A DNA stretch of 64,000 nucleotides, taken from UHGV virus genome UHGV-0212524; one strand, written 5' to 3'. Shown here piece after piece: positions 1-64,000 of the stretch. This DNA comes from a virus. A program made the position numbers and the translations under genes. Below the pieces are notes generated by a model. The model had not been told where the DNA came from, searched no databases, and was given only the letters and a program-made list of their open reading frames with translations. Numbering within the stretch: the first letter of the stretch is position 1; each line of letters begins with the position of its first letter.

Positions 1-50
1 AATGTCGTGCAAAGGCGGTCGAATGGCCGCCTATTACGCATGACGAGAAA

Positions 51-500
51 GTGGCTCTTTTTTTGAGATATAACAAAGACTTGAAGAGATTAGGTGGATT
101 AATGCGCTTAACGGAACGTCAGGTTTTTGCTAAGATTTCGAGCAGCGAGTTGCGTAAAGAAGTAATTCCACACCTATCCTTTTTAGGGCAGGTTTATGCA
201 ATGACGACAGAGGAATTTTTATCAACCCAAGGTAGCGAACGGCCACATATTCGGTTTTCCGTCGTAGGTGAACCTGATACGGTAGGTGAAATCGATTTTA
301 AGATGCTGTATCGCAGAATAAAAGATGATGGGTTTATACATGTTAAACGATTATCAGAAACTTCTGTGGTGATTTATCATCGCACTGATCAGGATTTGTT
401 AGGGTGTGTTATAAGGCTAACAAATTTACGTAGTTTTTACGTTGATTTACTTACAGACTTTTATCCGGAACCTTGGTGTTTTATAGATGAAAATAAATGA
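51..500 (+). CDS. hypothetical protein (149 aa)
   Basis: Intact ORF at head of a same-strand gene train; no recognisable motif. Confidence 0.5.
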   Translation: MALFLRYNKDLKRLGGLMRLTERQVFAKISSSELRKEVIPHLSFLGQVYAMTTEEFLSTQGSERPHIRFSVVGEPDTVGEIDFKMLYRRIKDDGFIHVKRLSETSVVIYHRTDQDLLGCVIRLTNLRSFYVDLLTDFYPEPWCFIDENK

Positions 501-699
501 CGGATATATCATTTCAGCAATCGTTTCAACTGCGTTGATTGTAGCGATGTTGATGTTCTACGTTAAGACGTCTGACGAATCACGTAGAGACTCCCTTTAT
601 CGTGAATGTATGTCAGGCACTACTGTAGATAATCCACGCTACGCTGAATTAGTAATGGCGTGTACGGAATACGCTAATCGAATGGGAGGAGGGAAATGA
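487..699 (+). CDS. small membrane protein (70 aa)
   Basis: Hydrophobic segment ISAIVSTALIVAMLMFYV; start overlaps the upstream stop. Confidence 0.45.
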   Translation: MKINDGYIISAIVSTALIVAMLMFYVKTSDESRRDSLYRECMSGTTVDNPRYAELVMACTEYANRMGGGK

Positions 700-893
700 A
701 AATTTGGTTGCCGATTCTAGTTTTTATCGTTATTGCAGGGGCACTCGCAAGTGCTGAGTTAGATAGCCGTACTTTAGAAACGAAACGTGAATTGTACCAG
801 GACTGTATAAAGGATTATACACCGGGTACAGAGCTTCATGCACAAGCTGTAAAAAGTTGTGCGTTGATGGCTGAATCGCAGACTCGCTCCTAA
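696..893 (+). CDS. small secreted or membrane protein (65 aa)
   Basis: N-terminal hydrophobic segment WLPILVFIVIAGALASA; ATGA overlap with the upstream gene. Confidence 0.45.
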   Translation: MKIWLPILVFIVIAGALASAELDSRTLETKRELYQDCIKDYTPGTELHAQAVKSCALMAESQTRS

Positions 894-1267
894 TGCGTAT
901 CTGGACGCTACAACTCGCTAAGTGGCGGTTAGCTAAGCAGAAAGGATTTCACGCGGTGGATATCACCGTGAAGTCAGGTCGAAAGGAACTCGCCCCCGAC
1001 TGGGATTTCCTAATGGCGTATAAATCTTCTGTCAAGGACGCTGCCGCTGAACGTGAGTACACGATAAAGTATTTGTACAAACTCGAACGACTGTTAGATA
1101 CTGATGCCGAAGTTTTAGTGTCGTTACTCAGACACGATGACTTGGTTTTGATGTGTTATTGTCCCGCAGGTAAGTTTTGTCATCGACACTTACTGGCGAA
1201 CAAACTTCAAGAAGTGGGAATGATGTTTGGTATCGACGTTGTGTTGTGTGGAGAATTAACCGAATAA
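893..1267 (+). CDS. DUF488-like protein (124 aa)
   Basis: C-terminal CYCPAGKFCHRHLLA resembles the conserved Cys...CHR signature of the DUF488 family (recalled, not searched). Confidence 0.45.
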   Translation: MRIWTLQLAKWRLAKQKGFHAVDITVKSGRKELAPDWDFLMAYKSSVKDAAAEREYTIKYLYKLERLLDTDAEVLVSLLRHDDLVLMCYCPAGKFCHRHLLANKLQEVGMMFGIDVVLCGELTE

Positions 1268-1333
1268 AAAATTCTATCGAAATCTTCCGGAAAAATCACT
1301 AATCATTCTTGATTTTTAACTACAGAATAGTCT

Positions 1334-1377
1334 CCTACCGCCCGATTCTATGGGCGGTAGGTGTTTTATTTTTTTTT
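1334..1377 (+). terminator. rho-independent terminator
   Basis: Inverted repeat cctaccgccc / gggcggtagg followed by a T-run (gtgttttatttttttttg). Confidence 0.75.
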
Positions 1378-1393
1378 GATCTCGGAGGGTTAA

Positions 1394-1957
1394 GTGGCCA
1401 CACCATACGTACCTGATTTGAGTCTGACCTCAGCAGAGCTAGTGGTCGCTTTAATCAATCACGATAATGGGTTACAGCTTACGCTAAACGAAATACGTAT
1501 TAGCGGGACCGTAACAAACTCATCTCCAACAACTTCGCGTCGTAACACCATTACCGAAATCAGTAAAATCAGAAAACCAGATGGTGCGTCTGTTGTGGTT
1601 TATTACGACAGACTCGACGCAGATGAAGTATTAACGTATGAACCCATTCTGATTTCGTTAGACGGTACTGAAGACAACGTTCGTGACATTCTTAGTGTTG
1701 TAAATGAATTCTGCGGAACGAACTTACAACCCGAGGATTTACGTGCTTCAGATATCACTTTAGGTAACGATCCCATTTCCGTTAACGTTGCCGACGATTC
1801 TCCTGCGTGGATGAACGCGTTTATGGTGACGTTGTTTGATACAACCGAACGGGCATTAGCAAACGAAGAAGATGCAATCTTCTGTATTGGTGACAATGCC
1901 GTTCTTACATTCGAGGTTACAGATGGCGACAGCACTGAAGAAGACGAGACTCCATGA
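1394..1957 (+). CDS. hypothetical protein, paralog family A (187 aa)
   Basis: N-terminus PDLSLTS and an internal ...NLQP.DL... segment shared with the 11521..12033 product; weaker similarity to 19498..20346 and 20360..20839. Confidence 0.6.
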   Translation: MATPYVPDLSLTSAELVVALINHDNGLQLTLNEIRISGTVTNSSPTTSRRNTITEISKIRKPDGASVVVYYDRLDADEVLTYEPILISLDGTEDNVRDILSVVNEFCGTNLQPEDLRASDITLGNDPISVNVADDSPAWMNAFMVTLFDTTERALANEEDAIFCIGDNAVLTFEVTDGDSTEEDETP

Positions 1958-2384
1958 GCTCGAAAGCTACGCAGGCACACCGCAGGGCGGGGTACTGCTG
2001 TATAGCAAAGACAATAAAGAATATAAAATTGATGTTGATAAGTTAGCCCCGGTTGCGACAGTCACCACGGTTAACGGTTCGAATAATGCCGCCACGTTGG
2101 ATTTCAATACCAGCACTGACATTATTCTGGTGTTAAACGATCCCACTACTACGGTGACGTTCGCAGCCCTTACTAACGTTGCGGAAAATACCCGTTTCGA
2201 AGTAATGCTAACGTTTAAGCAGGGAACAGGGGCGAATAAAGTAACCTGGCCTGAAAACGTTAAGTGGCCTCACGGTGCAAAACCGGTTTTATCCTACACG
2301 GCAAATGCGGAAGACACTCTGTCGCTTTATACCCTTGACGGGGGTGCCACTTGGAAAGGTTCTCTTCTTGCAGCGGGTTACTAA
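1923..2384 (+). CDS. tail-fibre N-terminal adaptor-like protein (about 153 aa from internal ATG)
   Basis: MATALKKTRLHELESYAGTPQGGVLLYSKDNKEYK parallels the N-terminus of the 1488-aa fibre (MAKAVKKIRLHDLRPYTGDIGEGVLLFSKDEKDYK); the track ORF begins at 1872 but the homology begins at the ATG at 1923. Confidence 0.55.
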   Translation: MATALKKTRLHELESYAGTPQGGVLLYSKDNKEYKIDVDKLAPVATVTTVNGSNNAATLDFNTSTDIILVLNDPTTTVTFAALTNVAENTRFEVMLTFKQGTGANKVTWPENVKWPHGAKPVLSYTANAEDTLSLYTLDGGATWKGSLLAAGY

Positions 2385-5300
2385 ATGAGAAAACATTTTC
2401 AGCGTCACGCGATTAGCTACGCGTTATCGTTAGCTTACGGTCACCAATCCTTCGTTACCCGGAATACGGGAACGACTAACGACGCACATATCGATCATTA
2501 CATTCAAAACGAAGAAGGTGTTCTGTCGAATAACCGTCATTTCATCGCTGATACCATGGCGGAATACCAACCGAACGGTGACGCAACGACCGAGGGTCAG
2601 TCGTTACACATTATCGGTTATTGCCACATGTATATCGCAACAAAAGACGAAAGATGGTTAGATGCTGCGAAACACGCCTGGGATGCGTACAACACGTACT
2701 TCTACGCCGGACAGCCTATTCCGACAACACCCCAGCGTCGGATTTGTAACTGGTTAGTAAACGGGAAAGAACCGGTATTAGCACACTATCCTATTCACCC
2801 TACGGAACCTACCAACGGCGGGTATAAATGTGTTCCTGTAAGGTTTACAAATGGCCAATGTAAGATACCGCACGGTGCACCTTTCTGGGGAGAGTATTTG
2901 GATATCTGTACGTTTGCATATCGTGGCCACCCTGCCTGGGCCGCGATTAACGCAGATGTACAGATTATCAAGGAAGACAAAGAAGGGTCGATTAATTGGG
3001 AAGACGTTTTAACTCACGTTATTACTAATCCTGATAAGCCTTACGAAAGCACAGCTTGGGTCGATTGGCCAACACTGCTAAATAATACTACAGGTTACAC
3101 CCCGCTTTGGGGCGGCTCTGCAACAAAAGCTCCTAAACACGACGTTGACTGGATAATTGCCTGGACGGGTAACAAAATCCAGGATGGTGAAATTATTGAG
3201 ACGGGATTAGCAGACGCTGATAAAGGTACCGTACAGTTAAAAGACACACAGTTAAACGGTGTCTATTTAATTAACTACGCGGTAAAACTTCCTGTCGAAC
3301 ACGGCGGTTACGAATTTAAACGTAATGAGCCGTGGCACAACCGTCCGGTCCACACACCGTTCTTAGGGTCGAAAAACCAATACGGTAACGCCGCTGATGC
3401 TGAACTGTGGTTTATCGACGCCTGTTATTTGCTGTGGCGAATCACAGGTGAAGAGAAATACAAACAAGCATTAGACTGTGCTTTCTACACCGCACATGAG
3501 TACACGTATATTGATGCGACAGATAAATTCTTCCGTCGTTCTACCGCTGCGGATACACCGTTTACTGACGGTATTTCGTACGATTTCGATTACCCAGATA
3601 CCGTAAGTGCCACCTACGGCCGTGATGAGAATGGAGACATTACCATCCACGTGCCTGAAGCGGCGCAGCACTTTATGGAGCAAAAAGCGGTTAGGTTCAG
3701 GATTAACAAAGACTCTAAACTACGTGTCACGTACGGTGGAGTTTGTAAGAATGGCGATCCTGTCTACTGTAAAGTGATGGTGAACATTAACCCTGCGAAA
3801 GCTGATACCGAGGAGGTAAACTGGTACGGTTTAACCTTACCTCGGTCTACGGTAAATACCGTTAAACAGTACGATGTTGACTTAGGCCAACTTTCCCGTA
3901 TTACCACCCCAGAAGGGGGAGACTACCTGATAGCTGAAGCCCGTGCGTGTTCGGACTACGGTGGTTGTACGTGGGAAGAACGTTTTGAGGATAGCATTTA
4001 CGATGGTCGCGCGGGTACCGTGGTAGAAGCGGAATTTCCTGATGACAGTGCCGGGTTTATTATCGGGTTTTGGTTAACCGCTGAAGAGAAGGTAAAACCC
4101 GTTTCTATTGTTTACCGTGCAGACGCAGATTTTAACTTGCGTTTAGTCGACAGTGATAACTGGCTTTGGTGGTGGATGTTACCCAACACAAACAACGAAT
4201 GGCGTCAGGTAACGTTGAATCCGGATGAAGCCACACTTTCCGGTTATCAGCCAGACCACACAGACGCTGACCCTAAACCTTCAGCACCGAATTTCGATAA
4301 GGTGGATCAGGTCACGATTCTTCCTGACTCCACAGTTGACCATGCACACTTTGCTTACTATTGTGTTAACGATGTCCCACCGGTCTTTAATAAAGACGAT
4401 GGTTATATTTTAACCTTCCGTATTGCCTTACGCGGTGGTGCAGAGTTTGATGCAAAGGTGGGTGATTGTACGATTGTAGATTACCGATTGGATTCGTTAG
4501 CGTACTGTCCGGGTACGATACCGTTCACGAACAGCTACTTAGAAGGTTCAGAACAGTTAGGTGCTTGGCACGGGATGCCTTATCCAGGTTATCAGTATCC
4601 GTTTATGTACAGTATCCACAAAGACGACCGGTATAAGTTGTGGTTAGATAACCAGATTCAATTCCTGCACGATTCGCAGTTGGCTTACCAACAGCAAATT
4701 GGGGAATTAGGACCTGGTTGCGCAGCTTATATCTGGAACCGTTGGGACAACTACAGCTACGGAGAAGCGGATACCTGGACGACGTTCCATTGGGGTGATG
4801 ACCATCCTTGGGCAGGGTATCAGCCTCGCGCGTTTCATGCTGCGTGTCGGTGTTGGTACGAACTGAAACTGCGAGGTAAAGACGTTCCCGAGGCGTTAAC
4901 AACCTATATTGACAACTGGGTGAATTGGCTAGGTGGGTTTGTGGATCGGTTTAACGGCCACACTCCTAACGAGTTCCCTACAGCACCGGATAAAGCTGTT
5001 TGGGTGGAAAACGACTTCACCGCACATATGTGTGGGTTGTGGTTAGCAGGGTGTTGCTGGGCATTACTCGCCGGTGCAACGAATCCGAACTACGAAAAAG
5101 TGGTTAATGCGGCAATTAAGGAGTTAGGTGAAGGGTTTACGATTACCTCAATTCCGAATAAGCCGATTAATGGAGCGTGGTCTCCAGCCGCTCGAGAGTC
5201 TTCTGATAACGGAATGGCTTATGGGTTCTACACTGGAGAAGTGCTACGTGCGTTAGGTCTCTACGTTACTTATAAAACCTACGGACCCAACGCTAATATT

Positions 5301-5390
5301 TATCGTGACTTAGCGATTACTGACCACAGTCAAGCGGTCTTAGACGTTACGTTAACGATAGAAGATGTTCCATTAAAACCGGAGCAATAA
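2385..5390 (+). CDS. large virion protein, putative tail spike or receptor-binding protein (1001 aa)
   Basis: 1001-aa ORF directly after, and in frame with, the adaptor-like gene; Trp/Tyr-rich; no catalytic motif recognised. Confidence 0.5.
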   Translation: MRKHFQRHAISYALSLAYGHQSFVTRNTGTTNDAHIDHYIQNEEGVLSNNRHFIADTMAEYQPNGDATTEGQSLHIIGYCHMYIATKDERWLDAAKHAWDAYNTYFYAGQPIPTTPQRRICNWLVNGKEPVLAHYPIHPTEPTNGGYKCVPVRFTNGQCKIPHGAPFWGEYLDICTFAYRGHPAWAAINADVQIIKEDKEGSINWEDVLTHVITNPDKPYESTAWVDWPTLLNNTTGYTPLWGGSATKAPKHDVDWIIAWTGNKIQDGEIIETGLADADKGTVQLKDTQLNGVYLINYAVKLPVEHGGYEFKRNEPWHNRPVHTPFLGSKNQYGNAADAELWFIDACYLLWRITGEEKYKQALDCAFYTAHEYTYIDATDKFFRRSTAADTPFTDGISYDFDYPDTVSATYGRDENGDITIHVPEAAQHFMEQKAVRFRINKDSKLRVTYGGVCKNGDPVYCKVMVNINPAKADTEEVNWYGLTLPRSTVNTVKQYDVDLGQLSRITTPEGGDYLIAEARACSDYGGCTWEERFEDSIYDGRAGTVVEAEFPDDSAGFIIGFWLTAEEKVKPVSIVYRADADFNLRLVDSDNWLWWWMLPNTNNEWRQVTLNPDEATLSGYQPDHTDADPKPSAPNFDKVDQVTILPDSTVDHAHFAYYCVNDVPPVFNKDDGYILTFRIALRGGAEFDAKVGDCTIVDYRLDSLAYCPGTIPFTNSYLEGSEQLGAWHGMPYPGYQYPFMYSIHKDDRYKLWLDNQIQFLHDSQLAYQQQIGELGPGCAAYIWNRWDNYSYGEADTWTTFHWGDDHPWAGYQPRAFHAACRCWYELKLRGKDVPEALTTYIDNWVNWLGGFVDRFNGHTPNEFPTAPDKAVWVENDFTAHMCGLWLAGCCWALLAGATNPNYEKVVNAAIKELGEGFTITSIPNKPINGAWSPAARESSDNGMAYGFYTGEVLRALGLYVTYKTYGPNANIYRDLAITDHSQAVLDVTLTIEDVPLKPEQ

Positions 5391-5411
5391 TAACCCGCTT
5401 ATAAAAATGTT

Positions 5412-5445
5412 GGGGGAGGTGCTTTACCTCCCCCAGATCTTTTAG
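5412..5445 (+). terminator. putative terminator hairpin
   Basis: gggggaggt / acctccccc inverted repeat then a short T-tract. Confidence 0.4.
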
Positions 5446-5468
5446 CTCCCGATAGAGAATTAAATATC

Positions 5469-8400
5469 ATGGCTAAAGCGGTAAAGAAAATTCGTTTACA
5501 CGATTTACGTCCATACACCGGGGATATAGGTGAAGGTGTTTTACTTTTTTCCAAGGATGAGAAAGATTATAAGTTACCTGTCCGTGAGATCGTTGCAGAT
5601 ATTGACACCGTACGTAATGCGGTGTCTGATGCACAAACAGCAGCAACACAATCACAAGAAGCTGCAACTCAGGCTACACAAGCAAAGAATTTAGCAGAAA
5701 CAGCAAAACAACAAACTGACACCGTTGCGGCTACAGTTGCTCAACAAGCGCAAACTGTAACCGAAAAAGCAACTGAAGTCGGTACAAAACACACTGAAGT
5801 GTTAGCCGCGAAAACGGCGGTAGATACCCAGGTTGTGTCCGTTAATGAGAAAGCGCAAGCGGTAGCGGCAAGCGAGGCCAACGTCACACAAGCGGTGACT
5901 ACCGTTACGAAGAAAGCAGAAACTGTTGCCACACAAGCCGGTCAAGTCGAACAGTCGCTTACGGCAGTTAACGAAGCTGTCGCGTCGGTAGAGTCGTCAA
6001 AAGCCGCTGTAGAAGCTACAGCAACGCAAGTTACCACAGACAAAGAAACCGCAGAGAATGCGGCAACGCGTTCTGAGGCAGCGGCTAAGCGTGCAGAAGA
6101 AATCGCTGCAAAAGGTAACGTTGATGCAACAACGACCAGTAAAGGTATCGTTAGACTTAATAATACCTTAAGCAGTGACTCTGTTACTGAAGCGGCTACG
6201 CCGTCAACGGTTAAGCAGTTAAATGAAGATTTGCAGTTAAAAGCAAACCGTCACAACCCAACTTTTACCGGTGTGGTAAAAGCACCAACACCTGCTTCGG
6301 ATTCTAACGACACGAGCGTCTCAACGACCGCATGGGTACGGCAAGCGATTGCTGAATTAGTGGACTCTTCACCCGAGACGTTAGATACGTTATCAGAAAT
6401 TGCAGCTGCGTTAGGAAACGATCCTAACTTTGCGACAACGATGACGAACCAACTCGCGGGTAAACAGCCGTTAAGTCCGTTACTGACAGCGATTGCCGCA
6501 GTCACCACCGCTGCAAACAAACTCCCTTACTTTACCGGTAGTAATCAGGTAGGGTTAGCGGATTTCACCTCGACTGCGCGTGATTTGTTAGCGAAAGGGT
6601 CGACGGCAGATATCATTAACTTCCTGGGTTTGAAAACCACTGTTGATAAAGCTGCGGGTGCTATGCAACGCAGTTCTAACGGTGCCGATATTCCAGATAA
6701 AGTCACCTTCGCGAAGAACATCGGGTTGTCAGCAGAGACGTATTTGAAGTTTAATGGGGAAATGGCAGTAGATGCGGATATCAACACCTTCGGCCCAGTC
6801 GAAGCGTTTATGGGTGTCTGGTCTAAAGCCACGTCTACGAATGCAACAATTGCAAAGAACTTCCCGGAAGACGATGCAGTTGGTTACTTAGAGGTATTCA
6901 AAGCAGGTAACTACAGCGGAAGCCAACGTTTTACCATACGTAACGGTAACGTCTATACTCGTCGTTTAACAGGAACCTGGAACGGTACTAACGGCCCTTG
7001 GTCGCCCTGGAGAATGACAACTACCGCGAACCGTCCGCTCTCCACCACTATTGACCTTAACACTTTAGGTGGTGTTGAACACATGGGTCAGTGGCGTAAC
7101 TCCAGTTCTTCTCTTGCGACGTTCGATCGTCATTATCCCGAAGAAGGTGGTAATGCTCAAGGTGTATTAGAAGTAATGGAAGGTGGTCTCTACGGACGTA
7201 TGCAACGTTACACCACTCGTCGTGGTACGATGTATGTCCGTGGGTTGACTGCGACTTGGGATGCGTCTAATCCACAGTGGGAAGATTGGATTCAAGTTGG
7301 GTATCAGGTAGACGGTGCCTACTATAAGGGTAGCTTTAATGACTTAACTAAACCTGGTCGTTTTAGTGTTACCGGTGAGGCTACTGACGGTCCGTTAACA
7401 GACTCTGCTGGCGCAACCTTGTTAGGTGTTTGCGAAGTTACCTTACGCTTAGACGGTTCAGGCGTTGAACAAAATTATACCACATACGGTACAGGCGCAA
7501 CTACGAAAGGTCGCAAGTTCCAACGAATTCGTACAGGAAACGCCTGGAGCGAATGGCGAGAGATTTTCACATCCTATTCACTCCCGTTGGCTTTAGGGAT
7601 CGGTGGGGTTGCTGCCAAGGTCGATCCGTTAGACTGGCAAACCTTCGATTTCGTTCCTGGCCAGATGATAAGTACACCGTTGAATACCATGAAAAACATT
7701 CCTGCGGGAATGGATTGGGGTGTTATTGACGGTAACTTGGTCAGTATTCTCGTAGGGGCGTCAGAGGACACCGGTACTGGTCGGAGTATGTTGGTCTGGC
7801 GCGGTACAGTGTCTACTGCTAACTATCGCTTCTTTGCAGTACGTATCGCTGGCGAGAAGGGTAGCCGTACGATTACGCCACGACAGATGCCTGTGTTGAA
7901 CGCAGCCCACACTTGGGCAGAGAAACAGACCTTTGCAAAAGGGTTAGCAGGTGAGTTAACCGGCAATGCTTCAACCGCCACTAAGCTCCAGACTGCGCGT
8001 AGAATTGGCGGGGTCGCTTTCGACGGCAGCGGCGACGTTAACCTCCCAGGTGTTAACCAACAAGGTAATCAAAACACCACAGGTAACGCCGCGACAGCCA
8101 CTAAACTTCAAACCGCCAGAAATATTAACGGTGTGAAATTCGATGGCTCTGGAGACATCAATATCAACACCTTGGTAGGTCGTGGACGGGTTACCGCTCT
8201 GACCGGGTCGAACAAGGGTACACCTGGTATCCAGATGTACGAAGTTTACAATAACGGTTATCCAACCGCCTATGGTAACTTGCTGCACTTAGGTGGTGCT
8301 AATGCGCTAGGCGAAGGTGAGTTGTTAATTGGTTGGTCGGGCACGAGTGGTGCACACGCACCCGTTTATATTCGTAGTCGACGCGATACGGCTGATGCGC

Positions 8401-9935
8401 CGTGGTCAGATTGGGCACAAGTTTATACTGCCCGTGACAGTATTCCTGGTGTAAATACCACCGGTAATCAGGATACTACTGGCAATGCCGCTACCGCGAC
8501 GAAACTGAAAACCGCTCGCAGAATCGGCGGCGTTACCTTTGACGGTACTGGGGATATCAATTTACCGGGGGTTAACCAGCAAGGCAACCAGAATACGACA
8601 GGTAATGCAGCGACCGCTACTAAGTTACAAACAGCACGTAAGATCGGCGGTGTTAACTTTGACGGTTCGCAAGACATTAGTCTGCCCGGTGTAAACCAGA
8701 CGGGTAATCAGTCGACTACCGGAAACGCAGCCACGGCAACAAAGTTGCAGACAGCGCGTACCATTAACGGTATCGCATTTGACGGTACTAGAAATATATC
8801 GTTAGGGCCTGCCGATATAGGTTGTCCGGCTTCGCCCACTGGTTGGTTGGAGACTGGTAAAGACGGCGGCGCAATAACTACAGCACAGCTAGTGACGTTA
8901 TTGCAAAATAACGGCGCGTTTACCACAAAATCATGGGTTGCTCGCTGTGCATGGGCTTATGCTGCTAGTGCGTCCATACCGAACAGCGAGACGGGTTGTG
9001 GTGTTATTCCGTTAGCTGGGGCTGTTATAGAAGTGATTAGTAACAGCGCAAACAACTACACGATCCGTATAACGACCCCCACAACGACGAGCGTCGGCGG
9101 CGCACTCACTAATGCGGAGTTTATCTACGTAAATAACGGTGATGCTTACTCACCAGGTTGGCGTCGCGCTTACAATACGAAAAACAAGCCAACTGCTGCG
9201 GATGTTGGGGCGTTGCCATTATCTGGCGGTCAATTGAATGGTGTGCTGACGCTGCAAAATGTGAGTCAGCCTCTCAAGACGCCGGGTGGCGGCATTCTGG
9301 CAAATGATGGAAATTTATACATCAATAAGTCAGGATTTGCAGGCTGGATTGATGCGCTGTTTTTGAAGAACAGCGGCGGTACTGTCACTGGCGATTTAAC
9401 GGTTAACGGTAAACTGGTTACGAAGTATGCTGATTTCCGAATCGCTTACGGTAGCTGCGGTTTCATTTTACGTAATGATGGTGCCAATACCTATTTCTTA
9501 GTAACCGACTCCGGACAAGCCGCAACGGGTTCCTGGAACGGACTACGTCCGTTGTATTTTAATAACTCTAACGGTCAAGTAACCTTTGGTCATAACATTT
9601 CTAGCAACGGTAACGGTTCGTTTAACGACGTACAGATTCGTTCTGACCGTCGCAACAAACGTAATCTGGTGAAGCTGGATAAGGCTTTGGATCGGTTAGA
9701 AGCGCTTACCGGCTATCTGTACGAGGTTCAACATCCAGACGACGGTTGGAACACTTCGGTAGGTCTAATTGCTCAAGACGCATTAGAAGCGTTACCTGAA
9801 CTTGTGTCTGAGGATGATGATGCCATTTCAGGCGAAAAACGTTTACGTCTAAACTACAATGGCGTTATTGCGCTGTTAGTAGAGGGTATGAAAGCGTTGC
9901 GTCAAGAGGTTAACGAAATTAAAGGAAGATCCTAA
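5469..9935 (+). CDS. long tail fibre protein with tandem fibre repeats and C-terminal intramolecular chaperone domain (1488 aa)
   Basis: Ala/Thr/Gln-rich region; about six repeats of GNAATATKLQTAR.IGGV.FDGSGD.NLPGVNQQGNQNTT; near the C-terminus SDRRNKRNLVKLD matches the Ser-Asp-x-Arg-x-Lys autocleavage signature of endosialidase-type (peptidase S74) chaperone domains. Confidence 0.85.
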   Translation: MAKAVKKIRLHDLRPYTGDIGEGVLLFSKDEKDYKLPVREIVADIDTVRNAVSDAQTAATQSQEAATQATQAKNLAETAKQQTDTVAATVAQQAQTVTEKATEVGTKHTEVLAAKTAVDTQVVSVNEKAQAVAASEANVTQAVTTVTKKAETVATQAGQVEQSLTAVNEAVASVESSKAAVEATATQVTTDKETAENAATRSEAAAKRAEEIAAKGNVDATTTSKGIVRLNNTLSSDSVTEAATPSTVKQLNEDLQLKANRHNPTFTGVVKAPTPASDSNDTSVSTTAWVRQAIAELVDSSPETLDTLSEIAAALGNDPNFATTMTNQLAGKQPLSPLLTAIAAVTTAANKLPYFTGSNQVGLADFTSTARDLLAKGSTADIINFLGLKTTVDKAAGAMQRSSNGADIPDKVTFAKNIGLSAETYLKFNGEMAVDADINTFGPVEAFMGVWSKATSTNATIAKNFPEDDAVGYLEVFKAGNYSGSQRFTIRNGNVYTRRLTGTWNGTNGPWSPWRMTTTANRPLSTTIDLNTLGGVEHMGQWRNSSSSLATFDRHYPEEGGNAQGVLEVMEGGLYGRMQRYTTRRGTMYVRGLTATWDASNPQWEDWIQVGYQVDGAYYKGSFNDLTKPGRFSVTGEATDGPLTDSAGATLLGVCEVTLRLDGSGVEQNYTTYGTGATTKGRKFQRIRTGNAWSEWREIFTSYSLPLALGIGGVAAKVDPLDWQTFDFVPGQMISTPLNTMKNIPAGMDWGVIDGNLVSILVGASEDTGTGRSMLVWRGTVSTANYRFFAVRIAGEKGSRTITPRQMPVLNAAHTWAEKQTFAKGLAGELTGNASTATKLQTARRIGGVAFDGSGDVNLPGVNQQGNQNTTGNAATATKLQTARNINGVKFDGSGDININTLVGRGRVTALTGSNKGTPGIQMYEVYNNGYPTAYGNLLHLGGANALGEGELLIGWSGTSGAHAPVYIRSRRDTADAPWSDWAQVYTARDSIPGVNTTGNQDTTGNAATATKLKTARRIGGVTFDGTGDINLPGVNQQGNQNTTGNAATATKLQTARKIGGVNFDGSQDISLPGVNQTGNQSTTGNAATATKLQTARTINGIAFDGTRNISLGPADIGCPASPTGWLETGKDGGAITTAQLVTLLQNNGAFTTKSWVARCAWAYAASASIPNSETGCGVIPLAGAVIEVISNSANNYTIRITTPTTTSVGGALTNAEFIYVNNGDAYSPGWRRAYNTKNKPTAADVGALPLSGGQLNGVLTLQNVSQPLKTPGGGILANDGNLYINKSGFAGWIDALFLKNSGGTVTGDLTVNGKLVTKYADFRIAYGSCGFILRNDGANTYFLVTDSGQAATGSWNGLRPLYFNNSNGQVTFGHNISSNGNGSFNDVQIRSDRRNKRNLVKLDKALDRLEALTGYLYEVQHPDDGWNTSVGLIAQDALEALPELVSEDDDAISGEKRLRLNYNGVIALLVEGMKALRQEVNEIKGRS
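7951..8820 (+). repeat. tandem in-frame tail-fibre repeats (about 40 codons each, two blocks)
   Basis: Repeated nucleotide and protein units inside the fibre gene; the same repeats generate look-alike antisense ORFs. Confidence 0.8.
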
Positions 9936-10717
9936 TGGCAGTTGTCGGCGTAGGTGGTTGGATTGGTTCTTCAGCAAAAGCTGAAACTGGTAACGATTGG
10001 ATGTCTGGCGCGATGCGCACACTTGGTGTGCCGGTTCCAGGCTGGATGTCGCAATTGGCGGGAAAATCAAAAGAGGTTCAGTATTCGATCGGGGCTAATC
10101 ACAATTACAATAAAGATACGCTTATTAACTATTTACGTTCTATAGGCTCTAATGCTGTCGTTGTGACCATTACAGGGGATTTAGTGTCTTATAGTAGCGG
10201 GGTTCCTTGTTTAGAATTCCCTAGCAATCTTCCAAATTCGTATATTACACTCATCATCAATCCTGGGGTTACAGTATACGGCAGAGGAGGCAACGGCGGT
10301 TCTAACTCACCAGGCGGTGCAGGTGGAACCGCAATACAGAACGGAATAGGAAACAGACTGCGTATAACCAACCGTGGCGCTATTGCCGGAGGCGGTGGCG
10401 GCGGTGGCGGCGGTAACAGGGGTAGACTAATATTTGGTGGTGGCGGTGGTCGCCCATTCGGTGCTGGTGGGTCTTCCTCACATATGAGTTCCGGTGCAGC
10501 TGCTGGTACTATTTCCGCTCCTGGTAGAGGATCTGTTGGTGAGGGGTCTCTTAGTGCATATACAGGCGGTTCGGGTGGTAATGTCGGTGCTGCTGGAGGA
10601 AGATGTAATACTCATGGTAACGGTACAGAATATAACGGCGGAGCCGCTGGTGCAGCCGTTAGAGGTAATGCGCCAAGATGGGACGCAGTAGGTGCAATAT
10701 ATGGTTCACGTGTTTAA
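9935..10717 (+). CDS. glycine-rich protein, possibly fibre-associated (260 aa)
   Basis: TAATG stop/start overlap with the fibre gene; poly-Gly tracts (GGGGGGGGGNRG); N-terminus paralogous to the next gene. Confidence 0.55.
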   Translation: MAVVGVGGWIGSSAKAETGNDWMSGAMRTLGVPVPGWMSQLAGKSKEVQYSIGANHNYNKDTLINYLRSIGSNAVVVTITGDLVSYSSGVPCLEFPSNLPNSYITLIINPGVTVYGRGGNGGSNSPGGAGGTAIQNGIGNRLRITNRGAIAGGGGGGGGGNRGRLIFGGGGGRPFGAGGSSSHMSSGAAAGTISAPGRGSVGEGSLSAYTGGSGGNVGAAGGRCNTHGNGTEYNGGAAGAAVRGNAPRWDAVGAIYGSRV

Positions 10718-10777
10718 TTTGAAAAAGTATGGGGATACTCACTCCCCTCCTCACACCTTTCAAAAGGATAGGGTATA

Positions 10778-11281
10778 ATGGGGGTAGCATCTGGATGGGT
10801 CGGTTCTTCGGCCAAGAACGAAACGGGCGAACAATGGATGAGTGCTGCTGGTAGTAAATTAGGATTGGGTAGACCTTTTATGATGAGTCAAATGGTGGGC
10901 CGATCTCTTGGCTGTAAAATCGCAACTGCTGCATATAGCGATTCAATGGCTAAATTTTGGGGTGCGGTGGGACCAAACTGGCCGTTAGCGCAGAAAAATA
11001 AAGGGACTATTCAGAATCCTGGTAGCTGCGGCGTAGGCACACTTATTGGTATCCAACTACTATTGATCACATTGGCTGCTGATGCAAAACCAAGTTTAGC
11101 GGTCTATTTACAAGGTGGGAGAGCTTCTAACATCACCGTAAATCTAGGCGGCAACACTTGTACGGTAGCCTATCAGCAGGTTATTAATGGTCAACATTAT
11201 TACTGGACCTCTAACATTAGCACTGCTTTCCAAAACGTGATGAAATCAACCGGCACATTAAGAGATTTGAAGATTAGTTAA
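10778..11281 (+). CDS. hypothetical protein, N-terminal paralog of the glycine-rich protein (167 aa)
   Basis: MGVASGWVGSSAKNETGEQWMSAAG versus MAVVGVGGWIGSSAKAETGNDWMSGA. Confidence 0.55.
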   Translation: MGVASGWVGSSAKNETGEQWMSAAGSKLGLGRPFMMSQMVGRSLGCKIATAAYSDSMAKFWGAVGPNWPLAQKNKGTIQNPGSCGVGTLIGIQLLLITLAADAKPSLAVYLQGGRASNITVNLGGNTCTVAYQQVINGQHYYWTSNISTAFQNVMKSTGTLRDLKIS

Positions 11282-11310
11282 TAATTTTCAAGCGAATGTG
11301 CTTGAAAACG

Positions 11311-11428
11311 TAATCGGGGGGGGGGGTGAAATGTTTTTAGCCACCATTTTATGTCTCCCCAAGCATAGGAGGTAACCATACGTGGAACATTTCACGCCTG
11401 TTTGGGCGTTAACTTAAGTAAAAAACGA
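11311..11428 (+). repeat. degenerate duplicate of the leader and 5-prime end of gene 11521, with a G11 homopolymer
   Basis: About 95 nt near-identical to 11453..11555, including the ggaggtaaccatacgtggaaca start region; the copy encodes only MEHFTPVWALT then a stop; G-run at 11316..11326. Confidence 0.7.
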
Positions 11429-11520
11429 TCACTCGAATCTGCTATAAAAAGCAATCGGGGGGTGGTGAAATGTTTATAGACAACTTTTTATGTCTCTCCA
11501 ATCATAGGAGGTAACCATAC

Positions 11521-12033
11521 GTGGAACAATTCACGCCTGATTTGTCGTTAACTTCACTTAACATGGTTATTTCACTGGTTAACCATGACCTCCAGCTCGA
11601 CCTGCAAGAGAACGAGGTTGAAGTCAGCGACGTAAAGACCAGTAACGAAATGGATCGTGACACCACTGCTGTTGTAAAGATAAAACGTCCTGGTAACAGA
11701 ACGTTACAAATCTATTACAACCGTTTAACCGCAGAGCGGTGGTTAAACCAGCAACCTATTCTGGTAAAGGTTTCCGGTAATGGTTTTACCGCACACGATC
11801 TAATCGACGGAATTAACGCGGCTTGCGGTTGTAATTTACAACCCGACGATCTTACCGACGAATCATTTACCGTAGGGAAAGACGCTGTAACGTTACAGGT
11901 TTCACCCAACTCGTTAGGTTATAAAGGCCAATTCTCCGTTCTGGTTTTCGGTAACGACGAAGAAGCCGCTGTAGTAAAAGACAACGATTTAATCGTTACC
12001 GCAGATAATCGCGTCTTAACCTTTGGTGGTTAA
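11521..12033 (+). CDS. hypothetical protein, paralog family A (170 aa, GTG start)
   Basis: Paralog of the 1394..1957 product; RBS ggagg upstream. Confidence 0.6.
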   Translation: MEQFTPDLSLTSLNMVISLVNHDLQLDLQENEVEVSDVKTSNEMDRDTTAVVKIKRPGNRTLQIYYNRLTAERWLNQQPILVKVSGNGFTAHDLIDGINAACGCNLQPDDLTDESFTVGKDAVTLQVSPNSLGYKGQFSVLVFGNDEEAAVVKDNDLIVTADNRVLTFGG

Positions 12034-12191
12034 TAGTGGCTGAACTGGTAGGAAAGGTACGCATTCGCGAGCTACCGACACTTTCAGAAGACATCACTGG
12101 TGTGGTGGTGTTAGCGTCTATTGCCTGTTAAGATCGTTATTACGCATCTTACAGGGACAACGCTTTCTCAGAACGGAATGAAATAAATATT

Positions 12192-12236
12192 AGGTAGTAG
12201 GGGCTAAGCCCCTACTACCTTTCTTTTTTATTTTTT
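12192..12236 (+). terminator. rho-independent terminator
   Basis: ggtagtaggggc taag cccctactacc followed by tttcttttttattttttct. Confidence 0.75.
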
Positions 12237-12283
12237 CTCAGATATATATTACCTAGGGGAGAGCGAAATTTACATTCGCTCTA
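12237..12283 (+). promoter_or_regulatory. conserved promoter-like motif plus downstream hairpin (copy 1 of 4)
   Basis: ctcagatatatattacctagg followed by the stem gagcgaa / ttcgctc. Confidence 0.5.
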
Positions 12284-12407
12284 TTAGTTATAGCCGAAAG
12301 GAGGATTAGTTCTATCACCCGTATTATCTGTTCTGGTGAATTGGGTGAAGATAAAAAATCGTGTTTGATAAATTAGTTGAAGACTACGTTAAGAAAGAGG
12401 GACAATT

Positions 12408-12851
12408 ATGAAACCAAATACTACTAACGGCATTATGTTACTTTGTGATTCTGAAACGTTAGCAAATCGTATTCGTGGTTTGATGCAAGTACGTTGGCAG
12501 CAAAAGGTTTGCGTGGACTATGCTGCACCGTTTGTTCACGTTACCTGGCTACCAGAAGCTAACGATTTTAAAGAGAGTATAACCACGAGAAGAATTAAAG
12601 ATTGGTTAATGGCAATCATTAACAAACGGATTACCGTTATCAATTTCCAGTTGTTCGGTAGTAAAGAAGAACACGATACCTTAAAACGCTGTTTAAGGGG
12701 ATTGGATCTTGCCTTTTCTGTTCGTGGAAACTGTTACACAGCGTTCTTCATCGGTTCTCTTGAGTTATTTCAGGGAACATTAAACATTCAACTAAAAGAA
12801 GATTACGGGATCGTAAATAAGATTGATTTCGAATTCCCAGCAATGATTTAA
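12408..12851 (+). CDS. hypothetical protein (147 aa)
   Basis: Intact ORF with RBS gagggacaattATG. Confidence 0.55.
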   Translation: MKPNTTNGIMLLCDSETLANRIRGLMQVRWQQKVCVDYAAPFVHVTWLPEANDFKESITTRRIKDWLMAIINKRITVINFQLFGSKEEHDTLKRCLRGLDLAFSVRGNCYTAFFIGSLELFQGTLNIQLKEDYGIVNKIDFEFPAMI

Positions 12852-12862
12852 GGAGGAGTAGC

Positions 12863-13705
12863 ATGTTTCAGTTCGAACTCACCGAAGAAGAAAAGGTTAT
12901 CAACAAGTTTAAAATTTCCCCTATCCCTACTGAGGATCAAATTAAAGAAATCACTGAGCTACAAAACACGTACACGTTTTACTATAAAGTTAAATCAGAA
13001 GCGTTTAACATTTTCTGGGTAGAAGGCGAGGTCGATTTCCCTAACAAGCTCATTAGTGCGGTTATGGATATTTTAGTACGGGCTGTTGAGACGCCTAAAG
13101 ATCCAGAAATTCCGGATCAAATGACTTGTAGGCTAAAAGACAAGCCAACTGCGAAAGACGTCGCTTACTTCACAGACGAGATTCCACTTACCCCCAAACA
13201 GGCAGGTAAAATCGGTTCGATATTATACCTTTTTTACAACGACAAATTCACTTATCTGGTTGAAAACAACGTGCTTAAAGTGAACTATGAAGGTGCTACT
13301 TATCGCGCTTTTTTAAATAACCTATTGAATGACATAGAGAAAGAAAATATTCTGCTATTTACAGTTGAGGATATTAGCGAGGCCGATGCTGCCGAGTTTA
13401 TTCGCGCAGTGAAAGATGAACACGAACACCATCTATTTATAATTTATCAAAGCAAATATCTTGAAGGTAACCTGAATCTCTTGATCCCAAACAAACCATG
13501 GGTTCTTAAAGTTCTGGAACCCCTTGCGCAGAAAATTAAGAGAGATGGTGAATATTTTAAACACGTTCTCAAGAAATACGAAAAAGAAATCAGCGAACGA
13601 CTTTCACGCCACTTTTTTGGACAGCTAGAAGCTCACGTTGGCGAATACGCCCAGCTGTTTGATAGATTTTGTAACGAGATGAGAGAAGTTCGGAATCTTA
13701 AATAA
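12863..13705 (+). CDS. hypothetical protein sharing a roughly 50-aa module with the 17664..18830 product (280 aa)
   Basis: LLFTVEDISEADAAEFIRAVKDEHEHH resembles LISFQGIGKGEADEFMRIVVHEHKEK and LLTITTIGKEDADTFMRDITRWF. Confidence 0.55.
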   Translation: MFQFELTEEEKVINKFKISPIPTEDQIKEITELQNTYTFYYKVKSEAFNIFWVEGEVDFPNKLISAVMDILVRAVETPKDPEIPDQMTCRLKDKPTAKDVAYFTDEIPLTPKQAGKIGSILYLFYNDKFTYLVENNVLKVNYEGATYRAFLNNLLNDIEKENILLFTVEDISEADAAEFIRAVKDEHEHHLFIIYQSKYLEGNLNLLIPNKPWVLKVLEPLAQKIKRDGEYFKHVLKKYEKEISERLSRHFFGQLEAHVGEYAQLFDRFCNEMREVRNLK

Positions 13706-13747
13706 CGAAGGCTTAATTACCCCACTATTTACCTAAAGGAGCATTAA

Positions 13748-14263
13748 ATGTCTGTAACAATCAACATGAATCTTTATACCAAACGTGAACGTCAAATCTT
13801 GGCTAATCAGCCAGGTGTTACTACGATTGACGGTAAACCTATCGACCCATTAAAAGTCGTTGTCGCACACAACTGTTTCGAGAAAGACTGGGACATCATG
13901 TATTTCCGTTGCCGTTCTGTCGCCAACGCACTTACCCAGCTCTCGAATTATCATCCTGGCCCAGTATTAAAAGACTGGGTTTGGTTAGTCCCTAAAACAC
14001 CTTCAGCGATTGAGTATCCGTCGGGTATGGTCTATATTCGTCCTGTCGCTTATCCAGAACGTTTAAAAGAATATCTGGAGGTTATCTGGGACCGACCTCG
14101 TAAAGAGCTGGTGACGATTATCCGTTTACTTCAAATGTGCGATATCCCCAATGTTTCGAATCTGAAACTTACGTCTCGCGATATTAACCAGGCTTACTGG
14201 GAACTAGAGTGGACAGAACCGAAATTCGAAAACACTAACCGTATTTTCTTGCACCGGGGGTAA
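13748..14263 (+). CDS. hypothetical protein (171 aa)
   Basis: Intact ORF preceded by the conserved tttacctaaaggagcattaaa leader. Confidence 0.55.
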   Translation: MSVTINMNLYTKRERQILANQPGVTTIDGKPIDPLKVVVAHNCFEKDWDIMYFRCRSVANALTQLSNYHPGPVLKDWVWLVPKTPSAIEYPSGMVYIRPVAYPERLKEYLEVIWDRPRKELVTIIRLLQMCDIPNVSNLKLTSRDINQAYWELEWTEPKFENTNRIFLHRG

Positions 14264-14265
14264 AA

Positions 14266-14547
14266 ATGTTAGATTGGTTGTTGGGTTTAATTAACTCACG
14301 TCAACAGGAGCTTTATAAAGAAAACACGCGGTTACGGCAGCAGCTTAGTAACAATCGTCAAACCAAACGACAGTTAATTCGGATGGTAAAACAACAGGCG
14401 CGCTGTATACGCGATATCGATTATCAGTATCACCGTCTGAATACCTTAGACCCAACAACAAAAGCTTTAGGCAGTACGATTGGACACGCACGGAAAGTCA
14501 GTCACGACGCGTTAGTTCGAATCGACACAATAGAAGAGAAGCTGTGA
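14266..14547 (+). CDS. hypothetical coiled-coil protein (93 aa)
   Basis: Gln/Arg-rich heptad-like sequence. Confidence 0.5.
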   Translation: MLDWLLGLINSRQQELYKENTRLRQQLSNNRQTKRQLIRMVKQQARCIRDIDYQYHRLNTLDPTTKALGSTIGHARKVSHDALVRIDTIEEKL

Positions 14548-14589
14548 TATAACCCCTCTCAGGAATTCCTGAGAGGGTGGAGTAACAAT

Positions 14590-14964
14590 ATGTCATTACT
14601 GTTATACAAATTCAGATGTTGGCTAGACACCTCGTTTAAAACCTGGGCTTGTGGTGAGAATGTCAGAACGATCGTTAAAGCAACAGACTGGTATACCGAA
14701 ATTGTGGTACTCCCTGACGGTAAACTAATTAATGTTCAGGTACGCAATATCACCGTCAGGATAGGTCGTAAAGGCGGTGCTATTTTTCTTCCCGAACTCT
14801 ATCTGGTTTCTGCATTGGAACTGAAAGCAGGACCGATGTTATTTGGTCGAACAGCGCAACACTATTTCGATACGCTTATTAAACTTAGTAATAGTGTAAA
14901 GAAATTAGGTGAGTCGGTCCATAGATTTATTAAAGAAACTGAACGAACTACGGTGGAGATTTAA
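14590..14964 (+). CDS. hypothetical protein (124 aa)
   Basis: Intact ORF; a GC-rich hairpin (14554..14577) lies upstream. Confidence 0.5.
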   Translation: MSLLLYKFRCWLDTSFKTWACGENVRTIVKATDWYTEIVVLPDGKLINVQVRNITVRIGRKGGAIFLPELYLVSALELKAGPMLFGRTAQHYFDTLIKLSNSVKKLGESVHRFIKETERTTVEI

Positions 14965-14967
14965 AAG

Positions 14968-15276
14968 ATGGAAAGTAAAATCACGAACACATCAGCACCT
15001 GAGAACATTGTCAACTATATTCTCAGTGGCGGATTGTTAGAAGACAATAAAGAAACGTGCGATAAACTCGTTTCTCAACTACTGCCGATTCGTTCAGAAT
15101 ACTGCGAAGTCGTTATCTTGGGTTCTGAGTATTGCGTACGTTCTTACTGTCGTCGTTTCGAAGCCTTACGTGTTCCACGTACGTTAGGTGGCGTGATACT
15201 CTTAGTCTCTAACTTTCACAATGCACACGTTCGTGTTGCAACCTGGATTGCTAACGGTGGTAACAATGGTTTTTAA
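14968..15276 (+). CDS. hypothetical protein (102 aa)
   Basis: Intact ORF. Confidence 0.5.
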   Translation: MESKITNTSAPENIVNYILSGGLLEDNKETCDKLVSQLLPIRSEYCEVVILGSEYCVRSYCRRFEALRVPRTLGGVILLVSNFHNAHVRVATWIANGGNNGF

Positions 15277-15574
15277 ATTGTTAGGTTTCGGAAAATGCAA
15301 AGAGTGTGCAAAGCACGAAGAATATATCAAGTTATTAGAAGAAACAGTTGAAACGCAAAAAGAACTTATCTCTGAATACCGCGCGAAAACCGGTTCAGTG
15401 GAATATCTGACCATCCTTGTTTGTGCTATTGCTGAATTGGGTTGTGAGGGAAAATTACCTAAAGAAGAGATATTAAAATTATTAAAAGAAAAAACAGAGT
15501 TCTACCGTAAAGAAATTGATGATTATAAACGTGAAGTTATAAGAGCGAATTGGGAGGTTATTAATGAAGCGTGA
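15266..15574 (+). CDS. hypothetical coiled-coil protein (about 102 aa from internal ATG)
   Basis: Track ORF begins at 15221 and would overlap the previous gene; the ATG at 15266 gives a short start/stop overlap instead. Confidence 0.45.
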   Translation: MVFKLLGFGKCKECAKHEEYIKLLEETVETQKELISEYRAKTGSVEYLTILVCAIAELGCEGKLPKEEILKLLKEKTEFYRKEIDDYKREVIRANWEVINEA

Positions 15575-15845
15575 AACGGTTGTATTTCGTAGTAATGGTG
15601 ATGTGGTTTTGTATCGTGGTAAGAAACGTATTCGTACGTTAGAATACCGAGAAGCAAAACGTTTTGTTGAAGAGTGTGCATGGTTAATGCATTACGAAGG
15701 GAACTATCGTGCTATCTTAGAAGCACCGCGTTTAGAACGTGCGGTTGCACAGATGGCGATAGGTAATCCTAAGAACTGTTACCTGGCACGTAAGCCAAAA
15801 TACCTACAGCGGCTTTCGTTAGGTAGCTTTATTGCGGGGTTTTAA
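15564..15845 (+). CDS. hypothetical protein (93 aa)
   Basis: Intact ORF with start overlap typical of coupling. Confidence 0.5.
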   Translation: MKRETVVFRSNGDVVLYRGKKRIRTLEYREAKRFVEECAWLMHYEGNYRAILEAPRLERAVAQMAIGNPKNCYLARKPKYLQRLSLGSFIAGF

Positions 15846-15856
15846 TAAAAATAATT

Positions 15857-15897
15857 TCAGATATATATTACCTAGGTGAGAGTTCAGCTACTCTCAC
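15857..15897 (+). promoter_or_regulatory. conserved promoter-like motif plus hairpin (copy 2 of 4)
   Basis: tcagatatatattacctaggtgagagttcagctactctcac; the downstream leader is nearly identical to copy 4. Confidence 0.5.
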
Positions 15898-15927
15898 TTA
15901 ACTAAAACCATTTTAGGAGCATATACC

Positions 15928-16422
15928 ATGAACTTCACTAGACTTGATTACACTAACGAATTAGTTGACAAAGAAAAATACAAATTCACCGTTGACTTGG
16001 GTTACGGATTACTGGACGTAGAAAAAGATGTTCTGCACAAAGAATTCCGTGAGCAGTTCGGTGCTTTGTTCTGCGCAGGTTTCCGCAGAAACACTATTGA
16101 TATCGGTTACAGCGCAACAGCGTATACCGATGAAGAAATGTTTAAGCTGGTAACACAGATTATCGGAACGCGTGGAGCTAATCGTCTTAATTATTCCAAC
16201 GAACTTGTTTCGAAAGAGCATTACAAGTTCACCGTTAGACTACCTGCACACCTCACAGAAGAAGATAAGAACATCCTCTACAAAGCCCTCCAAACCGAAT
16301 TCGGTAAATCGCTCAAAGTAGGGTTCCGTAGTCGTAGTATCGATATCGGAATTAGTGTGGATGTGTGTAGTGACGATGACCTTTACGAATTAGTTTCGGA
16401 AGTTATCGGAAAACATCTCTAA
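15928..16422 (+). CDS. hypothetical protein with internal tandem duplication (164 aa)
   Basis: Two roughly 80-aa halves: LDYTNELVDKEKYKFTV...FRRNTIDIGYS... and LNYSNELVSKEHYKFTV...FRSRSIDIGIS... Confidence 0.6.
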   Translation: MNFTRLDYTNELVDKEKYKFTVDLGYGLLDVEKDVLHKEFREQFGALFCAGFRRNTIDIGYSATAYTDEEMFKLVTQIIGTRGANRLNYSNELVSKEHYKFTVRLPAHLTEEDKNILYKALQTEFGKSLKVGFRSRSIDIGISVDVCSDDDLYELVSEVIGKHL

Positions 16423-16468
16423 ACCTAAATTAACACTTCGACTTGTAAATCTAAAAGGAAAAATAAAA

Positions 16469-17233
16469 ATGAAAACTATCGAATTCAAAAACAGCAACGT
16501 ACGCGAGCAAGGACACATTATCACGAGCTTCCTGAAAAATTCTACACCGCATTTAGCTTATCAATTCTACGGGAACGAACTTAAGATTGCCGGTTTTGAT
16601 GAAGTTGAATTAAATAGGGCAAACGAATTCATTACCGACGTTATTGCCGACGAAGCTACCTGTTTAGTTCTGAACTTTGTTAAACCTGGAGAAGACATAA
16701 AGTCTGCCGAGAAGTTATTTATGGCAGTTTCTGAGAAACTATACGGTATCGTTGAGGTTGATAGCAATAACTATATTGTTTATTTTAAGCATTCTCCAAA
16801 GAAAAACCTCACTAAACTCAGAGAGTTTTTTGAACACAACCCTTCATACTGCGTAGATCTTTACACCCTCGCTTACGACGGAAAAGTACATCCTAACAAC
16901 CTTATTCGTTATGACTATATTCCGCATGTACCGGGAAGATTCGAGGCTACGGAATGGTTCTTATTACACAAAGATCGGATTGCTTATTACAATTACGAAG
17001 AGATCAAAGGAATTGTAGACAAAATCAATGACGACTACTTACAAACTCGCGAAATGTTTTGCGTGACTGTAAGAGCTAACGGATTAACTTCGTTCACTTG
17101 TGACAACCGCGTCGGTCGTCGCGTCTACGATCTGCTAATAAAGGAACTCGACAAACTTACTCCGGTAAAAGTTGGTGTTAACTATTTAAATTGGATAAAG
17201 GCAGGATTAATTGATGAAAACCCTAAATTCTGA
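16469..17233 (+). CDS. hypothetical protein (254 aa)
   Basis: Intact ORF with RBS aaaggaaaaataaaaATG. Confidence 0.55.
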   Translation: MKTIEFKNSNVREQGHIITSFLKNSTPHLAYQFYGNELKIAGFDEVELNRANEFITDVIADEATCLVLNFVKPGEDIKSAEKLFMAVSEKLYGIVEVDSNNYIVYFKHSPKKNLTKLREFFEHNPSYCVDLYTLAYDGKVHPNNLIRYDYIPHVPGRFEATEWFLLHKDRIAYYNYEEIKGIVDKINDDYLQTREMFCVTVRANGLTSFTCDNRVGRRVYDLLIKELDKLTPVKVGVNYLNWIKAGLIDENPKF

Positions 17234-17642
17234 TTTGCGTGATTACATTCGTAAATACCCAGCCAGTATTCCGGTACTGGCTTCACTCTCTTTATCGGGT
17301 ATGGACCTTAATACCTTAACGGTAGAAAAATTCCACGAAGTGGTGAAGTCGTCGTATCAAATTGTTACCGATATGTCAGTGCGGAAACGTGCTGACTACC
17401 CAGACGGCGATTTCGGTACAGAGATGTTCACAGACTACGCAGTTGCGTATCTGATGGGACGTCACTTTATCGATAAACTCAATACGGCTGTAGAAGGAGA
17501 AACAGTCACGGAAATTGTTAATGCTTGGCAGCAACGTATTGTGAGTGACGCTTACTGTCGTCAAGCCTTAAAGAAAATGTCGGCGGTAGCATTAACCAAT
17601 GACCAACGTGCTTTAGAGTTCCTTAAGCACAACTACGAATAA
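17211..17642 (+). CDS. hypothetical protein, paralog of the 18900..19331 product (143 aa)
   Basis: Same length and shared pattern (D.R.YIR..P, EYP.G..G) with the later gene. Confidence 0.55.
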   Translation: MMKTLNSDLRDYIRKYPASIPVLASLSLSGMDLNTLTVEKFHEVVKSSYQIVTDMSVRKRADYPDGDFGTEMFTDYAVAYLMGRHFIDKLNTAVEGETVTEIVNAWQQRIVSDAYCRQALKKMSAVALTNDQRALEFLKHNYE

Positions 17643-17663
17643 TTTACCAAAAGGAAAAGTACC

Positions 17664-18830
17664 ATGTTTAATATTGAGATTACACCGCTCGTTAAAACTG
17701 AAATCCGTCCGGTTCCTGAAGCACAGTTACTCGATCAACTTTATCGTATATTCCTGGATAAAGGTGTGCATTTCCGTGTAGAACAAGTCAACGATGAAAG
17801 CATCGTGTTCTACTGGACTCACAGCAACGATTACCTTTGCGACACTATCGCGGTGGAAATCGGTGAGTTGCTCAACCCGGTAGAAACAACCGAGACAGAG
17901 CAACCGAAAGTCGAAGAGCAGCAGAAAGACGAACCGCACGTCCTCTGGTACGAAGGCGAAAAGATTAAGGATATTAAAGAGGCGTTAGAGACCTTCTATC
18001 CCGATGATTTAGGCATTTACTGGGATAACAGCAAACTCGTCGTTCGATTGAAGAATGACGATCGTAACCTCATGGAAGAAGTACGTTCTGTCGCTGAGCT
18101 GATCGATAACGACACCGTTCGACTTATTTCGTTTCAAGGTATCGGAAAAGGTGAAGCGGACGAATTCATGCGTATAGTTGTTCACGAACACAAGGAGAAA
18201 ATTCGCCAGTCTAATTATGCTGGCGATACTCTAACTGTGCTTGTTGATAATGACCCTGTTGTTATTAATCAACTGAACATCTGTATGCGTAAGTTAACAA
18301 AGAAAATTTTTCTTAACCAACTCGAAGAAGGGGAGCAACCGCGTGAAGAGTCCGATGTGTTGAAAGCCTTTACATACACTGGTCCAGATGCCGAAGCGAT
18401 TAATGACACTTTGACAGCATTCTATTCTACCAAGGTAGAGACCAAACTCGAGGGCGAAAAACTCACCTTTAAATGGAAATGGTGGAACATTGCTTTTGAA
18501 GAAGAAATTCATAGTCTCATTAATGAGATTGTTGACAACCGTCTACGTCTTCTAACAATCACTACTATTGGGAAAGAAGATGCCGATACGTTTATGCGTG
18601 ATATCACTCGTTGGTTTCCTGAGAAAGTCCGTCAGTGGACTTACAAAAACGATACACTTACCATTCTACTCAACTATGAACCCGGTATTATTGGAAAGTT
18701 AAAAACTCATCTGCGTGACTTGTGGTCAGTTCGTTTTCTTAATAATAACGAGCACTTACTCGACGCGTACTTTAGAGAAATATCTTCTGGCGTAGGTTGC
18801 AACTGCCCTAACTGTCAGAAGCATCGCTAA
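17664..18830 (+). CDS. hypothetical protein with internal repeats and C-terminal Cys cluster (388 aa)
   Basis: Repeated module (see 12863..13705); C-terminal GCNCPNCQKHR suggests a small zinc-binding knuckle. Confidence 0.55.
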   Translation: MFNIEITPLVKTEIRPVPEAQLLDQLYRIFLDKGVHFRVEQVNDESIVFYWTHSNDYLCDTIAVEIGELLNPVETTETEQPKVEEQQKDEPHVLWYEGEKIKDIKEALETFYPDDLGIYWDNSKLVVRLKNDDRNLMEEVRSVAELIDNDTVRLISFQGIGKGEADEFMRIVVHEHKEKIRQSNYAGDTLTVLVDNDPVVINQLNICMRKLTKKIFLNQLEEGEQPREESDVLKAFTYTGPDAEAINDTLTAFYSTKVETKLEGEKLTFKWKWWNIAFEEEIHSLINEIVDNRLRLLTITTIGKEDADTFMRDITRWFPEKVRQWTYKNDTLTILLNYEPGIIGKLKTHLRDLWSVRFLNNNEHLLDAYFREISSGVGCNCPNCQKHR

Positions 18831-18847
18831 TTAACTAAAATCGTCCA

Positions 18848-18875
18848 AGGGGTGGTAAACCACCCCTCTATTATT
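18848..18875 (+). terminator. putative terminator hairpin
   Basis: aggggtgg taaa ccacccct followed by ctattattgtattt. Confidence 0.4.
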
Positions 18876-18899
18876 GTATTTACCTAAAGGAGCATTAAA

Positions 18900-19331
18900 A
18901 TGTTTTTCGTATTAAAAGATGATATCCGTAACTACATTCGCAACAACCCGATTGCCCTGGGCGTTTTAGCAGGTTTCTGTCGTCCAAATACTGATTTCGA
19001 TTTAGTTAAGTTAGAAGAATATCAGGAAATTGTGAATACTAACTACATGCACATCTGTAGCTGGGGTAAACGTCCTCGTGAAGAGTATCCCGCAGGTGAA
19101 TTAGGCGACTCTATGCATCGTGACCAGAATCTGATGCACGAATTCGTTGAATACACACTGGAAAATCTTAACTATCCGCTTTTAGTCGACACTGTACCAG
19201 AAATGGTTGACGAGTGGTTAAGTCGTGTTTACAACGACCCTACTGCCAGCACTCTACTGAGTCAGATGTCGCAAACTTCTCGTGATATCGACACCCGGAC
19301 CCTGATGTACCTAGCACACAACGTTCGCTAA
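18900..19331 (+). CDS. hypothetical protein, paralog of the 17211..17642 product (143 aa)
   Basis: Paralogy as above; preceded by the conserved tacctaaaggagcattaaaATG leader. Confidence 0.55.
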   Translation: MFFVLKDDIRNYIRNNPIALGVLAGFCRPNTDFDLVKLEEYQEIVNTNYMHICSWGKRPREEYPAGELGDSMHRDQNLMHEFVEYTLENLNYPLLVDTVPEMVDEWLSRVYNDPTASTLLSQMSQTSRDIDTRTLMYLAHNVR

Positions 19332-19338
19332 CCTCTCT

Positions 19339-19392
19339 CCGCTATAGGCTTCGGTCTATAGCGGAATTAATTTTCTTTCCCTTTTCTTTTTT
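19339..19392 (+). terminator. rho-independent terminator
   Basis: ccgctatag gcttcggt ctatagcgg followed by a T-rich tract. Confidence 0.6.
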
Positions 19393-19497
19393 GTTATTTT
19401 GACGCTACTTTACTTACACCCTACCCGACTATTCCTATGCTGGCTGAGGGATGTAAAACGACCTCTTAAACCTTTTTACTTACTGTGAGTTAACGCG

Positions 19498-20346
19498 ATG
19501 TCTCTTACGTCAAAACAGAAACTGCTAAAACTCATCAACACTGAAAACAATATTAGTCCACCGTTGACTTTCAGTGATGTTGATATCGGAGAACCTACCG
19601 GTACTGGGGTTGATACCCAGGTGGTTCTGACCTCTAAACTCAAAGGCGATGAGTCTACTACTTTAACAGTGACTTACCACCGTCGTAATTTACCTGACTA
19701 CTTAACCGGTGAGTTGGTATTCGGTAACGACAGTGTGGTAACCGCATCAGATTTGCTTAATGCGATCAACGCAAAATACAGCCTAAATATTTTACCCTCG
19801 GATATCGTTGACGCAAAAGTTGAAGGCGAAACCCATCAGCTTACCGCTAACGAGAAATCTTACGAGTGGTGCGGTGTAGTAACGCTTACGCTGCATGATC
19901 CTATTGACCTGACTGAACTTTTACCAGTTACTCAATTAGAGAATCTGGTAGAGTATCCGTCCACTAAGAAAGGTAACGCTGCGGTTTATTCACACCCGAT
20001 TGATTTCACCGCAGAAAAAGATTACCTTGACCCGATTACTATCAACGACACCGTAGACTTGGTAGAGTTAGCCTCTAAACTGGATGGCGTCGTTGATGAG
20101 AAATGGGTAAGTGTACCTAAGAACGCGGCTAACAACCTGTACGGTGCTAAAGTTATTTACGATGGTCCAACCGCAGGTTACGAAGGCGCAAATACGAAGT
20201 TCACTCGTGTGTTGGTGCTAACGCTCAGCCCGCTGTGTTCTAACCTGACCGGTAACCTGTTAATTCACTTTAACGGTACCGATCGTCCGAAGTCGAAGAT
20301 TGAATTAGCACAGACTAATCCGGTCTTACCGGGATTCTTAGATTAA
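19498..20346 (+). CDS. hypothetical protein, distant paralog family A (282 aa)
   Basis: Segment SDLLNAINAKYSLNILPSDI resembles the ...NLQP.DL... segment of family A. Confidence 0.5.
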   Translation: MSLTSKQKLLKLINTENNISPPLTFSDVDIGEPTGTGVDTQVVLTSKLKGDESTTLTVTYHRRNLPDYLTGELVFGNDSVVTASDLLNAINAKYSLNILPSDIVDAKVEGETHQLTANEKSYEWCGVVTLTLHDPIDLTELLPVTQLENLVEYPSTKKGNAAVYSHPIDFTAEKDYLDPITINDTVDLVELASKLDGVVDEKWVSVPKNAANNLYGAKVIYDGPTAGYEGANTKFTRVLVLTLSPLCSNLTGNLLIHFNGTDRPKSKIELAQTNPVLPGFLD

Positions 20347-20359
20347 GAGGATTACAGTA

Positions 20360-20839
20360 ATGACCAATCAAGAAACTATCTTCGACCTTATTAAAAAGGC
20401 TAACCCGGACGCTGAGTTCGACACCACCAAAGTCACGCTGGGCGATCCGGTTGTGACCACCGGTACTTACAATACCGAAATCACAGTTGCGTCAATTAAG
20501 AATCTCGGTTACACTAACGAACAAACGTTCCAGTATAACCGCATTGACGCAGGTTTGTATTTCCTGAACGTATTACCGAAACTGTTGGTAGAATCTGCAA
20601 CGACTACCGCTGACTTACTGCCCGTCATTAACGAGCAGTACAGCCTAACCCTTACAGAAGACGACGTGTGGGTAGAACAGGTTGGTGAGTTACCGTTGGA
20701 CGGTAGCGCAATCGAACACGGTATTTTCTTCCGTCCTGAGTGTCTGACTTGGGTCGGCGGTTTTACGGTGCGTGTTGCACGTAAACCGGCTGTTGAAACA
20801 CCGCCAGCTAAGCCATCACGCGCTAAGAAGAAAAAATAA
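20360..20839 (+). CDS. hypothetical protein, paralog of the 19498..20346 product (159 aa)
   Basis: ADLLPVINEQYSLTLTEDDV parallels the neighbouring gene; Lys-rich C-terminus. Confidence 0.5.
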   Translation: MTNQETIFDLIKKANPDAEFDTTKVTLGDPVVTTGTYNTEITVASIKNLGYTNEQTFQYNRIDAGLYFLNVLPKLLVESATTTADLLPVINEQYSLTLTEDDVWVEQVGELPLDGSAIEHGIFFRPECLTWVGGFTVRVARKPAVETPPAKPSRAKKKK

Positions 20840-20843
20840 TTAC

Positions 20844-20880
20844 AGGGTGGGGGTAATCCCCACCCTCTTTTCTTTTTTGT
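20844..20880 (+). terminator. rho-independent terminator
   Basis: agggtggggg taat ccccaccct followed by cttttcttttttgt. Confidence 0.75.
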
Positions 20881-20902
20881 GTAAAAGAGGAGTTAAACGA
20901 AA

Positions 20903-21493
20903 ATGGCTGAACGTTGGTCTAAAGAAGGTATCATTGAATCCAAAACCGATTTGGAAGGCGGGTACGTCAACGACCCTGACGACTTAGGTGCAGAAACGAA
21001 CCACGGTATCACGGTAACGACTGCACGTGAGTACGGTTACACAGGGAAGATGAAAGACCTTACCCGTGCACAAGCATTCGATATCTACGATCGCGGTTGG
21101 TGGAAGAAGCTCAAACTTGATGAGATTTTCGCTATCTCACCGTTACTCGCGGACCGGATGTTTGATTTTGGTATTAACGCAGGTCGTGCCAACTGCGTGA
21201 AATCGCTACAGCGTATTCTCAACGTGTTGAACAACGAAGGTAAACTCTACGCGGACATCGATACCGACGGCGGTATGGGGCCTAAAACGCTGGGCGCGTT
21301 GAACGCGTACCTGAAATATCGTAAAGATGAAGGGCTAAGCATTTTAATCTTTGCGTTAATCTCGCACCAAGTAACTTACTACACGGAAATCTCCGAAAAA
21401 CGTAAGAGAAACGAGAAATACACCTACGGTTGGTACGGCCGCGTCTTCAGAGAAATGGCAGATTATGCGGTAAAAGCGGGGTTAGTAAAATGA
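20903..21493 (+). CDS. endolysin, glycoside hydrolase family 108-like with peptidoglycan-binding domain (196 aa)
   Basis: N-terminal LEGGYVNDPDDLGAETNHGIT matches the GH108 signature (EGGY.NDP.D.GG.T..GIT); the C-terminal half resembles the PG_binding_3 type usually fused to GH108. Confidence 0.75.
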   Translation: MAERWSKEGIIESKTDLEGGYVNDPDDLGAETNHGITVTTAREYGYTGKMKDLTRAQAFDIYDRGWWKKLKLDEIFAISPLLADRMFDFGINAGRANCVKSLQRILNVLNNEGKLYADIDTDGGMGPKTLGALNAYLKYRKDEGLSILIFALISHQVTYYTEISEKRKRNEKYTYGWYGRVFREMADYAVKAGLVK

Positions 21494-21594
21494 ACTGGTT
21501 TGCTAAACTCTTAGCGTTATTGTGGAAAGCGTTAACGTCTGGACGGAAACGTAAAGACGAAAAACGTGGACAAGAGTTCTTCTGGTTTTTGTAA
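21490..21594 (+). CDS. possible small amphipathic peptide (34 aa)
   Basis: ATGA overlap with the endolysin stop; MNWFAKLLALLWKALTSGRKRKDEKRG...; below the ORF-track length cutoff. Confidence 0.25.
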   Translation: MNWFAKLLALLWKALTSGRKRKDEKRGQEFFWFL

Positions 21595-21600
21595 GGAAAG

Positions 21601-22275
21601 GTGTGGGTAATGGAAAAGCTTCAATATAAACGTTTAGATAATAAGTGGTTTGTATTAACGGAGGATTACCATTATCCGTTTACGTTACGTGAGATTTATC
21701 ACGACCACGTACACTTAGACCGTGCGGTTTATTTAACCGGTGTATTACCTGACACGCAACTGTGGTTAACCGCTCCGAAAGGGTTCGTTACCGATTTAGC
21801 GTCAATTCCTGAACACTTACAGGGAATTTTCCATCCTGACGGACCGTGGGCACCTGCGGCCTGCATTCACGACTTACTCTATCAAAAATGTAACACGGAG
21901 CGTAGCTATCCCATGACACCGGGTGGTAACGTTTCGCGTATTATCGATAAAGAGTTCTCTGACTTAACATTCCTGCGTATTATGCAGTCGTTGGAAATCT
22001 CGCCGTATATCTGCCAAACATTTTATAAAGCCGTGGCGGGGTTCGGTTGGGATGCTTACGTAGACCCTAACGCGAAGCCGTCTTATACCACTAACGATTA
22101 CCGTACGTTAGATTACAATCGAAACTATTTGTTCGTTCGTGAGTTTAAGGAGCCTGCTATTCCTGACCACGAACGTGTTGATATCACCACAGGTTGTCCC
22201 GTTAATGTCAAATACTTGAACATCAAACGGGCTTTTCTGTCTGGGAGGGAAGATGTTTCATCCAAATCCGAGTAA
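21601..22275 (+). CDS. DUF1353 family protein (224 aa)
   Basis: FVTDLASIPEHL ... ACIHDLLY matches the DUF1353 signature (TD.ASIP ... HD.LY), recalled. Confidence 0.55.
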   Translation: MWVMEKLQYKRLDNKWFVLTEDYHYPFTLREIYHDHVHLDRAVYLTGVLPDTQLWLTAPKGFVTDLASIPEHLQGIFHPDGPWAPAACIHDLLYQKCNTERSYPMTPGGNVSRIIDKEFSDLTFLRIMQSLEISPYICQTFYKAVAGFGWDAYVDPNAKPSYTTNDYRTLDYNRNYLFVREFKEPAIPDHERVDITTGCPVNVKYLNIKRAFLSGREDVSSKSE

Positions 22276-22768
22276 CTTTAAACTCAAAGAGTTAGTACCA
22301 CAATCGTACATCGCCAAATACGGTGATTCTGCAATTCGGTTTATGAACCCGTTGTTAATGATTTCGCTACAACAGATTCGTAACCGTTTCGGCAGAATGG
22401 TGATTAACTCGTCTGCTGCGCAACAGCGTGGCCTAAGAACCTTAGACTTTTTCATCAACCAAGAAAAGCCTAAGGGTGGTAACTATAAACAACGTGCGTT
22501 ACAACTCTACTCTGATTCAGGGAGTCAGCACAAGTTCGGTAATGCATTTGACGCAACACTGTTAGACTCAACGGTAAAACAAGTCCACGACTATATCGCC
22601 GCTAATCCTGACGAATTTCCGTTCATTCACTTTATCGAATGCGACATCAGTTGGTTACATATCGACGTTCGTAACCAACCGAATATCACGTTCTGGTCAC
22701 CGAATCGCGGTACTGTGAAAGTCGTGAAACAAAGCCCTATCGATTGGAGCGCCTTAGTTAAAATCTAA
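22253..22768 (+). CDS. peptidase M15-like zinc peptidase (171 aa)
   Basis: IRNRFGRMVINS, SQHKFGNAFD and WLHIDVR match the S.H..G.A.D and H.D.R zinc-ligand motifs of M15/VanY-type peptidases. Confidence 0.65.
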   Translation: MFHPNPSNFKLKELVPQSYIAKYGDSAIRFMNPLLMISLQQIRNRFGRMVINSSAAQQRGLRTLDFFINQEKPKGGNYKQRALQLYSDSGSQHKFGNAFDATLLDSTVKQVHDYIAANPDEFPFIHFIECDISWLHIDVRNQPNITFWSPNRGTVKVVKQSPIDWSALVKI

Positions 22769-22860
22769 GCGCATAATCCTTAACTTAGGGTGATTGTACA
22801 TTATTTTGTATAAACTGTCTTAGAACGCATTCTAGAGCGTTTTACGGACAAAATAAGCCT

Positions 22861-22883
22861 ACCCTCCTGCTAAGCAGGAGGGT
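22861..22883. terminator. bidirectional terminator between convergent genes
   Basis: accctcctgc taag caggagggt, flanked by T-rich sequence on both strands. Confidence 0.6.
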
Positions 22884-22888
22884 ATTTA

Positions 22889-23368
22889 TTATTCTACCGG
22901 GTGCAACATAGTGCCGGTATCCGGAATGCTGCCTTCGTGACATCTGAAGAACGTTACACCTTTACCTTCACCCGTTTTGTAGTTGACGGTAGAATACGCA
23001 AACGTTGGGGTTTTCGACAGTAACCCGTTTACACGGTAATAGCGCTCACCGGTAACAACGTTTAAGTTACCGTCCACCTTGCCTAACAGGTCTTTATAAA
23101 GTTGCGGAGATTCAATTTTACCTTCGTCCCATGTAGCGACCCAATTCGCCCCTGTATCCATGACTAACACCGAAAGGGGCATCAGTTTTAGGCTAGACGG
23201 TACCGGTTTAAAATCGTCGAATTCTTGAGAAGCAGCTGTACAGGTGTAAATGACCATATCGTGTTGGTCAACAGGTACGGTGGAGAACTGACCTTCTGCG
23301 TTCGGCTGAATAGCACAACTTGCCAATGTCATTACAAAAGCAACGACCACGAGAATGCGTTTTAGCAT
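22889..23368 (-). CDS. lipoprotein (about 159 aa from internal ATG)
   Basis: MLKRILVVVAFVMTLASC gives a signal peptide with lipobox L-A-S-C; track ORF extends to 23428. Confidence 0.6.
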   Translation of the reverse strand: MLKRILVVVAFVMTLASCAIQPNAEGQFSTVPVDQHDMVIYTCTAASQEFDDFKPVPSSLKLMPLSVLVMDTGANWVATWDEGKIESPQLYKDLLGKVDGNLNVVTGERYYRVNGLLSKTPTFAYSTVNYKTGEGKGVTFFRCHEGSIPDTGTMLHPVE

Positions 23369-23506
23369 AATCTCACCCTTATTAAAATTAAGAAAAATTA
23401 ATTTTTTCAGGTTAGCGCCTACTGCCAACCGTCATATCTATATTTTAGGAAATGTCTAAAATAACATTCTTATGCAATCCACCCCTACCACTTACGAGGT
23501 AAAAAG

Positions 23507-24043
23507 ATGGCTAAAACCTTCAAACTGCAGTTCGTCGAAGCTGTAATTGCTAAAAACCCAGGAACCGCTTCTAATCTGACGGTTGATGATGTCGATTTTG
23601 GTGCTGTCGAAGCGCACAGCGGTACCGGTGGTCGTAACACCAAAATTACGCTGACCGCCAAGGCAGAAAGCCAGAACTTCAAAGGCGAGAAAGAATTCCA
23701 CTACATTCGTCTGGCTTCTCAAGACCTGATCGGTGCCAAAGCTTACGAAAAAGCCGGTAGCCTCGATCTGGAAAACTCTGCCATTGTAACCAAACTGAAC
23801 GAAGAAATGGTTACTAAAGGTTATGTCGATGACTATTTCGCTGAAAGCGAACTGACCATTGAGAAAACTGACGGGGATAGTGGTGCTAAAGTTTACACTG
23901 TCAAAGTAAACGATGCACACATTAAATTCCTGGCTGGTACTATTGCCACCTTCACTTATTCCAACCCAGCTCCTGAGAAGGTAGCGCTGAGCGGTCTGGA
24001 AGGTGAACTTGATGGCTTCACTGCACCGGGTGTCGGTGGCTAA
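23507..24043 (+). CDS. hypothetical protein, paralog family B (178 aa)
   Basis: Paralog of the next gene (both contain NFKGE and end in DGELDGFTA); codon usage visibly biased (ctg/ggt/acc). Confidence 0.6.
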   Translation: MAKTFKLQFVEAVIAKNPGTASNLTVDDVDFGAVEAHSGTGGRNTKITLTAKAESQNFKGEKEFHYIRLASQDLIGAKAYEKAGSLDLENSAIVTKLNEEMVTKGYVDDYFAESELTIEKTDGDSGAKVYTVKVNDAHIKFLAGTIATFTYSNPAPEKVALSGLEGELDGFTAPGVGG

Positions 24044-24052
24044 GTAAGTTAA

Positions 24053-24078
24053 ATCGGGGGGGGTGACCTCCCCCGATA
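24053..24078 (+). terminator. hairpin, weak terminator
   Basis: atcgggggg / cccccgat inverted repeat with a G8 run; poor T-tract. Confidence 0.35.
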
Positions 24079-24112
24079 TTTCTCTAACTTGTTCTATTAA
24101 GGACCTAAGATA

Positions 24113-24643
24113 ATGGCCGCTACTAACCAGATGATGTTGGTCGCGCTTTATAATGCTGCTAACGCTGAGCTACCGCATCAGATTACAGATAAAGAAGTGT
24201 CCTTTGGTCTCCCTACTGCGCTGGAAGGCGAAAGTAAGAATACCAAAGTTACCATGACCGCACTACCGGGTTCTGAGAATTTCAAAGGCGAAATCGAACT
24301 GCATTACGATCGTCTGGAGCCGGGTGTTGTAGGACGGATTGAACTAACTGACGATCTGTCTCGTTGGGTTCAAGAAAATGAACTCCGCGCTTGGTTACAG
24401 CTATACATCAACAAAGTAAAACCTGACGACGCTATCGCGCCAGGTGACGTTGTGTACAGCACCGAAGACCAGAAAGACGAACATGAAAACGTCACTCTGC
24501 GTACCGTGACATGCACCGTTACTGAACAGAACCTCCGTTATAAACCGGGTGTAATGGCAACTTTCGTAATTACACCGAAGGTAGTCGATAATCGTATTGA
24601 CCTGGCCACCACCGACGGTGAATTGGACGGTTTTACTGCTTAA
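24113..24643 (+). CDS. hypothetical protein, paralog family B (176 aa)
   Basis: Paralog of the 23507..24043 product. Confidence 0.6.
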   Translation: MAATNQMMLVALYNAANAELPHQITDKEVSFGLPTALEGESKNTKVTMTALPGSENFKGEIELHYDRLEPGVVGRIELTDDLSRWVQENELRAWLQLYINKVKPDDAIAPGDVVYSTEDQKDEHENVTLRTVTCTVTEQNLRYKPGVMATFVITPKVVDNRIDLATTDGELDGFTA

Positions 24644-24680
24644 CCGCTAAGTCAACTACTATAACAAAAAATAATAAGTT

Positions 24681-24716
24681 TACCTACCTCCTTTACGGAG
24701 GTAGGTATTTTTTATT
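24681..24716. terminator. bidirectional terminator
   Basis: tacctacctcc tttac ggaggtaggta followed by ttttttatt; abuts the stop of the convergent minus-strand gene. Confidence 0.7.
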
Positions 24717-25386
24717 CTAATCCCATTTCCAGCGCAAGTGCACGGATCGTGTCGTAGTCACGCTGTTCGGCGTACTGACGAATTTCACTTTTCTGGGCAG
24801 ACATCGCGTTGTGTAGCTGTTGGTCACGTTTCACAATAGCCGCCATTAACGCTTTACATTGCTCCAGCGTAAACGGTTCTATACGTGTATTCGACGTGTC
24901 CAGCCAATAATCCGGTGCAGTTTCAGACTGGATATATTGACCCAGCATCTGACGAGAGGTTTCATCCGCTTGGAAATGATGGCCGTCAACTTCGATATAA
25001 CCGTGACGCTGGTCTTCGTATCGGTGTTCAATTTCCAACATGATTTTCTGGATATCTAAATAGATATAGCGAGACGTCGAGCGCATATTCGAACGAATCT
25101 CGTCCAGGTTAATCTCCAGAACGTCAGTAATGAATTCTTTTGCTTTGTTCAGTGTAAACTTCGCCTCAATAGGAGACATTTCGTAAGTTTGCATCTGAGC
25201 TAAAGCTTCTTCATCACTCATCCCTTCAATCAACTTATAGTGCAGTAATGCACAGAACCCCGTACGACCACGGTCTTCGTTACCTACACGTTCCATGTAG
25301 TTACCGTGGCGGTCAATTGGCAGATCGTGCGCGAAATAACGCGCCCGAATCTCTTCTTTCGTTAAGCTTTTGTTAGAAGCAGACAT
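24712..25386 (-). CDS. hypothetical protein, last gene of the radical-SAM cluster (224 aa)
   Basis: Intact ORF; overlaps the upstream gene by about 25 nt; no motif recognised. Confidence 0.55.
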   Translation of the reverse strand: MSASNKSLTKEEIRARYFAHDLPIDRHGNYMERVGNEDRGRTGFCALLHYKLIEGMSDEEALAQMQTYEMSPIEAKFTLNKAKEFITDVLEINLDEIRSNMRSTSRYIYLDIQKIMLEIEHRYEDQRHGYIEVDGHHFQADETSRQMLGQYIQSETAPDYWLDTSNTRIEPFTLEQCKALMAAIVKRDQQLHNAMSAQKSEIRQYAEQRDYDTIRALALEMGLE

Positions 25387-25952
25387 TCTTCTTCTCCAAC
25401 CATACCTAATTCTTGCAGCAAGCCAAAATCAACCAACTGGAAGGTTTCAGAGAGATCGTTTGACCACACCACGTTTGCAATGTCGCGTTCTTCATCCGTT
25501 AACTGTGGTAACACATTTTCGTTGAACGTCTGATGCTCTACGTAATAAGCATCGTAGATAGACGTAGAACGCAAGCAACGGATTGGCAGACGCGGGAAAG
25601 ACACCGCTAATGCAGCAATAGATGCGCTACTCGGATTCTCCGCAGAATAACGAAGCAATTCGATCTTGTGGCGTGGGTAATCCAGTACGCGTTGTTCGAA
25701 ACCCGGATTACGTTTTTCGATTTCCACAACGGACTCATGGCCTGTCTCTGTACAGTAAACGGGAATCATCACGTTTAGCCCGTACTTAATCAACAGAGGT
25801 TTAATCTCATCTGTAAAGTCTTCACCAGGGATAATGGCGTGAACGTTATAGAGTTTGTGTTTGCGCAGAAAACGCTCAACCAGGTGGAGTTTACGCTTCG
25901 TAAAATTGTGGATCAGAATTGATTTCATTATTTGCCTCAGTAGGTTGTGCAT
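25362..25952 (-). CDS. hypothetical protein in the radical-SAM cluster (196 aa)
   Basis: Intact ORF overlapping both neighbours (start may be the internal Met at 25928). Confidence 0.5.
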   Translation of the reverse strand: MHNLLRQIMKSILIHNFTKRKLHLVERFLRKHKLYNVHAIIPGEDFTDEIKPLLIKYGLNVMIPVYCTETGHESVVEIEKRNPGFEQRVLDYPRHKIELLRYSAENPSSASIAALAVSFPRLPIRCLRSTSIYDAYYVEHQTFNENVLPQLTDEERDIANVVWSNDLSETFQLVDFGLLQELGMVGEEECLLLTKA

Positions 25953-27225
25953 TTAACGCACGTTTAGCTTGCTCACGCTCACGCGTACATTTCGGACAGT
26001 AACAAACAGACGAATCGTGCAGTGACGATGCGTGGACGGTGCCTGTACGTTGACGCCAGTATTCTGCCGCCATCAGTTTTGCGGTCGTCCAACCACATTG
26101 ACGTCGTTCAGCGTGGTACGCCTTACGGTCTTCCAGTGTCCCTTCACCGTTTTCGTAGGAAGCAGCTGCACAGCTCCCACAACCGTGTTTCATCGGACAA
26201 CCTAAGCACGTTTCAGGATAGTTGGTGTATTGCGTCTGAATCTCTTCCAGCAGTTTCCCGCCGTCTAAGCTAACAAACTCACGACCGACTAACTCAAACA
26301 CCGCAGAGCGTGACGTTACCGTTGACATGAATCGGTTACAACCATACACCTTACGGTCAAAACCTAAACAAGTCATAAACGTCAACGTCCCACAGAACGG
26401 ACGTAAACGTTCAGGGTTATAACGGTGCGTGTCGTCGTACAGCAGTTTATCACGCCAATCTGGGTCCCAAATCTGACGGAAATCCAGACCTTCAGGAATG
26501 ATGTGGGACAACACGTTACGTGGATTGGTGTGCAGCCCTTTCTCAATCCAATAATCCATCACCTCGATCATCTGCAACGCAATATCCGTTGCCATGCTCC
26601 GTGGAAGGATATCTTCGTACGTCACGTTACCCGAAATCGTACCACCACCCGCAATATCGATTAACGACTTCATACTCGCCGCGTAATGCGGGAGGGTTTC
26701 GGTTGTAAAGGTTGCCTTGATACCCAGTTCAGCAATACCCACTTCTTTTAAGTAGTTATAGCCACGAACAGCGGCTTCGTAAGAACCCTGACGCGTCGTG
26801 GTAAAGATACGATAACGGTCATGGACTTCTGGCAGCCCGTCGATAGACACACCGATGGAGAGTTTGTCTTTCCAACGCTCGACGATCTCACGGTTTAACG
26901 GACGGTCTAACAACGTCCCGTTCGTGGAGATACTGAACATATACGGTCGATTATGCTCCTTACACAACTGTTCTGCGGTTTCAAACGCCGCTAACAGCAG
27001 TTTCGGTTGCATAAAAGGTTCGCCGCCGATGATATCAATAATGACGTCGATGTTCGGAATATCTTTATCACGCTCAAAACAGGCGTGTAAGAAATCCACG
27101 ATATCCGCCGCTTTGTTATTACGCGGATACTTACGTTCGTAACAATACTCACAGTCTAAGTTACAAGACAGGTTCGTTACCACCTGGTAAGTACGTTGTG
27201 AACGTGGTGCTTCATTATTGCTCAT
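25891..27225 (-). CDS. radical SAM enzyme with SPASM-like C-terminal Cys-rich domain (444 aa)
   Basis: N-terminal CNLDCEYC (CxxxCxxC binding site for the SAM-cleaving 4Fe-4S cluster); C-terminal cysteines (CLGCPMKHGCGSC ... CYCPKC) typical of auxiliary-cluster SPASM/twitch domains. Confidence 0.8.
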   Translation of the reverse strand: MSNNEAPRSQRTYQVVTNLSCNLDCEYCYERKYPRNNKAADIVDFLHACFERDKDIPNIDVIIDIIGGEPFMQPKLLLAAFETAEQLCKEHNRPYMFSISTNGTLLDRPLNREIVERWKDKLSIGVSIDGLPEVHDRYRIFTTTRQGSYEAAVRGYNYLKEVGIAELGIKATFTTETLPHYAASMKSLIDIAGGGTISGNVTYEDILPRSMATDIALQMIEVMDYWIEKGLHTNPRNVLSHIIPEGLDFRQIWDPDWRDKLLYDDTHRYNPERLRPFCGTLTFMTCLGFDRKVYGCNRFMSTVTSRSAVFELVGREFVSLDGGKLLEEIQTQYTNYPETCLGCPMKHGCGSCAAASYENGEGTLEDRKAYHAERRQCGWTTAKLMAAEYWRQRTGTVHASSLHDSSVCYCPKCTREREQAKRALNAQPTEANNEINSDPQFYEA

Positions 27226-28132
27226 CTTTGCTTATCCTTTTACGCTCTGCATAAATCACGCGTTTAATGTACTCGTAAGCACCTACCCCGATAGAGCAAG
27301 CAAGCTGATTGCACCCACCGTTTAAGATAGCCGGTGCATTCTGAAGCTGATGTTCTGTTCCATCTGCGTTCAAATACAACTCTTCGCTACAGACATTACA
27401 CTCGTTTTCGAAAATCTTGCTGACAGACACGCCGCACGATTCTCCGGTTTGGACGTTCAGCCGTTCCATATTCTCCTGAATCTTTAAATAACCATAAACG
27501 AAGTTCATGATGTGATCGGGAGACAACGGTTTTGGCATTTGGGCATCAAACATCAGAGAAAACGCACGGGGACGATAGTGGTACATCGCACGATGTAAAT
27601 CCACAATATCTTCATACCAGCGCTTATCGGCTAACTGGTCACGCGTAATCACAGCCCAGGTTTGGAAGTTATCGAGTTCGTATAACGCTTCCAGTGCTTC
27701 GTGGCTATCCTCTTCAATAAAGCGCATAAAAGGGCGCTCAGAACGTTTGTAGCCATCAATTGATACAAACACATGCTCAAAGTCTTTTAGCAGCGTAAGA
27801 TGCGATTTACGCAGTTTTAAGCCGTTGGTATACAAGTGATGCTCAAGGTGCGGATGAGACACTTTCAGTTCGTTAACGAAATCCTCAATCTTACGTTGGA
27901 CGAGTAGCGGTTCACCACCCGTCCAATGTATTTCCTTAATAGCTGGATTCTCTTGTAGTAATTCCAGGATACGTTCGCGTTGAAAAGCACGAGACGAATC
28001 TTCACGATTCATGTAGTAGGCTCCACCGCAGAAACTACAGTCTAGGTTACACTTAGACGTCGTAACTACGGACAATATAGTGGGTTTATCGTACAACTTC
28101 GTCGAGATCCTGGATTCCACATTGTCTATCAT
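27215..28132 (-). CDS. radical SAM enzyme (305 aa)
   Basis: TSKCNLDCSFCGG (CxxxCxxC) and GGEPLL glycine-rich motif; C-terminal cysteines (CNVCSEE, GGCNQLAC); 11-nt overlap with the downstream radical SAM gene. Confidence 0.75.
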   Translation of the reverse strand: MIDNVESRISTKLYDKPTILSVVTTSKCNLDCSFCGGAYYMNREDSSRAFQRERILELLQENPAIKEIHWTGGEPLLVQRKIEDFVNELKVSHPHLEHHLYTNGLKLRKSHLTLLKDFEHVFVSIDGYKRSERPFMRFIEEDSHEALEALYELDNFQTWAVITRDQLADKRWYEDIVDLHRAMYHYRPRAFSLMFDAQMPKPLSPDHIMNFVYGYLKIQENMERLNVQTGESCGVSVSKIFENECNVCSEELYLNADGTEHQLQNAPAILNGGCNQLACSIGVGAYEYIKRVIYAERKRISKDEQ

Positions 28133-28152
28133 TGCAGGTTGCTCCAGTATTT

Positions 28153-29040
28153 TTAAATATAATCGATGGCGAATAAAGGATCTTCGTCGAAGTTAACACC
28201 GGGTTTTAAAATCAGTGGCGAATTATACGCTTCCAGTAAACGGTTAAGTTCGTTGTAGCGGCTATTCATCCGTTTGAGGTCTTCTAAGGTCACAACACGG
28301 TCAAGCATCGGCTTAACTGCTTCGGCTTCTTCGTCAGTCAGTTTAACTTTCGACAGCAAGAAGCTGACGAGTTTGGAAATGTCCGCTTCGGTAGCTGGGC
28401 TCTGACCAAAACGTACCTGAACCATATGCTGCATCCACGGTTTACGAATGCGTTTCGTAATCACGTGTTCGTCAGTGATGGCTTTCCAAACCGAACGTTC
28501 ACGAATCCATTCGAACTTATAGCTGTACGCCATTAAGTCGGCCAGATGCGTAATTCCGAGTTCTTGATAGCCTTCAATATCGATATACGGTTCCGTATCA
28601 AAATACTCTTTGGTATCTTTTTCAACCAACGCGTAATAGTTAGGGAACGCACCCAGGTAGTCTGGACTCCACCAACGACGGGCCATTGGTTTAGCATCGA
28701 GTTCTTCAAACGGTGTGAACATAAGTTCTAAGTCAACTGTATTATTTAACACACCGTCGCTAAAGAAATATTTACCGTCGATAAGTTTACCGCGTTGTGA
28801 GTTGTCACCGGTAAAGACAACGATGCTTTCGCCAACCATATCACGAATTTTGAACGTATTCTCAACCGTAAAGTTGTCACGATTAGCGATATGACGACCA
28901 CGCACTTTCGGCCATTCCCCAGGAATCATGGCAATTAAGCGTACATCATCAGCAAGATGGTGACGTACCGAATCAGGGGAAGAGATGTGAAGTGGATGAT
29001 TGAACGTTGTCGTATATGCAAGATGTAGATCGTTCTTCAT
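28153..29040 (-). CDS. hypothetical protein in the radical-SAM cluster (295 aa)
   Basis: Intact ORF between the peptide genes and the radical SAM genes; no motif recognised. Confidence 0.55.
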   Translation of the reverse strand: MKNDLHLAYTTTFNHPLHISSPDSVRHHLADDVRLIAMIPGEWPKVRGRHIANRDNFTVENTFKIRDMVGESIVVFTGDNSQRGKLIDGKYFFSDGVLNNTVDLELMFTPFEELDAKPMARRWWSPDYLGAFPNYYALVEKDTKEYFDTEPYIDIEGYQELGITHLADLMAYSYKFEWIRERSVWKAITDEHVITKRIRKPWMQHMVQVRFGQSPATEADISKLVSFLLSKVKLTDEEAEAVKPMLDRVVTLEDLKRMNSRYNELNRLLEAYNSPLILKPGVNFDEDPLFAIDYI

Positions 29041-29161
29041 TGATTACTCCAATTATTTCACGGGTAGTATCTTTAGCGTCTAGCTCAGACCCAACATAAA
29101 CAGCAGCTTTGTTATCAAGGATGGTTTCGAAGGGCTTGGTATGGAACCACCACCAGAAGAC

Positions 29162-29371
29162 TTACCTGCCTCCCCCTGCACCTTTACTACAGCTACCACT
29201 GCACGCCCAGCTACAACTCCCATTACAGTTATAGTGAGTTAACGGTAATCCTGCCAAGTTATTCGTTGAGGACACCGTACCCTGATTAGCAATATAGTTA
29301 TTCGCATCTGTGGTTTTAATGTAGCCTTCAACCTGACCGATTCTGTCTCGAATATTTTTGAGGGAAATCAC
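29162..29371 (-). CDS. Cys-rich leader-core peptide, short paralog (69 aa)
   Basis: Leader MISLKNIRDRIGQVE... then HYNCNGSCSWACSGSCSKGAGGGR; paralogous to the two longer peptides. Confidence 0.6.
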   Translation of the reverse strand: MISLKNIRDRIGQVEGYIKTTDANNYIANQGTVSSTNNLAGLPLTHYNCNGSCSWACSGSCSKGAGGGR

Positions 29372-29381
29372 TTCTCACCTC

Positions 29382-29777
29382 CTATCGTCCTGTGCACGAC
29401 GAGCAGCCACCGGTACAGCTACTGGAGCACGATGCTGTACAGCCGCCCGTACAAGTGCCCGAGCACGCATTAGCGCACCCACCCGAACAACTCCCCGAAC
29501 ACCCTGAACAGCTACTTGAACACCCTGACGTACAGTTTGCAGAGCATGAAGAACCGCAACCACCAGACGCGTTCCCTGTACAGCCACCAGAGCAACTCGA
29601 GCAGGTAAAGGAACACGTGCCCGCACAGTCATAATGCGCACGATTCCGACCACCGAACAGGTCCGCGTTATTCGTGGCCTTATTGCGGATGTAGTTCTGT
29701 ACACCTGTGGTGTTTTTCAGCGCGATACTATCGACGTTATTAAGACGTCTTACTAATTCAGCTAATCCAACCGCCAT
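29382..29777 (-). CDS. Cys-rich leader-core peptide, RiPP precursor-like (131 aa)
   Basis: About 48-aa leader then a core of about 25 Cys in a C-x2-3-C ladder (CAGTCSFTCSSCSGGCTGNASGGCGSSC...CTGR) with only Cys/Ser/Gly/Thr/Ala/Asn. Confidence 0.65.
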   Translation of the reverse strand: MAVGLAELVRRLNNVDSIALKNTTGVQNYIRNKATNNADLFGGRNRAHYDCAGTCSFTCSSCSGGCTGNASGGCGSSCSANCTSGCSSSCSGCSGSCSGGCANACSGTCTGGCTASCSSSCTGGCSSCTGR

Positions 29778-29786
29778 TTCTTCCCC

Positions 29787-30179
29787 CTATCGACCAGAGC
29801 AACCGCCGGAGCAAGCACCCGAACAGTTATGCGAACAACGCCCAGTACAACTTCCAGTACAGGTACTTGTACAACTGCTAGAACAAGCCCCCGAGCAGCC
29901 AGAGCATCCCGAACAGTTGCCCCCACAGGACGAAGAGCAGCTACCCACGCACGACGCTGAACAGTTTCCTGAACAGCTCGAGCAACCGTGAGTACATCCG
30001 TTAGAACATGTCCACGAACACGCTCCTCCGCAGTCTAAACGCGAAGGCGTCCAACCGGAAAACGAATCTGCCGCGTTATGCGCTTTCGATGCGACCTGCG
30101 CATTGACACGAGGGCCGGTAGCGACTGTATTTTCTACTGTGGTTAACCGATCGCGCATTTGTTTAACACTAATCGCCAT
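29787..30179 (-). CDS. Cys-rich leader-core peptide, RiPP precursor-like (130 aa)
   Basis: Leader MAISVKQMRDRLTTVEN... then CGGACSWTCSNGCTHGCSSCSGNCSASC...CSGR; RBS aaggaag upstream. Confidence 0.65.
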   Translation of the reverse strand: MAISVKQMRDRLTTVENTVATGPRVNAQVASKAHNAADSFSGWTPSRLDCGGACSWTCSNGCTHGCSSCSGNCSASCVGSCSSSCGGNCSGCSGCSGACSSSCTSTCTGSCTGRCSHNCSGACSGGCSGR

Positions 30180-30203
30180 TACGCTTCCTTAAAATTAAAA
30201 TAG

Positions 30204-30235
30204 AGGAGGAACCAGCCATAAGCATAGTTCCTCCT
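30204..30235 (-). terminator. hairpin between the fibre gene and the Cys-rich peptide genes (terminator or attenuator)
   Basis: On the minus strand aggaggaac ...loop... gttcctcct followed by ctattttaatttt. Confidence 0.45.
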
Positions 30236-30244
30236 GTAATTAAA

Positions 30245-31450
30245 TTATTTCGTACCCGCTTCCGCCTGTACGTCATCACGAGACGTCAGGTTAGCGTTAA
30301 CGTGTACTGGGGCCTGAACCACACCACCGTATCTCTTGTGGAGATAACCGGTGTGCGGGTTATCTGCCGCGATGTGGTTTTGTAGGTTCTGGTTCGCTTG
30401 ACTGATTGCGTTCGTGTTATTGTTAACTTGCTGTTTAAGCGCATCCAGGTTCTGTTGTACCTGATCGATTTTCTGATCGGTTTCTTGACCCTGTTGCTCT
30501 AACGCGGCAACACGCTGAATAACCTGATTCAGTTTTGTGTTTAAATCGTTGATGCTCTTTTGCAGTTGTAACACTAACGAGTTCAGGTTCGCTAACGCTA
30601 AGGCCATTTTCTGGTAGTTTTGAGCAACCACGTTAAGTTGGTCGTTCCACGCTTCCAGAGAGTTGACAACAGCGTCAATACGCTTACCTAAAGCTTCGTC
30701 CGCTTTCTTCAGTGCATTGATTTCCGTAATCGTTGCGTCGATGGCAGACTGGACGTCACGAATAAGCGCACGGATTTCAGTTTCTGTTAACCCGTTAACC
30801 TGATGAATATCAAGATGGTGAACGTTACCGGTTGCGTTGATGTGTGCATTTAAAGCGTCTAAGAAGTCATTTTTCAGGCTTTCTAAAATCGCTTTAATGT
30901 TCTCTAACTGTACCGCGTCACCGGAACTGATCGCATCTTTAATACCCGCCAATACGGTAATGATATATTCAAAACCGTAGATGTCACCCACGTCTTTATA
31001 CGTCGGTGCAGATGGGAATGTATCCGGTACGTTACGCAGGTCTTTAAACGCAATCGTACGGTTATCGAGGTTTAATTCAGCAATCGCCTGTTCGATAGCC
31101 ACAATGTTCGCAGACTGTGGACCACCAACGACCTGCGCAGATACCGTAATATCTGTTGGAATCGCTGTGTTAGTGACCACCACCGCCATAACAATCTCGC
31201 GGTTTTTAGTCAGCTTTTCATAAGTCGGGTGTGCAAAAATCAACTCATAATCGGTACCACGTTCGTAGGTTGCATCCGGTCGGTTAGCAACACGTAAACG
31301 GAACGTGTCCGCAAAGAACGGGCCGTCAGGAAAAGCAAAAGCACGGTTTACTTTACCTGTACCTAACGTAATCTGACGCTCTACAGCGTTAGACGTTAGC
31401 GAGCCCGTTAAATCTAAAGGATATTGATAAACAATGGAGGCCATGGCCAC
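30245..31450 (-). CDS. short coiled-coil fibre protein with shared fibre N-terminal anchor motif (401 aa)
   Basis: N-terminal FPDGPFFADTFRLRV...GTDYELIF matches the anchor motif of the three large fibres; the C-terminal 200 aa is heptad-rich (LNSLVLQLQKSINDLNTKLNQVIQRVAALEQQ). Confidence 0.65.
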   Translation of the reverse strand: MAMASIVYQYPLDLTGSLTSNAVERQITLGTGKVNRAFAFPDGPFFADTFRLRVANRPDATYERGTDYELIFAHPTYEKLTKNREIVMAVVVTNTAIPTDITVSAQVVGGPQSANIVAIEQAIAELNLDNRTIAFKDLRNVPDTFPSAPTYKDVGDIYGFEYIITVLAGIKDAISSGDAVQLENIKAILESLKNDFLDALNAHINATGNVHHLDIHQVNGLTETEIRALIRDVQSAIDATITEINALKKADEALGKRIDAVVNSLEAWNDQLNVVAQNYQKMALALANLNSLVLQLQKSINDLNTKLNQVIQRVAALEQQGQETDQKIDQVQQNLDALKQQVNNNTNAISQANQNLQNHIAADNPHTGYLHKRYGGVVQAPVHVNANLTSRDDVQAEAGTK

Positions 31451-31484
31451 TCTCCTTTATTCGAGACGTCCTTGTCTCGAGTCA

Positions 31485-34400
31485 TTAAGATGTAAACATA
31501 AGATTGAACTGGAGTTTGTCGATATCGCGAGTTTCCGCCGGATTCACGGCATCGTACGCGGTCGCTACGTAAACGGTTAGCGTACCGTTAGCGTAAGACG
31601 ATTTCACCGGTGGGTTAGTTCCGGTCTGACCATCTCGGACAATGAGCGTAGGTTCACTCGGGAGATTGTCAAACTGACCCTTGACCGCTTTATACACCAA
31701 ACCAGATTGCGCAGCCAGTTCAGTGTCCGTAAAGACAAAGAACGGTGTGTCGATATCAGCCTGCTTGACGATGGTGTTCGATTCAACGTCAATCAACTGT
31801 ACCGCCCCAAACTTCGTACGATAACTTTCATACTCGTTCTTCGGAATAACGAACGTGACATGAACACGAACCTCCTCGGCAGGTTTAAACCCACTGTGCT
31901 CTTTTTCCAGGTACTGGTTGGCGGTTAACGTTACCGTTTGTTCAGTCATCGTACCACCGGCCTGGTTTAATGCATACCGAGCTTCAACAATACCGGTTGG
32001 TGCAGCAAGTCGTAGTTTCAGAGCACGATTCGCCGTTCCTGGATTACCTGGCACCTGAACACGCAAACTCAATGCTAAGTAAGCATTCGTTCCGGTAGTC
32101 GGTTTCGTATACGCACCAATCCATTTCATGTTCGCAGACGCTGCCTGCATGTTCTCAGAAGCAGTGGCTGTCGCAATGTTAGCAGCTACCGCTTTCTGCC
32201 AGAATTGGTCAGCGCAGTTCTCATACGCTACCCTGGCCACGCTCTTATAACCCGAATACGTTTCCTGAATTGGTAACTTAGGACGCGTCGTAATGCCGGA
32301 CAGTGAACCCCATTTCTGACCGTCAACATACCCTTCACCTTTCGACGCAGACGCCGTAGGTGCTTTAACGGGCTTGTTAACCAGTGTTAATAGAGGACCC
32401 GTCTTTCTGTCAAACGCTGCTGCTACATCGTGTTGGTCGATAATTGCTGCGTGGTCTTCCAGTTCTTTCACACGACCCAAACGTTTTACTTTGTCGATAC
32501 TGATACCAGTAATACGGCTGGAATCGGTGGTTACTGTCCCAACGAACAGTCTTGTTGAGGTATCGGCTAACTGCTCCAAACCGATGCGGTATTGCGCGGT
32601 AGAACCCGACACCTCAGCGTGCACGTAGAACGTCTGGTTAGCGTGATTGGATGGGAACTCACTGCTTAAATCCACAGACCACGTTGGGAGTGTGTAACTG
32701 CTGCTACCGAAATCTAATTTGACTTCTTCTGTCAAATACAGAATCCAACCTTCCGCTGTTTCCACACCGGCAATAATAACCGCCTGACCTCCGGTTGAGA
32801 ACGTCGTGTCGTTAACGAACTCTGCGGCTGTATACGCGTTACCTGAACAGAAAACACGGTCAGCTTTAGAGTAAATCAACGCCATCTTGTCCCAATCACC
32901 GGCACCCATATAGCACCCAGATTCTGGTCTATGTTCAGGGGCCATCTGCCGTAACTGTGATTTACCTGCAACGCGTGTCCAACCTGAACCAGGGTCGAAG
33001 GTATATTTAGCAGCGTAGCCCAGGGCGTTTAAGTCCCCGATATTTCGGGTAGTTAACGTATAAGGTAACCAGATACCGAAGTTAGTTCCATCCGCAGATG
33101 CAAAAATAGGCTGCCCCACGCGCCTCGTTTTACCTCCCGCTCCCCCATTTAGTGACTGATAACTTAAACCATAATCGAGGTCTAAGAACCAGTCCACCAA
33201 CTTAAAGGTGGCTGAGTTGAAACGTAAGTAGCCGTTCTCTTTAGATGGGCTCACCATGAAGTAATAGATGTCAAGAATTCGACGTCCGTTACTTGAGGTT
33301 TTCATGCACGAAACTTGCAACAAGTCAAATTCGCACACGGTGTTGATACCCAACATCCAAAGAGCAAACAATGCATTACCGGTTTGATGTGCAGCACTAA
33401 TACGTTCGTTCGCGTAACCATTTGCTTGACCAGATGGCGCACCGTCAACGATCATCCGAATCATTTTCTGCCGATCGGCTTCTTCTAGCGTTAAGCGTTC
33501 GGAAGACAATGCGAAGTTACCGTAGATGTTACGATACGGGAACGTTTCTGCTTTGGTCAAATACCAGCCGTTCAACTGTCCATGACGCTCCTCAGGGATC
33601 ATGCACGCAGCCATACAGCTAAGCTGCTCGTAAAGCGTTGGATCGACTTCACGACGGTTGTTGTTCGGACCGTACCCACTATACCCAGAAACATCGTAAG
33701 GTTTGTTCGGATCAACTTCCACTTCGATCGTGTAACGGTTACGAGGGTTCGATAACCAGACCTTATTCGAACCACCAATCCCTACTGGATAAGACAAACC
33801 GATGGTGTAAATGGAGCCACGGCCTTTATCCCAGGTAAACGTTCCTTCGCCCGAGGTGTTGTTTGGGTTATCGTAACGCAGATAATCGAAAAGCTCTCTG
33901 CCTTGTGTACTCTTAATAGAAACATTAGGCATTTGGTCCGCATCGGCAATTTGCCAACAGGAAAGCATCATTCCTGTACCGTTGGGTTTAGCATACGTCG
34001 CGAAACAACGGTTGTTTGCCTGGCCACCACCCCACTTACGATTGGTTCCTACAGTTGAACCATCTGCGAACGAGAGTGTAGTAGTAGCATCAGCCTTGAT
34101 GGGGAAGCGTTCGCGGCCTTCTAACGTAACCTTGCCCGTCAACGTATCGATTGTAAAACTTGTTGCCCATTGAAGGAAATTAATCGTCGTACCGTCGGCC
34201 GCTGCAAACCACACGGTAGGCATATGGTTCACACGAATCACGCTATCGCGCACAGCACACGCGTGGTTACATTCTGGACCGTGAACAAAGTTACGCCCGA
34301 TCGTCCATTTAGCACGACCCTCCGGTGTGAGATATGTAAAGAATTGACCCGTTTGCGACTCTTCGGTTTTCTGACCAATACGCAAGCAGAGGTTATCTCC

Positions 34401-36671
34401 GAATTGTCCCATCTCGCCGGTTAGAGTTACACGTTCAAATTCTAACGTAGTGTTAGTAGACAAATCGGCCTTACGTAGACGCCAAGCTGCTACGGCGTAA
34501 GCGGAGTTATTTACCGTTGAACGGAGAAGATAAACGTAGTCCTCAACCAACACGACATCGTCAGCTTCCGGCCACGGGTTCCAGGTTTGTTCCACAGTAC
34601 CACTGGGGTTGCCGTTACGGTACACGGGCATCGTAACGCGACATACCACCGTGTGCTTAGTGTGGTCCATCGAGCCATTAAACAGCACCAAATAACGGTT
34701 ATTGTCAGAACCCAGGCAAATAATCGCTTCCTGGCCACCGATCAATATCGCTATTAGGGTCACCCCAGGATATTTACTCATCCCGGCAGGGTGATATTTC
34801 ACTGAGGTCTGCTGCGGATTTACAAACGCGTTTGACGTGTCAATGTCAGCATAGCCGTAATAAATAGCTTCCGTACCCGGCACGCCGTTAGAACCGTTAC
34901 GGAGCGAATAAACCTTACCCTGCTGATACCCAACAACCCCTTTCTGGTAGGACTGGTTTTTGGTATAGCCTGCGTAGTTACCTAACGCTGGGATAGGTAA
35001 GAAGTTCTTGTTACCGAATTTCGCTCCACCTACCGTCCACGCCGGTAAGATGGTATTCAGTTTATCAGAGACCTTCTTAATCTCTTTTGCGAACAACCAG
35101 CCTTGACGCGACGTGACAGCTTTATCGTTAGTGGTGTCAATTGCATCCCAGAGCTGTAAGATACCGTCAACCGTTGCACTACCAATCGGGACGTTATCCA
35201 AGTCAGCAGTGGTGTGGGTGTGCGTTTTCAAACTCTTGTTTTTCAACACGTTCGTTAACGCTTTTGTCACAGGCTTATCACTCGGTATGGTGTTATCCAT
35301 CTTATCGATACCGAAATCGGTTTTCGTTAAGGTTAACACCATATTGTCGCCTGTTTTAACAAACCCTTTACCGTTAACGGTATAGTCATCGTCAACGTAC
35401 AAGTCCAAGCGGTCTTTTAATTCTGTTACAGCTTTCTGGGAGATAGCAGTACCTAACGCCGCAGACGTAGAGATATTCGTAATCGAGAACAACCCATAAA
35501 CTGATTCGGACGCCGTGGGAATATTCGCGTTTAACGTAACCGGGTTAGTCTGTTTTGCGGTACCGTACGGTTTTACAGTGTCTGACGCTTTGAAATACGC
35601 GTTTGCTTCAAGCAACGTTACTGACGTCAGATACATGTTCACCATTTCTGGTGTAACCAGGTACACGGAGTTATAAACTGGCGCTAATACGTCCTGTTCC
35701 GACCCCGAGTGAACCCAAAGCGTATTCAGACCCGCACTGAATTCAACCGCTAAACCCGATTCGTTGTTGTCCTGGTCTGCTTTAATCACCAACGGTTGTG
35801 GCGAGGTAATTAACCACTTATCACCACGAATACTGATGATGTGGCCACCTGACGTTTTAAACGTTAATTCATTACCGTTCGTGGTACCCCATCGACCGTA
35901 AACGGTGCCGAGGGCTTCACCCATTAACTGGTCAACGTCCGATTGCTCAATACCCGCTGAACCCATCAGCGTAGCCAACTCGTCAATCGTCAACCCAAAC
36001 GCTTTTGTAGCGTCAACAGCACGACCTAATACCGGGAGAGCAGCAATGTCATCAGTGGTATAATGATGCGCGTTAGGGTTACGGTGATGCTGGTATAACT
36101 CTTCGTCGAAAACCTTTTTACCGTTCTCGTAAATCAAGTTAGTGACTTCACTGAACGCAGCATCTAATTCCGTAGAACGTTTGATGATTTTCTTGCGAAT
36201 GTCTTCTAACGCCTTAACAACCTCATCCCTCAGAATCGCTTCTTCTAAGTTAGCAGGCGGGTCGATAGGCTGAATAACCGGCGCATACGCCATTAGTTCA
36301 GACCAGTCCACGTTACGTGGGTCTTTCAGGTCAGTACGAACTAAGAACTTCCCGATTTCAGATTGCGGTACACGGTATTGACGTGCTACCCCTAAAATCT
36401 CATATTCGATTTCTGTTGCAGTAAGCAACATAAACCCGCCGTAAATCTGATCTTGTTCAGCTTCTGCGAGTTCTTTAAAGTAATAGCCTAAATAGTAGTC
36501 CAACCCCTCAATCAGAGTACGACGTCCGTTAGGCGCGGTATCGTCGGCTACTGTGAGTTTTAATCCGATACGATAAAAAGGTCCTTCAGGCGGAATGACC
36601 ACGTTAAATCGGTTAGGGTACGTCGCTGTGCTTAGCGTACCGTTAAACTGCGCCGCGTCTTCTCTCGGCAT
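31485..36671 (-). CDS. large tail fibre or tail spike protein (1728 aa)
   Basis: N-terminal anchor motif PPEGPFYRIGLKLTV...GLDYYLGY shared with neighbouring fibres; size and position in the structural block. Confidence 0.7.
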   Translation of the reverse strand: MPREDAAQFNGTLSTATYPNRFNVVIPPEGPFYRIGLKLTVADDTAPNGRRTLIEGLDYYLGYYFKELAEAEQDQIYGGFMLLTATEIEYEILGVARQYRVPQSEIGKFLVRTDLKDPRNVDWSELMAYAPVIQPIDPPANLEEAILRDEVVKALEDIRKKIIKRSTELDAAFSEVTNLIYENGKKVFDEELYQHHRNPNAHHYTTDDIAALPVLGRAVDATKAFGLTIDELATLMGSAGIEQSDVDQLMGEALGTVYGRWGTTNGNELTFKTSGGHIISIRGDKWLITSPQPLVIKADQDNNESGLAVEFSAGLNTLWVHSGSEQDVLAPVYNSVYLVTPEMVNMYLTSVTLLEANAYFKASDTVKPYGTAKQTNPVTLNANIPTASESVYGLFSITNISTSAALGTAISQKAVTELKDRLDLYVDDDYTVNGKGFVKTGDNMVLTLTKTDFGIDKMDNTIPSDKPVTKALTNVLKNKSLKTHTHTTADLDNVPIGSATVDGILQLWDAIDTTNDKAVTSRQGWLFAKEIKKVSDKLNTILPAWTVGGAKFGNKNFLPIPALGNYAGYTKNQSYQKGVVGYQQGKVYSLRNGSNGVPGTEAIYYGYADIDTSNAFVNPQQTSVKYHPAGMSKYPGVTLIAILIGGQEAIICLGSDNNRYLVLFNGSMDHTKHTVVCRVTMPVYRNGNPSGTVEQTWNPWPEADDVVLVEDYVYLLRSTVNNSAYAVAAWRLRKADLSTNTTLEFERVTLTGEMGQFGDNLCLRIGQKTEESQTGQFFTYLTPEGRAKWTIGRNFVHGPECNHACAVRDSVIRVNHMPTVWFAAADGTTINFLQWATSFTIDTLTGKVTLEGRERFPIKADATTTLSFADGSTVGTNRKWGGGQANNRCFATYAKPNGTGMMLSCWQIADADQMPNVSIKSTQGRELFDYLRYDNPNNTSGEGTFTWDKGRGSIYTIGLSYPVGIGGSNKVWLSNPRNRYTIEVEVDPNKPYDVSGYSGYGPNNNRREVDPTLYEQLSCMAACMIPEERHGQLNGWYLTKAETFPYRNIYGNFALSSERLTLEEADRQKMIRMIVDGAPSGQANGYANERISAAHQTGNALFALWMLGINTVCEFDLLQVSCMKTSSNGRRILDIYYFMVSPSKENGYLRFNSATFKLVDWFLDLDYGLSYQSLNGGAGGKTRRVGQPIFASADGTNFGIWLPYTLTTRNIGDLNALGYAAKYTFDPGSGWTRVAGKSQLRQMAPEHRPESGCYMGAGDWDKMALIYSKADRVFCSGNAYTAAEFVNDTTFSTGGQAVIIAGVETAEGWILYLTEEVKLDFGSSSYTLPTWSVDLSSEFPSNHANQTFYVHAEVSGSTAQYRIGLEQLADTSTRLFVGTVTTDSSRITGISIDKVKRLGRVKELEDHAAIIDQHDVAAAFDRKTGPLLTLVNKPVKAPTASASKGEGYVDGQKWGSLSGITTRPKLPIQETYSGYKSVARVAYENCADQFWQKAVAANIATATASENMQAASANMKWIGAYTKPTTGTNAYLALSLRVQVPGNPGTANRALKLRLAAPTGIVEARYALNQAGGTMTEQTVTLTANQYLEKEHSGFKPAEEVRVHVTFVIPKNEYESYRTKFGAVQLIDVESNTIVKQADIDTPFFVFTDTELAAQSGLVYKAVKGQFDNLPSEPTLIVRDGQTGTNPPVKSSYANGTLTVYVATAYDAVNPAETRDIDKLQFNLMFTS

Positions 36672-36765
36672 CGTAAAGACTCCTACTTTTAAATAAAATG
36701 GATACCCCTCCCCATTACAGGGAGGGGTTACCTACGGACACACAACTGCCCGCAGGCAGCCTGTC

Positions 36766-39700
36766 CTAAGTACGATCCCCTAACTGCTTCCCGTTAAGTT
36801 CACGTTTCAGTACAGAAAGTATCCATTTCCACGCTTTACTCGTGATATGGTACGGATTGCGTTTCTCCATTAAGAACTGCTTTTCACCGCTACGCAGTTC
36901 GAAGCTCTGCGCATTAAGCTGATCCTGACGAGTGCTTTGCTCATCAGTCACGTCTAACGAACAGGTAAAGTTAAGCTCGTAACCTTCGGGATTATCACCC
37001 GGCGGGTCTAAGACAATATAGATGTCCTGACCTACACGTAAGTCGGTGGCCGTGATACTAATCGCTTTACCTACGTCAGCACTGGTTGACAGAGCAAACT
37101 CTGCGCTATCAGTAGACGCTAAGAATGGGTCTTTCCCTGCGTCGCCGATAATCACCTTACCTGGCCAGTTACTTTTTATCGTTCCTGACACTTTTGCAAT
37201 TCGGTACTGTTGTTTATCGGCACCTTGTGCAAAACGGAGAATGAGTTTGTGACGATAACGACTTGCAGCAGCCTTAGTCGTACTCCACTCGTTGTTCCAG
37301 GAAGTATGCAGTTCGTTTTTCTTCGCCATCAGCGCACCGCGAGACAGCTTACGATCAAAGAACTGCGCAGGTAACTGCCCATCGTGAGAAACCGCAACGT
37401 TTCCCTGACCAGTTGGCAAGGCAATGCTCTCCGTGGCACGGTATTTTTGACTAATCTCATAAGTCGCAGGGTCAATCACAGACTGACTATAATCAGCGTC
37501 TTTGTTATCAGCCAAATACCCAACGGATGAATCCAAATACGACTCAAACAACGAACGTAAGTAATGATACTTATCAATGTCGATGTTGTTCGTAACCGGA
37601 TCAATCAGTGCGTGGCTAATTGTTACTCGGCATTTCGCGCTCAGTTCTTTAAACGACAACCCTATTCCGTCACCGGTGAAATAATCCACCAAGTCAAACG
37701 GGAATTGAATCTCCAATTGACGTTGTTTAACTGTCGTCGTCCCAAACTGCGAGAACGACAACGCTAAACGTAACACACGCGTACTTACGTTATAACGGTA
37801 ACGAATCATCCCACGAGGTGCATGGTTTGCAGAGATTTTATCTCGGGTGGCACCCCAGCCAATCAAATCGAGAATCGCGGGGTTGGTTTCTTCACCGTTG
37901 AACAACACGTCCTTAAACGTTGCATTCACCGCTGTTTCCCCAGACTCTTCCATTACCAACGGAATGTCAGTAACGTCTGAAACTGAACGGGAACCAATCC
38001 CCAACTTACACGCTTTGTCCGTCAGGTCAATACGTACATAACGACGTTTAACACTCGCCCCTTGCGTTGACGTACATAGCACCAAATCTGGTGCGGCAGT
38101 AAGTGCTTGTGTTCCACCGACGTCGTCAACATCGAATGCAAACGAACCTTCGAACGTCGGTGCGTTGTTTTCTTTCGGGTTAAACGGTGTAAACCAGCAA
38201 TACGGTGTAGCACCTTCAGGCATCACAACGTACTGAAGACTGGACTTCACGTTTTGGTTGTGTGCGTAAGTATAAAGACCGCGACTGACAAGATGGAAAA
38301 CATCACCTGTTCCGGCTGTTAACGCTTTCCTAAAGATACACGCTCTTGGTTCGGCAATAGCACGGTTTAATAACGGCAAACGTGGGTTATCCGTTAACGC
38401 CCAGTCCACAGAACTGAGTCCGTGTGCTTTACGCGTGTCGATGTGTTCACTAACCTCGGCACTTTTCCCGAAATCAAACGTGGTTTCGAACCCTACCGTT
38501 TTATTCGCGTAATTCTCACCAGCAACAATATCAACGTAACCGATATAACCACGTTCAGGATCAACTGCGATGCTCTGAATCGGTTCAGCACGCGAATACA
38601 GAGAGCCTGTGAGCATGTTAACGTACAGATAGTGACGAATCCCTACGTGCGTGGTAACAAACTCCTGGAGAAGCTCTACGCGCGTTTCAGGGCCACTGAA
38701 GTAAACAGGGTAATCCCCATCGTAAACTTCAAACTGTACCGCTGCGGACTTAGCCGTGTCACTACATTCAGCTTTAACCGCAATCGTGTAGTTTTCAACG
38801 TCTGCTGACGTTTCATACACTGCAACGAGTGGAGATTCGCCTGAAGCTGCTAGGTTACCGTTGATATAAACGGTTACCGGTCCGCCCCCTGCGGCATAAA
38901 CCCAGAGCTTCGATTGGTACGCCCTTACACGCGTTTTTGCCAGAACCGTAACGACTGACTGGTCACCCATCTGTGTAGCAGTTTTACCTACCGGGACAGA
39001 CTGGAACCCCATCAACGGCGGTTCTTCAATACCCGTCCAGTTGATTCCCGTACCGTTACTCACCTTACCCGTAGGCCAGGTCAGTTCAAGCTGGTTATTC
39101 GGTGAGAACCAGTTAAACATCGGGGTGGTTTGCAGGTCAATCGCACCAGTAACGGTGCTGTCGCCTTTCGTCCCGTCCAGCAAATAGAAATATTTCAAAT
39201 CCTGAACGGAGATTGACGTACCCTGGCTATTAAAGCGCCAGTCTGCACCTTTCACAGCAGCAAAATCAGTTACCGTGCCTTCTTTCGCGTTTGCAATTGC
39301 AGCAGCCACCACATCTAAACGGGCTGAAAGCTCTTTTAAGATGTTCGGTACCACCGCACGGTTTTCAACTAAGCCGTTCTGGTTAGTTGCGTAACGACCG
39401 ATGCCGTAAATCGACTGCGAGGCTTTATAAATGCCTAACTCTGACCAGTCGTGATGGTGTCCGACGTCTGCTAAACCACTAACCGAAGCATTCAGTGCGG
39501 TTGACAACGGTTTGTCGAGGTCTGCGGTGTTATCCGCTTGCCCTAATCCCAGGTCAGCTTTTGTGATTGTCCTGGAACCGTCGTTCATCGGTTTACCGTT
39601 AATCATGGTCGTTTTAGTCACGTACCCTGATAAGTCGGTTGAATACGGCGTTAATGACGCAGGGGTTGCAGCAACCCCAACCGTTTCTGTGCCTTTACCG

Positions 39701-40950
39701 GTTTTAAGTTTAACAACACCTTTTTCAGCGGTGGTCGCTTTCGTCGGGTCGATAGTCCCCACGATAGGATCGGCACGAGAACCTTTACCGGTAAAACTAA
39801 TCCCGTTACGGCCTTCGATATACACTTTGGAGTCATCAGGATCGCTACCGCCACTCCCGCCAGCATCAGGGTCTTGCTGATACTCCATCAGCGCTGTGGT
39901 GGTCAACAACGGGTTACCGTTCAGAGTGAGTTTGTTCATCCCTAAAGCGTCACCGGTTGACTCGATACGTAAGGTGTTTTTACCCGCACGCCAGTTAATG
40001 TAACGTCCCGCACCTGTGCCTTCCAGATGCCCTACCGCCAATACCACAGAACCGTTGGATTTTAACGTAAAGCCATCATTCGCAAAAATGATTTCGGACT
40101 CACCATTTTTCGAACGGAACTGTGCGCGGTTTCCAGACACCGTACAGTTAAACACGCCCCGTACTTCCGAAGAAATCCAGTGGGAGATATACGTGTCAAT
40201 AACTGACTGTGGTAAACGAAACGCTTTCAGTTCTTCCGTTAACGCTTTTAATTTTAACCCGTACGCCATAAAGGTGTCAGGTGTTTTCAGGTTAACGGGA
40301 TGGGCATTAATTTGTGCGCTCGTGGTTTCGTGCGGGTTCGTCGCGGCGATATGTGCTGGGTAGTTAAACGCTTCGATTTCTTTCCCCAACGCAGCCACTA
40401 GCGCTTTAACTTCGGCTAATTTATCTTTAATTAGCTGGTTAGCATCATCGGTTTTCAGCTCGATATCGTGAATCGCTGACGCTAAATATTTTTTGTTCAG
40501 CAAGTCCGCCCAGGACGTTGCCGCTGGCGTAGCCGGGTATAACGACGGTCTACCGTCTAACAACAGCCAGTCTGCACTGACCGGGTTATTCAAATATTTC
40601 ACCAGCTCGTCGAGCATGTCAACGAACGGGTCGTAGAACGTACCGCCGAGCATTTGCCCTTCAAAGGTTACAATGCCTTTGATGGATGGGTTGATAAGGT
40701 GTACCCCACAATACACGTTGGCTGCTACCGAGTCATCCAGTTCCGTCAGCTGATATTGCAGTTCGTAATCCACCCCACGGCTCAGTGGGGTGGTTGAACC
40801 TGGTTGTCTGACGACTAAGTCTTCAAAGAACGGGCGATGGTCTAAAATCACCACCCGGTCGTTGTTGTTTTCTGACCCGATGATACGCTCCTCTAAGAAG
40901 TGATTCTCGGTTTTCGTCCCCCGAGGATCGTAAGGATACGCTTTCATCAA
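36766..40950 (-). CDS. large tail fibre or tail spike protein (1394 aa)
   Basis: N-terminal HRPFFEDLVV...GVDYELQY anchor motif. Confidence 0.7.
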   Translation of the reverse strand: MMKAYPYDPRGTKTENHFLEERIIGSENNNDRVVILDHRPFFEDLVVRQPGSTTPLSRGVDYELQYQLTELDDSVAANVYCGVHLINPSIKGIVTFEGQMLGGTFYDPFVDMLDELVKYLNNPVSADWLLLDGRPSLYPATPAATSWADLLNKKYLASAIHDIELKTDDANQLIKDKLAEVKALVAALGKEIEAFNYPAHIAATNPHETTSAQINAHPVNLKTPDTFMAYGLKLKALTEELKAFRLPQSVIDTYISHWISSEVRGVFNCTVSGNRAQFRSKNGESEIIFANDGFTLKSNGSVVLAVGHLEGTGAGRYINWRAGKNTLRIESTGDALGMNKLTLNGNPLLTTTALMEYQQDPDAGGSGGSDPDDSKVYIEGRNGISFTGKGSRADPIVGTIDPTKATTAEKGVVKLKTGKGTETVGVAATPASLTPYSTDLSGYVTKTTMINGKPMNDGSRTITKADLGLGQADNTADLDKPLSTALNASVSGLADVGHHHDWSELGIYKASQSIYGIGRYATNQNGLVENRAVVPNILKELSARLDVVAAAIANAKEGTVTDFAAVKGADWRFNSQGTSISVQDLKYFYLLDGTKGDSTVTGAIDLQTTPMFNWFSPNNQLELTWPTGKVSNGTGINWTGIEEPPLMGFQSVPVGKTATQMGDQSVVTVLAKTRVRAYQSKLWVYAAGGGPVTVYINGNLAASGESPLVAVYETSADVENYTIAVKAECSDTAKSAAVQFEVYDGDYPVYFSGPETRVELLQEFVTTHVGIRHYLYVNMLTGSLYSRAEPIQSIAVDPERGYIGYVDIVAGENYANKTVGFETTFDFGKSAEVSEHIDTRKAHGLSSVDWALTDNPRLPLLNRAIAEPRACIFRKALTAGTGDVFHLVSRGLYTYAHNQNVKSSLQYVVMPEGATPYCWFTPFNPKENNAPTFEGSFAFDVDDVGGTQALTAAPDLVLCTSTQGASVKRRYVRIDLTDKACKLGIGSRSVSDVTDIPLVMEESGETAVNATFKDVLFNGEETNPAILDLIGWGATRDKISANHAPRGMIRYRYNVSTRVLRLALSFSQFGTTTVKQRQLEIQFPFDLVDYFTGDGIGLSFKELSAKCRVTISHALIDPVTNNIDIDKYHYLRSLFESYLDSSVGYLADNKDADYSQSVIDPATYEISQKYRATESIALPTGQGNVAVSHDGQLPAQFFDRKLSRGALMAKKNELHTSWNNEWSTTKAAASRYRHKLILRFAQGADKQQYRIAKVSGTIKSNWPGKVIIGDAGKDPFLASTDSAEFALSTSADVGKAISITATDLRVGQDIYIVLDPPGDNPEGYELNFTCSLDVTDEQSTRQDQLNAQSFELRSGEKQFLMEKRNPYHITSKAWKWILSVLKRELNGKQLGDRT

Positions 40951-40960
40951 AAAATTCTCC

Positions 40961-43900
40961 TTAATCGCGAATGATTACCGCCTGCACTTTATTGTTGGTG
41001 TCGATAAACGACATTACGCGCTCCTTGTTAAGATAAGGAGGTATCGGTAACGCAGCGTAATCCGCCAGGCTGTTATTAAACTCGGTTGCCACTAGCGCAT
41101 TAAGCGTTTCAGGGTCTGAGCTTGTCCCGGCCAATTCCATGACGCGTACACGATTTAACGAGGAGTAGTTGCTGATATAATCCAACAGCGTACCGTAGAG
41201 TTTGTTCCCGGTTATGCTGTCTGTCGTAGAACGGATATTAGCACGCACTTCGTCCTCATAAAGTCCCCCTAAACCGTAGTAAATAGGGGTGTACGGATCG
41301 TTAACGATAGGCGCGAGGTTGAACCCAGTTAAACGGTCGGTCAGCGAGATTTTCTGCGTAGTACCACCTGCCGCCGTACAGCTTACGTATTTATCTGCCG
41401 CAGACAAATACACCACAATAGTGTAAACAGTACCTGCTAAGGTCAGCGTTGCGTTAAACGTTAATTCGTTATTCGCACCACGCGTGTGGGTAAATGATAC
41501 GTCAGGATGTAACGTACTCCACGGTGCTGGGGTAACGCGTTTGGTCGGCGTGAAACCTAACACCACGGATTTCCCGTTACCGAAGTTTAAACCAAACCCG
41601 GCGTAACAATACTCACCGTTACTGTCGGTTAAACGATAACCACGGGTGATAAGTAACGACAACCGCATAAACTCGTCTTCGGTATTTTTCCAGCAAGCCA
41701 GGATGGTTTCTAGCACCGTTCCGGTTTTTGCGTTGCTTTCGGTTTCCCAACTGACTCGCATCCCCGCATTGTTAAATACCGGGAACAGGTTGTGGATAAA
41801 CCCGTGAACGTTATCACTTACCCCTTTTGCATCAAACACCCACTTCGACGCAAGCTGGTCGTATTTCACACCATCGAGTGCTTTATATCCACCGCCAACC
41901 ACATAACGCCAGTCTGCTTCGCCACGCACAACCGCTTGAAGTCCAGAAGCCCAGCAGGGCGCACCTACTGTTAAATTGCTTAACCCCAGCACTGCACGTG
42001 AAGCAGAACGCTGAATGTGTGCGTTATCATTGGCGACGTGGTCTTTCAGCTCACGGAAATCGCCTAACCGTGTCACGTTACGTAGTTCAGTAACGAACAC
42101 TTCAGAAAGGTCGTTAATACCGATTAGACCCACGCGCGTCATGGTATCCGTTTCAGCCTGACTGTAGCTGTCGTGAATAATGTACTTCGCTTTGTTATCG
42201 ACAATGTCAACAAAAATCCCTGCGTAAATTTCCTTATTCAGATTCGGGAAACGTTCAGTGACGTTAACCGACATCAACGGCACGTCGTACGTTTCGCCGC
42301 CAACGAAATACGTGGAAGCAGGAAGTGTCACTAGGATTTTGTCTTTAACCGTAACGTCAATTAGGTCGTTACCGGACTTACCAAAGCGAATAATGTCAAC
42401 GCGCGCACCCGAGTCAACCCCGCCGACGGTATTCTCCAAATCTTCAATCTGGGAAGTCTGCGCCATCACCACACTACCGTCGAGCGCTAAAGTGGCATCA
42501 TCCACTTCCAGACCGAATTTAATCAGGCCCCGTTTCGTGGTGTCTGCGTTCGCAACACCGAATACGGAAGACGGGTGTTGGTGAACCTTCGGTGAGTATT
42601 TGTCCAGCTCGGTCTGCTGTGCAACAGAAATCGGTAAGTCAACGTCCGGGGTATTCGCAACGTTACCTAAACCAAAGGTAATTTTGTCGATAGTAACCGA
42701 ACTGGTAAGCTGCATGTCGTTGATGTACGACTTGGCGGCAACTAACTTACCGGTAAACTCTGCGTCCAGTTTTTCAATTAACGCAGGGGTTGCTGCGAGG
42801 TTTTCAGCCGTACCGAATTCGTCCGTTAACTGCCAACACGCTAACGTAGTAACGTCTTCGGCAACCGGAAGAATAAACGTTGCGACAAACGGCGACGCTT
42901 TAATCCCGCTACCCGTAAGTTCCACTGTAGCTGTAGTTGCACCGTAGAATAATCCCGTACCGCCTGCGGTATTGCCCGGCAAATACGGCGCTACCGTAGT
43001 GGGGTCTAAGAGTTTCTTACCGCGCCACAGTAATCCACGGTCATCAGGATATAGCACAAGCTGGTTATCTCCCGCTTGCAACGTTACCGGGTTGTTACCC
43101 ACGTTAACGTCAGTAGAACCTTGACCGATGAACTTAATGGATTTCGGATCAACGACAAACTGAGCACCTAAACGTCTCTCGTCAACAACGCCAGGTGCTT
43201 TCTTAATGGTAACCGTGTTACCTTTGTTTTGCGAACTAATATTGACGCCGTCAGCAACATTATTGATCAGCGATTTAAAGTGGTGCTGATTCTCTAATGC
43301 TTCTAACGCAGCGTCCATGTTATTGAAGTTAATCCGACCGCTATACGTTTTACTGTTTACGGTAATAACGACGTCAAACACATTCCCTGTACGCTTCAGT
43401 TGAAAACGTAGCGTAAAATCCCCATCCGGTATTGCCGGATTAGGAGCTTGCGAAATATACCGAACTGCCGGTACAGGACTACCGTAACCGTGCAACGCCA
43501 GTTCGATAGTAAGAGTACCGGACCAGACTTCACCGGTAATCTCTACGTACTTACCGGAGTTACTACCGGGATTTTCGTAGAAACGAAAACCAACCCTACC
43601 GACCGCTTCATTACCAGACGCTGTTTTACGTCCGGTAACAATAAAGTCAATATCTTGCAGGTTGGCAGGTACCGCATTAAAGTTAGCACTGAAACCGCTT
43701 TTCGTTCCTGTATAACGAAGCGCACCGTGATATCTGTGGCCACTACTAACATAGCTTTCACTAAAATAAGGACTCACGTACTTCGACATCGACACTGGGT
43801 CGACTTCAGTAGTAAATGACGTAAAGCCGGGGAGCGTTGTAATCGTGCCGTTAACGTTCTTGCTCGCTGATTCACGAAGCAGTTTTTTCTGGGCGGTTAA

Positions 43901-45283
43901 CGTTGCCTGCGTTGGGTACTTAGCGTTTACGTAATCGGTTAATTGCTCCTTAGTTTTCCCGTAGGCTAATGCTGCGTCGGATGCAATGCCGTTTAATTCT
44001 AACGCACGAATCGGACCCCAGGTGTCAGCGTGTGGGTTATCCTTACGGGTGACGTGTTCGTGCGCAGGCGCGTTGCGATAGAGCTGTTCTACTAACTGAT
44101 GGTACTTAACGATTAACTGATAAACGTCGTTACTTACGTCTGCTTCTGGCGCACCAGGTAACGCAAGGAATTGAGCATAATCGTTCTCAGCCGCCCACCA
44201 GTTTAAGTTAACGTTGGTTTTGTACTTCAGCCACTTCGCAACATCCGTTTTGGTGTAACCTGCTGAGAATTCGTCTGGCGGTGTGTCAACGTTAAAGGTG
44301 TAGTCCATGGACTGTTTGTTAGTCGTCACCTCGATAACGTATACACCGTTACCCGGTTGACGAACAACGCTAAACGTTAATTCGCCTTTTAATTCATCGT
44401 CGGTCAAACCGTTGATTAACGTATAATCATAATCGGTCGAACCACTGCCTAACGCAACTGTCAGTCGTAGGCTGATTTTACGTTGTTTTAATTGGAGACG
44501 AAGGATACTTGCGCCACCGTTCGCGTAGCACAACATCCAATCGATTTGTTCGTTCGGATTAATACTCCCCATATTCGGAAAAATAGCCGGAATACGGTAT
44601 TTCATCGACAGGGAATATTCATTTAACGTGGTGGTTTTGTACGTAACGGAGAAACGGCGTTTAGCGGTATTGTAAGTATACCCACCTTTGTTGTCGTACG
44701 TTGCGTACTGTTCAGACGTGATAACCGTACCATTAGCACGATGCTCGATATCTAACGTGTTACGTGCAATCGGGTCTACCCGATTCACCACGTTACCTAA
44801 CGAATCACCTAAGCCTGCAATGGCCTGCATTAATTCCAGTTCACCTTTCCAGTTTTCCCAGTCGAACTGAATATCGACCGGTGGAAAGTAAACTTCGCCG
44901 ATAACGGTATCCCATTGACACGCAGACGGGTATTTATCTTTATTGAGTTCGCGTTCTGCGGTAATCTGTTCTTGGGTCGCTTCACCACAACCTACGGCGT
45001 GGTAATCTACCGTGAAATTCGATTTGTATTTGTCATTAACAATCCAAATCATCCCGTGCACGAGATAGGCTGTGCGCAACATACCGGTCTCGTACGGGTG
45101 TGTAATAACGTAATCGTCGCCTAAGGTCAGTATTTTGCCGCCGCTCTTGACCACCAGGGATGTGGTGAAAAAAGGGGCGTGGGCAGGTACCAACATTCGG
45201 TACTTCGTACCAATGACGGCGACCGCTTCACCGGTTATTTTATTCCCCGGTTCTTTGAAGTGTGGGTCTAGGACGACAGCCAT
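40961..45283 (-). CDS. large tail fibre or tail spike protein (1440 aa)
   Basis: N-terminal HAPFFTTSLVV...GDDYVITHPY anchor motif. Confidence 0.7.
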   Translation of the reverse strand: MAVVLDPHFKEPGNKITGEAVAVIGTKYRMLVPAHAPFFTTSLVVKSGGKILTLGDDYVITHPYETGMLRTAYLVHGMIWIVNDKYKSNFTVDYHAVGCGEATQEQITAERELNKDKYPSACQWDTVIGEVYFPPVDIQFDWENWKGELELMQAIAGLGDSLGNVVNRVDPIARNTLDIEHRANGTVITSEQYATYDNKGGYTYNTAKRRFSVTYKTTTLNEYSLSMKYRIPAIFPNMGSINPNEQIDWMLCYANGGASILRLQLKQRKISLRLTVALGSGSTDYDYTLINGLTDDELKGELTFSVVRQPGNGVYVIEVTTNKQSMDYTFNVDTPPDEFSAGYTKTDVAKWLKYKTNVNLNWWAAENDYAQFLALPGAPEADVSNDVYQLIVKYHQLVEQLYRNAPAHEHVTRKDNPHADTWGPIRALELNGIASDAALAYGKTKEQLTDYVNAKYPTQATLTAQKKLLRESASKNVNGTITTLPGFTSFTTEVDPVSMSKYVSPYFSESYVSSGHRYHGALRYTGTKSGFSANFNAVPANLQDIDFIVTGRKTASGNEAVGRVGFRFYENPGSNSGKYVEITGEVWSGTLTIELALHGYGSPVPAVRYISQAPNPAIPDGDFTLRFQLKRTGNVFDVVITVNSKTYSGRINFNNMDAALEALENQHHFKSLINNVADGVNISSQNKGNTVTIKKAPGVVDERRLGAQFVVDPKSIKFIGQGSTDVNVGNNPVTLQAGDNQLVLYPDDRGLLWRGKKLLDPTTVAPYLPGNTAGGTGLFYGATTATVELTGSGIKASPFVATFILPVAEDVTTLACWQLTDEFGTAENLAATPALIEKLDAEFTGKLVAAKSYINDMQLTSSVTIDKITFGLGNVANTPDVDLPISVAQQTELDKYSPKVHQHPSSVFGVANADTTKRGLIKFGLEVDDATLALDGSVVMAQTSQIEDLENTVGGVDSGARVDIIRFGKSGNDLIDVTVKDKILVTLPASTYFVGGETYDVPLMSVNVTERFPNLNKEIYAGIFVDIVDNKAKYIIHDSYSQAETDTMTRVGLIGINDLSEVFVTELRNVTRLGDFRELKDHVANDNAHIQRSASRAVLGLSNLTVGAPCWASGLQAVVRGEADWRYVVGGGYKALDGVKYDQLASKWVFDAKGVSDNVHGFIHNLFPVFNNAGMRVSWETESNAKTGTVLETILACWKNTEDEFMRLSLLITRGYRLTDSNGEYCYAGFGLNFGNGKSVVLGFTPTKRVTPAPWSTLHPDVSFTHTRGANNELTFNATLTLAGTVYTIVVYLSAADKYVSCTAAGGTTQKISLTDRLTGFNLAPIVNDPYTPIYYGLGGLYEDEVRANIRSTTDSITGNKLYGTLLDYISNYSSLNRVRVMELAGTSSDPETLNALVATEFNNSLADYAALPIPPYLNKERVMSFIDTNNKVQAVIIRD

Positions 45284-45350
45284 TATCTACTCCTATAGTC
45301 CGTGGGCGTCGAGTTCATACTATGACTTGAATCTATTGAGGAAAAGAGCT

Positions 45351-46613
45351 GTGACTACTGCTTATCAAGTGCGGCCTGACAGCGCTTTTGGCTTCTCTCG
45401 AGAGACCCGTACCTGGGGAGCCATCGACGTCACGCAACCCTTAGAAACCTTGTGTTCTGATTACCATATTTTCGAAGTCGGTCTGAGTGCGCTTGGTAAA
45501 GACTATACGTTAATTAGCCAATATCACCTCGCTGACTTACAAAACCGTACCGATACGTTACAAGACTGGCTGAATGAAAAAGCCGGTGTGGTTATCTCTG
45601 CGTTGAAAGACGGTTTACCGACGTTAGAGTTTGATTGGGCACACTACCAATCGATTAATGCCGATGTTCCAGTAGAAACCTACCTGTGTCCTCCCGGTTA
45701 CCATTACAGTCAAGATTTCAGTATAGACGATGCTGACGACGTTGTGATTGTTTGCGAAGATAAATGGAAAGACAAATACCGTAACGGGGTGTTGTACAAC
45801 ATCAACGGTCAATGGGTACCACATCAGTCGGATACAGTTGGTGTACGTTTACCGGGCGCGGGTAAGATAGTACGTCGTGCAGGGACACCGGATATCGGCT
45901 GCATGGTCTTTAGTAAATTGGGGAATGTTAAAACGTACCCCATTGCTAACTTGACCCTAAACAAACTCGACACCACCCGTGACTATTATTCCACGTTAAT
46001 GATTTCTTTACCGGAATCTATTACGGGTAAAACCGTGGGGTTTGTTATCGGGGGTCTGATACACTGGTTACCGGTTACTGGGTACTTCTCCGACAAAGCC
46101 ATTATGGTCTCGTTACCGAACTTTGACGTTGCGCGTACTGTGTTAGAAACCCGACGTTATTACGACTGGGATAGCATCGGTGTTGGCGATCTGTCATCCC
46201 CGACCAGCGTACAGCGTATCCGCAACCCAGAAACATTAAAGGCGCTTTTAACCCACGAGTCGTCGTTTATCTTTACGGTGGATAATCCGTATCTGGAAGA
46301 AGAAGTTGTGGGGGTTTCTCACAACGCTATCTGGGGACGTTTATACCTTAAAGATCCTAATGACCCTGATGGGGAAAAACAGCTGGGCTATCTGTTAAAC
46401 CGCTTCGGTAAAACCGTTGCTTATTGGCCGACGTGGGAAGAAGGGGAATGGGTATTTAACACCACGGAATTCGACAGTCAAAACTACGTGTTCCGTGAGG
46501 CCCGTTGGTATAACCAGAAGAAAATTAACGATGCACAGGCAATCGTAGGACCTTTCGGTCCCTGGGAAAAAGTCTATTTGGAAATGCATCGTTTCCGTGC
46601 AAGAAAAAAATAA
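45351..46613 (+). CDS. hypothetical protein (about 420 aa; start uncertain)
   Basis: Track ORF begins at 45135 but that would overlap the divergent fibre gene start; the in-frame GTG at 45351 has the RBS gaggaaaag upstream. Confidence 0.45.
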   Translation: MTTAYQVRPDSAFGFSRETRTWGAIDVTQPLETLCSDYHIFEVGLSALGKDYTLISQYHLADLQNRTDTLQDWLNEKAGVVISALKDGLPTLEFDWAHYQSINADVPVETYLCPPGYHYSQDFSIDDADDVVIVCEDKWKDKYRNGVLYNINGQWVPHQSDTVGVRLPGAGKIVRRAGTPDIGCMVFSKLGNVKTYPIANLTLNKLDTTRDYYSTLMISLPESITGKTVGFVIGGLIHWLPVTGYFSDKAIMVSLPNFDVARTVLETRRYYDWDSIGVGDLSSPTSVQRIRNPETLKALLTHESSFIFTVDNPYLEEEVVGVSHNAIWGRLYLKDPNDPDGEKQLGYLLNRFGKTVAYWPTWEEGEWVFNTTEFDSQNYVFREARWYNQKKINDAQAIVGPFGPWEKVYLEMHRFRARKK

Positions 46614-46618
46614 GTAAC

Positions 46619-46657
46619 CTCCTACCCTCTAAGAGGGTAGGAGTAGCACGTTTTTTT
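46619..46657. terminator. putative terminator between convergent genes
   Basis: cctcctaccctc taaga gggtaggag, then a T7 run. Confidence 0.5.
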
Positions 46658-46660
46658 CAC

Positions 46661-46870
46661 TTAGTCTTTTTTGTAGACAATCGCGTTACCGTGCAGTTTG
46701 TTGTTACCGGAAATACCGATAACTTTAAACGCTTCACCGCCGATCTTTTCAGCTTCGACAGCCAGCTTAGCAGTAACGTCGTCTACGGTATCACCGAAAG
46801 CGCTTACGTTACCAATTTTCTTGAACTCTTCAGGAATGTGTTCAGCAGAAGAGAATTCTTTAATAGCCAT
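46661..46870 (-). CDS. DUF1471 (YdgH/BhsA/McbA-like) domain protein lacking a signal peptide (69 aa)
   Basis: KIGNVSAFGDTVDDVTAKLAVEAEKIGGEAFKVIGISGNNKLHGNAIVYK closely resembles the enterobacterial BhsA-type domain (recalled: ...GTISA...L..KA.E.GA..FRI.S..G.N.LHGTA.IYK) but has no N-terminal signal sequence. Confidence 0.6.
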   Translation of the reverse strand: MAIKEFSSAEHIPEEFKKIGNVSAFGDTVDDVTAKLAVEAEKIGGEAFKVIGISGNNKLHGNAIVYKKD

Positions 46871-47069
46871 AGCTACTCTCCAGTTAAAGAAAGGAAGGAC
46901 TGTATCGTGTTACAACCAAAGCATAAGATAGCTCCTCCCCGAAGGGAGGAGTGAGTGCGCGAAAAAAGTGGCCTGCTTAACTAAACGATGAGGTTTAAGA
47001 AAAGTGTTGATAAGAAGCTTACCAACGTCAGGTCACAATATATAATACCAGCGTAAGAAAAAGGGGAAA

Positions 47070-48035
47070 TCAGCGTGGGCCTGAAGTTGGGCCATGGACG
47101 CCGTCGTGGATGTGTACGCTGAAGGTAATACCGGAAATCACCGCATCCTTAACCGTAAAGATACCCACGCCTTCGCCCGTACCACCGTATTTGAAGTTCT
47201 TAGCAACTTCCAAATTACCGGTGAACATCGCTTCGTTACCTTCTTGCTTAAAGTTCGGCGTTTTATACGTTGTTGAACCAGAAGCTTCAGTTAGCCAGGT
47301 TTCTGTTTTAAAGGTAACCGATTTCGACGCTTCGGTATTCCGAACTTCGCATTTCTCATTAATCGTTTTCGTTTCCAGGTTAATCGAACGTTTTGCGTAA
47401 ATGAACGCATCTTCTTTGTTGATGTTCACTTTCGAGAGCATCGCGTTCTCAAAACCTAAATCGTCTTCCACCGAGTTAATGTAATACTTATTCCCTTTAT
47501 GGTCAACGCACTGCCACGACCCGTTAGCGTTATCGAATTGGAATAACCACGCCGCTTTCTCCCCATTCACCATACTTGTTCTTAGGGTAACGTGTTTGTC
47601 AATCGTTGAGACGTTTAACACATACGCGTTCGACAAGTCATCCGCCATCTGGTTTTCCGGGTCAGCCGACCACGCGTAAACCGCATCCTCTAATCGCTTA
47701 ACGTTAGCGAAATTCAAATCAATCCAAAAATAAATATCAGTTTGCCCTAGACGTAGCAAGATAACGTAATCTTCTCGCTTAACGTCTGGGGAATTAATTC
47801 GGTTGGAATTAAATTTCCACCACTTTGCAGTAATCGTGTTACCGGTTTTAATCGTTAGGTTGTCGATAGCACCCCCAGTATCGTGTACCTTTTCAGCGGT
47901 TGAGGAAACTGATTGTACAACGGTAGGGTTCGCAAAGTTGGTTTCAATTGGTATCACTTTTACCCGATCTGTACCACGGGGTTTGTCTTCCGCGACGATA
48001 CCAATCGAGAAAAAGTCAACGCTGGATTTCTCCAT
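47070..48035 (-). CDS. hypothetical protein, possibly virion structural (321 aa)
   Basis: Intact ORF; beta-rich composition; C-terminal GITFSVHIHDGVHGPTSGP; no confident family assignment. Confidence 0.5.
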   Translation of the reverse strand: MEKSSVDFFSIGIVAEDKPRGTDRVKVIPIETNFANPTVVQSVSSTAEKVHDTGGAIDNLTIKTGNTITAKWWKFNSNRINSPDVKREDYVILLRLGQTDIYFWIDLNFANVKRLEDAVYAWSADPENQMADDLSNAYVLNVSTIDKHVTLRTSMVNGEKAAWLFQFDNANGSWQCVDHKGNKYYINSVEDDLGFENAMLSKVNINKEDAFIYAKRSINLETKTINEKCEVRNTEASKSVTFKTETWLTEASGSTTYKTPNFKQEGNEAMFTGNLEVAKNFKYGGTGEGVGIFTVKDAVISGITFSVHIHDGVHGPTSGPR

Positions 48036-48063
48036 TAGGTCGTTCCTTAGATCGGAAATGAAT

Positions 48064-48115
48064 TCAGATATATTTTACTTAAGTGAATAGGGGCTGAACT
48101 CGCACTTCAGCCCCT
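48064..48115 (+). promoter_or_regulatory. conserved promoter-like motif plus hairpin (copy 3 of 4)
   Basis: tcagatatattttacttaagtga followed by the stem aggggctgaa / ttcagcccct. Confidence 0.45.
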
Positions 48116-48421
48116 ATGGGCACGTTTCTTTCGAAACGGAGTTACCATGTGATTAGGAGACAGACCAATGTCTACTGAGAAGAAAAGCGGATTGGACGAA
48201 GTCATCGTACTGTTCAAACGCTACAACCCGGCTATTCCTCGGTAATCATAGTATTACTTAAAATTTACAGATTGTCCCTTTATTCTGCTACTCGGGATAC
48301 CGGTAGGGGGTAGGGGGCAATATGTATACGGATATAAATAGCGGAGGTATACGTAGTATACCGACATACTCTTCCCAGAGGAACGTAGTGACTCCCTTAT
48401 TCCATTTTAGGAGAATATATC

Positions 48422-48979
48422 ATGATTACTATCGAAATGAAACAACAAGCTATTGAGTTTGTTAAGCTGGGTGCAGGTAAACACCAACTTGATTATCCTT
48501 GCGTTATACAGTCTAACGTTATCCGGCCAGGTACAATGATTACCGGTCTTCAAGTTGAAGAATTTGATGGAGATGCTGTGGTTTGGGAACGCCGTTTCTC
48601 ACGACTTAATTATCATAGTGTCGGAGATAGTTTTACCGAAATATTCCGTCATCTGTTTTCCGGTACCGGATGGAAAGTAACGAGTGCGTTCTACGGTGGC
48701 AATGTTATTACCCTTCTAGACAGAGGAGATGCACGTTATCTCGTGAACTTTACTTTCGCAAGACGCTACGCATATTTCCCTAACCCACTTACGTGTACGT
48801 TAAGTAACCCAGGAATACTACTAACAGATAAAGAAGCAGAGGCACTACTTACAGAACTGAAAAAGGACGGTTGTGATATTGATGACTGGGAAACATTGGT
48901 AGGGACAGCAAAAGCACACGGTTGGCATACAGTGCGCAAACTCGGTCAGCAACTGTTGTTCTTAGCTTATAACGTTTAA
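48422..48979 (+). CDS. hypothetical protein, paralog family C (185 aa)
   Basis: C-terminal ...AKAHGWHTVRKLGQQLLFLAYNV shared with the next two genes. Confidence 0.6.
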   Translation: MITIEMKQQAIEFVKLGAGKHQLDYPCVIQSNVIRPGTMITGLQVEEFDGDAVVWERRFSRLNYHSVGDSFTEIFRHLFSGTGWKVTSAFYGGNVITLLDRGDARYLVNFTFARRYAYFPNPLTCTLSNPGILLTDKEAEALLTELKKDGCDIDDWETLVGTAKAHGWHTVRKLGQQLLFLAYNV

Positions 48980-49008
48980 GTAACGAACAACCCTAAAGGA
49001 GAGTAAAA

Positions 49009-50160
49009 ATGCGAAATATTATTTCTAAACCAGGACATGTCAAGATCCTAAAAGAACTGATGGACAGATGCTATAATCAGACTTGGCCTCTGCCAAGCTT
49101 AACCATCGAGTCTTCATTACAACGCGAGTTGTTTGGTTATAACTTGGGCTGCTGTGTACTGAGTGAATACGATGAGATTATCGCGCCTGTCGATGTCTGT
49201 ACTTACGATGAAGAAATTGAAGGTTACCAGTTCGAGGTTTACACAAATTCTGGACTAAATTACCGTAAACTCGTTGTTAGAGAAAAGAGTAGCGGCCGGA
49301 AGATTATGTTTAAGGTCTTCCCAAGCGGTAAAGTCAGTAGTTTATGTTTTCAGCTTGAGCAAGTGTCCTTTCACGGTGCAGCTATTTTAACTAAACCAGA
49401 ACTCGCGTTATTAAGTGGGTTAATTGGTTTTGAAGCAAAAACCATCAAAGTTGAGCAGGAACTCACACGAAACGATTTCGGCTCGACCTGGTACGAAAGT
49501 TTCTTCCGCTACGAAATGTTAAGTGATAAAGCTATCAAGCTCACTTACCGTTCTACCGACGATCTCGTTTACCACATTTTAATTAGCGGCGAACCCCACC
49601 TGATTATTGAAGACAAAGGAGAAAATCAAATGTCTGCCTTAAGAGACGAATTAGCCCAATTCATTCGTGACGTCGAAGAGAAAAGCAAGAGCGAACACAT
49701 TTTCTCACAACGCTATCCTGAACTTATTGACGAGACCACCGATAGTGTCGTCGACGGTATACGCATTTTCCCAAGTGGTCTTGCAATCTACCGACTGCCC
49801 AGCGTTAACCAGCTTAAAGTCATGGAAATGCTAAAAGACGTTTTAGCAGAAGCGGGTTGGGAATATCGTTTCGATTGCAATTTCGAAGGGATGGCGTTAT
49901 TCGTTACAAAGAAAAATTATACGTTGTCAATCGATCTGCCCAAAAGTCAATATTACAGTTTCTTCCCGAAAGCGGATGACCGCACTGAAAAAGAACCTGC
50001 GTTGTTACTCGATGCGGCAGAATCCAATACGCTAATGATGCGTCTGCGGATGGTTGACAAAAAGTTAAATACCGGCCATTTAACGACGATCGGTAAAGAT
50101 TACGGTTGGAAATCTGTCGAACCGTACGGCAGTCAGCTGCTGTTTGTTGCTGACCTTTAA
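49009..50160 (+). CDS. hypothetical protein, paralog family C (383 aa)
   Basis: C-terminal ...GKDYGWKSVEPYGSQLLFVADL. Confidence 0.6.
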   Translation: MRNIISKPGHVKILKELMDRCYNQTWPLPSLTIESSLQRELFGYNLGCCVLSEYDEIIAPVDVCTYDEEIEGYQFEVYTNSGLNYRKLVVREKSSGRKIMFKVFPSGKVSSLCFQLEQVSFHGAAILTKPELALLSGLIGFEAKTIKVEQELTRNDFGSTWYESFFRYEMLSDKAIKLTYRSTDDLVYHILISGEPHLIIEDKGENQMSALRDELAQFIRDVEEKSKSEHIFSQRYPELIDETTDSVVDGIRIFPSGLAIYRLPSVNQLKVMEMLKDVLAEAGWEYRFDCNFEGMALFVTKKNYTLSIDLPKSQYYSFFPKADDRTEKEPALLLDAAESNTLMMRLRMVDKKLNTGHLTTIGKDYGWKSVEPYGSQLLFVADL

Positions 50161-50186
50161 TAAGTGAAAATACACTTTCTCTAACT

Positions 50187-50212
50187 GCCGCGCTTTAGTC
50201 GCGGCTTTTGTT
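50187..50212 (+). terminator. rho-independent terminator
   Basis: gccgcg ctttagt cgcggc followed by ttttgtt. Confidence 0.6.
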
Positions 50213-50227
50213 AAGAAGGAAATAGAA

Positions 50228-51001
50228 ATGAAAGTCCATTTAGACGATATCTTTAAAACCGAACCGTATATGATCGAAGGCCCGCTAACGTCGCTACTAT
50301 TTGCCGATAGACTAGATCGAACGTTGCAATTACAATCGGTCGAATCTGCACCGATTAACGATGTAGAGCGCTACGAGCGCATCAACCATACGCGGGGTGA
50401 GTATCGTCGCTATAAGCCAAACTCACTAACCATCAAGCTTTGGAAAGTGAGCACAGGTAAAGTATTAACTTATCGCGCTGTTGGTAGTTATTACATTCAA
50501 CAGGCCAAAGAGTGGTTAGAAAAAGTTAAAGAACTGAACTTCGATCTACTGAGCAAAAAACTGCGCGATCATAACGCCAGTTTGCCGATACGTAATTATT
50601 TCTCCACGATTGAAAATAGTCGTTGCTTCGTTTCCAGCAAGTCTATGATATCGCCTGGGGCTGATGTTCAAACAACACTGAAAGATGTGATTGTGAAGAA
50701 AATCTTTCATGAATCTGAACACGTTGGATTTCGTATCTATTTAACGCACAAGAGGCCATTTACCGTGATTCATGTTGTTACCGCACCCGAAGGCTCGGCA
50801 GTCGTACGTGAACTTCCTGACGCACGTGACCGTAGCCCTAATGAGCCACTTTACTTAATGTCAGGAACAAAATCAGAATCTTTGATGTCCCGTTACAGCA
50901 TGGTTGATGTTGTTGATACTGCTATGAAGTTAGGTTGGAAAGAAGTACAGCAGCACGGCAAACAATTGCTGTTTATCGCAGATGTAAATCTCAATAACTA
51001 A
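50228..51001 (+). CDS. hypothetical protein, paralog family C (257 aa)
   Basis: C-terminal ...AMKLGWKEVQQHGKQLLFIADVNLNN. Confidence 0.6.
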   Translation: MKVHLDDIFKTEPYMIEGPLTSLLFADRLDRTLQLQSVESAPINDVERYERINHTRGEYRRYKPNSLTIKLWKVSTGKVLTYRAVGSYYIQQAKEWLEKVKELNFDLLSKKLRDHNASLPIRNYFSTIENSRCFVSSKSMISPGADVQTTLKDVIVKKIFHESEHVGFRIYLTHKRPFTVIHVVTAPEGSAVVRELPDARDRSPNEPLYLMSGTKSESLMSRYSMVDVVDTAMKLGWKEVQQHGKQLLFIADVNLNN

Positions 51002-51013
51002 AGAGGTGGTACC

Positions 51014-51592
51014 GTGTACCGATTAATAGAAATGAGAAAAGACGTTTGGTTGGAAAACCTCGTCGATGGGGAGCTTGAGGGAATAGAGCTTTCCTTACCA
51101 GAGAGAGCGGACACGGTATTGGCCTTTCTGGTAAAACAGGCAGACCGTGAGCCGGTAGGAATTTTCACTGTGGACTATAAAGATCCGCGAGGAATTCATT
51201 TACGGAACATTTGCAGTGGTTTGGAAAACTTACCGGCTAATCCGTTCTTAAACTACGCAAAACGTAAACTCCAACCGGGACAACACCTCTGGGTAACGTT
51301 ATCGCCTGACGTTAGGATCATACGTGACGATTACTCGGCGTTTGTACAGGCAACGAAAGTCAGTCTGTATAACCCGAACGCAGAGCGTACCGATATGCCG
51401 TTTATAATTACCTTAGAAGACGATGGAACGCAAGAAGGTATCGAGGCAATTACGGAATTAGTAAACTCTTATCCGGTTGCCACTATCGAGATAGAAAACC
51501 CAAGCCGTTTACAATTGGGTGACCTGCTCGAATGGATCGAACTGAATACAGAATTCTTAATCAATTCTCGTCAGTATCGATTCGACGTTTAA
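51014..51592 (+). CDS. hypothetical protein (192 aa)
   Basis: Intact ORF with RBS aagaggtggtaccGTG/ATG. Confidence 0.55.
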   Translation: MYRLIEMRKDVWLENLVDGELEGIELSLPERADTVLAFLVKQADREPVGIFTVDYKDPRGIHLRNICSGLENLPANPFLNYAKRKLQPGQHLWVTLSPDVRIIRDDYSAFVQATKVSLYNPNAERTDMPFIITLEDDGTQEGIEAITELVNSYPVATIEIENPSRLQLGDLLEWIELNTEFLINSRQYRFDV

Positions 51593-51596
51593 CAAC

Positions 51597-51626
51597 GGTG
51601 GGGTGTAAACCCCACCTTTTTTTTGT
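51597..51626 (+). terminator. rho-independent terminator
   Basis: ggtggggtg taaa ccccacc followed by a T9 run. Confidence 0.75.
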
Positions 51627-51647
51627 TCTCTAACATTAAAAATAATC

Positions 51648-51688
51648 TCAGATATATATTACTTAGGTGAGAGTACAAAAGCTCTCAC
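51648..51688 (+). promoter_or_regulatory. conserved promoter-like motif plus hairpin (copy 4 of 4)
   Basis: tcagatatatattacttaggtgagagtacaaaagctctcac; the downstream leader cttaactaaaaccattttaggag is shared with copy 2. Confidence 0.5.
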
Positions 51689-51718
51689 TTAACTAAAACC
51701 ATTTTAGGAGTATTAACG

Positions 51719-52090
51719 ATGAAAAGCGAATTGTTCAAAGACCCGTTTGTTGTATTACTGATCGTTACTCGCGCTGCCACTAACCCAGAAGACCTGAAAC
51801 GTTTACTTGCCAACGAAGCATACCTTATCGAACAGCGTGACGCGCAGTTAGCCAAACCACACGCTGAAGGCCAGGTGAAAGACCTTATCTCTATTTTCCG
51901 TAACGAAGAATGGCGTAAAAACAACCAGCTGTCCGACAACCTGACGGTTGCAATTGCAAAACTCTTGACACTGTTCAATCTTGACAAAGACATTAACCAA
52001 AGCCTTTCTACAGAAGAACGTCTGGAGATGATAAGAGGTATCGGAGATAGCTATACGCAGATTAAAGCATTCCCCAACACAGTTATTTAA
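51719..52090 (+). CDS. hypothetical protein (123 aa)
   Basis: Intact ORF downstream of promoter-like copy 4. Confidence 0.55.
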   Translation: MKSELFKDPFVVLLIVTRAATNPEDLKRLLANEAYLIEQRDAQLAKPHAEGQVKDLISIFRNEEWRKNNQLSDNLTVAIAKLLTLFNLDKDINQSLSTEERLEMIRGIGDSYTQIKAFPNTVI

Positions 52091-52136
52091 TTTCATGTTT
52101 TGTGGGAACTTCCCCATAACCCGAAGGAGCATTTCA

Positions 52137-52598
52137 ATGAAAACCTTTACCACATTCTTAATAACCATTTTAACTTTCGGCCTCAATAGCGCACACGCCG
52201 CTATCAATAGCTGGGAACAAATACAAAACCCTGGCCAGGTAGTTTACGAAATCGAAGACACCGCCGGAAACGGACTGTCTATCAACTGTGACACTGAAAC
52301 TGCGAATCGCAAATTTTACGGTCGGATGGTTTGGTATTACGGGGAACCCGTAGGTGCAACTAACGCTGAAGATAACACGATGGATATTGTCGTAAACGGC
52401 AAAACCTATAACATCCCTACCGTGGACGGTAGTGACAAAGCAGAACTCGCTTGGGTTGCTTTCGTTAATGCTATCGGTAATGCCAAAACTTTCAGTGTGA
52501 GTATCAATGGTAACGATGCCGCTAACTTTACCGTAGAAGGCGATCGTTTATCTGAAACTTTCTTCCAGAACTGTGGACACACCCGTCCTAACAAATAA
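52137..52598 (+). CDS. small secreted protein 1 (about 153 aa from internal ATG)
   Basis: Signal peptide MKTFTTFLITILTFGLNSAHA; RBS aaggagc; track ORF begins at 52095. Confidence 0.55.
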   Translation: MKTFTTFLITILTFGLNSAHAAINSWEQIQNPGQVVYEIEDTAGNGLSINCDTETANRKFYGRMVWYYGEPVGATNAEDNTMDIVVNGKTYNIPTVDGSDKAELAWVAFVNAIGNAKTFSVSINGNDAANFTVEGDRLSETFFQNCGHTRPNK

Positions 52599-52620
52599 CT
52601 AATAATCTTTTTTAGAGTGC

Positions 52621-53013
52621 GTGAAAATGAATATCAGAACTATACTTTATACCATCATTATTTTCTGTGCAATCGGTATTACTGGCACTTATGCTTTCGG
52701 CGATTCGGACGTCCGCCATTACGAACCGGCTCCTGACTCACCCATTATCAACCCGGACGAGTCACCTACGTTAATGCGCAGTTTCGGTAAACTGCAAGTT
52801 TATCGCTTAGTACGCGGTGAAACGTGTACCGGATTACTCATTGCCGACACCCGTGCACAAGTCTACCAACGTCTGACGGATATCGCCTGCGAACAACCAA
52901 AAGTCATGTCGGTCAGTATTCATCCGTTAGAGGTCGGAAACTATACTGCTGTGGACTTCTTCCATAATGCAGAACTGATTGGCCGTATTACTTTAAATCG
53001 TAGCGCTGAATAA
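52621..53013 (+). CDS. small secreted protein 2 (130 aa)
   Basis: N-terminal hydrophobic signal-like segment ILYTIIIFCAIGITGTYAFG. Confidence 0.5.
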   Translation: MKMNIRTILYTIIIFCAIGITGTYAFGDSDVRHYEPAPDSPIINPDESPTLMRSFGKLQVYRLVRGETCTGLLIADTRAQVYQRLTDIACEQPKVMSVSIHPLEVGNYTAVDFFHNAELIGRITLNRSAE

Positions 53014-53031
53014 TTTAATGGAGAATTTACA

Positions 53032-53514
53032 ATGAAACGTTTACATACCCTGATGTTCTTCGTGGCTATTCTGTTCACAGGCTTTACCTTTAACGCAGAA
53101 GCGGCTACCGTAAAACAAGCACTTAGCTGTAACCCGGAAGCCTGGGCTGAACAACCTGGAGCGTGTCCTGATATCAACACACTCTATACTGACGATGCGA
53201 CTTATAAAGCCGCAATCGATAAAGCGTTGAAACCGGTCGGACTAGACGGATTATTCGGTAAAGATGGTGTAATGAATGGTCCTGGCGGCGATGTTATTCC
53301 CGTGCAAATCAACGGCAAAGTCTGGCTTGAGTCTACCGCTTGCAAAAGCAATGCTTGTGGTTGGGAATACATCACGACGCTTTATAACCCTCAGACCCAT
53401 GTCGTAGTAGGTTACTATTACAACGTCGACCCAGGTTATCTGGTTTGGTTTGGCGATATCGGCGTTAATGAATTCGCCTATCTGGTTAAGAAATACGTAG
53501 CTGCGGTTAACTAA
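53032..53514 (+). CDS. small secreted Cys-containing protein 3 (160 aa)
   Basis: Signal peptide MKRLHTLMFFVAILFTGFTFNAEA; four Cys in the mature part. Confidence 0.55.
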   Translation: MKRLHTLMFFVAILFTGFTFNAEAATVKQALSCNPEAWAEQPGACPDINTLYTDDATYKAAIDKALKPVGLDGLFGKDGVMNGPGGDVIPVQINGKVWLESTACKSNACGWEYITTLYNPQTHVVVGYYYNVDPGYLVWFGDIGVNEFAYLVKKYVAAVN

Positions 53515-53529
53515 TTTAAGGAGTCTGTC

Positions 53530-53940
53530 ATGAAAACGTTTATCAAAACTTTACTCGTTGCTGTAACTGTTCTGTTCTCTCTTAACGTAGCAGCAAAAAC
53601 AGTAAAACTACCGGCGGGTATCAAATACGTCAACAGTACCGACGAATTCTACTGCACAGAAATTGACGGTCTGTATTGCCAGACAAAGAATTTGTTTGAA
53701 TACAAAGGTAACAGGTATGTTTTCGTTGTTGAGCAAGGCGGTGCCTGGTGCTACGACAGCCCTATGTCGGTGCTCAATCTGGAAACTTGGAAAGCACAGA
53801 AAATTGAATACAAAGACAACCAACTGTGTTCAGGCGAAAACAAACCGTTCTTCAAAATCAAAAATGGTGTGCCGACTGTAGGTGTTATCGACACCTCTGG
53901 AGCACCCATCGTTGTCGCTCAGGACAAACTTAAAATCTAA
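53530..53940 (+). CDS. small secreted Cys-containing protein 4 (136 aa)
   Basis: Signal peptide MKTFIKTLLVAVTVLFSLNVAA; four Cys. Confidence 0.55.
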   Translation: MKTFIKTLLVAVTVLFSLNVAAKTVKLPAGIKYVNSTDEFYCTEIDGLYCQTKNLFEYKGNRYVFVVEQGGAWCYDSPMSVLNLETWKAQKIEYKDNQLCSGENKPFFKIKNGVPTVGVIDTSGAPIVVAQDKLKI

Positions 53941-53950
53941 GGAGTAAACC

Positions 53951-54340
53951 ATGCGTCTTATCTGCGCTTTGTTGGCGTTTTTCTCAATCGGAGTTATGGC
54001 TTCTACACACATCGACGATTTATTACTTACCCCGGCAACGAACACAGACTATCACTACAACCCACCGGGTTTTGAAGTCTGCGAAGGCGATGCAGGCGAG
54101 TGCCAAGAAGTTGGCGCAGATGGACGCTATATACTCGTAAAAGCAGACGGCGGAACAACCTGCCCTGCGGGTTATTATTTCGTACTTGACGCTGTAGCAA
54201 AAGAGGTGCTTCCTGTAACGACCAAAACGTGTGACCCCACAGTTGTACTAACGCTTGCGAAAAGCAAATCACGTGACCGTCATCTTATCGTCATCGAAGA
54301 ACGCGGTGAGATGCTAGGCGCTATCGAATTAGATTACTGA
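53951..54340 (+). CDS. small secreted Cys-containing protein 5 (129 aa)
   Basis: Signal peptide MRLICALLAFFSIGVMAS; four Cys. Confidence 0.55.
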   Translation: MRLICALLAFFSIGVMASTHIDDLLLTPATNTDYHYNPPGFEVCEGDAGECQEVGADGRYILVKADGGTTCPAGYYFVLDAVAKEVLPVTTKTCDPTVVLTLAKSKSRDRHLIVIEERGEMLGAIELDY

Positions 54341-54351
54341 TGTGTAGTCTT

Positions 54352-54390
54352 GACCCCGGTTCGTTCCGATTCGTCCGGGGTCCTTTTTAC
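54352..54390 (+). terminator. rho-independent terminator
   Basis: gaccccgg ...loop... ccggggtc followed by ctttttac. Confidence 0.6.
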
Positions 54391-54419
54391 GACCTGTTTT
54401 ACCTAAAGGAGAATTAAAA

Positions 54420-54896
54420 ATGCGTTTATCTAATGTTTATCAAGCGGCCCAATTCCATCACGAACTGACGGCTAAGCCTGAGTATATTCGCCACAACTTA
54501 ACGGTGGCTTGGAAACTGTTATTGATTGCTGATGCAGCACGACACAACGACCAGGAAACTATTATCAAAACCGTGCGTACTTTACGCCCTATTGATCTGG
54601 AAACAATTTGGTCGTTTGACTTAACTCGAATTTATCATCGTCGCTTTAATGCGGCGGTGGATGCGATACGTCCTTATTTCCACTATTTGCAAGCAACATC
54701 AGACTGTGGTCCATCCTTAGAGTGGGTCTTGGTACAAAGCGTATGGAGCGATTACATTTATCTCCTATCTTTAGAGACGGGTGAATGCATTATCGCTAAC
54801 GAGGTATTCTCAACCAACGCTGAAATGTATCGTTCCCACGCTACTATCCAGGGTGTCTCACAGCCTATCTTATCACTCACGCACTTAGGGCTGTGA
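54420..54896 (+). CDS. hypothetical protein (158 aa)
   Basis: Intact ORF preceded by the conserved ttttacctaaaggagaattaaaaATG leader. Confidence 0.55.
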   Translation: MRLSNVYQAAQFHHELTAKPEYIRHNLTVAWKLLLIADAARHNDQETIIKTVRTLRPIDLETIWSFDLTRIYHRRFNAAVDAIRPYFHYLQATSDCGPSLEWVLVQSVWSDYIYLLSLETGECIIANEVFSTNAEMYRSHATIQGVSQPILSLTHLGL

Positions 54897-54904
54897 TTAG
54901 CCCG

Positions 54905-54933
54905 GCCCCGCTGTGTACGGGGCTTCTTTTTTG
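54905..54933 (+). terminator. rho-independent terminator
   Basis: gccccg ctgtgta cggggc followed by ttcttttttg. Confidence 0.7.
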
Positions 54934-54950
54934 CCCAAGGAAACTGAAAC

Positions 54951-55559
54951 ATGAACGAAATTACTTTGGTTCGTTTTATTGAAGCGATGCGTCAAAACGA
55001 AGCTAATCCACACTCTCCGTTATTTATTGATTTGATGGAAGAAGAAGTAGAAGGGTTCTTAGCGTACCCGCGTTTGAAAGCATATTTTGAACGTAAAACA
55101 CCAACCGCTTACGAAAAGCTAATGTACGCGTTAGATAACCGTACTACGTTGAACACCACACCGTTTAAAGCGCTGGAAGCAATAGACCCTACCGGGGGTG
55201 CAGGTATCCCACAACGTGTTGTGTTCTACTACATCGACAACGGGCGTATTAAGGCCGACGTTGTAAATTGGATCTCTGAAGGGGAAATCCCAGAAACGCG
55301 TACCTTTAACCTCTGCCCAGTGGAAGAAGGTTGGGTTGCAGGAACACATTATTCCTATCCGTACCAAAGCATCAAATCGCCATATCTGTATCCGGTGTAT
55401 TTGGATGACGTTACACCAGGGAAATGTGTTCCCGTTACCAATCTGATTTGTTTACTGACGATGGAAGTTGTTGCGTCAGATGCAGGCCAGGCTTGGGTTG
55501 AGCAATCGAAAAATATCCAAAACTGGCAGGAGATGGGTTACAAACTCTACCAGCCGTAA
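54951..55559 (+). CDS. hypothetical protein (202 aa)
   Basis: Intact ORF; no Mre11/SbcD phosphoesterase motifs seen. Confidence 0.55.
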   Translation: MNEITLVRFIEAMRQNEANPHSPLFIDLMEEEVEGFLAYPRLKAYFERKTPTAYEKLMYALDNRTTLNTTPFKALEAIDPTGGAGIPQRVVFYYIDNGRIKADVVNWISEGEIPETRTFNLCPVEEGWVAGTHYSYPYQSIKSPYLYPVYLDDVTPGKCVPVTNLICLLTMEVVASDAGQAWVEQSKNIQNWQEMGYKLYQP

Positions 55560-55565
55560 TACCGC

Positions 55566-55614
55566 GAGAGAACCTTCGGGTTCTCTCCCTTCTCTTTTAT
55601 TTTTTTTCTTTTTA
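55566..55614 (+). terminator. rho-independent terminator
   Basis: gagagaacc ttcg ggttctctc followed by a long T-rich tract. Confidence 0.75.
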
Positions 55615-55625
55615 CACCACGCTCC

Positions 55626-58148
55626 GTGAATATGGAGGTGGACATGTTAAAAGTTGAACGTATTGTACTTAAAGGATTTACCGGAATGGGGTTACACGAA
55701 ATCGAAACCTTCGATTTTACTATCCATTCCCCAACCACCATTATCCTCGGTGGTAACGGCTGCGGTAAGACCAGCTTACTGTCCGTGTTTCTACCTATCG
55801 CACCTTCGAAATCCGAATTCCGTGACGGGGGTTCTTACACCAATATCTGTTTGGTTAACGACCATCGTTACAAATTTAAGGTTGCACGTAAAGGCAACTC
55901 ATTGGTTTGCGATATCGAGAACCTGACGACGGGTACCAAAATCGTCGAGCAAGGTAATGCGAAAGTGTATAACTCTCGCGTAGAAGAAATCACGGGCATT
56001 ACAAAAGAGATTAAAGAGTTACTGAACGGGGAAGTGCTTTTAACGGATGCAGGAACGGAACTGCGCCGTAAGTGGTTCTACCGTTTAAGTACGTCAGACT
56101 TAACTTACGCGTTAGGTTTTTATCAACGTTTACGAAAAAACCTGACGATGCTAAACGGTGGTATTGAAATCACCAGCCGCAAGATTGCAGAGTTGCGTAC
56201 CCGCGTAATTGATAACGAAGAGGAACGTCAGCAATTAGCAACGCGGTTAAAAGCGTTAGAAGCGGATTTACGTGAACTCAACAAACAGATTGAACAACTG
56301 CCTGGTCTGAATCGTGACGTTACGGTGGCAACGATTCAATCGCTATTGCTTAAAATCGAAGCACCGATTAATGCTATCTTGGAACACCGTGGCGGATTAC
56401 CTACGGAAGAACAAGTAGAGGAAGCACGACGGATTGAAGCCACTGCCCGTGAAGCGGTGGTCTCTGCTGAAACAGAACTATCCATGCTAAACAAAGATTT
56501 GTCTTTGTTGATGGACGAGTCCACTCGCCAAGATTACCTGATGCGGAATCACGAGGGGTTAAAAAACACGGTTGCGAAACTACGCGAGTTAATAAAGCAG
56601 TGGGACACTGAGCACCTTTTCCCTGAACTGTTTGCAGAGACCGTTAACATCGACCAGCTTAAAGCAGCAACCGATGCGCGTGTCTGGGGACAACGTTTAG
56701 GAACAACACTGGATGCTATTAAGTCAACGGAGCGGTTGAACGTACTGGAAGAGAAACTGTTGACCTTAGACCAAAACTCATCTGGGTTGCGTGACAGGTT
56801 ACAGCGTGTTGAAAATGTATTGCAGAATCTCAACCACGAACGGAATCACTATTTGGAAACCGCCGAGGTTGATTGTCCGCAGTGTCAATTTAAATTCCGT
56901 CCGGGTGTCCGTCGTTCTTTGCCTGAATTGGAAGAAGCCATTCGTGGACAAATGGAGCAACGTAATACGTTACAGACTCAACTTGATTCCGTATTGCGAG
57001 ACCGTACGGAATTAGAGTCGGACGTTAATTACATGCGTCAAGTACGGGAAATCGTTTTAACATACTCGAAAGACCCGGTATTGAGTTTGTTCTTTAAACG
57101 TCTCCAGGAGCGGAATGTCTTTACGGATAACCGCAGTCAGTTTGGCAGTCTGTGCGCAGAGTTCGATCGTGAACTTTATTCCGCAATTGAGTACCACGAA
57201 ACGAAACAGCGTTTTGCTAAAGCGGAAAAAGAGTGGGAAAATGCGGTTGCAGCGGTAGGTAACGTTGACGGTGCACTACAGCAGAAAATTGCCTTCCAGC
57301 AGGAACGTTTGGGTAAGGCAACAGAAACGCTCTCAGAGCGCCGTAGAGAGCACGCAGTTGCTAATGATACCTTTTGTTATCTAAACGAACTTAAAGTCAC
57401 TGTAGACAATTTTAATGCGGTTTTTGAGCGTTTAGAGAACGACGTTAAGGTAACATTAACCAACACGGTGGTCGAAACGTTATTAAACGCCCGAGAAAAC
57501 AAGTTGGATGCGTTCACCACAGCACGGGAAAGGTACCGTCAGATGGAAAACGAACTCAACCAACTTACTGCGTTAGAAAAGGAGTTATCGGATTTACAAG
57601 CGCAGCAATTTAATAACAAGCTGATGATTCAAGCGTTCTCGCCCGAGAAAGGGGTATTACGCAAATACTTCTACAACGCTATCGTGAGAATCACAGAATT
57701 AATGACGCGATATATCGAACAAGTCTGGACCTACCCTATGCGGGTCATGCCGTGTGACTTAACCGACGGTGACTTAGACTACACGTTCCCAGTGCAGTTG
57801 AAAACTCATCCTGAACCGGTACCTGACGTGCGGAAAGGGTCGAAAGCGCAGCGGGCCATCTTTAATTTGATGTTTCGTTTAACCGCTTACAAAGCCCTGA
57901 AACTTCATCAGTATCCGCTACTGTTGGATGAACCGTCAGAAGGGATGGATGAGGAACACCGAAATAATCTTGTCGGGTTTATTAAAACCCTGGCGAATTC
58001 CGGTGAGTTCTCTCAGTTACTGGTGGTATCTCACGAAGCAGAAATTCATTCAAAACTTAACGAAGCCGCATACTGTGTTATTGAACCTGAAGGCGTAACA
58101 CTGCCTGCGGTTTACAACGAAGGAGTAAAAATTGTCTACGCAAACTGA
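55626..58148 (+). CDS. SbcC/Rad50-like SMC-family ATPase (840 aa; start may be the Met at 55644)
   Basis: N-terminal Walker A ILGGNGCGKTS; long coiled-coil middle with CPQC (zinc-hook-like); C-terminal Walker B LLLDEPSEGMD and H-loop VVSHEA. Confidence 0.7.
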   Translation: MNMEVDMLKVERIVLKGFTGMGLHEIETFDFTIHSPTTIILGGNGCGKTSLLSVFLPIAPSKSEFRDGGSYTNICLVNDHRYKFKVARKGNSLVCDIENLTTGTKIVEQGNAKVYNSRVEEITGITKEIKELLNGEVLLTDAGTELRRKWFYRLSTSDLTYALGFYQRLRKNLTMLNGGIEITSRKIAELRTRVIDNEEERQQLATRLKALEADLRELNKQIEQLPGLNRDVTVATIQSLLLKIEAPINAILEHRGGLPTEEQVEEARRIEATAREAVVSAETELSMLNKDLSLLMDESTRQDYLMRNHEGLKNTVAKLRELIKQWDTEHLFPELFAETVNIDQLKAATDARVWGQRLGTTLDAIKSTERLNVLEEKLLTLDQNSSGLRDRLQRVENVLQNLNHERNHYLETAEVDCPQCQFKFRPGVRRSLPELEEAIRGQMEQRNTLQTQLDSVLRDRTELESDVNYMRQVREIVLTYSKDPVLSLFFKRLQERNVFTDNRSQFGSLCAEFDRELYSAIEYHETKQRFAKAEKEWENAVAAVGNVDGALQQKIAFQQERLGKATETLSERRREHAVANDTFCYLNELKVTVDNFNAVFERLENDVKVTLTNTVVETLLNARENKLDAFTTARERYRQMENELNQLTALEKELSDLQAQQFNNKLMIQAFSPEKGVLRKYFYNAIVRITELMTRYIEQVWTYPMRVMPCDLTDGDLDYTFPVQLKTHPEPVPDVRKGSKAQRAIFNLMFRLTAYKALKLHQYPLLLDEPSEGMDEEHRNNLVGFIKTLANSGEFSQLLVVSHEAEIHSKLNEAAYCVIEPEGVTLPAVYNEGVKIVYAN

Positions 58149-58332
58149 TTGGTGGCGTCAGTTACTAAGCGTTTTAGGGTTTAGCGTCATGGTGCTGGTT
58201 GCCATTCTGTACGTGCTATTTTGTATAACGGCGATTTTATGGGTGGTCTTAGCGTACGCGATTAGACTCGCCTGGGGTTCAATTTGGCACCAACGCGAAT
58301 GTGAGTGGCGGTGTGTTGGAGGGAAGTCATGA
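58132..58332 (+). CDS. small membrane protein (66 aa)
   Basis: Hydrophobic segments LLSVLGFSVMVLVAILYVLFCITAILWVVLAYAI; overlaps the upstream stop. Confidence 0.5.
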   Translation: MSTQTDWWRQLLSVLGFSVMVLVAILYVLFCITAILWVVLAYAIRLAWGSIWHQRECEWRCVGGKS

Positions 58333-58650
58333 TTGAGGGTATTCTGTTAACACTTGGGTCGTTGTGGGTTATTGGGAAATCTCTCAACTGGCTGATTAAT
58401 AAGTACGGATGGGCTTTCAAAGGCTCTACGCACAGTTAAGTTAGAACCCCCTCCTGGGTAACTGGGAGGGCGTTTTACGAGGGAAAACCATGACTGTTGT
58501 CAATACTACCAATGCTGCAATCGGCGCTTTATATAACGCGGAACTAACATGGGGTGCGGGTTTTATTACCGTACTGCTTCTCGCCGCAGCCGCTTTTATC
58601 ATTGGACGTTGGTTTTAATTTCATCTTTTTGCGTCTGTAAGGTCTGATAA

Positions 58651-59094
58651 ATGGAAATTTATTTGTTGAACGCACTTTCTAAAATCGGTGAAGAACAAGC
58701 GAAAGATTTACTCGCACTCCATTACCGTTACTTAGATCACCAAGCAACGATGCTGAAAATCAAAACCGCTGTACCGAAATTAAACGTGCGTCAACTGATC
58801 GAAGGCAACTGTGTTGTTCTGATTTATATCGACGATGTTGCGGTAGGTTATTGCAGTTACCGTAATCGCAACGGGGTACTCAAAATTCGTTCGTTATACG
58901 TGCTGCCTGATTACCGTCAGCGCGGGGTAATGAAAGAAATCTTCAAAGCGATAGCCGCTGATGAAGCATTCGGTGAAATTGCCATTGGGATGTACACGAA
59001 GTGCAAAGAAGCGAAAGAGTATTTCATTCGTCGTGGCTACAAAGCAACCTATTCTCACGATAAAGAATGGGTGGATTTCAGCAAAACTTTCTAA
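58651..59094 (+). CDS. GNAT family N-acetyltransferase (147 aa)
   Basis: LYVLPDYRQRGVMKEIF fits the GNAT acetyl-CoA-binding motif A (V..yR..G.g..L), preceded by a beta-strand-like VVLIYIDDVAVGYCSY. Confidence 0.6.
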   Translation: MEIYLLNALSKIGEEQAKDLLALHYRYLDHQATMLKIKTAVPKLNVRQLIEGNCVVLIYIDDVAVGYCSYRNRNGVLKIRSLYVLPDYRQRGVMKEIFKAIAADEAFGEIAIGMYTKCKEAKEYFIRRGYKATYSHDKEWVDFSKTF

Positions 59095-59160
59095 AACAAT
59101 AAAGGCTCTCTTGACGTTCCTCACTATGAGTGTGAGATTTTTACGTCAGGAGAGCTACTT

Positions 59161-59397
59161 ATGTTAAACAGTTTCGGTGTAGGTGGAATGGATACAAGCA
59201 TTTGCTGGAAAGAATACGAACGCGCAAAAGCATTTCTCCAGCATCCCAACGTGGGCAAGATCGGTCAGGTGTGTTTTGGTAAACCTGAACTGACGGCCTG
59301 TATTCAAGGCGCGTTAGGAACGCTGCCACCTGAATCACCTTTCGAGCCTAAGGAGAATCCAGATGTTACCAGGAACCCAAACCCCGTACCTATTTAG
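59161..59397 (+). CDS. hypothetical protein (78 aa)
   Basis: Intact ORF. Confidence 0.4.
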   Translation: MLNSFGVGGMDTSICWKEYERAKAFLQHPNVGKIGQVCFGKPELTACIQGALGTLPPESPFEPKENPDVTRNPNPVPI

Positions 59398-59737
59398 TGA
59401 ACCACTGGATAACAGCGACATCTTACAAATCTGTTATCAGTGTCACGAAATCGGTGGCAGTGAACTTACGCGGGTTAATAAACTACTGTGGCTGATTCCA
59501 GAAATCGAATTACCGTTCGTTAAACCGAGTTTGTGGCGTCGTGGTGCGTGTCGTGAAGCGTATATGCTGTCAAGATTTAACATTAATCTGGAGAAGGTCT
59601 GGGAGAAGATGAACGACGCCCAAACCCGAGAACAGATTACGCACACGCTGGAATTGCACCTTGCCATGAAACGCCTCGGTCTCGAGCATGAAGGGCTAGA
59701 GTCCGTTATCAGTCAATGGGTGAAAAGGAATCGTTAA
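59363..59737 (+). CDS. hypothetical protein (124 aa)
   Basis: Intact ORF overlapping the previous gene. Confidence 0.45.
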   Translation: MLPGTQTPYLFSEPLDNSDILQICYQCHEIGGSELTRVNKLLWLIPEIELPFVKPSLWRRGACREAYMLSRFNINLEKVWEKMNDAQTREQITHTLELHLAMKRLGLEHEGLESVISQWVKRNR

Positions 59738-59810
59738 TGTCTAAAACGTATATAGCGATTTTGGTTGAGTTAGCGATTGGCGGAACGCGGTTTATCCCTG
59801 TGCATCAATT

Positions 59811-60335
59811 ATGCTTACCTCACTCGGTAAGACCGTTATGCTAACGATACTTCCAGAATCGGTTATTGACAACGACCTGTTTAACGCCCCTGAGCGCTTC
59901 AAGGTCGTTACGATAAATTGCGTAGGGGCAATGGGTCGGGGTATCGCTTTAGCGTGCAGAGAACGCTATCCTGAGCTTTATCAGGACTACCGAGAACGTT
60001 GCTTCGCTAACGAAATACGAATAGGGAATGTGTACGTTTATCCCGAGGAAAACTGCATTCTCTTACCAACAAAAACACATTGGAAACTGAAATCCCAGGT
60101 TTCTTATGTTATCGCGGGTATCACCGCGTTGGCAGATGCCGCAGAAAACTTAGAGGGTGGGGTGGCTTTACCGCCGTTAGGGATGGCTAACGGTTGGTTG
60201 ACAAAAGCTGAACGTCAACAAATCTTTTTGTTTATCGAAAAGAAACTCGTACCAAGGAGACAACAATACTGTTTCTATTTACCCGATACGCTTTACCAAG
60301 AAGCAAAACCTTTAATTCCAAACCTTTTTAAATAG
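59811..60335 (+). CDS. macrodomain protein, TARG1/DarG-type (174 aa; alternative start at 59838)
   Basis: DLFNAPERFKVVTINCVGAMGRGIALACRERYPELYQDY matches the recalled GDLF...VNCVGVMGKGIA..FK..YPE signature of TARG1/DarG-type (Macro_2) macrodomains. Confidence 0.6.
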   Translation: MLTSLGKTVMLTILPESVIDNDLFNAPERFKVVTINCVGAMGRGIALACRERYPELYQDYRERCFANEIRIGNVYVYPEENCILLPTKTHWKLKSQVSYVIAGITALADAAENLEGGVALPPLGMANGWLTKAERQQIFLFIEKKLVPRRQQYCFYLPDTLYQEAKPLIPNLFK

Positions 60336-60408
60336 ATATTATCATTAGGGCACACAACAAAGGAGTTCCAGCTGTCCGCGCCGTGATTTCGTTCTACGGA
60401 ACACGGAA

Positions 60409-61122
60409 ATGTATAAATCCAACTGGAGAACTAGTATGTTTCGTATTTTCTTTCTTTTACTGGTAACACTTTTCGCGTTTAACGCATACGCATCCAAATC
60501 CGCGCCCAATGCCAAACACCATCGTGAATTCGAAATGATTCAAGACCGTTTCGAACGGGTAAAACCGTTGATTGTGGAAATCTCTCGAAAGCAGGGTGTC
60601 GATCCTAATTTGATGACCACGCTAATCTATCGAGAGTCACGGTTTAATCCGAAGGCGTATAATCGAACGTCTAAAGCGCACAGTCTGGTTCAGATGCTAC
60701 CGAGCACAAAGCGCAATTTGCTAAAACTCTACGGTGCCGAAATCGGACTTAGTCGCAATGCGGATTTGTACAATCCTCGTAATGCGGTGCTATTGGCTTC
60801 CGTCTACGTTAAACATTTAGAAAAGGGGTTGACTAAACGACTCAAACGCAAGCCCACTATTGCAGAAATTGCATTGGCTTATCACTGGGGTGAAAGTGGT
60901 GCACACGCCAGGATTAAAAGCAAGTCTCGGGCAGCACAACGAGAAATGGCGAGCTTTATGAAAGATGCAACGTTCTACAGTGCGAAAATCGACAAGCCTG
61001 TAGCATCTCGTCAGCTTGCGTTTGCGAAGAAACCAGAACGCCAGATTCAGTTAGCGGAAGTTAACCGAATTTGGGATACGATAAACACCAGTTTTCCATT
61101 TAAACAAGGAGTCACCCTTTGA
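60409..61122 (+). CDS. secreted lytic transglycosylase, SLT domain (237 aa)
   Basis: Signal peptide FRIFFLLLVTLFAFNAYA; LIYRESRFNPKAYNRTSKAHSLVQMLPST fits the SLT motif with catalytic Glu (E-S...A.S.....G..Q). Confidence 0.65.
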   Translation: MYKSNWRTSMFRIFFLLLVTLFAFNAYASKSAPNAKHHREFEMIQDRFERVKPLIVEISRKQGVDPNLMTTLIYRESRFNPKAYNRTSKAHSLVQMLPSTKRNLLKLYGAEIGLSRNADLYNPRNAVLLASVYVKHLEKGLTKRLKRKPTIAEIALAYHWGESGAHARIKSKSRAAQREMASFMKDATFYSAKIDKPVASRQLAFAKKPERQIQLAEVNRIWDTINTSFPFKQGVTL

Positions 61123-61628
61123 GCATCGTTGTAACCGATTGGTATAAAGGTATCACTAAGGCTACCCAACTTACTGCCCAGGACGTATATAGCATCGTTC
61201 GTAGCAGTAGCGAAGACCAGATAAAGTCCGACGAAGACTTTGCAACGCGTCATGAGTTTTACGATGCCCTTAAAACGGCTTTCGGTGATGACGAAGAAGA
61301 AGGTTTAGAGTTTGACTGGAACGTCAACCTTGCCTTGTTGTGGATTTGCGGATTACGTCCGAGTGTGAAAGACACGGAGCAAGGGAAAGTTCTGTTGTGG
61401 CACTACACCGGTAAATACAATCCAAACCAGGTCTTTAAAGAAGCGTATATGGAAGCCACTGTAGAGTTACAGAATCTGCTGTTGGGTGAGAACACCTACT
61501 GCCAGCGTAGCTTCCTGACGATTCTGGAGAAACTGGCGACTACGCACAAAATCTGGCGTCAGGCAGATGCCCCTGAACACATCTTCGTTCTGGAATTTGC
61601 CGTGATTCCAAACCAGCCGTTCTTTTAA
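61119..61628 (+). CDS. hypothetical protein (169 aa)
   Basis: Intact ORF with start/stop overlap. Confidence 0.5.
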   Translation: MSIVVTDWYKGITKATQLTAQDVYSIVRSSSEDQIKSDEDFATRHEFYDALKTAFGDDEEEGLEFDWNVNLALLWICGLRPSVKDTEQGKVLLWHYTGKYNPNQVFKEAYMEATVELQNLLLGENTYCQRSFLTILEKLATTHKIWRQADAPEHIFVLEFAVIPNQPFF

Positions 61629-61634
61629 TACTTG

Positions 61635-61672
61635 CCCCTAATCCGATTGGATTAGGGGTACTTTTATTTATT
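61635..61672 (+). terminator. rho-independent terminator
   Basis: cccctaatcc gatt ggattagggg followed by tacttttatttatt. Confidence 0.65.
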
Positions 61673-61691
61673 CCCCTAAAGGAGCAAAGGT

Positions 61692-62171
61692 ATGTTGAAG
61701 TTTATCTGGCGTTACCCAACCCGCTTTTGGTTCGTGGTATTAGAGGTAGTCACCGTTCTACTGTTAGTGACGTTCGTAAACGTCCCTACGAAACAAATGG
61801 TGATTTTCTGCGTATTCGTGGCTATACCGCTGTGGGTGTTTGCAAAGATTATTAAGTTTTGCATGATAAGCTGGGCGAACTACACCTGTCCATTTAAACC
61901 CAGAGAAATCATGAATTGGCTGATGTATATCGAAGACCGTTTACCCGCTCAGTCTAAAACACTGGGCTGGGAATCGATGTTGGATATTGCGCTAGAAACG
62001 AATGCAAAATTCCCTGGGTCAAAGAATCCTTATTTGTTGCTGGCTGTTATTGTTGCTCAGCAGAAACGTGCGGGTGAGCGCTGGTTACCGGAAGAAGCGA
62101 AAGACTATATTCGTAAGCACCCGAAAGCTTTCTATTCCGTAGGTCAATGGCGTAACCTCCCACTTTTCTAA
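61692..62171 (+). CDS. membrane protein with two predicted TM helices (159 aa)
   Basis: FWFVVLEVVTVLLLVTFV and MVIFCVFVAIPLWVFAKII hydrophobic helices. Confidence 0.5.
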   Translation: MLKFIWRYPTRFWFVVLEVVTVLLLVTFVNVPTKQMVIFCVFVAIPLWVFAKIIKFCMISWANYTCPFKPREIMNWLMYIEDRLPAQSKTLGWESMLDIALETNAKFPGSKNPYLLLAVIVAQQKRAGERWLPEEAKDYIRKHPKAFYSVGQWRNLPLF

Positions 62172-62223
62172 CTTTTTACAAAACCCTTAGTTGATTTGAA
62201 CAAACCTAAAGAGGACTATTAAA

Positions 62224-63168
62224 ATGACTTTTCCATCTGAAGTAATCTACACACTGGCTAATATTTTTCGCCGTGGCCATAATTTCCCACAGTTCCGGAA
62301 ATCGGCAGATGTTACAGCCGACTTTCTGTTTAATTATCTAATTGGTACCGATCCTGCAAGCGTTACGCAGGAAACAATTATGGATATTGAACGTGTCTCA
62401 GAAATCATCCCGATCGACTACGCCTCTGGGTATCAAGACGGTGCTAAGTTCAACTTTGCAATGGGTATGCGTCGAGCTTCCATTGACATTAAGCCACGCA
62501 CGAGTAACGAATCCCTTCCAGTAGCAAACTACAATCACGAAGCTCACGGTAACTGGTTAGTTGTTGTAGAGCAGGGTAAGAATCAGTATGAAGTCGTCGC
62601 GGCTAAAGAAGAAACCTATTTCGACCTGGGTCAGATTTCTCGTACTGAAGAAATCTTTTTTAATGCACGTCAGGGCAATATCGGTGTAACTGGAAGTACG
62701 GTTTGTTTCATTCTAAGCAGCTGGCCGCATATTGGTTACGTCTTAACCAACGCCTCCAAAACATTCCACACTTTAAAAATAGAGCACAGTCATAAAGTGC
62801 TGGGTGATTTGTTTGCTGCCGACGACGAACTACCAGTCCCTGGTACAGAAGTCGCTGTCTGTGAAAACTACGATGATCTGAAATCTGTGCTCGTTAAACG
62901 TGATGTTTTCGAATCGTTAAACCTGGATTTCCCTGGTGACGAAAAAGAAATATCCGTAGCTGACCTGGTAGAAGCATTGTGTCAGAAAGACCAAGCTAAT
63001 GAGATCAGTGACGAAGAAGCGGAACTCTTCCAAGTTCAACAACTCGTCAGCAAGGTTATCGGCGGACAGGAAATCGTTGACACCCTTATGGCTTTACCAG
63101 CGAAGAAACGCACTCAAAAGTACATTCGTGAACTGGTTCTTAAAAATCTGGGTCAAGCCAAAAAGTAA
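62224..63168 (+). CDS. hypothetical protein, paralog family D (314 aa)
   Basis: N-terminus MTFPSEVIYTLANIFRRGHNFPQFRK...ADFLFNYLIG parallels the next gene. Confidence 0.55.
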   Translation: MTFPSEVIYTLANIFRRGHNFPQFRKSADVTADFLFNYLIGTDPASVTQETIMDIERVSEIIPIDYASGYQDGAKFNFAMGMRRASIDIKPRTSNESLPVANYNHEAHGNWLVVVEQGKNQYEVVAAKEETYFDLGQISRTEEIFFNARQGNIGVTGSTVCFILSSWPHIGYVLTNASKTFHTLKIEHSHKVLGDLFAADDELPVPGTEVAVCENYDDLKSVLVKRDVFESLNLDFPGDEKEISVADLVEALCQKDQANEISDEEAELFQVQQLVSKVIGGQEIVDTLMALPAKKRTQKYIRELVLKNLGQAKK

Positions 63169-63176
63169 TATAAGTC

Positions 63177-63212
63177 CCCTACTCCTCCGGGAGTAGGGTT
63201 ATTCTTTTTTCC
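63177..63212 (+). terminator. rho-independent terminator
   Basis: ccctactcc tccg ggagtaggg followed by ttattctttttt. Confidence 0.7.
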
Positions 63213-63228
63213 ATCTTAGGAGTATTAA

Positions 63229-63777
63229 ATGTTTCCATCATCCGAATATTTAACCCACCTGGCTTACGGTATTCGCCGTGGTTCTGTTTTCCGTACACGT
63301 TTAAAGGATATAAATTTCCTGGCTAATTTCTTATTCGACCGTTTGGGTGACGGCAATAGCGTTTACAAAAAGATCACCACAACACAACTTTATTCCCTTA
63401 TAGCAGCGTCCGAAATTGTACCCACAGATATTTGGCGATTCAAACGGTATTGCGAGGAAATTACAATCAGTTTTCTTGATCATTCTCCGATTACCGTTGA
63501 AATCGTCGATCGCGTTGACATTAATAGCGAAGTATCAGGTTGGAAGATTCTGTTCGACTGTGGCAATCGTTATGCGGTACTTGGTTCCTCTGATGAACGT
63601 GACTTCCCATTCGACAAACCCTACTATTACCTCAACGAAGATGAATTCCCGGATAAAGAATCCAATATCTTTTTAAACGGGAATACCGTTTACTTCATTT
63701 TTCGTACCTGGAACGATGTTGCTGGTATGATTGCTCAAGGCGTCATCGATTACCGTAAACTAGAAGTCGACATTTAA
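63229..63777 (+). CDS. hypothetical protein, paralog family D (182 aa)
   Basis: N-terminus MFPSSEYLTHLAYGIRRGSVFRTRLK...ANFLFDRLG. Confidence 0.55.
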   Translation: MFPSSEYLTHLAYGIRRGSVFRTRLKDINFLANFLFDRLGDGNSVYKKITTTQLYSLIAASEIVPTDIWRFKRYCEEITISFLDHSPITVEIVDRVDINSEVSGWKILFDCGNRYAVLGSSDERDFPFDKPYYYLNEDEFPDKESNIFLNGNTVYFIFRTWNDVAGMIAQGVIDYRKLEVDI

Positions 63778-63789
63778 AATAAAAGCTAC

Positions 63790-63823
63790 CCTACTCCCGA
63801 AAAGGAGTAGGTTAATTTCTTTT
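63790..63823 (+). terminator. rho-independent terminator
   Basis: cctactcc cgaaaa ggagtagg followed by ttaatttctttt. Confidence 0.65.
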
Positions 63824-64000
63824 AGTAACTAACCCGTTAGCTTTAAGAATCTCTAAAATCTGGTTGTTTAACTATTTTAATTTTTTGTTTTCGTTTGTCA
63901 ACTAAGTAAACTGTTCTGACAACGGAATAGCATCACGAATTTTCCTTTTCCTAGATGCTTCCATTTTCAGGTGTTGCTCCTACTTCACTTTCCATTCATA

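Follow-up and report, generated by a model that had tools for sequence, protein, structure and literature searches.

What two radical SAM (rSAM) enzymes do beside three small cysteine-rich proteins in a phage genome is the question raised by a minus-strand gene block of UHGV virus genome UHGV-0212524, of which a stretch of 64,000 nt (the window) was analysed. The preliminary description, made from the sequence alone, proposed a RiPP-like system of leader–core peptides and maturases, and listed as possible roles a toxin or competition factor released at lysis, a cross-linked virion component and an anti-defence peptide. Among these roles the cross-linked virion component fits the evidence best, and we moderately favour reading the block as a tail-fibre maturation module with rSAM-made cross-links in a fibre-associated ladder, not as a bacteriocin cluster.

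Genomic context

The source is an SPN3US-like jumbo phage, SPN3US being a giant Salmonella phage. All eight minus-strand ORFs reported earlier were present at the same coordinates (24712–30179), comprising three paralogous Cys-ladder genes and genes for a 295-aa protein of unknown fold, two rSAM enzymes, a 196-aa protein and a DUF4376 protein. The block is the counterpart of SPN3US gp161–166 and forms the last part of the tail-fibre operon, with the ladder/rSAM module at the 3' end. The features were as follows.

24681..24707, no strand: terminator-like bidirectional hairpin with an 11-bp stem, directly after the module, closing the minus-strand tail-fibre/ladder/rSAM operon
24712..25386, minus: 224-aa DUF4376 protein, orthologue of SPN3US gp161 (Pfam DUF4376, E 5.8e-11; phrog_8169, phrog_2837, phrog_1807)
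25362..25952, minus: 196-aa protein, orthologue of SPN3US gp162 (phrog_7988)
25891..27225, minus: 444-aa radical SAM/SPASM enzyme, orthologue of SPN3US gp163 (phrog_1802, E 8e-114; Pfam Radical_SAM)
27215..28132, minus: 305-aa radical SAM enzyme, orthologue of SPN3US gp164 (Pfam Radical_SAM, E 8e-15)
28153..29040, minus: 295-aa accessory protein, orthologue of SPN3US gp165 (predicted structure and homology to a prophage gene)
29162..29371, minus: Cys-ladder protein 3, short form, 69 aa, 4 Cys, GTG start (phrog_6085, E 1.6e-25; paralogy E 2e-8)
29382..29777, minus: Cys-ladder protein 2, 131 aa, 20 Cys, paralogue of protein 1 (phrog_6085, E 1.6e-42; paralogy E 2e-14)
29787..30179, minus: Cys-ladder protein 1, 130 aa, 21 Cys (phrog_6085, E 1.6e-36; orthologues in 16 loci)
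30245..31450, minus: 401-aa coiled-coil virion fibre protein, homologue of SPN3US gp167 (phrog_2163, E 7e-103)
31485..36671, minus: 1728-aa fibre protein, homologue of SPN3US gp168, a 'baseplate/tail fiber candidate' (phrog_7449)

The tail-fibre setting claimed earlier was confirmed, as the upstream genes are homologues of SPN3US gp167–170, virion 'baseplate/tail fiber candidates'. The 401-aa fibre gene lies directly upstream of the ladder genes and its homologue gp167 was seen in SPN3US virions; its product is a candidate attachment partner of the ladder proteins. A phrog_2163 protein also immediately precedes the rSAM gene in an unrelated locus, L159. Mass spectrometry of SPN3US virions detected gp160 and gp167–173 and none of gp161–165, the enzymes and accessory proteins; the search database did not contain the ladder proteins, so their missing detection is not a negative. 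Profile searches (Pfam, NCBIfam and PHROG) found no peptidase, protease or exporter in the module.

Cys-ladder proteins

The three tandem genes are paralogous, as previously proposed, and the similarity includes the N-terminal ~50 aa (BLASTP E 2e-14 and 2e-8). Each is preceded by a strong Shine-Dalgarno site, and their reading frames are conserved in 16 SPN3US-like loci, with three genes in 13 and two in 3. dS was saturated, dN was 0.11–0.36 and omega, where computable, 0.06–0.35. The ladder genes are real and under purifying selection. Most are unannotated, and SPN3US 'gp166' is a wrong-frame call overlying the orthologue of protein 2.

In protein 1, ~49 N-terminal aa (a predicted helix plus the junction motif 'KAHNAADSFSGWTPSRLDCGGACSWTCS') lead into a C-(S/T/G)-G-x ladder of 81 aa; the protein scored 19.5 bits against TIGR04114, for which the cut-off is 20. 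The earlier account of three Cys-ladder peptides holds for proteins 1 and 2, with 21 and 20 Cys; protein 3, with 4 Cys and a GTG start, shares the N-terminal region and junction with its paralogues but has a ladder of only ~20 aa, and is kept in SPN3US and an Erwinia phage. Cys makes up 25–26% of the ladder cores against 1.1% in the long ORFs of the window, with a Cys–Cys spacing of 4 in 292 cases, 3 in 59 and 8 in 8. The cores are not recent DNA tandem repeats and contain no Asp or Glu; aromatic residues, as needed for cyclophanes, and the sulfatase C/S-x-P-x-R motif are likewise absent from the ladder. AlphaFold gave the ladder no autonomous fold (pLDDT 39), which is consistent with a ladder ordered only upon modification or assembly. 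To the disadvantage of the fibre reading, the S/G/T ladder is of low complexity and lacks the varied side chains usual for a receptor-binding surface.

Radical SAM enzymes and accessory proteins

The presence of two rSAM enzymes was verified by Pfam Radical_SAM matches for the 305-aa and 444-aa proteins (E 8e-15 and 5e-14, respectively), with Fer4_12 in both. In the 444-aa enzyme CX3CX2C lies at residues 21–28, which leaves no room for an N-terminal RRE-type extension. Its assignment as a SPASM enzyme also stood: a full 7-Cys SPASM domain is present, with auxiliary-cluster Cys at 278, 296, 340, 343, 349, 352 and 377, all conserved across 25 homologues, and the motif CLGCPMKHGCGSC is corrected to CX2CX5CX2C versus the canonical CX2CX5CX3C. 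The terminal CYCPKC, previously taken as part of a SPASM-type Cys-rich end, is not conserved in the family. The best NCBIfam matches, both below the curated cut-offs, were the CXXX-repeat target maturase TIGR04115 (5.6e-36; 125 vs 350 bits) and PapB (7.5e-32; 111 vs 340), and the closest solved structure was that of the thioether-forming CteB (1.3e-12). Weaker matches were to the anSME, cyclophane-forming and HxsB families. QueE, NrdG and sulfatase maturases, named earlier as possible non-peptide identities, were not the best family matches; these are peptide-modifying maturases.

The 305-aa enzyme has CX3CX2C at residues 28–35 and a conserved C-terminal CxC...GC trio that looks like a twitch-type auxiliary site. 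Its NCBIfam matches were generic, with HxsC among them at 1.3e-12, and it is homologous to the small rSAM of prophage modules (E 1e-13). Structure prediction gave the 295-aa protein a confident alpha/beta plus helical model without a known fold relative. A ~250-aa gene located between ladder-bearing fibre and rSAM genes in unrelated prophages shares the C-terminal helical half, and we propose the 295-aa protein as a substrate-presenting or chaperone factor. The 196-aa protein had no Pfam or NCBIfam match and is restricted to SPN3US-like phages (16 loci only), while the DUF4376 protein, weakly similar to tail and tail-fibre PHROGs, is probably a fibre assembly factor.

Linkage of the enzymes and the ladder

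A same-strand ladder ORF was found within 4 kb in 92/105 loci with a full-length relative of the 444-aa enzyme, compared to 17/78 loci with only a generic rSAM-core match (Fisher p = 5e-20), so that the suggested co-occurrence check identified the ladder proteins as a statistically linked partner of the enzyme. The reverse search from ladder N-domains placed the enzyme 700–924 nt downstream in 56/56 loci, counting untruncated loci only; Cys-rich homologues lacking an rSAM neighbour, a possibility raised at the outset, did not appear among them. In L109 the two rSAMs form a single fusion, in L016 an extra small-rSAM copy lies between the ladder genes, and modules hold two to three different rSAMs each. 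Many viral loci with phrog_6085 ladder proteins carry bona fide TIGR04115 enzymes (L112, for example, at 434 bits). No alternative substrate was conserved across the modules. The enzyme family and the ladder are thus tightly linked, and an enzyme–substrate reading of the two is supported.

The ladder in tail fibres of other phages

In other phages the ladder is a tail-fibre domain. It forms the extreme C-terminus of tail fibres in seven loci (L024, L025, L107, L109, L110, L187 and L188), where the fibres have a Pfam Phage_tail_fib N-domain, fibre repeats or collagen-like runs and their genes come after GpJ or baseplate genes. The junction motif in the N-terminal ~50 aa of the window proteins, NAD.L.G.....Y.C..CSWTCS, recurs ahead of the C-terminal ladder in full-length fibres of unrelated prophages. 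A T7-type fibre gene in L185 and in L186 is followed by a ladder ORF of ~75 aa that had not been called and whose N-terminal part is only ~14 aa. The fibre-fused or fibre-adjacent ladder occurs in P2-like, lambda-like, T7-fibre-type and jumbo phages and is followed there by the same accessory protein and then the enzyme pair; proteases and exporters are absent. Across the fibre-linked modules, homologues of the 295-aa accessory protein and of the small rSAM recur, and second-tier loci sit among baseplate and tail-fibre PHROGs. That the module recurs in many unrelated phages, next to fibres or fused to them, suggests enzymatic cross-linking by phages of part of the fibres with which they recognize the host. 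Since the ladder is not fused to a fibre in the window phage, virion incorporation there rests on analogy.

Proposed role and alternatives

We infer the ladder as substrate, the thioether chemistry, the presence of the product in the virion and the role of each accessory protein as follows. The three ladder proteins would be small fibre-associated proteins with a short helical N-terminal part of tail-fibre type and a C-(S/T)-G-x repeat. Late in infection, the SPASM enzyme would join ladder Cys through intramolecular thioethers to carbons of nearby Ser, Thr or Gly residues; this would take place in the cytoplasm, which is too reducing for disulfides. The twitch-like second rSAM and the 295-aa protein, the latter replacing the missing RiPP-recognition domain, may assist. 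Small rings following one another along the chain would make the ladder a stiff rod or tip resistant to reduction and proteases, which would then enter the distal fibre apparatus (the gp167–170 homologues), possibly aided in joining it by the DUF4376 and 196-aa proteins, and the enzymes would be left behind in the cell. Counting against a thioether is the lack of Asp/Glu, the native PapB acceptor, in the ladder cores, and the canonical bacterial TIGR04115 locus L033, which does resemble a secreted-RiPP cluster, counts against the fibre reading.

The same substrate and fibre role could be served by other chemistry: conversion of Cys/Ser to formylglycine (anSME-like), epimerization, or C–C/C–O cross-links, perhaps one reaction per enzyme. 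All are known from SPASM enzymes, the weaker family matches include such enzymes, and the presence of two to three distinct rSAMs in a module hints at multiple reactions; the top matches and invariant Cys, however, point to thioether-forming relatives (TIGR04115, PapB, CteB, SCIFF and QhpD), and the ladder has neither aromatic residues nor the sulfatase motif, which makes other chemistry unlikely. An unmodified ladder serving as a metal-binding or disulfide-forming fibre domain, with the rSAMs acting elsewhere or building or inserting a metal cluster, appears highly improbable. A trimer with Cys at every fourth residue of its three chains could bind metal ions, as the T4 gp37 needle coordinates iron, and AlphaFold gives the ladder no fold. 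Opposed to this are the near-obligate pairing of the ladder, whichever side the search started from, with a SPASM enzyme of peptide-maturase type, the fusion of the enzymes and their interleaving with ladder genes, and the absence of another conserved substrate.

A modified ladder might also stay inside the cell as a fibre-assembly scaffold or chaperone, a redox or metal buffer, or an anti-defence factor. The neighbours gp161–165 are non-virion proteins and the HXS system shows an rSAM pair maturing a non-structural effector; we still consider this quite unlikely, as fusion to the distal end of structural fibres elsewhere makes a purely intracellular role hard to generalize and similarity to known defence components is limited to the generic rSAM core. 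A released RiPP, in which a ~50-aa leader and ladder core would be modified and freed at lysis as a toxin, competition factor or signal, has in its favour the RiPP-type enzyme family, the 61-aa CXXX peptides and ABC exporters of the bona fide bacterial locus L033, the short N-terminal parts in L185 and L186, and lysis itself, which makes an exporter unnecessary. The leader–core interpretation is nevertheless not supported: no leader peptidase or exporter was found, and the supposed leader carries a tail-fibre junction motif and evolves under purifying selection, as does the remainder of the protein. The module always lies within tail-fibre blocks across phage types, here at the 3' end of the fibre operon, full-length fibres in seven other loci contain the ladder within their own polypeptide chain, and an 80-residue, 20-Cys core far exceeds known sacti- or ranthipeptides in size. 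Release as the lead role is decidedly improbable.

Comparison with known systems

As stated in the preliminary description, no phage system of this composition, and no phage rSAM-modified fibre ladder, was found in the literature, and we know of no described rSAM modification of a virion protein. The closest likeness is to the CXXX-repeat maturase system (target repeat TIGR04114, rSAM/SPASM maturase TIGR04115 and second maturase TIGR04119), which is defined bioinformatically and for which no experimental paper was found. In both, a substrate with Cys at every fourth residue adjoins an rSAM/SPASM enzyme lacking an N-terminal RRE; TIGR04115 is the top match of the 444-aa enzyme, and its chemistry is likewise putative. 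The window differs in its 305-aa partner, itself a genuine rSAM and not related to TIGR04119 (E 0.24), in the additional 295-aa accessory family, in a substrate that has a tail-fibre junction or, in other phages, is a whole tail fibre, and in having no exporter, whereas bacterial L033 has ABC transporters.

PapB/freyrasin, CteB/SCIFF and QhpD share the rSAM/SPASM architecture, PapB being the second-best family and CteB the best PDB match. Freyrasin, with six C-x3-D rings, also has repeated Cys motifs, and the native PapB motif CSAND resembles the ladder C-S-G-x, although the ladder has no Asp/Glu acceptors. The rSAM motif is at residue 106 in CteB compared to 21 in the window enzyme, which has no RRE domain. 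Unlike ranthipeptides and sactipeptides, the proposed phage substrate is 70–130 aa or a several-hundred-aa fibre, and its Cys number reaches ~20 in the window and ~90 in other loci; the ladder shows no evident leader removal and its chemistry is putative.

Covalent stabilization of a virion is known from the HK97 capsid, whose isopeptide chainmail is autocatalytic, and dedicated tail-fibre chaperones from T4 gp57A/gp38 and the Tfa proteins, which are not redox enzymes. The window module resembles these in the proposed covalent stabilization, or in encoding dedicated non-virion factors directly after a fibre gene, but differs in having rSAM enzymes. In the host-encoded HXS antiphage system (HxsA/B/C/D), a SPASM rSAM and a second rSAM mature a functional protein (PMC13128918). 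As in the window, a SPASM rSAM, a shorter second rSAM and a small accessory protein act on a repeat-bearing functional protein and not on an antibiotic peptide, and HxsB and HxsC are among the matches of the two window enzymes, albeit at scores far under the cut-offs (74 vs 370 and 47 vs 268 bits). The HXS repeat is H-x-S, not C-x-x-x, and the window module is phage-encoded and proposed to be structural.

Gene order and surroundings

The module under study combines three genes for paralogous small proteins with Cys at every fourth residue (ladder proteins 1–3; 130, 131 and 69 aa) with two radical SAM genes and three accessory genes.

Gene order in the window, 5′ to 3′ along the minus strand
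45283–31485, minus: three giant fibre proteins (1440, 1394 and 1728 aa)
30245–31450, minus: 401-aa coiled-coil virion protein
29787–30179, minus: ladder protein 1
29382–29777, minus: ladder protein 2
29162–29371, minus: ladder protein 3
28153–29040, minus: 295-aa protein
27215–28132, minus: 305-aa radical SAM enzyme
25891–27225, minus: 444-aa radical SAM/SPASM enzyme
25362–25952, minus: 196-aa protein
24712–25386, minus: DUF4376 protein
24681–24707: strong bidirectional terminator

From the giant fibre genes to the DUF4376 gene this order corresponds to gp170–gp161 of the jumbo phage SPN3US, with the ladder genes placed between the gp167–170 homologues on one side and the DUF4376 protein on the other. 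The window belongs to an SPN3US-like jumbo phage; nucleotide identity across the block was approximately 73% to both SPN3US and Erwinia phage pEa_SNUABM_29. Proteins identical to those of the window were found on IMG/VR contigs of 150–226 kb and in an NCBI assembly deposited as Salmonella enterica serovar Chester (226-kb contig). Many SPN3US-like proteins carry Salmonella or E. coli labels, and jumbo-phage genomes therefore sit inside bacterial assemblies, via a carrier state or contamination.

Four DUF7941 paralogues also flank the module on the plus strand (19498–20346, 20360–20839, 23507–24043 and 24113–24643). At the position of the last two, SPN3US encodes gp160, which the virion MS table lists as an abundant head protein belonging to paralogue family B. 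A DUF1353 gene (21601–22275, plus), whose SPN3US orthologue is a tail assembly chaperone according to RefSeq, lies about 2.4 kb from the module; in a Campylobacter prophage (L025) a DUF1353 gene (10068–10433) lies directly 3′ of the radical SAM pair. The DUF1353 protein may be a further recurrent partner of the module, or its position a coincidence.

Coding status and annotation of the ladder genes

Every one of the three ladder genes is preceded by a strong Shine–Dalgarno sequence, and their products are paralogous over the whole length, beyond the Cys-rich part. Orthologues in 16 related loci maintained frame and order; comparison with these relatives gave dN of 0.11–0.36 with saturated synonymous sites, and the ladder DNA is no recent tandem repeat. 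On the basis of the Shine–Dalgarno sites, the dN/dS comparison and the DNA-repeat check, the possibility that the ladders are DNA-repeat artefacts or non-coding was rejected. The repeat is unmistakable by direct inspection, with 20–21 Cys and a dominant spacing of 4. Cys makes up 25% of the ladder cores, compared with 1.1% in the background, and their repeat unit follows the consensus C-(S>G,T)-(G>S,A)-(G,S,T).

Public records handle these genes poorly. In the ladder region of SPN3US (L001, NC_027402, 10238–11267) the annotated gp166 (ACQ60_gp100) covers ladder gene 2 in the wrong frame, while ladder genes 1 and 3 are unannotated, so that two of the three are missing. In pEa_SNUABM_29 (L002, 9412–10434) two opposite-strand CDSs (00267 and 00268) are called over the ladder genes. 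A homologue search returned just 8 relatives among 5.8 billion predicted proteins because gene callers miss ladder genes, which amounts to a systematic annotation gap of missed, wrong-frame or wrong-strand calls. Some of the 8 are assigned to PF27846, for which no paper was found in the literature. The PHROGs family phrog_6085, annotated as unknown function, covers the ladder proteins, and two of them scored 19.5 and 17.6 bits, slightly short of the cut-off of 20, against TIGR04114, the curated repeat profile for targets of TIGR04115. AlphaFold modelling of ladder protein 1 from a shallow alignment gave a pLDDT of 39, with support for an N-terminal helix alone, and neither a ladder protein nor a ladder-bearing fibre found a meaningful match when searched by sequence against the PDB.

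Radical SAM and accessory proteins

The preliminary description had proposed two radical SAM enzymes, one with a SPASM-like Cys-rich C-terminus. Both proteins indeed matched Pfam Radical_SAM. The Pfam SPASM model gave no match to the 444-aa enzyme, but its cysteine pattern is that of a SPASM radical SAM enzyme: it carries the CX3CX2C motif (C21, C25 and C28) and a seven-Cys motif for two auxiliary clusters (C278, C296, C340, C343, C349, C352 and C377). Across 25 homologues these residues are fully or almost fully conserved. The SPASM motif reads CX2CX5CX2C, with a last spacing of X2 rather than X3.

The top curated family for the 444-aa enzyme was TIGR04115, the ‘CXXX-repeat target family’ (124.8 bits, E 5.6e-36; below the curated NCBIfam cut-off of 350 bits), followed by PapB (110.8 bits, E 7.5e-32; under the NF047865 cut-off of 340). 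Relatives scored 522 (L033) and 434 bits (L112), above the TIGR04115 cut-off, or 155 (L024) and 144 bits (L025). Further matches included geopeptide and HxsB families, and the best curated matches were all peptide maturases; anSME and NirJ were far weaker. The best solved relative was the SCIFF thioether synthase CteB, whose N-terminal recognition domain of about 100 residues is absent from the 444-aa enzyme in the alignment (radical SAM motif at residue 21 versus 106). With the motif at residue 21, an RRE extension is likewise absent.

The 305-aa enzyme is a generic short radical SAM protein. Its matches to HxsC, MoaA and tungsten-cofactor maturase, and its structural matches to viperin-like proteins and SkfB, cover the core only, and a C-terminal CxC...GC trio is conserved. 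No module protein matched the NCBIfam profile TIGR04119 (‘CXXX repeat peptide maturase’), and homology of the 305-aa enzyme to that family was rejected (E 0.24 against the L033 TIGR04119 protein). A confident match to QueE, NrdG or a sulfatase-maturating enzyme would have spoken against the peptide-maturase reading of the preliminary description; these identities and MoaA were rejected, as matches covered the generic radical SAM core only and fell far below cut-offs (anSME 56 bits versus 349). The module also lacks a sulfatase gene or C/S-x-P-x-R motif.

The AlphaFold model of the 295-aa protein is confident (pLDDT 87, pTM 0.82) and shows an alpha/beta domain at the N-terminus and a helical one at the C-terminus; no PqqD-like or other known fold was found in it. 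Its family is tiny: 1.84 billion proteins yielded 41 representatives, and half of these have only the C-terminal helical domain in common with it. The DUF4376 protein shows weak likeness to tail and tail-fibre PHROGs. At its 3′ end the SPASM gene shares 62 nt (25891–25952) with the 196-aa ORF as annotated. The annotated ATG of this ORF has no obvious Shine–Dalgarno site before it, and the true start of the 196-aa protein may lie downstream.

Distribution and co-occurrence of enzymes and ladders

By identity, homologues of the SPASM enzyme can be sorted into three groups, and their settings weigh most in the analysis. The first (60–100% identical, 63 records) comprises the SPN3US, Erwinia and Cronobacter CR5 jumbo phages; no other cultured phages have the enzyme. 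The second (30–40% identical) occurs in ‘bacterial’ genomes that are prophages. In Campylobacter pinnipediorum the enzyme pair lies within a P2-like tail module, following a 384-aa Phage_tail_fib protein with the C-terminus GCNGCSGSCSGSCSSGCTACSGCSGSC and a 250-aa protein. In Deferribacter abyssi a lambda-J-type tip protein is followed by a 302-aa fibre ending ...KATNADQLGGQAGSYYRCSDCSWTCSSSCTGSC... (ladder of about 110 aa), a 250-aa protein and the enzymes. Nine further loci are alike (L107, L109, L110, L185–188 and others), with T7-type, collagen-like or fibre-repeat proteins; two of the nine have an uncalled ladder ORF of about 75 aa directly 3′ of the fibre gene. The C-terminal half of the window 295-aa protein has homologues in the prophage 250-aa proteins (E 6e-12). 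The third group (25–28% identical) includes many IMG/VR contigs, and some of its enzymes exceed the TIGR04115 cut-off (434 and 522 bits). Its ladder proteins have an N-domain of about 120 aa and up to about 90 Cys, also match phrog_6085, and are surrounded by baseplate-wedge, tail and tail-fibre PHROGs. In one locus (L159) the enzyme gene is immediately preceded by a member of phrog_2163, the family that includes the window 401-aa virion protein.

The small radical SAM proteins of the modules are mutually homologous (E 1e-13). On a 284-kb viral contig (L109, 7137–9197) the small and SPASM enzymes are fused in a 686-aa ORF with two Radical_SAM domains, which is a Rosetta-stone link between them. 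Two further proteins (P0101 and P0102; 668 and 634 aa) may be fusions of the same kind. In L016 and L006, ladder genes 1 and 2 are separated by a small radical SAM copy; that of L016 (4564–5475, 303 aa) belongs to a related jumbo phage with an 84% identical SPASM enzyme. In a lambda-like prophage or phage contig (L187, 5306–8134), three consecutive radical SAM genes (274, 301 and 377 aa) come after a fibre with a ladder at its tip and an accessory gene of 277 aa.

A same-strand ladder ORF was present within 4 kb in 92 of the 105 loci with an enzyme match of at least 300 aa, against 17 of 78 loci with a core match only (Fisher p = 5e-20), several of the latter being truncated family members. 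The reverse search was seeded from ladder N-domains without reference to the enzyme. Where at least 3 kb of flank was available on both sides of the ladder ORF, the enzyme was found 700–924 nt downstream in 56 of 56 loci; in each of the 11 loci that lack it, the sequence stops less than 1 kb past the ladder gene on the downstream side. The enzyme–substrate pairing of the preliminary description holds as far as family identity and co-occurrence go, and the Cys-rich homologues without a radical SAM neighbour that would have weakened it did not appear among the adequately flanked loci. Scanning DNA for seven Cys codons spaced at a 12-nt period, irrespective of family, was uninformative because simple tandem repeats, which made up most of the matches listed, read as Cys in one frame.

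The ladder as a tail-fibre domain

Homologous ladders form the C-terminal domains of 258–508-aa fibres, fused to Phage_tail_fib, fibre-repeat or collagen-like regions. The motif preceding the ladder in the window proteins, NAD.L.G.....Y.C..CSWTCS, is common to fibres in L024, L110 and L187. These features and the place in the fibre gene block indicate that the ladder proteins are probably tail-fibre or fibre-associated proteins. The leader–core precursor originally proposed for them is thereby replaced by a tail-fibre domain, with no RRE, protease or exporter.

Virion proteomics of SPN3US identified 86 proteins, including gp160 and gp167–173, with gp161–165 absent from the list (PMC5694885 Supplementary Table 1). 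Both enzymes and the 295-aa, 196-aa and DUF4376 proteins, whose orthologues these are, are therefore non-structural, which is what maturation and assembly factors should be. The list carries no information on the ladder proteins, since the search database lacked their ORFs owing to the wrong-frame call of gp166. Predicted N-terminal tryptic peptides from the SPN3US ladder ORFs include VQIVEANMATGPR and IDAQVASK.

Comparison with known systems

In the window, ladder proteins that score just under the TIGR04114 cut-off lie in one module with a TIGR04115-related enzyme. The bona fide bacterial TIGR04115 locus L033 (Lachnospiraceae MAG) is organised as a classical RiPP cluster: it has 61-aa CXXX peptides, ABC transporters and TIGR04119, a maturase that is not a radical SAM enzyme. 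By contrast, the second enzyme of the window module is a radical SAM protein unrelated to TIGR04119. No peptidase or transporter was found among the module proteins using Pfam, NCBIfam and PHROGs. The module thus falls outside a strict definition of a RiPP cluster (short leader precursor, RRE, protease and export). The ladder cores also lack the Cys-x(n)-Asp/Glu pattern of PapB-type ranthipeptides, with zero Asp or Glu in all three. PapB itself forms C-alpha as well as C-beta links, depending on substrate (PMC12373016).

The HXS system is a characterised precedent in which a SPASM radical SAM enzyme and a second radical SAM enzyme mature a repeat-bearing functional protein (PMC13128918). The window enzymes score far below its profile cut-offs (HxsB 74.4 versus 370 bits, HxsC 47.2 versus 267.9 bits), and the ladder proteins contain no H-x-S repeats. 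Identity of the module with a known defence system was rejected.

Proposed function and alternatives

Our tentative reading, to which we give slightly less than an even chance, is that many phage lineages, among them jumbo, P2-like, lambda-like, T7-fibre-type and gut phages, have dedicated radical SAM enzymes that staple a Cys-ladder domain of the tail fibres by introducing thioether rings. The SPASM enzyme would form Cys-S-to-carbon links along the ladder, like PapB, CteB and QhpD, the closest of its relatives to have been characterised, and the second radical SAM enzyme would add a further reaction. As the 444-aa enzyme has no RRE, the 295-aa protein may present the substrate. Since the ladder is without Asp/Glu, carbons of Ser, Thr, Gly, Ala or Asn would have to act as acceptors. 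By analogy with these relatives, thioether formation would be the most economical mechanism; the chemistry and the virion incorporation are both predictions. Disulfides cannot form in the cytoplasm where virions assemble, so a thioether-stapled ladder could serve as a redox-insensitive stand-in for them, and many module carriers infect gut or anaerobic hosts; from this we infer a redox rationale.

Four other explanations were weighed against fibre stapling. The ladder might be a RiPP released at lysis, or have an intracellular, non-virion role; it might be left unmodified and be metal- or disulfide-based, or be the substrate of some other chemistry. Each fits less well, giving a poorer account of four facts in combination, namely the fusion of ladders to fibres, the near-obligate co-occurrence with peptide-maturase-type enzymes, the absence of a protease or exporter, and the non-virion enzymes.

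RiPP-type radical SAM/SPASM maturation of Cys-rich repeats is known as a class; the substrate class and the biological role would be new. The pieces are already in databases, as SPN3US entries (‘putative radical SAM superfamily protein 1/2’), phrog_6085, phrog_1802 and TIGR04114/04115. Our literature search found no paper linking them, no description of ladder genes in SPN3US-like phages and no proposal of radical SAM modification of tail fibres.

If fibre stapling is correct, it would represent the first case of a virion structural protein being cross-linked post-translationally by enzymes in the manner of RiPPs, and a new class of virion protein modification, extending RiPP-type radical chemistry from small secreted peptides to virus structural biology. 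It would provide a redox-proof disulfide substitute for host-recognition organelles that are built in the cytoplasm and function in reducing or anaerobic environments, and a new determinant of fibre stability and perhaps host range. The database ‘CXXX-repeat RiPP’ family would then be largely a phage tail-fibre maturation system, and radical SAM genes annotated without function in some jumbo and gut phages since 2011 would be explained. The uncharacterised TIGR04114/TIGR04115 family would gain a testable role, with SPN3US tractable through amber-mutant genetics and virion proteomics. The product, an 80-residue polymer with about 20 consecutive small thioether rings, would also interest peptide and biomaterial chemists.

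Other Cys-rich and radical SAM loci

In termite-gut Margulisbacteria (Candidatus Termititenax aidoneus, L028 5384–7399; also L027, L029 and L030) a near-TIGR04115 enzyme adjoins ladder proteins of about 500–670 aa with 74–122 ladder Cys. The L028 locus lies near a FliI/T3SS-type ATPase gene, and this ladder context may not be phage. On two small viral contigs (L017 4069–4540 and L018 7471–7939) a different pair of Cys-rich peptides, with C-x2-C spacing (CLTCQTCNSCFNCDSC...), lies directly upstream of a more distant radical SAM gene. The Ralstonia jumbo phages PhiRP12 and PhiRP31 reportedly carry adjacent radical SAM, Fe-S oxidoreductase, MoaA-like and MgoB-like genes (PMC5468394), which could be another multi-radical-SAM phage cluster.

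What the first reader, a model, noticed from the sequence alone, without database searches (positions are those of the whole stretch)
24712..29040. Three uncharacterised proteins co-transcribed with the radical-SAM genes
The 295-aa protein (28153..29040), the 196-aa protein (25362..25952) and the 224-aa protein (24712..25386) are co-oriented, tightly packed and partly overlapping with the radical-SAM genes, so they are probably co-transcribed with them. I see no protease, transporter or methyltransferase signature. They could be leader-recognition or peptidase partners, or unrelated phage genes.
Basis: inference. Interest (0 to 1): 0.55.

Follow-up and report, generated by a model that had tools for sequence, protein, structure and literature searches.

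The report
Tail-fibre radical-SAM module accessory proteins
Three conserved genes beside two radical-SAM enzymes in a giant Salmonella-type phage lie in a tail-fibre operon: two look like dedicated helpers of a widespread system, not found described in the literature searched, that probably modifies cysteine-rich tail-fibre tips, and the third looks like an ordinary tail-fibre assembly chaperone.

Summary
The three ORFs are real, conserved and tightly coupled to the radical-SAM (rSAM) genes in a SPN3US-like (Seoulvirus) jumbo phage. One correction: the "196-aa" gene most likely starts at 25928, giving 188 aa.

They are not equivalent.
- **295-aa protein (phrog_8030).** It has a confident predicted structure with no known fold match and no conserved catalytic residues. 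Every distant relative with enough flanking DNA sits beside rSAM genes; all but one also have a CXXX cysteine-repeat substrate nearby. In seven loci that repeat is the C-terminal end of a tail-fibre protein or a mini-ORF abutting a fibre gene, and the 295-like gene occupies the usual fibre-chaperone position.
- **188-aa protein (phrog_7988).** It always follows the SPASM rSAM where the CXXX proteins are stand-alone. Its predicted fold is a (beta/alpha)6 half-barrel closest to rSAM cores, but it lacks the CX3CX2C motif.
- **224-aa protein.** It carries DUF4376, a domain of proven tail-fibre chaperones in phages without rSAM genes, and is restricted to the Seoulvirus-like clade.

Homologues of all three are absent from the SPN3US virion proteome. 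Best reading: a tail-fibre-tip maturation module, not a free peptide natural-product (RiPP) cluster. The 295-aa protein would act as substrate chaperone or adaptor, the 188-aa protein as a pseudo-rSAM auxiliary subunit, and the 224-aa protein as a fibre chaperone. The chemistry and the binding are inferred, not shown.

The parts
24681..24707 (.). Bidirectional terminator-like hairpin (11-bp stem) that closes the minus-strand operon and the convergent plus-strand gene
24712..25386 (-). 224-aa protein (homologue of SPN3US gp161). It has a clade-specific N-terminal half and a C-terminal DUF4376 domain (residues 121-210). Predicted tail-fibre assembly chaperone.
   Evidence: Pfam PF14301 43.3 bits against a cut-off of 25. 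phrog_8169, plus weaker hits to 'tail protein' and 'tail fiber protein' PHROGs. Literature on DUF4376 chaperones. The homologue is not in SPN3US virions.
25362..25928 (-). Predicted cluster-less (beta/alpha)6 half-barrel, an rSAM-like pseudo-enzyme or auxiliary subunit that is always encoded right after the SPASM rSAM.
25891..27225 (-). rSAM1: 444-aa radical SAM/SPASM enzyme (homologue of SPN3US gp163)
   Evidence: PF04055. Best NCBIfam hits are TIGR04115 CXXX-repeat maturase (124.8 bits) and PapB (110.8 bits), both below their cut-offs. Conserved SPASM cysteines (A5).
27215..28132 (-). rSAM2: 305-aa radical SAM enzyme (homologue of SPN3US gp164), with CX3CX2C and three conserved C-terminal cysteines
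   Evidence: It is fused to rSAM1 in L034.
28153..29040 (-). 295-aa protein (homologue of SPN3US gp165, phrog_8030). No fold match found in the PDB or in viral models. It is the universal partner of the CXXX/rSAM module. Predicted non-catalytic chaperone or adaptor for the Cys-rich fibre tip.
29162..29371 (-). Short (69-aa) CXXX-family protein that keeps only the Y-x-C-x-G-S-C-S-W junction motif
   Evidence: phrog_6085. Orthologues in CR5, L007 and L013.
29382..29777 (-). 131-aa CXXX-repeat protein (probable rSAM substrate)
   Evidence: phrog_6085. TIGR04114 17.6 bits against a cut-off of 20.
29787..30179 (-). 130-aa CXXX-repeat protein (probable rSAM substrate)
   Evidence: phrog_6085. TIGR04114 19.5 bits against a cut-off of 20.
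30245..31450 (-). 401-aa coiled-coil virion protein (homologue of SPN3US gp167). A relative also flanks the module in L013.
   Evidence: phrog_2163. gp167 is in the SPN3US virion proteome.
31485..36671 (-). 1728-aa baseplate/tail-fibre protein (homologue of SPN3US gp168), upstream in the same orientation

Best explanation
The three genes form the 3' end of a late tail-fibre operon in a SPN3US-like jumbo phage. The gene order is: fibre (gp168-like), coiled-coil virion protein (gp167-like), three small CXXX cysteine-repeat proteins, the 295-aa protein, rSAM2, rSAM1/SPASM, the 188-aa protein, the 224-aa protein, then a terminator.

The CXXX proteins are not free peptide precursors. They are stand-alone versions of a Cys-rich C-terminal tail-fibre tip domain. 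The rSAM enzymes modify this domain after translation, probably by forming thioether-type cross-links (inferred from the nearest families).

- **295-aa protein:** the universal, non-virion, non-catalytic partner. It most likely binds the unfolded Cys-rich fibre end, or the fibre-like segment just before it. It would keep that end soluble and present it to the rSAM enzymes, combining the role of a fibre chaperone with that of a substrate-recognition adaptor.
- **188-aa protein:** an rSAM-shaped half-barrel without an Fe-S cluster. It is translationally coupled to rSAM1 and most likely acts as a non-catalytic auxiliary subunit. It appears to be needed when the CXXX domains are separate small proteins.
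- **224-aa protein:** a DUF4376-type tail-fibre assembly chaperone. It belongs to the fibre operon rather than to the rSAM chemistry.

Shown here: conservation, gene coupling, co-occurrence, fusion of the substrate to fibres, predicted folds, and absence from virions. Inferred: binding, cross-link chemistry, and final placement in the virion.
For: **Clade-wide co-occurrence.** Each of the three proteins is present at >=80% coverage in 62 phage records, and rSAM1 in 63. All listed hits are SPN3US-like Salmonella/Escherichia phages, Erwinia jumbo phages and Cronobacter CR5. The gene order is identical in SPN3US, pEa_SNUABM_29, CR5 and Wellington.

**Context of the wider 295-aa family.** A profile search of 1.84 billion representative proteins finds only 43 relatives. 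Every relative with enough flanking DNA sits beside rSAM genes, and all but L014-16 (about 1.3-kb contigs) also have a CXXX repeat nearby.
- L006/7: three CXXX proteins, then 289 aa, rSAM2, rSAM1, 172 aa.
- L013: S74-domain tail fibres, rSAM1, 177 aa, three CXXX proteins, 322 aa, rSAM2, then a gp167-like protein.
- L009 and L010-12.
- L014-16: the contigs hold only an rSAM2 C-terminal end upstream.

**The CXXX repeat is part of, or abuts, a tail fibre in seven loci.**
- L010: N-terminal Pfam Phage_T7_tail domain (85 bits) with phrog_6085 at the C-terminal end.
- L033, L034 and L035: tail-fibre PHROGs; phrog_6085 scores at the C-terminal end of L034 and L035, and the L033 C-terminal CXXX tract is seen in the sequence.
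- L037 and L040: a fibre-like ORF ending in a CXXX tract, read from the sequence.
- L039: a 69-aa CXXX mini-ORF that overlaps the stop codon of a fibre gene.
- In six of these the 295-like gene comes directly next; in L010 rSAM2 lies between.

**The two rSAMs work together.** They are fused into one 686-aa protein in L034.

**The 224-aa protein.** DUF4376 scores above Pfam's cut-off. DUF4376 proteins are demonstrated fibre chaperones. The family is not detected near the module in L006/7 or L013.

**Virion data.** SPN3US gp161-gp165 are absent from a virion proteome that does contain gp160 and gp167-173.

**Nearest rSAM families.** They are CXXX-repeat maturase, PapB ranthipeptide maturase and HxsB/HxsC.
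Against: - No biochemical or structural data exist for any component. Cross-linking, and even modification as such, is inferred only from the presence of rSAM/SPASM enzymes.
- The 295-aa fold matches neither known fibre chaperones nor RRE domains, so 'chaperone/adaptor' rests on gene position and lack of catalytic residues.
- In L006/7 the module is not next to recognisable fibre genes.
- CXXX proteins have never been reported in virions. This is uninformative, however, because they are mis-annotated or unannotated in SPN3US.
- The 224-aa gene is translationally coupled to the 188-aa gene throughout the clade, so a role in the rSAM pathway cannot be excluded.
- Only a sample of the 43 family representatives was examined in context.
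Confidence: 0.55

Rival explanations
1. Classical RiPP cluster. The CXXX proteins would be leader-core precursors of a diffusible modified peptide, such as a toxin or metal chelator. The 295-aa and 188-aa proteins would be the leader-recognition and/or leader-peptidase partners.
For: rSAM1's best family hits are peptide maturases: TIGR04115 CXXX-repeat target family, PapB and HxsB. The small proteins have a conserved ~50-aa N-terminal part followed by a repetitive Cys-rich core. rSAM1 has no N-terminal RRE domain of its own, because the rSAM motif starts at residue ~20, so a separate recognition protein would be expected.
Against: - In seven distant loci the CXXX tract is the C-terminal end of, or abuts, a tail-fibre protein.
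- The 'leader' itself aligns with the fibre segment that precedes the CXXX tract (phrog_6085 profile positions 28-36 onward).
- No protease, transporter or immunity gene is present.
- The 295-aa family has no RRE fold and no conserved catalytic residues.
- The cluster is embedded in a structural operon.
Confidence: 0.15
2. The 295-aa protein is itself a structural or transient fibre-tip component (an adhesin or 'chaperone cap') that docks onto the Cys-rich tip, rather than an adaptor for the rSAM enzymes. The rSAM enzymes would act independently of it.
For: It lies immediately downstream of the CXXX-bearing fibre gene, the position of T2 gp38-type adhesins and of the Alteromonas 'transient chaperone caps'. 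The N-terminal half is variable and the C-terminal half conserved across the family, as in proteins that co-evolve with fibre tips.
Against: SPN3US gp165 was correctly annotated yet not detected among the listed virion proteins. In many loci the gene overlaps or abuts an rSAM gene, which suggests stoichiometric co-production with the enzyme: L009 4 nt, L013 26 nt, Wellington 17 nt, and L010 on both sides.
Confidence: 0.15
3. The three genes are functionally unrelated phage genes that merely neighbour the rSAM genes.
For: For the 224-aa protein only. Its DUF4376 domain has an independent, established role in phages without rSAM genes, and it is missing from distant modules.
Against: For the 295-aa and 188-aa proteins, linkage is conserved across rearranged gene orders and unrelated phage backbones: jumbo phage, T7-like fibre and GpJ-containing contigs, and a relative in a Synergistaceae genome assembly. 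Start/stop overlaps with the rSAM genes are also conserved.
Confidence: 0.05

Closest known systems
CXXX-repeat peptide / radical SAM-SPASM maturase system (NCBIfam TIGR04114 + TIGR04115, defined bioinformatically in bacteria)
   Same: A Cys-Xaa3 repeat substrate is encoded next to a SPASM-domain radical SAM enzyme. TIGR04115 is the top-scoring family for rSAM1, and TIGR04114 is the top-scoring family for the two long CXXX proteins.
   Different: All scores are below the curated cut-offs: 124.8 against 350, and 17.6/19.5 against 20. The phage system adds a second rSAM and the 295-aa and 188-aa accessory families. It lies within tail-fibre operons, and in many phages the repeat is the C-terminal end of a fibre protein. 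No experimental description of either system was found.
PapB-type ranthipeptide and sactipeptide thioether-forming rSAM/SPASM maturases (CteB, SkfB, SCIFF maturase)
   Same: They share the rSAM plus SPASM architecture with Cys-rich substrates. PapB is the second-best family hit for rSAM1 (110.8 bits).
   Different: The score is below the cut-off of 340. Those enzymes act on short leader-containing peptides, often through an RRE domain. Here no RRE is detectable in rSAM1 or in the accessory proteins, and the substrate is fibre-linked.
Tail-fibre assembly chaperones with a DUF4376 C-terminal domain (Alteromonas phage V22 gp27, A5 gp9; the Campylobacter CJIE1 protein downstream of the H-fibre gene; reported likeness to Mu Tfa)
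   Same: The 224-aa protein carries DUF4376 above Pfam's threshold, has a variable N-terminal half, is encoded in a fibre operon, and its homologue is not a virion protein.
   Different: It lies about 6 kb downstream of the nearest large fibre gene, after the rSAM module, and overlaps the 188-aa gene. Which fibre it serves is unknown. No sequence link to solved chaperone structures was found.
Paired radical-SAM systems (HxsB/HxsC of the His-Xaa-Ser repeat system)
   Same: Both have a SPASM-type and a shorter rSAM encoded side by side with a short-repeat substrate. HxsB is a hit for rSAM1 (74.4 bits) and HxsC for rSAM2 (47.2 bits), both weak.
   Different: The scores are far below the cut-offs (370 and 267.9). 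The repeat chemistry differs (Cys rather than His-Xaa-Ser). The phage accessory proteins match no NCBIfam family.
Other fibre-maturation devices (T4 gp38/gp57A chaperones; Peptidase_S74 intramolecular chaperone domains)
   Same: They are non-virion helpers encoded next to fibre genes and needed for C-terminal fibre folding. S74-domain fibres sit next to the module in L013.
   Different: There is no sequence or fold similarity. None of these involves radical chemistry.

Membership tests
DUF4376 (PF14301) tail-fibre chaperone family: 224-aa protein | Match to the Pfam model above the gathering threshold | tested here: met
   43.3 bits against a cut-off of 25, E=5.8e-11, residues 121-210 aligned to profile positions 13-101 of 106. 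PF14301 is also precomputed for nearly all close homologues.
DUF4376 (PF14301) tail-fibre chaperone family: 224-aa protein | Encoded in a tail-fibre module, typically just downstream of its fibre gene | tested here: inconclusive
   It is in the same-strand operon as the gp168-like and gp167-like fibre genes, but about 6 kb downstream and after the rSAM module.
DUF4376 (PF14301) tail-fibre chaperone family: 224-aa protein | Required for folding or function of a cognate fibre | not testable with these tools
   Only indirect evidence: SPN3US gp161 is absent from the virion proteome.
Radical SAM superfamily: 188-aa protein | CX3CX2C (or variant) motif that ligates the [4Fe-4S] cluster | tested here: not met
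   No such motif is present. The only Cys invariant in the close family (C182) is lost in the L007 and L013 homologues.
Radical SAM superfamily: 188-aa protein | Sequence-profile match (PF04055, or the cluster's own rSAM profiles) | tested here: not met
   No Pfam hit for any of 14 members at E<=10. hhalign against rSAM1 gives 0.2% probability and against rSAM2 gives 2%.
Radical SAM superfamily: 188-aa protein | Partial (beta/alpha)6 TIM-barrel core fold | tested here: met
RiPP recognition element (RRE / PqqD-like): 295-aa protein | PqqD-like winged-helix fold or a profile match | tested here: not met
Leader peptidase: 295-aa or 188-aa protein | Peptidase family match or a conserved catalytic dyad/triad | tested here: not met
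   No Pfam or NCBIfam match. The wide 295-family alignment has no invariant residue other than Met1.
CXXX-repeat rSAM maturase (TIGR04115): rSAM1, the partner enzyme | Score above the curated equivalog cut-off | tested here: not met
   124.8 bits against a cut-off of 350. It is nevertheless the best-scoring family.
phrog_8030 / phrog_7988 (phage families of unknown function) | Profile match | tested here: met
   E=1.1e-138 and E=9.8e-78. The distant 295-like proteins of L033 and L034 also hit phrog_8030, at E=6.5e-6 and E=1.3e-7.

The most novel reading that the evidence does not exclude
Many tailed phages finish their tail fibres with a Cys-Xaa3-repeat tip. This includes jumbo phages, phages with T7-type fibres, contigs with a lambda J-like (GpJ) tail protein, and relatives in a Synergistaceae genome assembly. 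The tip would be covalently cross-linked by dedicated phage radical-SAM/SPASM enzymes. A new-fold chaperone or adaptor (the 295-aa family) and, in jumbo phages, a cluster-less pseudo-radical-SAM subunit (the 188-aa family) would assist. This would be radical-SAM post-translational modification of a virion structural protein. In jumbo phages the tip may be assembled as a heterotrimer of three separate mini-fibre chains.
Probability: 0.4. Interest if true: 0.85.

Novelty: new variant of a known kind. Interest (0 to 1): 0.7.

Why it matters
Radical-SAM/SPASM enzymes are known for maturing small secreted peptides and a few enzymes' cofactors or cross-links. I know of no case, and found none in the literature searched, of such an enzyme modifying a phage tail fibre.

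If the model is right:
- It gives a function to two 'hypothetical' families, phrog_8030 and phrog_7988. These are conserved in the SPN3US, Erwinia and Cronobacter jumbo phages now studied for biocontrol.
- It redefines a set of apparent RiPP clusters in viral metagenomes as structural maturation modules.
- It points to an oxygen-sensitive step in making infectious virions, which matters for phage production and host-range engineering.
- It offers a tractable test system, because SPN3US has an amber-mutant genetic toolkit and virion proteomics.
- It shows that the true CXXX genes of SPN3US are mis-annotated or unannotated. They would therefore have been missing from any search database built from the deposited annotation.

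Tried and rejected
- **Sequence searches of the three proteins.** Searches against Pfam, NCBIfam, PADLOC and PDB sequences (single sequence and profile) gave nothing except DUF4376 for the 224-aa protein. The 295-aa profile gave a sub-threshold hit to the cyanophage Pam3 baseplate 'plug gp18' and 'spacer' proteins (E 0.6-1.1). I treated this as noise, because no Pfam counterpart appeared in any of 34 members.
- **Is the 188-aa protein a diverged copy of the neighbouring rSAM genes?** This was tested by profile-profile comparison and not supported at sequence level.
- **Is the 224-aa protein related to the Tfa-like gene next to the CXXX fibre in L035?** hhalign gave 0.3% probability. Relation to the neighbouring gp160-like head-protein paralogues was also tested, with no similarity.
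- **Apparent 'degenerate' copies of the cluster in several SPFM Salmonella phage records.** For SPFM6 these are a deposition artefact in which 60-nt blocks are in reversed order. They are not natural loss of the genes.
- **Literature searches.** Searches linking SPN3US, jumbo phages or tail fibres with radical SAM, SPASM or RiPPs found nothing relevant.
- **Locus scans.** The search for related loci with the widest alignments failed for lack of conserved stretches. The one genome-contig scan returned a single Synergistaceae genome assembly.


Full report
**Where the window comes from.** The 24-31.5 kb region is about 73-75% identical at DNA level to Salmonella phage SPN3US and related Seoulvirus jumbo phages. 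Gene for gene, the minus-strand block corresponds to SPN3US gp168 through gp161. The 295-aa protein is 100% identical to one encoded on two IMG/VR metagenomic contigs of 152 and 221 kb.

**Observation check.** The three ORFs are present as described and are clearly genes.
- Each matches a PHROG family over its full length: phrog_8030 E=1e-138, phrog_7988 E=1e-77, phrog_8169 E=5e-92.
- Each is found by tblastn at >=80% coverage in 62 phage records, down to 31-42% identity in Cronobacter phage CR5 and Erwinia phages Wellington, Derbicus and Phobos.
- The '196-aa' ORF should be shortened to 188 aa (start 25928). All homologues are 185-190 aa and begin MKS(I/L)L. The PHROG profile aligns from residue 9. 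A GAGG box precedes that ATG, whereas nothing precedes the upstream ATG.
- Spacing is tight: a 20-nt gap (295-aa gene to rSAM2), then overlaps of 11, 38 and 25 nt. The 38-nt and 25-nt overlaps recur nearly unchanged in SPN3US, CR5 and Wellington.
- No terminator-like site lies on the minus strand within the block, and a strong bidirectional hairpin (24681-24707) follows the last gene.
- Co-transcription is therefore plausible, and translational coupling likely. Neither has been measured.

**The surrounding system.** Upstream on the same strand are:
- a 1728-aa gp168-like baseplate/fibre protein;
- a 401-aa coiled-coil gp167-like virion protein;
- three small Cys/Ser/Gly-rich proteins of 130, 131 and 69 aa (phrog_6085).

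The two long ones are built of CXXX repeats and score just under the NCBIfam cut-off for 'Cys-rich repeat rSAM target' (TIGR04114: 19.5 and 17.6 bits against 20).

rSAM1 (444 aa) is an rSAM/SPASM enzyme. Its best families are the CXXX-repeat maturase TIGR04115 (124.8 bits), PapB (110.8 bits) and HxsB, all below their cut-offs. rSAM2 (305 aa) is a shorter rSAM with weak, unspecific hits, including HxsC.

**The 224-aa protein.**
- Its C-terminal half is a DUF4376 domain (PF14301, 43.3 bits against a cut-off of 25). Weaker PHROG hits are to 'tail protein' and 'tail fiber protein' families.
- DUF4376 proteins have been shown experimentally to be tail-fibre chaperones in Alteromonas phages V22 (gp27) and A5 (gp9). 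A DUF4376 gene is also required for function of the Campylobacter CJIE1 H-fibre (PMC7289586, PMC10579305, PMC7882524). No rSAM gene is listed in the V22 and A5 host-recognition modules.
- Its full-length family is confined to the Seoulvirus-like clade. An HMM of the family finds nothing within 8 kb of the module in the distant loci L006/7 and L013.
- No solved structure is reachable by sequence.
- I file it as a probable fibre assembly chaperone of the operon.

**The 295-aa protein.**
- Homologues found by word-indexed search (45 proteins) are all unannotated, and those with a source name come from SPN3US-like Salmonella and Erwinia phages or Salmonella assemblies.
- The AlphaFold2 model on a 34-sequence alignment is confident (pLDDT 88.2, pTM 0.84). 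It has a beta-rich N-terminal part and a helical C-terminal part.
- A profile search of 1.84 billion representative proteins finds just 43 relatives, which share mainly the C-terminal ~110 residues. Across them no residue except Met1 is invariant, and the conserved positions are mostly hydrophobic or structural. This argues against an enzyme.

**Genomic context of the distant relatives is the decisive evidence.** In every locus with enough flanking DNA, the 295-like gene is beside rSAM genes and a CXXX repeat.

| Locus | Backbone | Gene order |
|---|---|---|
| L006/7 | Phage contig with terminase and Cpn60 | Three CXXX proteins (122, 119, 69 aa), 289 aa, rSAM2, rSAM1, 172 aa |
| L013 | Two Peptidase_S74 tail fibres upstream | rSAM1, 177 aa, three CXXX proteins (two long plus a 60-aa short one), 322 aa, rSAM2, gp167-like (phrog_2163), endolysin |
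| L009 | Short contig | CXXX ORF (cut at the contig end), 260 aa, rSAM2-like, rSAM1-like |
| L010-12 | T7-type fibre | 534-codon open frame (Phage_T7_tail N-terminal domain, 85 bits, plus CXXX/phrog_6085 C-terminal end), rSAM2, 292 aa, rSAM1 |
| L033 | 42-kb IMG/VR contig; a 92%-identical 295-like protein is in a Synergistaceae genome assembly (L036) | 470-aa fibre with tail-fibre PHROG repeats ending in CXXX, 264 aa, rSAM1, lysis genes |
| L034 | 284-kb jumbo phage | 451-aa fibre ending in phrog_6085, 241 aa, 686-aa rSAM2-rSAM1 fusion, more fibres |
| L035 | 37.5-kb IMG/VR contig | Tfa-like protein, 267-aa fibre ending in CXXX, 295-like, rSAM1 |
| L037 | GpJ-like tail protein upstream | 258-aa repeat-rich fibre-like ORF ending in CXXX, 277 aa, three rSAMs |
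| L040 | Short contig | Fibre-like ORF ending in CXXX, 262 aa, rSAM |
| L039 | Fibre-like 575-aa gene | 69-aa CXXX mini-ORF overlapping the fibre stop codon, 290 aa, rSAM2, rSAM1 |

L014-16 are too short to add more than an rSAM2 C-terminal end upstream.

Three conclusions follow.
- The CXXX repeat is a tail-fibre C-terminal module. It can be fused to the fibre or split off.
- The N-terminal 'leader' of the stand-alone proteins is homologous to the fibre segment preceding the repeat. The phrog_6085 profile aligns from positions 28-36 in fused fibres, and the motif '...L.G....(H/Y)Y.C.G.CSW.C' is shared.
- The 295-like gene takes the position where fibre chaperones are usually encoded. It is often start/stop-coupled to an rSAM gene.

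**The 188-aa protein.**
- Its close family is equally narrow: 21 hits, unannotated or phage 'hypothetical proteins'.
- The model is confident (pLDDT 88.3, pTM 0.83) and consists of six sequential beta-alpha units plus a small C-terminal sheet.
- There is no CX3CX2C motif. The only Cys conserved in the close family is lost in distant members.
- Profile-profile comparison with rSAM1 and rSAM2 is negative. The likeness is therefore structural. Common descent is possible but unproven.
- Homologues directly follow rSAM1 with a 1-nt overlap in L007 and L013 (hhalign probability 95.9%).
- None is detected in the loci with fibre-fused substrates (L033-35).
- I read it as a cluster-less auxiliary subunit of rSAM1 that is used when the CXXX domains are separate chains.

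**Virion data.** The SPN3US virion proteome lists gp160 and gp167-173 but none of gp161-gp166 (PMC5694885, Supplementary Table 1).
- For gp161-gp165, which are correctly annotated, this supports non-structural roles as enzymes or chaperones.
- For the CXXX proteins it says nothing. SPN3US_0166 as deposited is an out-of-frame ORF over the real 134-aa CXXX gene, and the other two CXXX genes are unannotated. If the search database was built from that annotation, they could not have been found. In addition, their cores contain almost no Lys or Arg.
- The main text of that paper lists 'gp161' in head-protein paralogue family B. Its tables give gp160 (18.5 kDa, which fits the 175-aa SPN3US_0160). 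The 224-aa protein shows no similarity to the gp160-like neighbour. I take '161' to be a slip.

**Mechanism.**
- *Shown:* the operon structure, the conserved linkage, fusion of the substrate to fibres, fusion of the two rSAMs, the predicted folds, and absence from virions.
- *Inferred:* rSAM1, with rSAM2 where present, introduces cross-links into the CXXX tip. Thioethers are suggested by the nearest families. The 295-aa protein holds and presents the Cys-rich fibre end. The 188-aa protein supports rSAM1. The DUF4376 protein assists fibre assembly.
- Every stand-alone system keeps the same trio of two long and one short CXXX protein, orthologous across phages. This suggests a heterotrimeric mini-fibre, but that is speculation.

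**Comparison with known systems and novelty.** The nearest described kinds are:
- the bioinformatically defined CXXX-repeat/rSAM system (TIGR04114/TIGR04115);
- PapB-type thioether maturases;
- the paired HxsB/HxsC rSAMs;
- DUF4376 and Tfa fibre chaperones.

The 224-aa protein is a new member of a known family. The 295-aa and 188-aa proteins are new families attached to a known type of enzyme, in an unexpected structural setting. I found no paper that links rSAM/SPASM enzymes to tail fibres or that discusses these genes. That library is incomplete, so prior description cannot be excluded.

**Verdict.** Novelty is 'new variant of a known kind', and interest is 0.7. The more radical reading, rSAM-cross-linked tail-fibre tips as a widespread phage feature, is plausible at about 0.4.

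Noticed in passing
L001 (SPN3US NC_027402/JN641803) 10238-11267, minus strand: The deposited gene SPN3US_0166/gp166 (L001 10456-10791) is an out-of-frame ORF. The real CXXX proteins are 10460-10864 (134 aa), 10875-11267 (130 aa) and 10238-10444 (68 aa). The last two are unannotated, so published proteomics could not have detected them if the deposited annotation was the search database.
   Followed up: partly
L017 (Salmonella phage SPFM6, LR535905.1 94000-106000); probably also SPFM1, 5, 7, 8, 10, 12, 14, 15 and 20: The SPFM6 record matches the window only in ~60-nt pieces. Each piece is in the correct orientation, but the pieces are in reversed order, as if the FASTA lines had been reversed before deposition. 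This explains the fragmentary protein hits and broken genes in these records. It is an artefact, not gene loss.
   Followed up: partly
window 29162-30179 (minus strand); L004 6512-7539; L007 7034-7995; L013 7010-7990: Every stand-alone system keeps the same trio of two long CXXX proteins plus one short protein. The short one retains only the junction motif Y-x-C-x-G-(S)-C-S-W. The three types are orthologous across distant phages, which hints at a heterotrimer or a distinct role for the short chain.
   Followed up: partly
L034 9582-11642; L037 6840-9668: In a 284-kb metagenomic jumbo phage, rSAM2 and rSAM1 are fused into one 686-aa protein. A contig with a GpJ-like tail protein carries three consecutive rSAM genes after the 295-like gene.
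   Followed up: partly
window 30200-30240 (minus strand): A 9-bp GC-rich hairpin (AGGAGGAAC...GTTCCTCCT) followed by a T-rich run lies between the 401-aa gene and the first CXXX gene. It could be an attenuating terminator or an RNA-stabilising element that sets the expression level of the module.
   Followed up: no
window 22889-23428 (minus strand): This 179-aa ORF has an internal Met followed by a typical lipoprotein signal peptide and lipobox (MLKRILVVVAFVMTLASC). It is a possible phage-encoded lipoprotein, lying between the lysis-like genes and the gp160-like genes.
   Followed up: no
window 23507-24043 and 24113-24643 (plus strand): Two tandem ORFs of 178 and 176 aa occupy the position of the single SPN3US gp160, a highly abundant head protein of paralogue family B. 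They are convergent with the operon studied here, and each is followed by a hairpin.
   Followed up: no
PMC5694885, main text compared with its Table 1 and Supplementary Table 1: The text lists 'gp161' among head-protein paralogue family B, whereas the tables list gp160 (18.5 kDa). The 224-aa gp161 homologue shows no similarity to the gp160-like protein, so the text is probably a typographical slip.
   Followed up: yes
window 28153-29040 (residues ~151-185 of the 295-aa family profile): The family profile gives sub-threshold hits (E 0.6-1.1) to the cyanophage Pam3 baseplate 'plug gp18' domain (9mjn) and a phage 'spacer protein' (9cuy), over a beta-hairpin motif (Y.Y.F.W). This is probably noise, but both targets are phage tail proteins.
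   Followed up: partly
window 28153-29040, residues 1-11: The N-terminal MKN(D/E)xHxAY of the 295-aa protein is nearly invariant across the close family, yet it is modelled with pLDDT below 50. It may be a short linear motif that docks onto a partner, such as one of the rSAM enzymes.
   Followed up: no

Follow-up and report, generated by a model that had tools for sequence, protein, structure and literature searches.

A Cys-ladder module accompanied by its own radical SAM (rSAM) enzymes is a widespread phage tail-fibre module that is undescribed in the literature. In this study, three genes of this type were analysed in a 64,000-nucleotide stretch of viral DNA (hereafter the window, meaning the whole stretch), which belongs to an SPN3US-like Salmonella jumbo phage. 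On balance, we consider it likely, if far from certain, that their products form a fibre module in which rSAM enzymes install cross-links, and are not free peptide natural products. As judged from family relationships and conserved gene neighbourhoods, the ladder proteins are very probably the substrates of the adjacent rSAM enzymes. These results suggest that the fibres by which phages recognise their hosts are in part chemically cross-linked by the phages themselves.

The three genes lie in tandem, and a Shine-Dalgarno-like site is present 5′ of each:
29787-30179, minus strand: Cys-ladder protein A, 130 aa with 21 Cys (ORF, codon-frame test, phrog_6085)
29382-29777, minus strand: Cys-ladder protein B, 131 aa with 20 Cys (ORF, phrog_6085, TIGR04114 at 17.6 bits)
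29162-29371, minus strand: Cys-ladder protein C, 69 aa with 4 Cys and a GTG start (ORF, phrog_6085)

The original prediction had described three paralogues that have an N-terminal region in common, followed by a core with a Cys ladder, and the ORFs bear this out. Its leader of about 45–50 aa also agrees with the proteins, whose first Cys is residue 49–51, leaving a Cys-free N-terminal part of about 48–50 aa. In protein A, a helix is predicted at residues 5–21 within the N-terminal 49 aa, followed by a Cxxx-repeat core and an SGR end. The junction motif of protein B is NADLFGGRNRAHYDC-x3-CSFTC. Protein C is a short form with leader and junction as in its paralogues A and B and a single short ladder. 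The junction of the three proteins is conserved as N-A-D-x-[L/F]-G-G-x5-Y-x-C-x2,3-C-S-W-x-C; the HY(D/N)C motif once proposed for this position occurs in B and C, and A carries RLDC instead. Similarly, the proposed Gly-Arg end is found in all three window proteins but is replaced by GPNS or GPM in the B orthologues of SPN3US and an Erwinia phage. Predicted tryptic peptides of the leader include VQIVEANMATGPR, IDAQVASK and FGGWTK.

The cores were expected to consist almost wholly of Cys, Ser, Gly, Thr, Ala and Asn with Cys every three to four residues, and these six residues do make up 94–96% of the cores of A, B and C. Successive Cys are 4 residues apart in 35 intervals, 3 apart in 6 and 8 apart in one, with C-[S/T]-G-x as the consensus core unit. 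The earlier Cys counts (about 25 in the long forms and 5 in the short form) were too high and are corrected here to 21, 20 and 4. The ladder exceeds what chance would give: Cys accounts for about 25% of core residues compared with 1.0% in the long ORFs of the window, and no ladder pattern was found in a coding frame elsewhere in the window.

The Cys frame is the selected frame according to codon substitution patterns. When the core of gene A was compared with SPN3US, codons read in the Cys frame differed synonymously in 41 cases and non-synonymously in 13, versus 1/51 and 8/41 (synonymous/non-synonymous) in the other sense frames, and 47 of 65 base differences were located at third codon positions. 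The same test ruled out the overlapping ORFs, including 29375-29704 and the plus-strand 'PEQ' frames. A tandem-repeat finder detected nearly no DNA-level tandem repeats in the ladder genes and nothing meaningful among them; slippage or a simple-repeat artefact was thus ruled out as the origin of the ladder, and the Cys periodicity is maintained at the protein level.

The ladder genes belong to a minus-strand operon that runs from 45283 to 24712, contains the gp167–170 homologues and represents a tail-fibre/baseplate module. The remaining features of this operon are as follows:
40961-45283 and 36766-40950, minus strand: two further giant paralogues of the 1728-aa protein, upstream of it (ORFs)
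31485-36671, minus strand: 1728-aa baseplate/tail-fibre protein, homologue of SPN3US gp168
30245-31450, minus strand: 401-aa coiled-coil fibre protein immediately upstream of A (phrog_2163, E 7e-103)
30201-30238, minus strand: strong hairpin with a U-rich tract after it, in the gap that separates A from the 401-aa fibre gene (RNA fold)
28153-29040, minus strand: 295-aa accessory protein (phrog_8030)
27215-28132, minus strand: small rSAM enzyme, 305 aa (Pfam Radical_SAM, E 8e-15)
25891-27225, minus strand: large rSAM/SPASM enzyme, 444 aa (TIGR04115, E 5.6e-36; PapB NF047865, E 7.5e-32)
24712-25952, minus strand: two downstream operon genes, 196 aa (phrog_7988) and 224 aa (PHROG scan)

The hairpin folds at −20.6 kcal/mol (z −2.6; 1 of 200 shuffles folds as well), and a promoter and terminator scan gave nothing informative. 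Phages of the phiKZ-like group use their own RNA polymerases. The 401-aa fibre protein is homologous to the 44.8-kDa SPN3US gp167, which was detected in SPN3US virions (PMC5694885, supplement); phrog_2163 is a virion structural protein family, and the neighbour in RefSeq SPN3US is annotated as 'virion structural protein'. On the other side of the ladder genes, the 224-aa protein matches the tail/tail-fibre PHROGs 2837 and 1807, and its SPN3US orthologue is annotated DUF4376. The C-terminal half of the 295-aa protein is kept at the same cassette position in unrelated prophages. No NCBIfam match was obtained at E 0.01 for the 295-, 196- and 224-aa proteins. In SPN3US, gp167–170 are tail proteins of the virion, and the position of the ladder genes between the gp167–170 homologues and tail-fibre-like downstream genes argues for a fibre module.

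In a PHROG scan, phrog_6085 was the sole family matched by A, B and C (E 1.6e-36, 1.6e-42 and 1.6e-25, respectively). The Cxxx target repeat model TIGR04114 scored 19.5 bits for A and 17.6 bits for B, both just below the cut-off of 20, and did not match C. The A orthologues of SPN3US and the Erwinia phage have identical length, and the C orthologues are 68 aa long. Orthologues do not differ in core length or Cys register, and purifying selection is stronger on the core than on the leader, as expected for a structural element of defined length. A conserved leader with a variable core, as originally proposed, therefore describes the paralogues but not the orthologues. Conservation of the leader in homologues, on which the proposal had also relied, was found in 60 records of isolated phages, and the rSAM enzyme was found in 63. 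In RefSeq SPN3US, a wrong-frame ORF is annotated across the B orthologue, and the A and C orthologues are unannotated. The corrected SPN3US ORFs of the three proteins lie at complement 144053-144445, 143413-143817 and 143191-143397 of NC_027402. A peptide homologue search returned just 8 proteins, a low number that probably reflects the usual failure of gene callers to predict ladder genes at all or in the right frame; ladder homologues were found by tblastn and six-frame regex scans.

These observations bear on the possibility that the proteins are classical RiPP precursors, in which an rSAM-cross-linked core would be separated from its leader and the ladder set free when the cell lyses, to act as a toxin, as a signal or against competitors. 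The leader-plus-core architecture and the family-level likeness to the bacterial CXXX-repeat system are in keeping with this explanation. Three paralogous substrates beside maturases make a typical RiPP cluster, and a Clostridiaceae CXXX system (L017) combines short precursors of 88 aa with an ABC exporter. However, no protease, exporter/transporter or immunity gene was found among the scanned operon neighbours (Pfam, NCBIfam and PHROG), and the genes sit within a tail-fibre operon. The usual RiPP pattern is also the opposite of a core that is conserved above the leader and fixed in length, and genuine tail fibres of other phages end, at the C-terminus, in the leader-plus-core module. The released, leader-cleaved product implied by the original prediction is thus unsupported, and we regard it as quite unlikely. 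Our preferred interpretation is a fibre module that keeps its leader.

Structure prediction offered little for the ladder itself. AF2 modelling of protein A (6-sequence alignment) gave a pLDDT of 40 and predicted a weak N-terminal helix alone; the core as an unmodified monomer had a pLDDT of about 36 and no fold. This failure would fit a core that has to be modified or to oligomerise before it folds. Disorder of the monomer is also common for apo metal-binding proteins, and 25% Cys with small spacer residues resembles their composition. The ladder might accordingly be an unmodified Cys-rich structural or metal-binding element, stabilised as a metal ladder or by post-lysis disulfides, with the rSAM enzymes acting elsewhere. 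Pfam searches at E 0.1 returned no match for A, B or C, metallothionein families included, which counts against such an element, as does the fact that it gives no reason for the fibre operon to keep an accessory protein and a pair of Fe-S enzymes.

The properties of the enzymes point to modification of the ladder. The large rSAM enzyme (Pfam Radical_SAM, E 4.7e-14) carries the CX3CX2C cluster motif of the superfamily as CNLDCEYC at residues 21–28 and a full SPASM Cys set, whose C-x2-C-x5-C-x2-C motif is that of enzymes with two auxiliary [4Fe-4S] clusters. In an alignment of 24 homologues, C21, C25, C28, C296, C340, C343, C349, C352 and C377 were invariant, and C278 and C286 were conserved in at least 90%. 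The top NCBIfam match was TIGR04115 (124.8 bits, E 5.6e-36; cut-off 350 not reached), followed by PapB NF047865 (110.8 bits, E 7.5e-32; cut-off 340 not reached); the SCIFF maturase model gave 55.5 bits (cut-off 425 not reached), and the closest solved structure was CteB (5wgg). Matches to paired rSAM enzymes were also obtained, with HxsB for the large enzyme (E 7.5e-21) and HxsC for the small one (E 1.3e-12). The small rSAM enzyme contains CNLDCSFC and three C-terminal Cys (C245, C248 and C274) that are conserved in an alignment with the small rSAM enzymes of loci L002, L005, L006 and L087, suggesting a twitch-like auxiliary cluster; it is 30% identical to that of L005 (E 1e-13). TIGR04119 was absent among the best 25 of about 60 matches listed for either enzyme.

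The original prediction had taken the paralogues as substrates of a shared maturase. This agrees with a SPASM enzyme nearest to TIGR04115 and PapB, with peptides scoring near the TIGR04114 cut-off and with the co-occurrence of Cxxx-repeat ORFs and rSAM relatives described below. The resemblance to characterised enzyme families suggests that the cross-links would probably be thioethers. The reaction could differ, since the scores of 125 and 111 bits are far under the cut-offs of 350 and 340. We therefore also considered a fibre module modified by other chemistry, such as inter-chain cross-links of a fibre trimer, conversion of Cys to formylglycine as by anSME, a second rSAM enzyme that carries out C-methylation or epimerisation, or Cys-Cys carbon-sulfur links. 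Both enzymes score far below every curated family cut-off, anaerobic sulfatase maturase is among the matches together with the HxsB/HxsC pair, two different rSAM enzymes (three in L087) hint at more than one reaction, and the i+4 residue in the ladder is Cys instead of the Asp of PapB's C-x3-D. Against this, the best-scoring characterised relatives (PapB, SCIFF maturase with CteB, and QhpD) all form intramolecular Cys thioethers, and a single rSAM enzyme suffices in most metagenomic loci. Other chemistry on the module is consequently judged unlikely, and thioether formation is preferred.

Comparison with distant loci provided the decisive evidence for the association of the module with tail fibres. 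Distant homologues of the large rSAM enzyme share 28–40% identity, and all six contexts looked up (L004, L005, L006, L087, L088 and L145) lie amid phage tail or large structural genes; the tail-module setting also holds for L003. In the P2-like prophage of L006, a 384-aa protein combines a Pfam Phage_tail_fib N-domain with a C-terminal Cxxx ladder, and its gene is followed by that of a 250-aa protein and then by two rSAM genes. The GpJ-type prophages of L005 and L087 encode HxH-repeat fibres with C-terminal 'GGQ..YYRC..CSWTC' and a ladder, so that the junction motif is common to ladder proteins and HxH fibres; behind the fibre gene come a gene related to that of the 295-aa accessory protein and then two to three rSAM genes, L087 carrying three different ones. 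L088 contains a T7-type fibre gene, L004 a myovirus baseplate module with the rSAM gene downstream, and L145 a Baseplate_J gene two genes upstream. In the PHROG scan, the N-terminal parts of the L092, L094 and L006 proteins match many 'tail fiber protein' families, and phrog_6085 matches the C-terminal parts of those from L094, L095, L096, L153, L158, L005 and L087. The match takes in leader positions in L096 and L153, and a leader-like region is kept inside fused fibre proteins. The presence of distant rSAM homologues in P2-like, lambda-like and T7-fibre-type tail modules with phrog_6085 fusions strongly favours the fibre-module interpretation.

In IMG/VR, a same-strand Cxxx-repeat ORF was present in 73 of 80 loci with an rSAM relative, and the seven loci lacking one had the weakest, partial rSAM matches. 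Counting against the fibre-module interpretation, L089 has rSAM relatives, and no Cxxx ORF was found there. In the commonest metagenomic variant, the Cxxx and rSAM genes are separated by an ORF of 180–194 aa, which was considered as a counterpart of the 295-aa protein and rejected for lack of detectable kinship. A scan of bacterial contigs with a back-translated generic CX3CX2C pattern proved of use solely as an internal control and as a source of bacterial Cxxx systems; most of the 80 loci obtained were unrelated SPASM enzymes, and a Cxxx ORF was found in the top-scoring relatives only. The co-occurrence with this rSAM clade across lineages argues against an unmodified metal or disulfide ladder, as does the activity of the enzyme's nearest characterised relatives, which all modify Cys-containing peptides. 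The HxH repeats directly upstream of the ladder in the L005 and L087 fibres would suit a metal ladder, which we nevertheless hold to be rather improbable. Unmodified structural peptides, for example in virions, had been named as the outcome contrary to the original prediction; the structural part of that outcome is now favoured, and the proteins are most likely modified.

The cross-linked fibre module could be assembled as follows. Each ladder protein would comprise a short N-terminal helical or adaptor region, the junction and a rod of C-[S/T]-G-x repeats. Ladder and fibre proteins would be made together, late in infection, in the reducing cytoplasm. The retained N-terminal and junction region would be recognised by the large SPASM rSAM enzyme, with help from the small twitch-like rSAM enzyme and the 295-aa protein. 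Cys thiols would then be converted into covalent cross-links, most likely thioethers to the alpha or beta carbon of a neighbouring residue, like those of ranthipeptides and sactipeptides. Small rings joined in a chain would result, forming a thin rigid rod that resists proteases and reducing agents and that constitutes the distal part of a fibre or is attached to one. In the window phage, the module stands alone as a small protein that is not fused to a fibre, and its attachment is assumed. The presence of A, B or C in virions has never been reported, and SPN3US virion proteomics (PMC5694885) would probably have missed them because two are unannotated, one is mis-framed and the cores contain neither K nor R. 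More tentatively, and with slightly less than even confidence, we propose that many phages (enterobacterial jumbo phages, P2-like phages, lambda-like phages and gut myoviruses) harden their distal fibres with thioether ladders by means of dedicated rSAM enzymes whose substrate is a Cxxx module that keeps its leader.

If correct, these interpretations would have several implications. For the first time, a structural protein of a virion would be seen to undergo RiPP-type post-translational modification by radical SAM enzymes, thereby extending RiPP-style radical chemistry beyond secreted peptides to the building of virus particles. The orphan 'CXXX-repeat' rSAM family and NCBIfam system would obtain a natural function, and PHROG families 6085, 8030 and 1802 would obtain roles. 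No literature was found that ties the CXXX-repeat system, the SPN3US rSAM enzymes or rSAM enzymes generally to tail fibres. Eight rSAM genes in an Aeromonas giant phage were called 'highly unusual' and left unexplained in a 2025 paper (PMC12390700), and such genes in jumbo-phage structural clusters would be accounted for. The analysis also brings to light genes that reference genomes, RefSeq SPN3US among them, lack or annotate in the wrong frame. Because SPN3US serves as a model in phage genetics, for which amber mutants and virion proteomics exist, the hypothesis is directly testable. Covalently stapled fibre tips could bear on host range, the gut stability of phages and the engineering of robust phage or peptide scaffolds.

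The closest known counterpart is the CXXX repeat peptide modification system of NCBIfam, which is defined bioinformatically by the TIGR04114 target, the TIGR04115 rSAM/SPASM maturase and the TIGR04119 second maturase domain; no paper was found on its chemistry. Both systems have Cys at every fourth residue, small residues between and a SPASM rSAM enzyme encoded alongside. A true member, L017, scores 506 bits with TIGR04115 and has TIGR04119 and an ABC exporter, whereas the phage cluster lacks a TIGR04119 match and an ABC exporter and adds a second, small rSAM enzyme and the 295-aa accessory protein. The CXXX-repeat targets are exported peptides of 70–110 aa, whereas the phage targets are tail-fibre modules or fibre-operon proteins. 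The phage cluster also resembles the His-Xaa-Ser system (HxsB/HxsC) in pairing a large SPASM and a small rSAM enzyme with a short-period repeat protein, but the scores are weak and the repeat is Cxxx instead of HxS; to our knowledge, that system has no phage context.

Like the ranthipeptide and sactipeptide maturases (PapB, CteB/SCIFF and QhpD), the large phage enzyme combines an rSAM domain with a SPASM domain and two auxiliary clusters. As in the PapB model, its CX3CX2C motif lies at the extreme N-terminus, and an N-terminal RRE domain is therefore absent. Freyrasin, the product of PapB, contains six C-x3-D thioether rings, and the phage repeats likewise suggest a string of small rings; unlike the PapB substrate, the ladder has no acidic acceptor at i+4 and repeats its C-[S/T]-G-x unit 20 or more times rather than 6. 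The ladder also differs from the substrates of these maturases in that it seems to keep its leader and to be a structural part of the virion.

Among fibres, HxH iron sites are found in T4 gp37 and P2-type fibre tips, and dedicated fibre chaperones exist. The Cys-ladder module resembles the metal-ladder fibres in that residues able to bind metal or form bonds recur periodically on a thin rod at the distal fibre end, and the fibres of L005 and L087 unite HxH repeats with a Cys ladder. It resembles the chaperone-assisted fibres in having dedicated non-virion helper genes directly 3′ of the fibre gene. Unlike in the T4 and P2-type fibres, the helpers are Fe-S radical enzymes instead of chaperones, and the stabilisation would be covalent and installed by these enzymes.

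The Cys-ladder core of the proteins A, B and C (a Cxxx repeat), together with the region preceding it, is probably a portable phage tail-fibre module that travels with its own radical SAM (rSAM) enzyme or enzymes. The jumbo-phage version of this module is free-standing and consists of three small proteins. They are encoded by tandem ORFs placed exactly as in the original prediction, and the following features were located around them.

Features of the ladder region
29787–30179, minus strand: Cys-ladder gene A, ORF of 130 aa with 21 Cys
29382–29777, minus strand: Cys-ladder gene B, ORF of 131 aa with 20 Cys
29162–29371, minus strand: Cys-ladder gene C, ORF of 69 aa with 4 Cys and a GTG start
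30201–30238, minus strand: strong hairpin, then a U-rich tract, after the 401-aa fibre gene and before gene A (−20.6 kcal/mol, z −2.6)
36766–45283, minus strand: giant genes of 1394 and 1440 aa, upstream of the 1728-aa giant
L001 (SPN3US, NC_027402.1) 11015–12044, equal to record positions 143191–144445: SPN3US ladder region

The Cys numbers are lower than the approximately 25 (5 in the short form) counted originally. Shine-Dalgarno-like sites (AAGGAAG, AGGGGGAAG and AGGAGGTGAG) lie upstream of A, B and C, and the hairpin, as a possible terminator or processing site, could give the ladder genes separate expression. The first Cys is residue 49–51, and C, S, G, T, A and N account for 94–96% of the sequence thereafter, with a consensus unit of C-[S/T]-G-x. 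Successive Cys lie 4 residues apart in 35 intervals, 3 in six and 8 in one; Cys makes up 1.0% of the long ORFs in the window. The HY(D/N)C junction motif was confirmed in B and C and is lacking in A, and the Gly-Arg ending holds in the window and is not kept in orthologues of B. The ladder pattern was found in no other coding frame of the window. The only other Cys-periodic match (6021–6110, minus strand, 7 Cys) is hydrophobic and lies out of frame in a large plus-strand gene, and was judged spurious.

Low-complexity DNA leaves all six frames open, and the selected frame was therefore tested using codon differences between gene A and its SPN3US orthologue. In the core, the Cys frame contained 41 synonymous and 13 non-synonymous differences, versus 1/51 and 8/41 in the other two sense frames, and third positions held 47 of the 65 base changes. 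Tandem repetition is almost absent from the ladder DNA, so the periodicity is held at the protein level while codons vary. In the leader of A, 16 differences were synonymous and 17 non-synonymous. The core is thus the more conserved part among orthologues, with fixed length and Cys register, which reverses the expectation of a conserved leader and a variable core.

The window shares approximately 75% DNA identity with Seoulvirus jumbo phages, such as SPN3US and Erwinia phage pEa_SNUABM_29, and both possess orthologues of A, B and C. One long minus-strand operon encodes, in order, giants of 1440, 1394 and 1728 aa, a 401-aa coiled-coil protein, A, B, C, a 295-aa protein, rSAM enzymes of 305 and 444 aa, and proteins of 196 and 224 aa. 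The last of these matches tail and tail-fibre PHROGs, and the SPN3US orthologue carries the annotation DUF4376 domain protein. The SPN3US virion contains gp168–170 (188, 149 and 135 kDa), described as paralogous baseplate/fibre candidates, and gp167 (44.8 kDa); gp163–166 have no rows in the virion tables (PMC5694885). By position and size, the window giants correspond to the gp168–170 family, and gene order would assign gp163–166 to the two rSAMs, the 295-aa protein and one mis-called ORF. In RefSeq SPN3US, a wrong-frame 111-aa ORF (gp100, 143409–143744) covers gene B, and A and C are unannotated. Among isolated phages, the system occurs only in SPN3US-like jumbo phages (leader in 60 records, rSAM in 63), and many of the 60 leader-bearing records lack any annotated feature at the ladder genes. 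The large rSAM (25891–27225; P0054, L090) is 100% identical to proteins labelled Salmonella enterica (serovar Chester and others), on contigs of up to 226 kb, and to an IMG/VR contig, which suggests that assemblies of bacterial genomes sometimes contain the jumbo phage.

The large rSAM carries CX3CX2C at residues 21–28 and a complete SPASM Cys set, which is invariant or nearly so in 24 homologues down to 27% identity. Its best NCBIfam match is TIGR04115, 'radical SAM peptide maturase, CXXX-repeat target family' (E 5.6e-36, 124.8 bits, cut-off 350), followed by the PapB ranthipeptide maturase (E 7.5e-32, 110.8 bits, cut-off 340), HxsB, anSME, QhpD and the SCIFF maturase; CteB is its only PDB relative by sequence. 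The target-repeat model TIGR04114 (cut-off 20) gave 19.5 bits for A and 17.6 for B. Besides CX3CX2C, the small rSAM carries three Cys found invariantly in the small enzymes of five loci, suggesting a twitch-like auxiliary cluster.

When IMG/VR was scanned with the rSAM alignment, 80 loci were retrieved, and 73 of them contain a same-strand Cxxx-repeat ORF, usually just upstream, with up to 92 Cys per stretch; the seven others are the weakest, partial rSAM matches. As an internal control, generic SPASM loci from bacterial genomes contained Cxxx ORFs only in the best-scoring relatives. This tight co-occurrence of ladder and rSAM disfavours an unmodified element that binds metal or forms disulfides. 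Most metagenomic loci have one rSAM, and the form with two rSAMs and the accessory protein is a sub-variant. In 66 ladder ORFs the ladder is preceded by 60 residues or more, and 52 of these have an N-terminal domain of approximately 100–130 aa in common; the helix L-K-x-x-V-x-x-E-L-x-R-R of this domain is reminiscent of the window's IRDR motif. The others carry tail-fibre repeats, a collagen-like region, an SGNH esterase (with lipase and esterase PHROG matches) or a discoidin-like sugar-binding domain; types not matched by PHROGs were read from the sequence itself.

Ladder proteins were also observed in bacterial assemblies. Three Margulisbacteria/Termititenax MAGs (L007 3886–5874, L008 5384–7402 and L009 5647–7650) encode ORFs of approximately 660–670 aa whose Cxxx repeats include more than 100 Cys, that of L007 adjoining a near-TIGR04115 rSAM (273 bits) beside purF, and the few neighbours scanned showed no evident phage genes. 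In an Acidobacteria MAG (L024 6845–7974), two Cxxx-repeat proteins have N-termini resembling twin-arginine signal peptides (RRQFLR...GGAAALLL), which suggests that bacteria may have exported ladder proteins. At L107, a protein strongly matching the ALK/LTK glycine-rich domain (2863–4176; PF12810, E 1.4e-47) is encoded approximately 4 kb upstream of the Cxxx/rSAM cassette and on its strand; it is a further structural element of low complexity and small residues.

The distant homologues of the large rSAM whose contexts were examined (28–40% identity) all sit in phages of unrelated types, surrounded by tail genes or large structural genes. In a P2-like Campylobacter prophage (L006), gpW, gpJ and gpI precede a 384-aa protein with a Pfam Phage_tail_fib N-domain and the C-terminal end '...GCNGCSGSCSGSCSSGCTACSGCSGSCSGK...', followed by a 250-aa protein, two rSAMs, sheath and tube. 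Two GpJ-type tails (L005, Deferribacter, and L087) have fibres of 302 and 258 aa with HxH repeats (HTHDDRYYTETE), ending in 'NADQLGGQAGSYYRCSDCSWTCSSSC...' and a long ladder. The fibre gene is followed by one for a protein of 250 or 277 aa, homologous over its C-terminal half to the 295-aa protein of the window (hhalign 97–98%, E 5e-11 and 1e-12), and then by two or three rSAMs. L087 has three consecutive rSAM genes (5306–8134) after its fibre, and a 180-aa protein (9876–10418) matching the thrombospondin TSP1_ADAMTS family. At L088, a 17-Cys Cxxx ORF (4937–5251) lies partly in the 3' end of a T7-type tail-fibre gene (3291–5024), in another frame, and some of the fibres could acquire the ladder through a frameshift. 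Baseplate-wedge genes precede the ladder protein at L003 and L004 (rSAM 1.3 kb downstream in L004). In both independent assemblies (7956–9070 and 5952–7066), the Cxxx repeat runs on from one reading frame (19 Cys) into a second that overlaps it (42 Cys), reflecting either programmed frameshifting or assembly error. A Baseplate_J gene lies two genes upstream of the ladder gene at L145; at L089, two rSAM genes sit amid large unannotated proteins and no Cxxx ORF was found.

The window leaders and the comparison fibres align over a junction motif, [N-A-D-x-L/F-G-G-x5-Y-x-C-x2,3-C-S-W-x-C]. In the PHROG scan, the N-terminal parts of L092, L094 and L006 matched many 'tail fiber protein' families, and the C-terminal parts of L094, L095, L096, L153, L158, L005 and L087 matched phrog_6085 at E 1e-23 to 1e-5, which is also the family to which A, B and C belong. 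These matches start at profile position 11 in L096 and 3 in L153, and thus include leader positions. The fibre-fused forms, the fixed core lengths and the lack of a protease or exporter among the scanned neighbours disfavour a released RiPP, and with it the classical precursor originally proposed.

For the tail-fibre module, the N-terminal and junction region would be a retained recognition and attachment element, and the 295-aa protein may serve in substrate presentation or assembly. Judging from PapB, CteB and QhpD, the Cys thiols would most likely be converted into intramolecular thioethers. The resulting string of small rings would form a rigid rod, proof against proteases and reductants, formed in the cytoplasm, whose reducing conditions preclude disulfides; AF2 returned no fold for the unmodified monomer. 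A different rSAM chemistry acting on the same module would suit the presence of two enzymes and the family scores, every one below its cut-off, and is a possible, though less favoured, alternative.

This finding would imply enzymatic radical cross-linking of virion proteins. We found no literature linking rSAM enzymes to tail fibres, and a 2025 paper only remarked that eight rSAM genes in a structural cluster of an Aeromonas giant phage were 'highly unusual' (PMC12390700). Amber mutants and virion proteomics already exist for SPN3US, so the hypothesis is directly testable there.

The closest known kind is the bioinformatically defined CXXX-repeat system of NCBIfam, on whose chemistry no literature was found. 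Its textbook example, L017, has a TIGR04115 and TIGR04119 fusion (506 bits), an 88-aa precursor and an ABC exporter. By contrast, the phage enzymes score below the curated cut-offs, TIGR04119 is absent among the best 25 of approximately 60 NCBIfam matches per rSAM, and no exporter was found among the scanned neighbours of the phage genes. By analogy, the phage system appears to act like a ranthipeptide/sactipeptide system, yet it lies outside every curated family; unlike the CXXX-repeat system, it includes a small rSAM together with a novel accessory protein, and the putative targets are fibre modules.
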